Source: Deltaproteobacteria bacterium (GTDB lineage Bacteria > Myxococcota > JACRCW01). From it: a stretch of 20,000 nucleotides of DNA. This document shows, piece by piece, positions 1 to 20,000 of the stretch. Both the position numbers and the translations under genes were made by a program. The stretch is taken from the NCBI GenBank assembly GCA_016218805.1, contig JACRCW010000032.1, positions 53,197-73,196 of the forward strand, written 5' to 3'. How positions within the stretch are numbered: position 1 is the first letter of the stretch; each line of letters begins with the position of its first letter. Below the pieces are notes generated by a model that searched no databases, was not told the origin of the DNA, and worked only from the letters and a program-made list of their open reading frames with translations.

Positions 1-1083
1 GTTCTTCCAGCCCAGGTAGAAGAACGTGTCCAGCTCGCCCGGATCGCTCAGTTGGCGCCCGCTGTCGTCGAGAATGGGCGATGCGCTCACGTGCATCCGG
101 TACAGCGTGTCTGGCACGAACCGGCCGCGCAGTTGCACGCGGCTGCCGTACGTCTCAAAGCGCAGGTCAGGAACCGCGGGCTCCAGGCGCACCAGGCGCT
201 TGAGCGTGGTGAGCGTAAGACCGGCAACCGGGGCGGAGAAGACCAGTTGCGGTTGTTCGCCCGCGTTGCCGCACGCCAGCGCCAGATCACGCGGAACGCT
301 GGCGCGCCCAACGAGCGGGAAGCTGGCGTTGCCGCACGTGATGGATTCCAGGTGGAACGGACGGCGCGTGGTGAGGCGGCCGGTCCACAGGACCTTGTCC
401 TCGTCACCCAGCGCCAGGCTGATGGAGACCGTGAGGCGGCGTCCTTCAGGAATGTCCTGGTCCAGTGTGATGGCGTACACGGCGGGGTCGCGCTCCCGCG
501 CGCGCGGCAACTGCGTGAGCGAAAACTCACCGATGACCCGGCGCGAGGAATCTGACAGGCCGGGGAGTTCGGCGACGTCCAGGCGGATCATCTGGCGCAG
601 GGCCTGGAGCGGCAGCGCCTGCGGGAAGGTCAGCGTGAGGGTGCGGAACGGGCGCAGGTCATTACTGCCGGACGACGGCGACATGGCCGACGGTGCGCTC
701 ATCATGGTGGCCAGCACGCGGCGCGCGCCCTGGGCCTCGACGGCAAAGCGCTTGAGCGGCGGCCACGCCTCAGCCGGGCGGAACTGGAGGGTCTTGCGGT
801 CCGCCCACGCGTACTGCCCGGGCCACGTGGGTGAGATCTTCATGTGCTTCTCGCCGTCGTCAGCCGGGCCCGCACCGGGGCCGACGTTGTCGGAGAAGTA
901 CACGGTGATGGGATCGAACCCGCGCAGGAACTGCTCAGGCAGGACCTGTGTGCCGCCGGCGGGGCGTTGGCCCTGGTCCGCGGGACGGTAATCCTGCGCG
1001 TGCGCGGTCAGCGCAAAGATGAACGGCGCGGCCACGAGCATGGCACGGCGACGCGAAGCGGTGGTTCCGGGAAGGCGGCTCAC
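1..1083 (-). CDS. N-terminal part (361 codons, runs off the window) of a probable bacterial alpha-2-macroglobulin-family / Ig-like domain secreted protein
   Basis: Hand translation of the minus strand from GTG at 1083 (GGAGG 6 nt upstream; GTGA overlap with the upstream stop) is open to position 1: MSRLPGTTASRRRAMLVAAPFIFALTAHA-QDY...DPITVYFSD...MKISPTWPGQYAWADRKTLQFRPAEAWPP...FVPDTLYRMHV...ILDDSGRQLSDP...FFYLGWKN. It has a signal peptide ending AHA. The ISP-x2-G-x3-W-x4-LxFxP and PDTxY...DxxGxxL patterns are typical of the Ig-like domains at the start of bacterial A2M proteins. The diagnostic MG/thioester domains would lie outside the window, so the family call is inference. Confidence 0.7.
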   Translation of the reverse strand, partial: MSRLPGTTASRRRAMLVAAPFIFALTAHAQDYRPADQGQRPAGGTQVLPEQFLRGFDPITVYFSDNVGPGAGPADDGEKHMKISPTWPGQYAWADRKTLQFRPAEAWPPLKRFAVEAQGARRVLATMMSAPSAMSPSSGSNDLRPFRTLTLTFPQALPLQALRQMIRLDVAELPGLSDSSRRVIGEFSLTQLPRARERDPAVYAITLDQDIPEGRRLTVSISLALGDEDKVLWTGRLTTRRPFHLESITCGNASFPLVGRASVPRDLALACGNAGEQPQLVFSAPVAGLTLTTLKRLVRLEPAVPDLRFETYGSRVQLRGRFVPDTLYRMHVSASPILDDSGRQLSDPGELDTFFYLGWKN

Positions 1084-4000
1084 GGCTGGCCTCCAATGCG
1101 CTGGAAGAAATCACGCACATAGTCGTCAGGAACGGCCATCTTTGCCCCGGCCAGGCCCAGCAGAACGGGCCGGAAGCGCGTGGCCTTTGCCGACGACGGC
1201 GCCTGGATGCTGAGCACGTAGGTGCCTGCTTCCAGCGCCAGGTATTGCTGGCAGCCTTCGCCGAGCGGACGGTGCGCGGCGTCAAGGACGCGGCATTCCA
1301 GCGTCTCACCCGGCACCTGCAGCCCCAGGCCGATGCGGCCGGCGGAGGCGGTGCGGAAACGGTAGAGGCGGGTTTCGCCGGGGCCGATGAAGCGCTCCGC
1401 GCCCACGCCGTCAGCCAGCGTCTCCACGGGCTCGGCCGTCCAGGACGCAAGGCCCGCGGTCGGTTCGCCGGCAAACGGCCGGACGACCCAGCGGTAGCTG
1501 CCCGGTCCGAGCAGGCGGTCCACCGCGCAGCCGTCAAGTCCCTCGACGGAGATGGGTTCATTGCCGGACCACAGCGCGCACACGCCGCTGTCGGACCGGA
1601 GGTGCACCACGGCCTCCTTGTCGACGGTGAGGAGGCGCTCCAGGGTGGCGCCAGCCAGGGCCAGCGCGTGCGCGGGCGGCATGGCGGCAGGTGAACGGCC
1701 CGCGGCGGGCGCGGTGCCGAGCCGGGCGCGCTGCAGCGCGCCGGGGGCGTGCACCAAGGCGCGCCAGGGTCCGCGGCCGTGTTCAATCTCCAACACCGCG
1801 CCAACATTCTCGGGCAGCGGCGCGGAACATGAGGGCACGCGGACGCCGTCATCACGGCGCAGCATGCAGCGCGCGTCCCCTTCCACCGTCACCTGGCGTG
1901 CGGCTGAGACGGGGCTGATGTTCGCCCGTGCAATTCCCGCCCGGCGTGACCGTTCTTCCAGCAGCGAATCCAGCGTCACCACCCGCGCCGCGGCGGGCAA
2001 GCGCACCAGCGAGTACTCCGCGCGCGAGCCCGCCTCACCGACGAACACGACGTCACCGCCAGTTCCCTCCAGGCGGCAGTCCATCATGCCCGTGGCCGGC
2101 GCGCACACGTCCAACGCGCGGCCGGTGGAGTCCAGCGCAATGGCCCACGTGTTGGACGGGACCACGGCCCCCAGGCGCCACGCTTCCTTGGGCATGCTGT
2201 ACCGCGCGGCGTCCCCCTTCCACGTCACAAATCCCTGGCCAGCATCCAGCGGCCGCGTGTCCGACGGGAACGGCACGGATGACCACGTCCAGTCCGCCTG
2301 CACGGGACGCGCGCTCCACAAGCGGACCACCGCGTCCGTGGCCACGCCGCTCACCGCGGCGCAGGACTGGTCGCGCAGCTCGCGGGCACCGCCGCCAACG
2401 GCGCAGGCCGGTTCCGCGGGTTCGCCCGGTGGGGTGCGTGCCTGCACCAGGAACAACGACGCCGCGGGAGCCGTCACGCGCTGGATCCACCGGAGCTCCG
2501 CCAGGGTCAACCGGCGCGTGGTCGCTGTCGTCGAGGACAGTGCCTCCTCAGCCAGGTCCAGGCGCCCTTCGGCCTTGCCCGGCACCGCCCACGTGACCTT
2601 GCCCACGTCAAGGGACGCCGCGGGACCGCAGTTGCGCATGAGCCCGCGCGCGTTGTCTTCCAGGCAGTACGCCCGGGCCGCGGTGCGGAAGCGTCCGGCG
2701 CGGGTGACCTCTGCGCGCACCGCAGAGCCCGCAGGCACGGTCCCGCCCGCCCACGCCACCACGTTCTTGGTAGACACCAGCGCTTTCACGGTGGTGCCGC
2801 TGCCCAGCGTCCACAGGCGGAGGCGAACCGGTGCGACGATACGCAGCGGGACCACGCACTCCTTGACGTCAGCGGAGCGCAGCAGCACGCGGCCGCCGGC
2901 GTCCTCTACGGCGCACGAGAACGCGGCGGGGGCGGAGAACACGTATTCCTGCACCACGTCCCCCGCGGGCGGTTGCACCAGGTGGGTCACCACCTGGCCG
3001 GCCAGCTTCAACGCCGTCCCATCCGCCAGCGTGGCGAGCTCCTCCACGCGCGGCGAGCCCACGTGGATGGTGGTGGTGCCGGGCTGCAGCGTCTGGCTCT
3101 CCAGCACCAGGCGGTAGACACCGGCCACCATCGGTTCAGCCAGCGCGCAGTTCCAATCCGCGCCCTGGTCCGCGGATTCCGCAACCAGTCGGCCCGTCGC
3201 ATCGAACAGGCGGCAGCGCACGTCGGTGGAGCCCTCGGAGCGGAACTGCAGCACGCCCGCGGTCTGCATACGCAGCGCGTACTCGCCGGGAACGGTGAGT
3301 TCACGCTTCACGCCGGGCATGAGTTGCTGGCTGGCCACGGTCACGCGGTAGGCAATGTTGACGTCGCCACGGGCGTGCTCCGCCACCAGTTTGTAGCGTC
3401 CCGCCGGCAGGTCCACCCGCTGGCCGCGCGGCTTGGCGGGCATGGGGGGCGGCGGTGCGCGGGGCGCGTAGCGCGGCGCGGGGGCGGGCGCCTCTTCGCT
3501 GCCTTCGCCTTCGCCGCTGTCGCCTTCAGAGTAGGTCTCGCCGCCCTCACTCTCACCGGAGTACTCGGCCATTCCCTCGTCGGGCGGGGCCTCTTCAGCG
3601 GGCGGCTCGTCGGTCGGCTCCGGTGGCATCTCCTGGGGCGCAATCACCTCCACCGGGCGCGGGTTCTTCGCGTCCGCCACGTCGTAGAGCCGGCCCTGCA
3701 TCCCCGCGGTCAACTCAATGTCCACGGGCGCATCCGCCGCCATGTCAAAGTTGAATTCGTCCTTGCCGTCTTTCCCCAGCTGCGCGTTGTACGGCGTGTT
3801 GAGCGCCAGCGTGTGCGCCTTGTTGCCGGCCAGCACCACGGATTCCTTCACGCGCTGGAGCTGCGTGCGCCGCATGCTCTCCACCGTCAGCGGCATCTGC
3901 GTCCACAGGTAGGAACCCTTCTCCAGCCAGCCCGTGCGCTCGCACGCCATGGGCACCGGCATCACCGGCCAACCGTCCGTGTCATCCAGCCGGCACTGGA

Positions 4001-6350
4001 ACGAAGCGTTCTGTGCCGTGGTCCCCAACACGTGGCTGGCACTGCGTTTCACGGTGAGCTTCTGCTGCACCAGGTCGCCGGCCTCGGCGCGGAAGAACGC
4101 CTCGCCGTCGGCGTTGACCGCGGCCATGGTCTTCACGGAGCGCCGCGTGAGCGTGACCCCCGTGCGGCCGCGTGACAGCCCTTCCGTGCGGACGGTGAGC
4201 AGGTAACGGCCGGGGCGCAGGTAACCCTGCACCAGGCAGTTGTGCCCGCGGCCGCCGCGCACGTCGTCGGCCAGGCGCGTGACCAGCGGCGTGCGGATGG
4301 TGCAGCGCGTGGTCAGCAGGCCCAGCGTGGTCACGTGGTAGAGGCCCGCGTCCTTCACGTCGAACAGCAGGGACCGCGCTTCCTCTCGTCCGTAGTCGAA
4401 GAACAGCGTCTTGCCGGGCTCCAGCACCGGCAGCACCGGTGGCGTGGGACTGTAGGACGCCAGCGCCGGTGAGATGGAGCGCGGCGTTGGGCGCACAACG
4501 CTGACGGTGATGGAGCTCTTGCCCGGGTTCTCCAGGATGATGGTGTCACCGGTCTGCGTGGCGGGGAGCACGCACCGCCCGGTGGCGGCATCCGCGGCGC
4601 CACCGCCCTGCATGGCGCACTTGAACGGCACGCCGCCCACGCTGGCCGCCTGGATGACGGTGCCCGGGCCCAGCGCCAGCTTTGCAGTGGCGCCCGGTTC
4701 CAGCTGCACGGGAAGCGCCTGGTCAAACGCCAACGGCAGCCGCCGCACGTACAGGCCGCGCGCCACCGCGTTGCCTGAGCGGTTGAACACCAGCTCATAC
4801 AGCCCGCCGGACGACAGGCTCACACCGGTGATCTGGCAGGTCGTCTTGGCGGCGGTCTCGCCCGTCGCTTCCGTGTTGAACAGGAAGCCCTCCTTGGCAA
4901 TGCGCAGGCGCTCAATCCCCTCCACGCCGCCATAGAGTTTCAATTCGTACCGGCCCGCGGTCAGCAGCTTGGTTGCATCACACGTGACGGCCTCGGGAGC
5001 CGGGTCCACAACGACCTCAGCCTTGTTTCCGGTGAGCTTTACCAGCGAGCACCGGCTCTTGCGCTGTCCGGACGTGGTGACCCGGTAGCGACCCCACTCG
5101 GTGATCTCAAACCAGACCGTCTCGCCCGACGCGTTGTAGTTGAACGCGCGTTCAAACGGCCGGCCGGGGCTCACCTGCAGGAAGTCAGCCGCAATGGGGT
5201 CACCCGGCACGCCGTTGACAACGGGGCGCAGCAGGCACGCCAGCGGGGCACTGTCACGGTCCGCCGGAACGTCGTGCGTGGCGACGAGGTGGTTGCCCGA
5301 GTGGGCCGGGCGGAACATCGCCGACTGGCGCGGCGAATCGTGGAACCCGTCGAGGTTGGACTCGGACCAGCCCCAGGGGACCCAGCGCACCTCCACGTTG
5401 GTGCCCGGTTCACCGCGGATCCACGCCGCGTTGCGGTTGGCGTGCGAACGCACCGCGCACTCGCGCACCAGCGCGGCGGGGGCCACCACGCAGTTGGACT
5501 CCGCCGAGGACAGTCCCACGCCTTCCAACGACAGCGACGACAGGCCCAGCGTGACGGGCAGCCGCGGGTTTCCCTGCACCGCGAGCACGGCCATCGCCGC
5601 ACCGTCAGGAATGCGCCATGCCTGGTAGCCGGATGCGGGAATGGTGGCCGCAACGCCGCGCTCCGGCGGACCGGCGGGCGCGGCCAGTGACACGGTCAGA
5701 TCATCTGCATCCTGCCCGCGCGACCACTCCACCGGGGAGGTGCCGTACACGACGACGAGGTAGTCCCCCGGTTCCATGACGCGATCCAGCCACCACTCCT
5801 GGATGCCCTGGCCCGGGCGCACCACCTGGGTGGCGGAGGATGGCTCCGCCTCGTCCAGCCAGCGGCCCTCGCGCCACACGCGCACCATCCCCGCCGTGCG
5901 CCCCGCCACGCGCAATGAGACGGCCTGCTCCTTGGTTGCCGTGATCCACCAGGAGGCCTGCTTGCCCTCCGGGAGGCGCGTTTCCACGGTGACACCGGGC
6001 ACCAGGCGGGTCACCGGTTGGTTGAGCTCCGGGAACTCCACCGCGGTGACCCGCGCCTGGCCCTTGGCCTTCTGCGTGCCGTGGACGCGCAGCTTGTACG
6101 TGCCCGCGTCCAGCAGCTGGTCCATCCGGCAGTTGCGCTTGCCCACCTGTCCCGCACGCGCAAACGGGCCGCGCACGTGGTCCACCAGCGTGCACCCGCT
6201 TCCCGCCGCGCTGCGTGCATCCAGCCGCACCATGGCAGGGCGCTCCAGCGTGATGATGACGTCGTGGTCACCCGCGGCCGGCACGGCCTCCGGCACCACG
6301 GTGACCGCCTGTGCCAGCAGCGGGAGGAGCAACAGCGCAGCAGCGTTCAT
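1080..6350 (-). CDS. Giant secreted protein (1756 aa) made of repeated PPC-like beta-sandwich modules with Cys pairs; function unknown
   Basis: Longest ORF in the track (1080..6431). Start moved to ATG 6350, which has AAGGAAGG upstream and gives a signal peptide MNAAALLLLPLLAQA. Recurring pattern C-x-L...C...L-x-(A/P)G-x-Y-x-L. Acidic/Pro-rich insertion at 3429-3629. Confidence 0.85.
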   Translation of the reverse strand: MNAAALLLLPLLAQAVTVVPEAVPAAGDHDVIITLERPAMVRLDARSAAGSGCTLVDHVRGPFARAGQVGKRNCRMDQLLDAGTYKLRVHGTQKAKGQARVTAVEFPELNQPVTRLVPGVTVETRLPEGKQASWWITATKEQAVSLRVAGRTAGMVRVWREGRWLDEAEPSSATQVVRPGQGIQEWWLDRVMEPGDYLVVVYGTSPVEWSRGQDADDLTVSLAAPAGPPERGVAATIPASGYQAWRIPDGAAMAVLAVQGNPRLPVTLGLSSLSLEGVGLSSAESNCVVAPAALVRECAVRSHANRNAAWIRGEPGTNVEVRWVPWGWSESNLDGFHDSPRQSAMFRPAHSGNHLVATHDVPADRDSAPLACLLRPVVNGVPGDPIAADFLQVSPGRPFERAFNYNASGETVWFEITEWGRYRVTTSGQRKSRCSLVKLTGNKAEVVVDPAPEAVTCDATKLLTAGRYELKLYGGVEGIERLRIAKEGFLFNTEATGETAAKTTCQITGVSLSSGGLYELVFNRSGNAVARGLYVRRLPLAFDQALPVQLEPGATAKLALGPGTVIQAASVGGVPFKCAMQGGGAADAATGRCVLPATQTGDTIILENPGKSSITVSVVRPTPRSISPALASYSPTPPVLPVLEPGKTLFFDYGREEARSLLFDVKDAGLYHVTTLGLLTTRCTIRTPLVTRLADDVRGGRGHNCLVQGYLRPGRYLLTVRTEGLSRGRTGVTLTRRSVKTMAAVNADGEAFFRAEAGDLVQQKLTVKRSASHVLGTTAQNASFQCRLDDTDGWPVMPVPMACERTGWLEKGSYLWTQMPLTVESMRRTQLQRVKESVVLAGNKAHTLALNTPYNAQLGKDGKDEFNFDMAADAPVDIELTAGMQGRLYDVADAKNPRPVEVIAPQEMPPEPTDEPPAEEAPPDEGMAEYSGESEGGETYSEGDSGEGEGSEEAPAPAPRYAPRAPPPPMPAKPRGQRVDLPAGRYKLVAEHARGDVNIAYRVTVASQQLMPGVKRELTVPGEYALRMQTAGVLQFRSEGSTDVRCRLFDATGRLVAESADQGADWNCALAEPMVAGVYRLVLESQTLQPGTTTIHVGSPRVEELATLADGTALKLAGQVVTHLVQPPAGDVVQEYVFSAPAAFSCAVEDAGGRVLLRSADVKECVVPLRIVAPVRLRLWTLGSGTTVKALVSTKNVVAWAGGTVPAGSAVRAEVTRAGRFRTAARAYCLEDNARGLMRNCGPAASLDVGKVTWAVPGKAEGRLDLAEEALSSTTATTRRLTLAELRWIQRVTAPAASLFLVQARTPPGEPAEPACAVGGGARELRDQSCAAVSGVATDAVVRLWSARPVQADWTWSSVPFPSDTRPLDAGQGFVTWKGDAARYSMPKEAWRLGAVVPSNTWAIALDSTGRALDVCAPATGMMDCRLEGTGGDVVFVGEAGSRAEYSLVRLPAAARVVTLDSLLEERSRRAGIARANISPVSAARQVTVEGDARCMLRRDDGVRVPSCSAPLPENVGAVLEIEHGRGPWRALVHAPGALQRARLGTAPAAGRSPAAMPPAHALALAGATLERLLTVDKEAVVHLRSDSGVCALWSGNEPISVEGLDGCAVDRLLGPGSYRWVVRPFAGEPTAGLASWTAEPVETLADGVGAERFIGPGETRLYRFRTASAGRIGLGLQVPGETLECRVLDAAHRPLGEGCQQYLALEAGTYVLSIQAPSSAKATRFRPVLLGLAGAKMAVPDDYVRDFFQRIGGQP

Positions 6351-6634
6351 GCGAGGCCTTCCTTGCGGGATCACCCGGAGCCCGCGCGGGGAGGAACCAT
6401 ACGGAGGCGGCCCGGGCGCCATGCAACGCACGGGAGTGGGAGCAGGTCTCCTTGACGGGAGGGTGCGCCATGACGCTTCCGGGCCGGCCTCGACGGGTTG
6501 CTGTGCAACGGCGGCGCCAACCTGCGTCTGCCCCGGGGCGCCTCCACGTGCCGTGCTCTGCGGATCGCAGCAAACGCGCTGCGGTCCGTTGCGCGGGCTG
6601 GCGACGCGCCGCCGCCCAAGCTACACGGGCCCAC

Positions 6635-7348
6635 ATGTCCAGCTTCCGGGGATTCGTCCTCGCCCTGTTGTGCGGCGCTGTCGCGTACGGTTGTGGCATC
6701 CGCCCCAGGTCCTTCAACGGCGTGACGGTGAGCGGTTCCGTGAAGGACGCGCTGTACCGGACGCCCGTCCCCAACACGGAAGTGTGCATCATTGAGCCGG
6801 ACCTGGGCTGCACACACACCAACCCGCTGGGCGAATTCGACTTCATTGACGTGCCGCCGCGTTCACGCCTGCTCGTGCGCTTCCTGCGTGGCGGCTACTA
6901 CCCCAACGTGGCGCACTACTCCGTGGGTGACGGGGATGAGTTCCTCACTTACCTGCTCACCAGCGAGCAGCTCAGTGACCTGGCCGCGGAGTTGGCGCAC
7001 GTCCGCCGGGACGACGCCATGTCCATCATCGTCTTCAGCGCGCGCACCGGCCGCGGGCCGGACGCGGAGAACGTGGAGGATGTCGCCGTGTCGCTGGAGC
7101 CGGCGCAGGGTGACGGACCTTTCTACGCGGTGCAGAACGGGTTTGATGACAGCCGCACCGCCACCACGTCCGTGGGCGGCGGGGTGATCTTCAACGTTCC
7201 GCCGGGCACGGCCACGGTGCGCTACACGCACGCGGACCGCCGGTGCGCCCCGTATTACGGCTGGGAGGGCCCGGACGCGGGCACGCTGACCGTGCGCCTG
7301 CTGGAGGGCTACTCCACGTACATCAGCCAGGTGTGCACGCCGCCGTGA
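6635..7348 (+). CDS. Putative lipoprotein (237 aa) with carboxypeptidase-regulatory-like beta-sandwich domains
   Basis: ATG 6635 gives MSSFRGFVLALLCGAVAYG-C (lipobox-like). VSGSVKDA...PVPNTEVCI...TNPLGEFDFIDVP and IFNVPPGTATVRY resemble CarboxypepD_reg-type domains. The upstream extension in the ORF track is not protein-like. Confidence 0.7.
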   Translation: MSSFRGFVLALLCGAVAYGCGIRPRSFNGVTVSGSVKDALYRTPVPNTEVCIIEPDLGCTHTNPLGEFDFIDVPPRSRLLVRFLRGGYYPNVAHYSVGDGDEFLTYLLTSEQLSDLAAELAHVRRDDAMSIIVFSARTGRGPDAENVEDVAVSLEPAQGDGPFYAVQNGFDDSRTATTSVGGGVIFNVPPGTATVRYTHADRRCAPYYGWEGPDAGTLTVRLLEGYSTYISQVCTPP

Positions 7349-7351
7349 CGG

Positions 7352-9001
7352 TCACGGGTTGCACGTGAAGCTCACCGGCAGCGCCAGGTCCTGCGCGCAG
7401 GACCACGCAGCTTCAAACGCCTCGGCGCCGTAGTCCGGGTTCAGGCCGTTCCCGTCGCTGGGAACGCTGCGGTCCACGCCGTCCGCGCGCAGCGTGCCGG
7501 ACAGGGCGTTCTCCTCCGCGCCTATGGCACCGTTCACCGCCTGCAGCGTGCCGGCGGCCACGGTCACTGCCAGCGCTCCCGCGGCGGAATGGACCCGCAG
7601 CTCACCGTCCGTCCACTGCACGTTGTCAAACCGCGCAATGGGCGAGCTGATGGCGCACTGCCCGCTGCTCTCCGCACGCGCGGTGCGCGGGTGCACCACG
7701 CCCTGCAGGCGGCCGGAGGTCACGGTGAGGCCGGTGTCGTCGGCACTGGTGCCCAGGTGGAAGTCCGTGAAGGTGGCGTCCAGCGTGATGGTGACGGACT
7801 GGTCATCCGCCGGAATGGCGGGGGCCTGCGGGTTACCGGTGAGGGTCCCGTGGATGACCTTGGTGCCGGACACCTCCAGCCCGCCGGAGAACAACGTGCG
7901 GACGCGCTGGCAGTCCGTCGCCACGGTGGAACCTTCGCGGTAGCTCTTCACGCAGCGGGACAGCGTCTGCGTTGCGGTGCCCGCGCCTCCCGCGGTGCCG
8001 GTCACCACCGCGGCCTGTTGCACGGCGTCGGACGCAAAGCCGCAGTCGTGGTCAGCGTTCATGGCGGCCGCCAGGGACCCAAGCAGCTTGATGGTCAGTC
8101 GCGCCGCACCGTCCACCACGCGGGGCGCCAGGTCCGCGCACTGCGTGCTCTCCGGCTGCGCGAGATTCTCCGTGCACGCGTAGCGCTCCTTGAAGCGTGC
8201 CGCGTCGTAGTCCGGATCCAGGACCGCGTCCTCGCCGCGCGTAGGAAGTGCAAACCGCCGGGAGGGTGCGGGCGGTTCAAACGGCGCGCGGATGGCGAGC
8301 GTGATGGAGCCCGTCAGGGCGTTCTCCCCGCCGGGGCCGCGGCCGTTCTGCGCATCCAGGCTGGAGCCCGTCACTTCCAGCAGGAAGTCCAAACGCTCCG
8401 TGTGCAGCCGGAGGTGGCTGGCGCCGTACTGCACCGCGCTGAACTGCGCGTTGGGGGTCGCTATCGCGCAGGCGCCGCTGTCCGCCGCGGCGGCAAGCCC
8501 GGGCCGCACCACGGCGGTGAGTGTGCCGTCCGTGAACTCCAGCGTCTCCGGCCCCGTGCTGTCCGCCACGCGGAAACCCGCCGCGGCGGTCACCTCCAAT
8601 TCCACGCTCACCGCATCCGGCGCATCCGGGATGGCCGGCGTCTCCGCGCCGCCGGACAGCAGGCCATGCACGCGCCGCACGGCGTTGACGACGACGGTTC
8701 CGCGCGCGCGGGTCTCCTCGCCCAGACACGTGGTGCGGATGACCTTCTCCTCCGGCAGCTCAATCCGGCAATCAAGCACGCGCAGCGTGGCGGTTCCCGT
8801 CCGGCCGAGCGCACCGTCGTACTCCACCGCGGCCAGCACCGCGGGGGACTTGAACCCGCACGCGGTGTCGTCGTTCACCAGCGTGGCAATGGCCCCCACG
8901 TTGCGGACGGTGAGGCGCGCAGCGCCCATGGCCACCTGGTCACCCGCAAACAACCCGCAGCCCAGCGGTGCAGCAAGGACGACGGCAACCGCCGCCCTCA
9001 C
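7352..9001 (-). CDS. Putative lipoprotein (549 aa) made of two homologous ~260-aa six-Cys domains; function unknown
   Basis: GTG 9001 overlaps the M28 stop (GTGA) and gives MRAAVAVVLAAPLG-C (lipobox). Internal duplication with both halves starting GAARLT (8926 and 8110). Confidence 0.8.
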   Translation of the reverse strand: MRAAVAVVLAAPLGCGLFAGDQVAMGAARLTVRNVGAIATLVNDDTACGFKSPAVLAAVEYDGALGRTGTATLRVLDCRIELPEEKVIRTTCLGEETRARGTVVVNAVRRVHGLLSGGAETPAIPDAPDAVSVELEVTAAAGFRVADSTGPETLEFTDGTLTAVVRPGLAAAADSGACAIATPNAQFSAVQYGASHLRLHTERLDFLLEVTGSSLDAQNGRGPGGENALTGSITLAIRAPFEPPAPSRRFALPTRGEDAVLDPDYDAARFKERYACTENLAQPESTQCADLAPRVVDGAARLTIKLLGSLAAAMNADHDCGFASDAVQQAAVVTGTAGGAGTATQTLSRCVKSYREGSTVATDCQRVRTLFSGGLEVSGTKVIHGTLTGNPQAPAIPADDQSVTITLDATFTDFHLGTSADDTGLTVTSGRLQGVVHPRTARAESSGQCAISSPIARFDNVQWTDGELRVHSAAGALAVTVAAGTLQAVNGAIGAEENALSGTLRADGVDRSVPSDGNGLNPDYGAEAFEAAWSCAQDLALPVSFTCNP

Positions 9002-10305
9002 AACAGCCGGCACGTCTGCTCCGTGTAGTCCGGCGACGCCAGGCACATGATGCGTTGGGTGGCGCGGCGCAGGGTGGAGCGCTGGGTGCTGGTGAGCGCG
9101 GTACCGGTATCCGCCACGCTCTTCACCGCCGTCACGTCCGCCAGGTCCTGTTGCAGCAGGTTGCGCGTGTCGGTGGTGAGGGACAGCGCGTCTACGATGC
9201 CGCCAGTGGCCAGTGCATCGCTCATCACGCCGTGGATTGTCTCCGCGTCCGTCCGGTCGTCGCGCCCCTGCGCATCAAACTGCGGGGTGGTGGTGGCGTC
9301 TCCCAGAGCGCGGACCAGCGCGAGCAGCAGTTGCGCTTCCAAGGCCATCCGGTCGTAGGACAGCGTGGAGGCCTCGTCCGACGGCGTGTGGTACATCTTG
9401 TTCTGCCCGTTGCTGAGGAACACCACGGGCACGCCGCGGTTGCGGAACGCGTCGTAGTCACTCCACGGTTGCATGCCGTTGCGGGTCTGTTCCACCAGGT
9501 GCAGGCCGCCGCGGCGCGCGCCGAGTCCGGCGGGAATATCCAGGGCGGCGGCGGCGGCGTTCACCTCGCTGCTGGACTCCGCACCCAGCACAAAATGCCC
9601 CGCGTAACCCGGCCACAGGTCCCCGCCCACCAGGTCCATGGCAATGGCCACGTCGGTGTCAGCCAGCGGAACCAGCGGGTGGCCGGCGTAGTACTCGCTG
9701 CCCATGTCGTTGGAGAGGAAGGTCGGGGGCTCCTCGGCGTCCCAGGCGGCAATGAGCACGCTGCGCTTGGGGGCCGCGCGGGACACTTCGCAGGCCACCG
9801 CCATCAGGATGGCCACCGCTGCCGCGTTGTCATTGGCGCCGTTGCAGACCGCGCCACCGCAGTCACCCAGGTGGTCATAGTGCGCGCTGACAATGATGTG
9901 CCGTGATGCAAGCGCGCTGTCCGTTCCCGCAATGCGTCCCAGCAGGTTGATGCCGGGTGAGGAGCCAATGGCCTGCTCAAAGCCCGTGGTGCCGGCCTCC
10001 TGCAGCCGGCACTGCCCCATGAGGTCCTTGATGTACGTACGCGCGGCCTGGGAGCCCGCGGTTCCCTCGTCACGGCCGTCCATGCTGTCTGAGGCCAGGT
10101 CCGTGGTGAGCCGCTGCAGCTCCGCTTCCGTCATGAAGGATGGGACGGGCGGCCCCGCGTCCGGCGTGCCGCTGCTGCCGCCGGAGGAGGACGACGACGA
10201 CGAGGACGACGACCCGCCGCCTCCGGACGACGACGAGGACGAGTTGGAGCCGCCGCTGCACGCGATGCACCCGGCCAATCCCAGCACTGCGACGGAACGT
10301 TTCAT
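8998..10305 (-). CDS. M28 family zinc metallopeptidase lipoprotein (435 aa)
   Basis: ATG 10305 with GGGAGAG upstream; MKRSVAVLGLAGCIAC lipoprotein signal then a Ser/Gly linker. M28 motifs: SAHYDH, GANDNAAAVA, WDAEEP, MDLVG, WSDY, YHTPSD. Confidence 0.92.
   Translation of the reverse strand: MKRSVAVLGLAGCIACSGGSNSSSSSSGGGGSSSSSSSSSSGGSSGTPDAGPPVPSFMTEAELQRLTTDLASDSMDGRDEGTAGSQAARTYIKDLMGQCRLQEAGTTGFEQAIGSSPGINLLGRIAGTDSALASRHIIVSAHYDHLGDCGGAVCNGANDNAAAVAILMAVACEVSRAAPKRSVLIAAWDAEEPPTFLSNDMGSEYYAGHPLVPLADTDVAIAMDLVGGDLWPGYAGHFVLGAESSSEVNAAAAALDIPAGLGARRGGLHLVEQTRNGMQPWSDYDAFRNRGVPVVFLSNGQNKMYHTPSDEASTLSYDRMALEAQLLLALVRALGDATTTPQFDAQGRDDRTDAETIHGVMSDALATGGIVDALSLTTDTRNLLQQDLADVTAVKSVADTGTALTSTQRSTLRRATQRIMCLASPDYTEQTCRLL
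10183..10240. repeat. (GAC/GAG)n trinucleotide-rich tract encoding the poly-Ser/Gly linker of the M28 lipoprotein
   Basis: gaggaggacgacgacgacgaggacgacgac...gacgacgacgaggac on +, read as TCG/TCC Ser runs on -. Confidence 0.75.
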
Positions 10306-10381
10306 CAGTGGCTCTCCCGGCAAGTGGGCGCTTTCTGGCAAGGGCCCACCGCCACTGCAAGGGCAGCGGCGTGCTTCCCTG

Positions 10382-10396
10382 TGGCGCGGTGCTGGC
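10382..10396 (+). promoter_or_regulatory. Candidate sigma-54 (-24/-12) promoter for the FHA-GAF-HD-GYP gene
   Basis: TGGCGCGGTGCTGGC versus consensus TGGCACGN4TTGC: GG-N10-GC spacing is exact and 9 of 11 defined positions match. Chance matches are common in GC-rich DNA and the leader would be very short. Confidence 0.25.
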
Positions 10397-10412
10397 CTAC
10401 ACCAACACAAAG

Positions 10413-11999
10413 ATGGGACCAGCACGGCTGTTCTACATGGATGAAGCGGGCTCCCGCCGCGGGCTCCCGCTCAAGGGCACCGTGGTCACGGTGGGCCGCG
10501 CGCGTGACAACATGGTGACCTTCCCGCGGCAGGAAGGCGTCAGCCGCTACCACGCGGAACTGGTGGGCCACGACGAGGGCTGGGTCATTGTGGACCGCGG
10601 CAGCAGCGCAGGGACGTTTGTCAACGGCGTGCAGGTGCAGCAGCACCCGCTGGAGAGCGGGGACGTGATCCGCCTGGGCCCGCCACCCGCGCCGGAGCTG
10701 ACCTACCTGGAGGTGGAGGAGGCCACCGCGCTGCGTGAGACCCCGGAGATGCGCGACGACTCCATGACGATCATGCGTCCGGCGCACAGCACGTTCCTGG
10801 ACCCGGAGAAGCTGCAGGCCGCGTCCGCGGGGAAGGGTGCGGCGCAGCTGGTGCAGCGGATGCGCGCGCTGTTTGAGGTCACCACCGCGCTGTTGCAGGT
10901 CCATGACGTGGACGCGCTGTGCCGCGTGGTGCTGGAGGCCGTGTTCCGAATGTTGGCGGCGGACCGCGGCGCCATCCTGTTGCGCGCGGGGAACGTGGAT
11001 GACCTGGTGCAGAAGGCCGCGCACGTGCGGCCGGGCCAGCCTGGAGACGGGTTTGCGCCGTCGCGCACCATCACGCACCGCGTGCTGGATGAGAACGTGG
11101 GCGTGCTGTCCATGGACGCCTCCACCGACGAGCGCTTTGAGCAGGGGGCGTCCCTGGTGATGCAGTCCGTGCGCAGCGTGGTGTCGGCGCCCATCTCCAG
11201 CGCGGGCCACGTGTGGGGCGTGCTGTACCTGGACACCACGCTGGCGCGGCGGTCGTTCGCGGAGGATGACCTGGAATTGCTGGTGGCCGTGGGGCGGCAG
11301 GCCGCCATGGCCATGCAGAATCTCCACCTGGTGGAGGAGCAGCAGAAGACATTTGAATCCATGATGCGCGCGCTGGCGCACAGCATTGACGCGCGGGACG
11401 GCATCACGGCGGGCCACTCCAGCCGCGTGGCCAAGTACAGCCAGGCCATCGGGCGGCACCTTGGGCTGTCGTCGGGGGAATGCCGCATCATCTGGTACGC
11501 GGGCCTGCTGCATGACTACGGCAAGATCGGCACGCGGGAGGCCGTGCTCACCAAGCCCGGCCCGCTGACCAGCGAAGAATACGAGCACATGAAGGAGCAC
11601 CCCAAGCACACCTTCCGCATCCTGTCGTCCATCAACTTCTCGCCGGAGATGCGGGACATCCCGCGCATTGCCGCCAGCCACCATGAGCGGCCCGACGGCA
11701 CCGGCTATCCGTTTGGCTGGAAGGGTGACGAGATCCCGATGGGCGGGCGCATCATTGCCGTGGCGGACTTCTTTGACGCGCTGACGGTGCGGCGGCACTA
11801 CCGCGAACCCGCGCCGCTGGAGGAGGTGCAGCGCATGATTGTGCAGGGGCGGGGCACGCAGTTTGACCACGACGTGGTGGAGGCGTTTGGGCGCTGGTTT
11901 GATCGCGAGTACGTGCCGTTTGCGCGGCGGATGGCGGAGCGGCGCGCCATTGTCCAGTCCGCCGACGAGTTGTCGTCACACAAGCAGCGCACCAAGTAG
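10413..11999 (+). CDS. FHA-GAF-HD-GYP cyclic dinucleotide phosphodiesterase (~528 aa)
   Basis: FHA: VGRARDN, VSRYHA, GTFVNG, LESGDVIRLG. GAF: SVRSVVSAPI...GVLYLD...FAEDDLELL. HD-GYP: GHSSRVA, LLHDYGKIG, KPGPLT, HHERPDGTGYP, IIAVADFFDAL, RHYR. Start is ATG 10413 (alternative ATG 10437). Confidence 0.92.
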   Translation: MGPARLFYMDEAGSRRGLPLKGTVVTVGRARDNMVTFPRQEGVSRYHAELVGHDEGWVIVDRGSSAGTFVNGVQVQQHPLESGDVIRLGPPPAPELTYLEVEEATALRETPEMRDDSMTIMRPAHSTFLDPEKLQAASAGKGAAQLVQRMRALFEVTTALLQVHDVDALCRVVLEAVFRMLAADRGAILLRAGNVDDLVQKAAHVRPGQPGDGFAPSRTITHRVLDENVGVLSMDASTDERFEQGASLVMQSVRSVVSAPISSAGHVWGVLYLDTTLARRSFAEDDLELLVAVGRQAAMAMQNLHLVEEQQKTFESMMRALAHSIDARDGITAGHSSRVAKYSQAIGRHLGLSSGECRIIWYAGLLHDYGKIGTREAVLTKPGPLTSEEYEHMKEHPKHTFRILSSINFSPEMRDIPRIAASHHERPDGTGYPFGWKGDEIPMGGRIIAVADFFDALTVRRHYREPAPLEEVQRMIVQGRGTQFDHDVVEAFGRWFDREYVPFARRMAERRAIVQSADELSSHKQRTK

Positions 12000-12039
12000 G
12001 CGGCTTGCAGCCCCGGGTGCCGGTGCGTAGGAACGCTCC

Positions 12040-13068
12040 ATGACCTCCCTCCACGTCCTCACCCAGGCTCCCGACGAGGTGGCGTGCGGCACCGGTGTGA
12101 CGGACGGCCGGGGCCGCGCCGTGCGCTACCTGCGCATGAGTGTGACGGACCGCTGTGACATGGCGTGCGTGTACTGCATGCCTGTGGGGTATCAGGGCAG
12201 CCCGCGCGCGGAGCTGCTGAGCTTTGAGGAGATGGTGCGCGTGGCGGTGGCGTTCCGCGCGGTGGGTGTGCGCACGGTGCGCCTCACCGGCGGTGAGCCG
12301 TTGGTGCGCCGGGACCTGGTGAGCCTGGTGGCGGCCATGAGCCGCGCTGCGCCCGGCATGGACCTGGCGCTCACCACCAACGCGGGGCTCCTGGAGCGGT
12401 TTGCGGGGCCGCTGCGCGAGGCGGGCCTCACCCGCATCAACGTGAGCGTGGACAGCGTCCGTGATGACGACTTCCGCCGCATCACGCGGGGCGGGGAGTG
12501 GCGCGCGGTGCGCGCGGGGATCCTGGCGGCGCGCACTGCCGGGTTCACGGAGCTCAAGACCAACACGGTGGTGCTGCGCCACGAAAACCTGTCCCAGGTG
12601 CGCGAGATTGCCCAGTGGGCGCTGGCCCACGCGCTGGTGCCGCGCTTCATTGAACTGATGCCGCTGGGCGAGGGCGCCGCGCTCATGGCGAACCACGTGC
12701 CGTGGGCCGAGGTCCGTGATGCGCTGGGGGACCTGCTGGGCGAGGCGCCGCCGGACCACCCGGCCGACCGGGGCCCGGCGTTCTACCTGCCGGCGCGCGG
12801 CGGCGGCCGCGTGGGGTTCATCACCGCCGTGTCCAACCAGTTCTGTGACGTGTGTGACCGCATCCGGATGACCGCCAAGGGCGAGCTGCGCGCGTGCCTG
12901 GCCAGCCCCGACGGTCTGTCCTTGCGTGACGTGATGCGCGCGGGCGCCACCGACGACGAACTGGTGGCCGTCCTGCGCGACGTGCTCGCCGGCAAGACCG
13001 CACACCGGTTCACGGAGTCCGGGTTTGGCCAGGCGCCCGGCGTGGTGATGACCGGCATCGGCGGCTGA
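12040..13068 (+). CDS. moaA: GTP 3',8-cyclase MoaA (radical SAM, molybdenum cofactor biosynthesis)
   Basis: YLRMSVTDRCDMACVYCMP (CxxxCxxC), VRLTGGEPLVR, LTTNA, RINVSVDS, RFIELMP, C-terminal cluster FCDVCDRIR...LRACL, terminal MTGIGG. Confidence 0.96.
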   Translation: MTSLHVLTQAPDEVACGTGVTDGRGRAVRYLRMSVTDRCDMACVYCMPVGYQGSPRAELLSFEEMVRVAVAFRAVGVRTVRLTGGEPLVRRDLVSLVAAMSRAAPGMDLALTTNAGLLERFAGPLREAGLTRINVSVDSVRDDDFRRITRGGEWRAVRAGILAARTAGFTELKTNTVVLRHENLSQVREIAQWALAHALVPRFIELMPLGEGAALMANHVPWAEVRDALGDLLGEAPPDHPADRGPAFYLPARGGGRVGFITAVSNQFCDVCDRIRMTAKGELRACLASPDGLSLRDVMRAGATDDELVAVLRDVLAGKTAHRFTESGFGQAPGVVMTGIGG

Positions 13069-13220
13069 CGGCGGTGTGCGCGCGGTCACGCCGGTGGCCA
13101 AGATAGCGGACGGGCCTCCGCTGCGGCACAGCGTGGCACGTTTCTCGGCGAGGAACGCGGTGAGCGCTGGTAGCGTGCCCCGCGCGCGCCGGCGTTCCAA
13201 CGGCGCCCCGGGGAAACAAC

Positions 13221-16200
13221 ATGCGAATGTCACGGACTCTGTTGGGGGTGGTTTGCACGTTGGCGTTGGGTGCGGGCCTGGGTTGCAGCGGCAGCACGGG
13301 CGATGACGACGACACCACGTCGTCCGGCAGCAGCGGCAACGCGAGCAGCTCGTCGTCGGGGATGACGTCGTCGTCGTCGTCGTCGGGCGGCAGTTCGCAG
13401 GGTGGGGGGAGTTCCCAGGGCGGCGGCTCGTCGGGGACGCTGGCTTCGTCCACGGGAGGCAGCTCGTCGTCCGGCGGGAGCACGTCGTCATCGGGCGGGG
13501 CCGCATCTGCTTCCGGCGGAACCACCTCCTCATCTGGCGGAACCACTTCTTCCTCCGGCGGAACCACGGCGGCGGAGAACTGCGCGGTGGCCGGTGACGA
13601 GGACCAGGATAGCGCGCCGGACTGCGCGGACCTGGACTGCGCCGCGGATGCCGCGTGCCAGCAGTGTGCCTCCACCACGCCCATCCGCTGCTCGGACGGA
13701 CGCTGCGTGGCGGCGGCCACGGACTGTGTCAGCACCTGCCCGGCGCGCTGCCCGGATGGTTCATGCGTGGCGGACGCCGCGCTGTGCGGCGGCAACGGCT
13801 GCCCGGTGGACCGGCCGGTGGCGTGCGACGGCACGTGCGTGCGTGACACCGCCGCGTGCGGAGGATGCGCCGGCACCACGTCCGTGCGCTGCCCCGACGG
13901 ATCCTGTGCCACCGCGGACAGCGCGTGCGGCGCCAACTGCCCGGTGCGGTGCGCGGACGGCACGTGCGCGGACACGGCTGACCGTTGCGGCACCAACGGA
14001 TGCCCCACGGACCGCCCGGTGATCTGCAACGGCCTGTGCGTGGCGGCGGCCACCGACTGCGGCACCTGCCCGCCGGAGCGCCCCGTGTTCTGCGGCGGCA
14101 CGTGCGTGGGGTCGCCGGACCAGTGCCCGTCGGTCTGCCCCTCCAGCGCGCCCACGCGTTGCCCGGATGGCTCGTGCCAGGCCACGCAGACGGAGTGCGG
14201 CGCCCTGTGCCGTTACACCTGCCAGGATGGTTCATGCGTGTCTGACCCGACGCTGTGCACCACCAACGGCTGCCCGGCGGACCTGCCCGTGCTGTGCAAC
14301 GGCCGCTGCGTGATTGCCCAGACCCAGTGCGACGCCTGCCCCTCCACCGCCCCGGTCCGCTGCCCTGACGGCAGTTGCACCGTTGACGTCTTGCGGTGCG
14401 CGGAGACGTGCACGTTCCAGTGTGCGGATGGCCGCTGCGTGTTTGATCCGTCCCAGTGCGGGGGTCTGGCCTGTCCGCCTGATGCGCCCGCGCGTTGCCC
14501 TGACGGGACCTGTGTGCGTTCCCAATCCGAATGCGCCACCTGCACCTTCCGCTGCACCGACGGCCGCTGCGTCTCCGACCCGGTGTTGTGCGCGGCCCAG
14601 GGCTGTCCGCCCGAGCTGCCGGCGTACTGCAACGGCACCTGCGTGCGTGACGCCGCCTCATGCCAGGTGTGCGACGCGACCAACTCCATCCGCTGTCCCG
14701 ACGGCACCTGCGTGACGGATGCGACGCAGTGCGGCTCCACCTGCCCGTTCCGTTGCACCGACGGCAGCTGCGTGAGCGACCCGCAACGCTGCGGCACCAA
14801 CGGCTGCCCGGCGGACGCGCCGTTCCTGTGCAACGGATTGTGCGTGCGTGACGTGTCCGCGTGCACCGGCTGTCCGGCCACATCGCCCGTGCGCTGCCCG
14901 GACGGATCCTGCGCCGCGTCCGCGGACCGCTGCGGTGCCAACTGCCCCGCGCGCTGCCCGGACGGGACGTGCGTGTCAGACCCCGCGTTGTGCGGAACCA
15001 ACGGCTGCCCCCCGGATGCGCCGCTGTTGTGCAATGGCCTGTGCGTGCGTGACACCACGCAGTGCGGCGCCTGTCCCACCTCCACGCCGGTGGCCTGCCC
15101 GGACGGCACCTGCGCGGTGTCCCCGGACCGTTGCGCGGACCAGTGCCCCCTGCGCTGCGCGGACGGCACGTGCGTGACGGCGTCCAACGCGTGCGGCGTC
15201 AACGGCTGACCCGCGGACCGCCCCGTGGCGTGCAACGGCGTGTGCGTGGCCACGCAGGCGGACTGCCAGGGCTGCCCGGTGGATGCGCCGTACCTGTGCA
15301 ATGGCCGCTGCGTGGCGGACCGCACGCTGTGCACCGCGTGCCCCTCGGACGCGCCCGTGCCCTGCCCGGACGGCAGCTGCGCACTGTCGGCGGAGCGCTG
15401 CGTGGTCAGCTGCCCGTACCGGTGCGCGGATGGGTCTTGCGTGACGGCGTCCACGGCGTGTTCCACCAACGGGTGCCCCGCCACTGCGCCCATCCTGTGC
15501 AATGGCCGCTGCGTGGCGGACCAGCGCCTGTGCAATGCCTGCCCGGCCACGGCTCCCGTGCTGTGCCCGGACAGCAGCTGCGCCGCCGCGGCGTCAGACT
15601 GCGGCGCCACCTGCCCGGTGCGCTGCGCGGATGGCAGCTGCGTGACGTCGGTGGACGCGTGCCTCACCAACGGCTGCCCGGCTGACCGCCCGGTGCTGTG
15701 CAACGGCCTGTGCGTGGCTGACCAGGCGCTGTGCAACGGTTGCCCGTCCACGCTCCCCGTCCGCTGCCCGGACGGGCGCTGCGCGGCGGTGGAGACGGAG
15801 TGCGCCAGCGCCTGCCCGGTGCGCTGCTCGGACGGGACGTGCGTGACCAGCGCGTCAGCGTGCGGCCAGAACGGCTGCCCGCTGGACCGCCCGCTGCTGT
15901 GTGACGGCGCCTGCGTGCCCGCCACCATGACCTGCGGCACCTGCTCCAGCACGGCCCCGGCCCGCTGTCCGGACGGCACCTGCGCCGCGTCACCGGACCG
16001 GTGCACCGCGTACTGCCCGTACGTCTGTCCGGGGAGCACGTTGTGCGTGCAGGACGCCACCCAGTGCGGCCAGCAGTGCCCGGCGGACGCGCCCATCCGT
16101 TGTCCCACCGGCCAATGCGTGACCAGCGACCTCATCTGCACGGGCGGCTGCAACACGCGCTGCGCGGACGGCCGCTGCGTGACGGACCCCACGCAATGCT

Positions 16201-16562
16201 CCAGCACGGCGTGCCCGTCCACGGCCCCGTTCCTGTGCACGGACGGCAGCTGCGTGCTGGACGTGTCACGGTGCGGCAACAACGGCTGCCCGGCCACGGA
16301 GCCCGTGCTGTGCCCGGACGGGCGGTGCGCGTCGTCGTCGCTGTTGTGCGCCAACAGCTGCCCGGCCCGGTGCTCAGACGGCCGCTGCGTGACGGACCCG
16401 GCCCAGTGCCAGGTGACCACCTGCCCCACGGACGCTCCCTTCCGGTGCACGGATGGCAGCTGCGTGCGGGACCAGGCCACCTGCCAGGCTCCGTGTCCCG
16501 CGGCCACACCGGTCCGCTGCCCCAACGGCTCGTGCGCGCAGTCCACCACGTCCTGCGGCTAG
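13221..16562 (+). CDS. Giant cysteine-rich lipoprotein (1113 codons, 43 four-Cys modules) interrupted by one in-frame TGA at 15207-15209 (recoded gene, fresh nonsense allele or sequencing error)
   Basis: Track ORFs 13221..15209 and 15225..16562 are in the same frame (offset 2004 = 668 codons). The junction reads ...GVNG*PADRPVACNGVCV..., matching sibling repeats NGCPADRPVLCNGLCV. Lipobox LGAGLG-C, ~95-aa Ser/Gly/Thr linker, ENCAVAGDEDQDSAPDCADLDC motif. Final stop TAG. Confidence 0.85.
13515..13567 (+). repeat. 21-bp tandem repeat (~2.5 copies) encoding GGTTSSS in the linker
   Basis: GGCGGAACCAC starts at 13515, 13536 and 13557. Confidence 0.85.
13665..16556 (+). repeat. Degenerate coding repeat array: 43 modules of 19-25 aa with a dominant three-module period of ~67 aa (~200 bp)
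   Basis: Types: A = CPxxxPxRCPDGxC-x6-C; B = CxxRCxDGxC-x6-C; C = NGCPxDxPxxCNGxC-x6-C. Mostly ordered ABC. Counted by hand from the translations. Confidence 0.85.
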
Positions 16563-16595
16563 GTCGCTGACCGCCGCTTCCCTACACCGCCCGCC

Positions 16596-16654
16596 GTTCC
16601 ACTGGTTCCGGTGGCTCCACGTGGAGCCCACCGGAATCCGGCGGAGCTTTTTTT
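16596..16654 (+). terminator. Rho-independent terminator after the Cys-rich gene
   Basis: Long imperfect stem 16596-16647 with the perfect palindrome GGCTCCACGTGGAGCC at 16613-16628, flanked by TTCCGGT/ACCGGAA, followed directly by T7 (16648-16654). Confidence 0.85.
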
Positions 16655-16718
16655 GACCCCTCAGCATGGCCCCCGTACCCTCGCCGCGGACGCAATTGTT
16701 CTCCCCCATGGAGCGGCC

Positions 16719-17969
16719 GTGACAAATCAGCGCCTGACTTGCCTGTCGGTGACCGCGCTCCTGGCGGCGTGCCACGCCCCGGAGCCGCCCGCGGCGGTGC
16801 CCGTGACCCCGGTGGCGGCCGCCGTGGCGCTGCCGCCCGCGCCCGCCCTGGTCCCGCCCCCCGCGCCCGGCGTGGTGACGGTGCGCGACACCACGGTGCG
16901 GCTGGGGCAGGGCACGCTGGGCGGGGTGCTGGCCTCCGCGGGCGTGTCCGCGGAGGACGCGGCGCGGGCGCTGGCCGCGCTGCCCCAGACGTTTGAACCG
17001 CGCCGGATGCGTGCCGCGGACCTGGTGGGCATCCGCAGTGAGGACGGGGCGCTGGCGGAACTGGAGTTGCGGGGGTTCCGTGAGGACGGCGCGCCCCAAC
17101 GGGTCAGCGTGACGCGCGGGCCAGACGGGACCTGGCATTCCGCCACCGCCGCGGCGGAGGTCCGCGTCGTCCAGGAAGTGGTGCGCGGGACCATCCGGGA
17201 CACGCTGTATGACTCGCTCATCGCGCTGCGCGAGGGGCCGGCGCTGATCAACCGGTTCGTGGACGTGTTTGACTCCCAGGTGGACTTCTACCGGGAGGTG
17301 CAGAACGGTGACACGTTCCGTCTCGTCGTGGAGAAGCGCTACGCGGGTGACCGGCTGGTGGGCTACGGGCGCGTTCTGGCGGCGGAGTACCGGCAGGCCG
17401 GGCGCACGCTGCGCGGCTTCTGGTGGGCGGGTCCGGAAGGGAAGGGCGGCCATTATGACGAACGCGGCCGTGCCCTGCTGACCGCGTTTCTCAAGACGCC
17501 CATGGAGTTCACCCGGATCACGTCCAGCTTTGGCATGCGCTTCCACCCGGTCCTGCACGAACGGCGCGCGCACAACGGCGTGGACTACGGCGCGCCCACC
17601 GGCACGCCGGTGTGGTCCGTGGGTGACGGCCGCGTGCTGTCCGCGCGGGCGGAGGGCGCCTGCGGCAACGCGGTGCTGGTGCAACACCCCAACGGTCTCA
17701 CCACGGGGTACTGCCACCTGTCCCGCTTTGCCGCCGGCATGCGCGCGGGGGCGCGCGTGGGGCAGCGGCAGGTCATTGGCTACGTGGGCACCACCGGGCG
17801 CTCCACGGCGCCGCACCTGCACTTCCTGATGAAGCGCAACGGGGATTACGTGAACCCACAGAAGATTGAGGCGCCCCGCCGCGCGGGCCTGTCCGGCGCC
17901 GAGCTTGCGAAGTTCCATGCGATCCTGCCAGACCTCGTCTCACGCCTGGAGAACGGCTCCGGCGCCTGA
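16719..17969 (+). CDS. M23 family peptidoglycan DD-metalloendopeptidase (MepM-like), probable lipoprotein (416 aa)
   Basis: GTG 16719 with GGAG upstream; LLAA-C lipobox. Middle domain VDFYREVQNGDTFRLVVEK. M23 motifs RITSSFGMRFHP, HNGVDY (HxxxD), YCHLS, GTTGRSTAPHLHF (HxH). Confidence 0.92.
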   Translation: MTNQRLTCLSVTALLAACHAPEPPAAVPVTPVAAAVALPPAPALVPPPAPGVVTVRDTTVRLGQGTLGGVLASAGVSAEDAARALAALPQTFEPRRMRAADLVGIRSEDGALAELELRGFREDGAPQRVSVTRGPDGTWHSATAAAEVRVVQEVVRGTIRDTLYDSLIALREGPALINRFVDVFDSQVDFYREVQNGDTFRLVVEKRYAGDRLVGYGRVLAAEYRQAGRTLRGFWWAGPEGKGGHYDERGRALLTAFLKTPMEFTRITSSFGMRFHPVLHERRAHNGVDYGAPTGTPVWSVGDGRVLSARAEGACGNAVLVQHPNGLTTGYCHLSRFAAGMRAGARVGQRQVIGYVGTTGRSTAPHLHFLMKRNGDYVNPQKIEAPRRAGLSGAELAKFHAILPDLVSRLENGSGA

Positions 17970-17970
17970 G

Positions 17971-19692
17971 GTGCGTGTGCGTTGCGTCCCGCGGTTCCTG
18001 CCCGTGGTGCTGGTCCTGGCGCTTGCCGCGCCCGGAGGAACGCGCGCCGGTGACGACGCACCGCCGCCGCCGCCGCGGGTGGTGCTGGGGGTGGAGCTGG
18101 AGCCGCTGCTGGCCCGGATGTCCGTGGAGCAGAAGGTGGGCCAGCTGCTGCTGCTGGGCTTTGGCGGGACGGAGCTGGATGACCGCGCGCGCGTGTTGTT
18201 CCATGACAAGCGGCCCGGCGGCGTGGCGCTGTTCTCACGCAACATTGGCGGGCGCGCGCAGGTGCGCGCGCTGACGGCGGCGGTCCGCCGGGAGATGGGC
18301 GCGGAGATCCCGCCGTTCATTGGCGTGGACCAGGAGGGCGGCAACGTCATCCGGCTCAAGGAGCGCACCACGCTGCTGCCCTCCGCCATGGCGCTGGGCG
18401 CCACCCGCAGCCCCCCGCTGGCCGAAGCCGCGGGCCGCGCCGTGGGGGCGGACTTGCGCGCGCTGGGGTTCAACATGAACTTTGCGCCGGTGCTGGACGT
18501 GAACAGCAACCCGGCCAACCCGGTCATTGGCGTGCGTTCGTTTGGTGAGCGCCCGGAGCTGGTGGCGGAGCTGGGCAGCGCGTTCATTGCCGGGCTGCGT
18601 GCGTCCGGCGTGGCGGGCGTGGCCAAGCACTTCCCCGGGCACGGGGACACCCGGGAGGACAGCCACTTCCGCCTCCCGTCCGTCCCGCACGACGTGGCGC
18701 GGCTGGAGGCGGTGGAGCTGCTGCCGTTTGAACGCGCGTCCCGGGAGGGGCTGTCCGCCATCATGACGGCGCACCTGGCGCTGCCCGCCATCACGGGTGA
18801 CCCGGACCTCCCCGCGTCGCTGTCACGCGAAGTGCTGACGGGCATTCTGCGCCGCAAGATGGGCTTCCAGGGCATCATCATGACGGACGGCCTGGAGATG
18901 GAGGCGGTGGCGGGGCGGTTTGGCGCGGGCAAGGCGGCGGTGATGGCGGTGAAGGCCGGCGCGGACATGGTCATGGTGCTGTGGTTCCCTGAGAAGAAGA
19001 CGGAGGTCCACCGCGCGCTGCTGGCCGCCGCCCGCTCCGGCGAGATCCCGCGCCAGCGCCTGGACGACGCGGTCCTGCGCGTGCTGGGCGAAAAGGCGCG
19101 CCTGGGACTGCTGGGTGCGGTGCCGCCGCCGCCGCCCGCGCCCGGCGCGTCCACCCTGGGCGTGGATGACCAGGTGGCCGCCGGCGCCGTGACCCTGCTG
19201 CGCAATGAAGGCGACGTGCTCCCGCTGGAGGCACACCAGCGGGTGCTGGTGGTGAGCCCGGATGGCACGTTTGCCGCGGCCCTCAAGCAGCGCCTGCCCC
19301 GCACGCGCTCCATCCTGATCCCGTCCACCATGTCGTCAGAGAAACGGCGCGCCGCGCGGTTCCGCGCCCTCAAGCAGGGGCGCGAGGTGGACGTGGCGGT
19401 GGTGGCGGTGGTCAATGACGTGCAGCTGCAGGTGGCGCGCGCCCTGGCGCAGGACCGGCCGGGCCGCCCCGTGGTGGTGGTCAGCCTGCTGTCTCCCTAC
19501 CTGCTGTCCCAGGTCCCGGACGTGGATGCCTACCTGTGCACGTACAGCTACCTGCGGCCGGCGCAGGTGGCCGCCGCGCGCGTCATCTCCGGGCACGCGC
19601 AGGCGCGTGGGAAGCTGCCGGTGAGCATCCCCCGGCACGCGGCGTTTGGTGACGGCCTGCAGCCGCCGCGCTCGGCGTCCATTGGTCCCTGA
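17971..19692 (+). CDS. nagZ: GH3 beta-N-acetylglucosaminidase (NagZ type) with signal peptide and C-terminal GH3 domain (~573 aa)
   Basis: DQEGG, NFAPVLDV, RSFG, NagZ signature KHFPGHGDTREDSH, MTAH, nucleophile region MTDGLEM; C-terminal VTLLRN...SPY...GKLPVSIP. GTG start one base after the M23 stop (alternative GTG 17977). Confidence 0.92.
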   Translation: MRVRCVPRFLPVVLVLALAAPGGTRAGDDAPPPPPRVVLGVELEPLLARMSVEQKVGQLLLLGFGGTELDDRARVLFHDKRPGGVALFSRNIGGRAQVRALTAAVRREMGAEIPPFIGVDQEGGNVIRLKERTTLLPSAMALGATRSPPLAEAAGRAVGADLRALGFNMNFAPVLDVNSNPANPVIGVRSFGERPELVAELGSAFIAGLRASGVAGVAKHFPGHGDTREDSHFRLPSVPHDVARLEAVELLPFERASREGLSAIMTAHLALPAITGDPDLPASLSREVLTGILRRKMGFQGIIMTDGLEMEAVAGRFGAGKAAVMAVKAGADMVMVLWFPEKKTEVHRALLAAARSGEIPRQRLDDAVLRVLGEKARLGLLGAVPPPPPAPGASTLGVDDQVAAGAVTLLRNEGDVLPLEAHQRVLVVSPDGTFAAALKQRLPRTRSILIPSTMSSEKRRAARFRALKQGREVDVAVVAVVNDVQLQVARALAQDRPGRPVVVVSLLSPYLLSQVPDVDAYLCTYSYLRPAQVAAARVISGHAQARGKLPVSIPRHAAFGDGLQPPRSASIGP

Positions 19693-19861
19693 CCCAGGTT
19701 CCGCCGTCGCTGCGCAGTCCAAACCGCGTAGCGTTTTCGCGATCTTGGCGCGTGGCCCCCCGTAGCCCCCTGTGATAGTCCGCCCGCGCCCGGGCGAGGC
19801 GCCCGGCCCCATTTTTCGCGCCGGAACGGGCTTGCTGCCCCCCGGCAGCACGAGGCGAGTC

Positions 19862-20000
19862 ATGTTGAAGCGTCCCAAGATCGCGATCGTTGGTGCAGGT
19901 GGCAACGTGGGTGCGGCCGTGGCGCAGTGGGCGGCCATCAAGGACCTGGGTGACCTGGCCCTCATCGACCTCAAGGGCGCCGTGGCACAGGGCAAGGGCC
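19862..20000 (+). CDS. mdh: Malate dehydrogenase (LDH-like), 5' part; runs off the window
   Basis: ATG 19862 with GAGG upstream: [46 protein letters not shown]. Rossmann Gly loop plus KxLGD and QGK motifs of LDH-like MDHs. The substrate loop separating MDH from LDH is outside the window. Confidence 0.8.

Follow-up and report, generated by a model that had tools for sequence, protein, structure and literature searches.

An in-frame TGA in the gene for a 43-module Cys-rich repeat protein is probably a one-base assembly error, in a bacterium that probably uses selenocysteine

Bacterial selenoproteins, for example SelD and members of the Prx/Trx-like families, are recognized by the pairing of Cys with TGA, as set out in the sections of PMC13188914 drawn on here. 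The legend to Fig. 2 of that source describes the consensus bSECIS as a hairpin with a loop of 3–9 nt containing a G and a stem of 4–16 bp, located 16–37 nt from the UGA and with a folding energy of –7.5 kcal/mol or lower. The field wants the TGA to be present in more than one sequence, and singletons are treated as possible sequencing errors (cited portions of PMC13188914 and PMC2398784). The singleton candidates in PMC2398784 likewise consist of one sequence with an in-frame TGA that is unsupported by others, and they are left uncalled in the part of that paper cited here because sequencing errors may account for them.

The locus analyzed here lies in a window of 20,000 nt, by which we mean the whole stretch of DNA that was studied. 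It resembles the bacterial selenoproteins in having an in-frame TGA at a conserved Cys, and in belonging to a genome with tRNA-Sec and a UGA-containing selD. Unlike them, it has a TGA that is absent from the contigs of the sequencing runs covering it, lacks a consensus bSECIS, gave no second TGA-bearing homologue in the searches below, and falls on a Cys of a repeat, outside any redox motif. It also differs from the singletons in the cited part of PMC2398784 in that the contrary base is directly visible here, in three runs. The features of the locus are as follows:

13221–16562, forward strand: gene encoding a Cys-rich repeat protein of 1113 aa, a predicted lipoprotein, split by TGA in the assembled record
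13221–13286, forward strand: predicted signal peptide of a lipoprotein, running to Cys22, with a basic N-terminus and a hydrophobic stretch
13287–13574, forward strand: linker, acidic and then Ser/Gly/Thr-rich, likely disordered as judged by its sequence
13572–13658, forward strand: weak acidic double-disulfide-like repeat, residues 118–146 (NF033662, scoring 18.7 bits where the cut-off is 41, from a search with residues 1–160; the whole protein gave no match)
13665–16559, forward strand: 43 tandem four-Cys modules of 21–25 aa, with Cys spacings of 7-3-6, 7-4-6 and 3-4-6, and one of 3-5-6
15207–15209, forward strand: codon 663, which is TGA in the record and TGT (Cys) in each of the runs X1, X2 and X3
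16596–16654, forward strand: terminator-like hairpin (16596–16647) followed by seven T, from folding (–39 kcal/mol for 16591–16660)

In the assembled record the frame comprises 1114 codons, and its stops are solely the TGA at codon 663 and the TAG at codon 1114. From residue 149 onward, translation gives the 43 modules. Their Cys positions, four per module, are encoded by 171 Cys codons and one TGA, which takes the first Cys position of module 24; the modules are mostly grouped as 67-aa triplets, and the remaining 10 of the 11 NG-x-P junctions carry TGC. The 450 codons on the 3' side of the TGA retain all of their Cys and show no decay, with a GC3 of 0.93 compared with 0.89 upstream. Of the 2161 long coding frames in the genome, 1921 terminate with TGA, and moaA ends with GGC-TGA. 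A reading made earlier from the sequence only, referred to below as the sequence-only reading, had described a frame intact on both sides of the TGA, the count and Cys content of the modules, about 450 undamaged downstream codons, TGA as a normal stop, and a TAG end with a terminator, and all of these are borne out. The terminator-like hairpin was seen by folding, while a consensus terminator scanner returned 0 sites and so missed the hairpin.

The predicted signal peptide ending at Cys22 matches the lipobox pattern, which we take to mark a lipoprotein. The product of the gene is likely a single unbroken protein of 1113 aa with Cys at position 663. As predicted from its sequence, the protein would be exported and lipid-anchored, with the Ser/Gly linker leading into 43 small modules in a row, each of them probably held closed by a pair of disulfides; such an array would make a long and flexible filament at the surface, which may serve in adhesion or ligand binding.

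The TGA does align with a conserved Cys, yet this alignment is uninformative here. The gene offers 10,017 possible single-base changes, 315 of which make a stop, and since 178 of these 315 routes begin at a Cys codon, a Cys/TGA match is expected from any nonsense change. Nearly all of the Cys residues occupy invariant positions in the modules, and more than half of random nonsense changes would therefore fall on one of them. One wrong base in a Cys-rich gene can thus mimic a selenoprotein, even in a genome that truly uses Sec.

We then compared the record with public sequencing data at base 15209. Four public DNA runs contain the stretch; all come from one study, and the assembly may derive from X1. 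Depth was found in 30, 30, 30 and 28 of the 30 bins across the window, and X4 is without coverage at 15209. In the assembled contigs of the three covering runs, from which rare variants are dropped, the base is T and not A in every case, so that codon 663 reads TGT and encodes Cys. The depth of the alternative letter equals the total depth in X1 (21.4/21.4), X2 (4.78/4.78) and X3 (4.19/4.19); the depths in X2 and X3 are below 5, a range prone to errors, and both runs agree with X1. TGT is also the codon for 16 of the 177 other Cys residues of the gene. The X1 contig spans 2767 nt (14786–17552) and differs from the record solely at base 15209, and the change from A to T at this base is the only difference listed across window positions 1–20000, where coverage is incomplete at some bases. 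Since no other difference is listed over 20 kb, the runs carry the same strain-level population, and since the record matches the runs at all other listed positions, it is otherwise accurate. Sixteen further difference rows (14600–15800, at 90% likeness) were rejected as X1 pieces from other copies of the repeat, and were gone at 97%. No public RNA runs containing the stretch are listed.

The in-frame TGA at a Cys position is therefore true of the assembled record only. Because codon 663 is TGT in all three covering runs, we propose that the TGA is probably a one-base assembly (consensus) error in an intact gene. Consensus errors are not common at depths of 20–30, and we found no donor of the A elsewhere in the genome (no paralogue is present, and words centered on the A occur once). 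A real and recent nonsense allele, in which TGT changed to TGA in the assembled subpopulation or sample, would also account for the record; it involves no recoding and would cut the protein short after 662 aa and 23 modules. Contigs cannot reveal rare alleles, so a minority A allele could be hidden, the record agrees with the runs at every other listed position, and an N-anchored surface protein could tolerate the loss of its distal repeats. Against this, A is found in 0 of 3 covering runs, and with no other variant listed in 20 kb the population is apparently near-clonal here; we regard such an allele as rather unlikely. The sequence-only reading had named a one-base change, either an error or a recent mutation, as its fallback, and the run contigs support it: the guess of a change from TGC to TGA was right as to a one-base change from a Cys codon and wrong as to the codon itself, which is TGT in the runs.

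The principal proposal of that reading was that the TGA is decoded as selenocysteine or read through, with 662-aa and 1113-aa forms of the protein. In this explanation some lineage truly carries the TGA, and Sec insertion, or readthrough as Cys or Trp, yields the full-length surface protein. The TGT in 3 of 3 covering runs, again in contigs from one study, argues against it. Reads with C at base 15209, giving a Cys codon, were what the authors of that reading had named as refuting their own proposal; the runs give a Cys codon there, with T in place of C, and the proposal fails on this check. The site also belongs to a set of 172 equivalent Cys positions that are likely structural, and is not a redox motif. 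A second TGA-bearing sequence of the kind that the field looks for, according to the cited parts of PMC13188914 and PMC2398784, did not emerge from the homologue searches below.

We evaluated the sequence after the TGA for a SECIS element using our own script, which enumerates hairpins under the published constraints with contiguous stems only, and which was written after ensemble folding had failed. No consensus bSECIS follows the TGA of codon 663: the best hairpin has an energy of –3.9 kcal/mol under strict settings and –5.6 kcal/mol under loose settings, compared with the threshold of –7.5 kcal/mol. The same enumeration recovered two positive controls in this genome, selD (–9.7 kcal/mol) and a TGA-containing gene on C26 (–13.9 kcal/mol). 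As background, 9 of the 171 ordinary Cys sites of the gene pass –7.5 kcal/mol by chance, and 57 of the 171 reach –3 kcal/mol or better. Weak G-loop hairpins are present at the allowed spacing from the TGA, and some true SECIS elements deviate from the consensus, as stated in the cited portion of PMC13188914, which leaves a point in favor of recoding. A separate attempt by free folding with ensemble sampling was discarded; it scored the positive control selD at 0.000–0.002.

Other evidence on the side of recoding comes from the Sec machinery. A tRNA-Sec is encoded at C19:92476-92569 (72.7 bits, cut-off 47), and selD (C28:1894-2829, reverse strand) has one in-frame TGA near its N-terminus, at the usual site, together with the consensus SECIS hairpin described above. 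The three nearest relatives searched all have SelA and SelB. The genes selA and selB were not found in the present assembly, which counts as weak evidence against recoding given that the assembly is 92% complete; because all three relatives have both genes and the assembly is 92% complete, selA and selB likely lie in its missing part. The search for the four components suggested by the sequence-only reading thus gave tRNA-Sec and a UGA-containing selD, and not selA and selB. Based on the two that were found, the organism probably uses Sec, in keeping with what that reading had allowed for.

The feature is not real as recoding. We consider it highly improbable that a lineage with a genuine TGA decodes it as selenocysteine or reads through it, and the two protein forms that had been envisaged are unsupported, with TGT in the runs and no consensus SECIS. 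A combined scenario is barely credible: a Sec-competent bacterium would carry TGT and TGA as true alleles of this codon, and a hairpin outside the consensus would let Sec insertion or readthrough save the TGA form. If true, it would show the very start of a replacement of Cys by Sec, within a disulfide module that has a structural role in a surface protein.

Two further observations concern TGA codons elsewhere in the genome. A 48-aa frame at C26:52551-52697 (forward strand) has an internal TGA and the consensus hairpin of –13.9 kcal/mol. A genome-wide scan for interrupted frames listed 8 TGA sites after filtering 25; it missed both codon 663 and selD, the 8 sites resemble gene boundaries, and we set the scan aside as uninformative.

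The four-Cys modules have no match in Pfam, NCBIfam or the PDB, a PDB sequence search giving 1 match with an E-value of 0.18 that is attributable to chance. The acidic double-disulfide repeat NF033662 accounts for one weak match at residues 118–146, below its cut-off, and does not cover the 43 modules. Repeat proteins of a similar kind are frequent elsewhere, with 173 matches among 7998 scored candidates (120 of them listed) and, in a further search, 51 matches among 8000 scored candidates, and the four-Cys repeat matches 305 clusters at 50% identity; the Cys-rich composition inflates the similarity scores of such repeat proteins. Identities are about 25–35%. The named matches are mostly from protists, with a few labeled bacterium or Mycoplasma. 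The highest identity, 41%, is to P0132, a bacterial-looking predicted lipoprotein. At least five copies of the core spacing C-x(1,2)-[DNST]G-x-C-x6-C occur in 166 of 169 fetched proteins. None of the 169 contains U, X or a stop, which says nothing about Sec because predicted proteins end at TGA.

Tandem four-Cys modules with the same core are shared by the present protein, P0132 and the protist Cys-repeat proteins, including those of Blastocystis (P0108), Anaeramoeba (P0112), Trimastix (P0103) and Pseudomicrothorax (P0005). Several of the protist proteins examined extend beyond the repeats into a C-terminal region that contains a hydrophobic segment, and a filamin repeat occurs in some, whereas the present protein has a predicted N-terminal lipid anchor and ends with its last module. 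The four-Cys repeat was detected in 0 of 400 genomes from its own phylum, and together with these sequence matches this suggests a repeat family that is patchily distributed and not yet curated. A repeat found in 305 clusters and yet without a match in Pfam, NCBIfam or the PDB could be curated as a family.

Homologues in related genomes had been expected to reveal whether the TGA recurs. At the DNA level, none was detected in 40 related genomes or in the 400 from the same phylum, for each of which up to 15 candidates were scored, no relatives of the locus were present among 60 candidate stretches in genome contigs, and there were 0 pattern matches to it in JGI metagenome contigs. An exact look-up of 6 protein forms in a collection of 15 billion found all 6 absent. 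The ESM Atlas contains the 662-aa form, probably from the same record, and gave no match at or above 0.9. Narrow literature searches on this repeat type, and on assembly errors in MAGs in connection with selenoproteins, found no paper, from which absence from print does not follow.

The genes neighboring the repeat protein, which encode MoaA, an M23 peptidase, an FHA-GAF-HD protein and a GH3 hydrolase, show no link to selenium. The FHA-GAF-HD domain protein (10140–11999, forward strand) is likely an HD-GYP-type phosphodiesterase and is encoded directly upstream of moaA. On the reverse strand, an M28 peptidase (8998–10425) has a lipoprotein-like N-terminus and a Ser/Gly linker resembling that of the Cys-rich protein, and the DNA of this linker (10166–10252) acts as a repeat in the run alignment. 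Also on the reverse strand are a 564-aa frame (7352–9046) that appears to be internally duplicated and matches nothing in Pfam, and a 1783-aa predicted secreted protein (1080–6431), likewise without a Pfam match, which is followed by a further large frame that extends past the start of the window.
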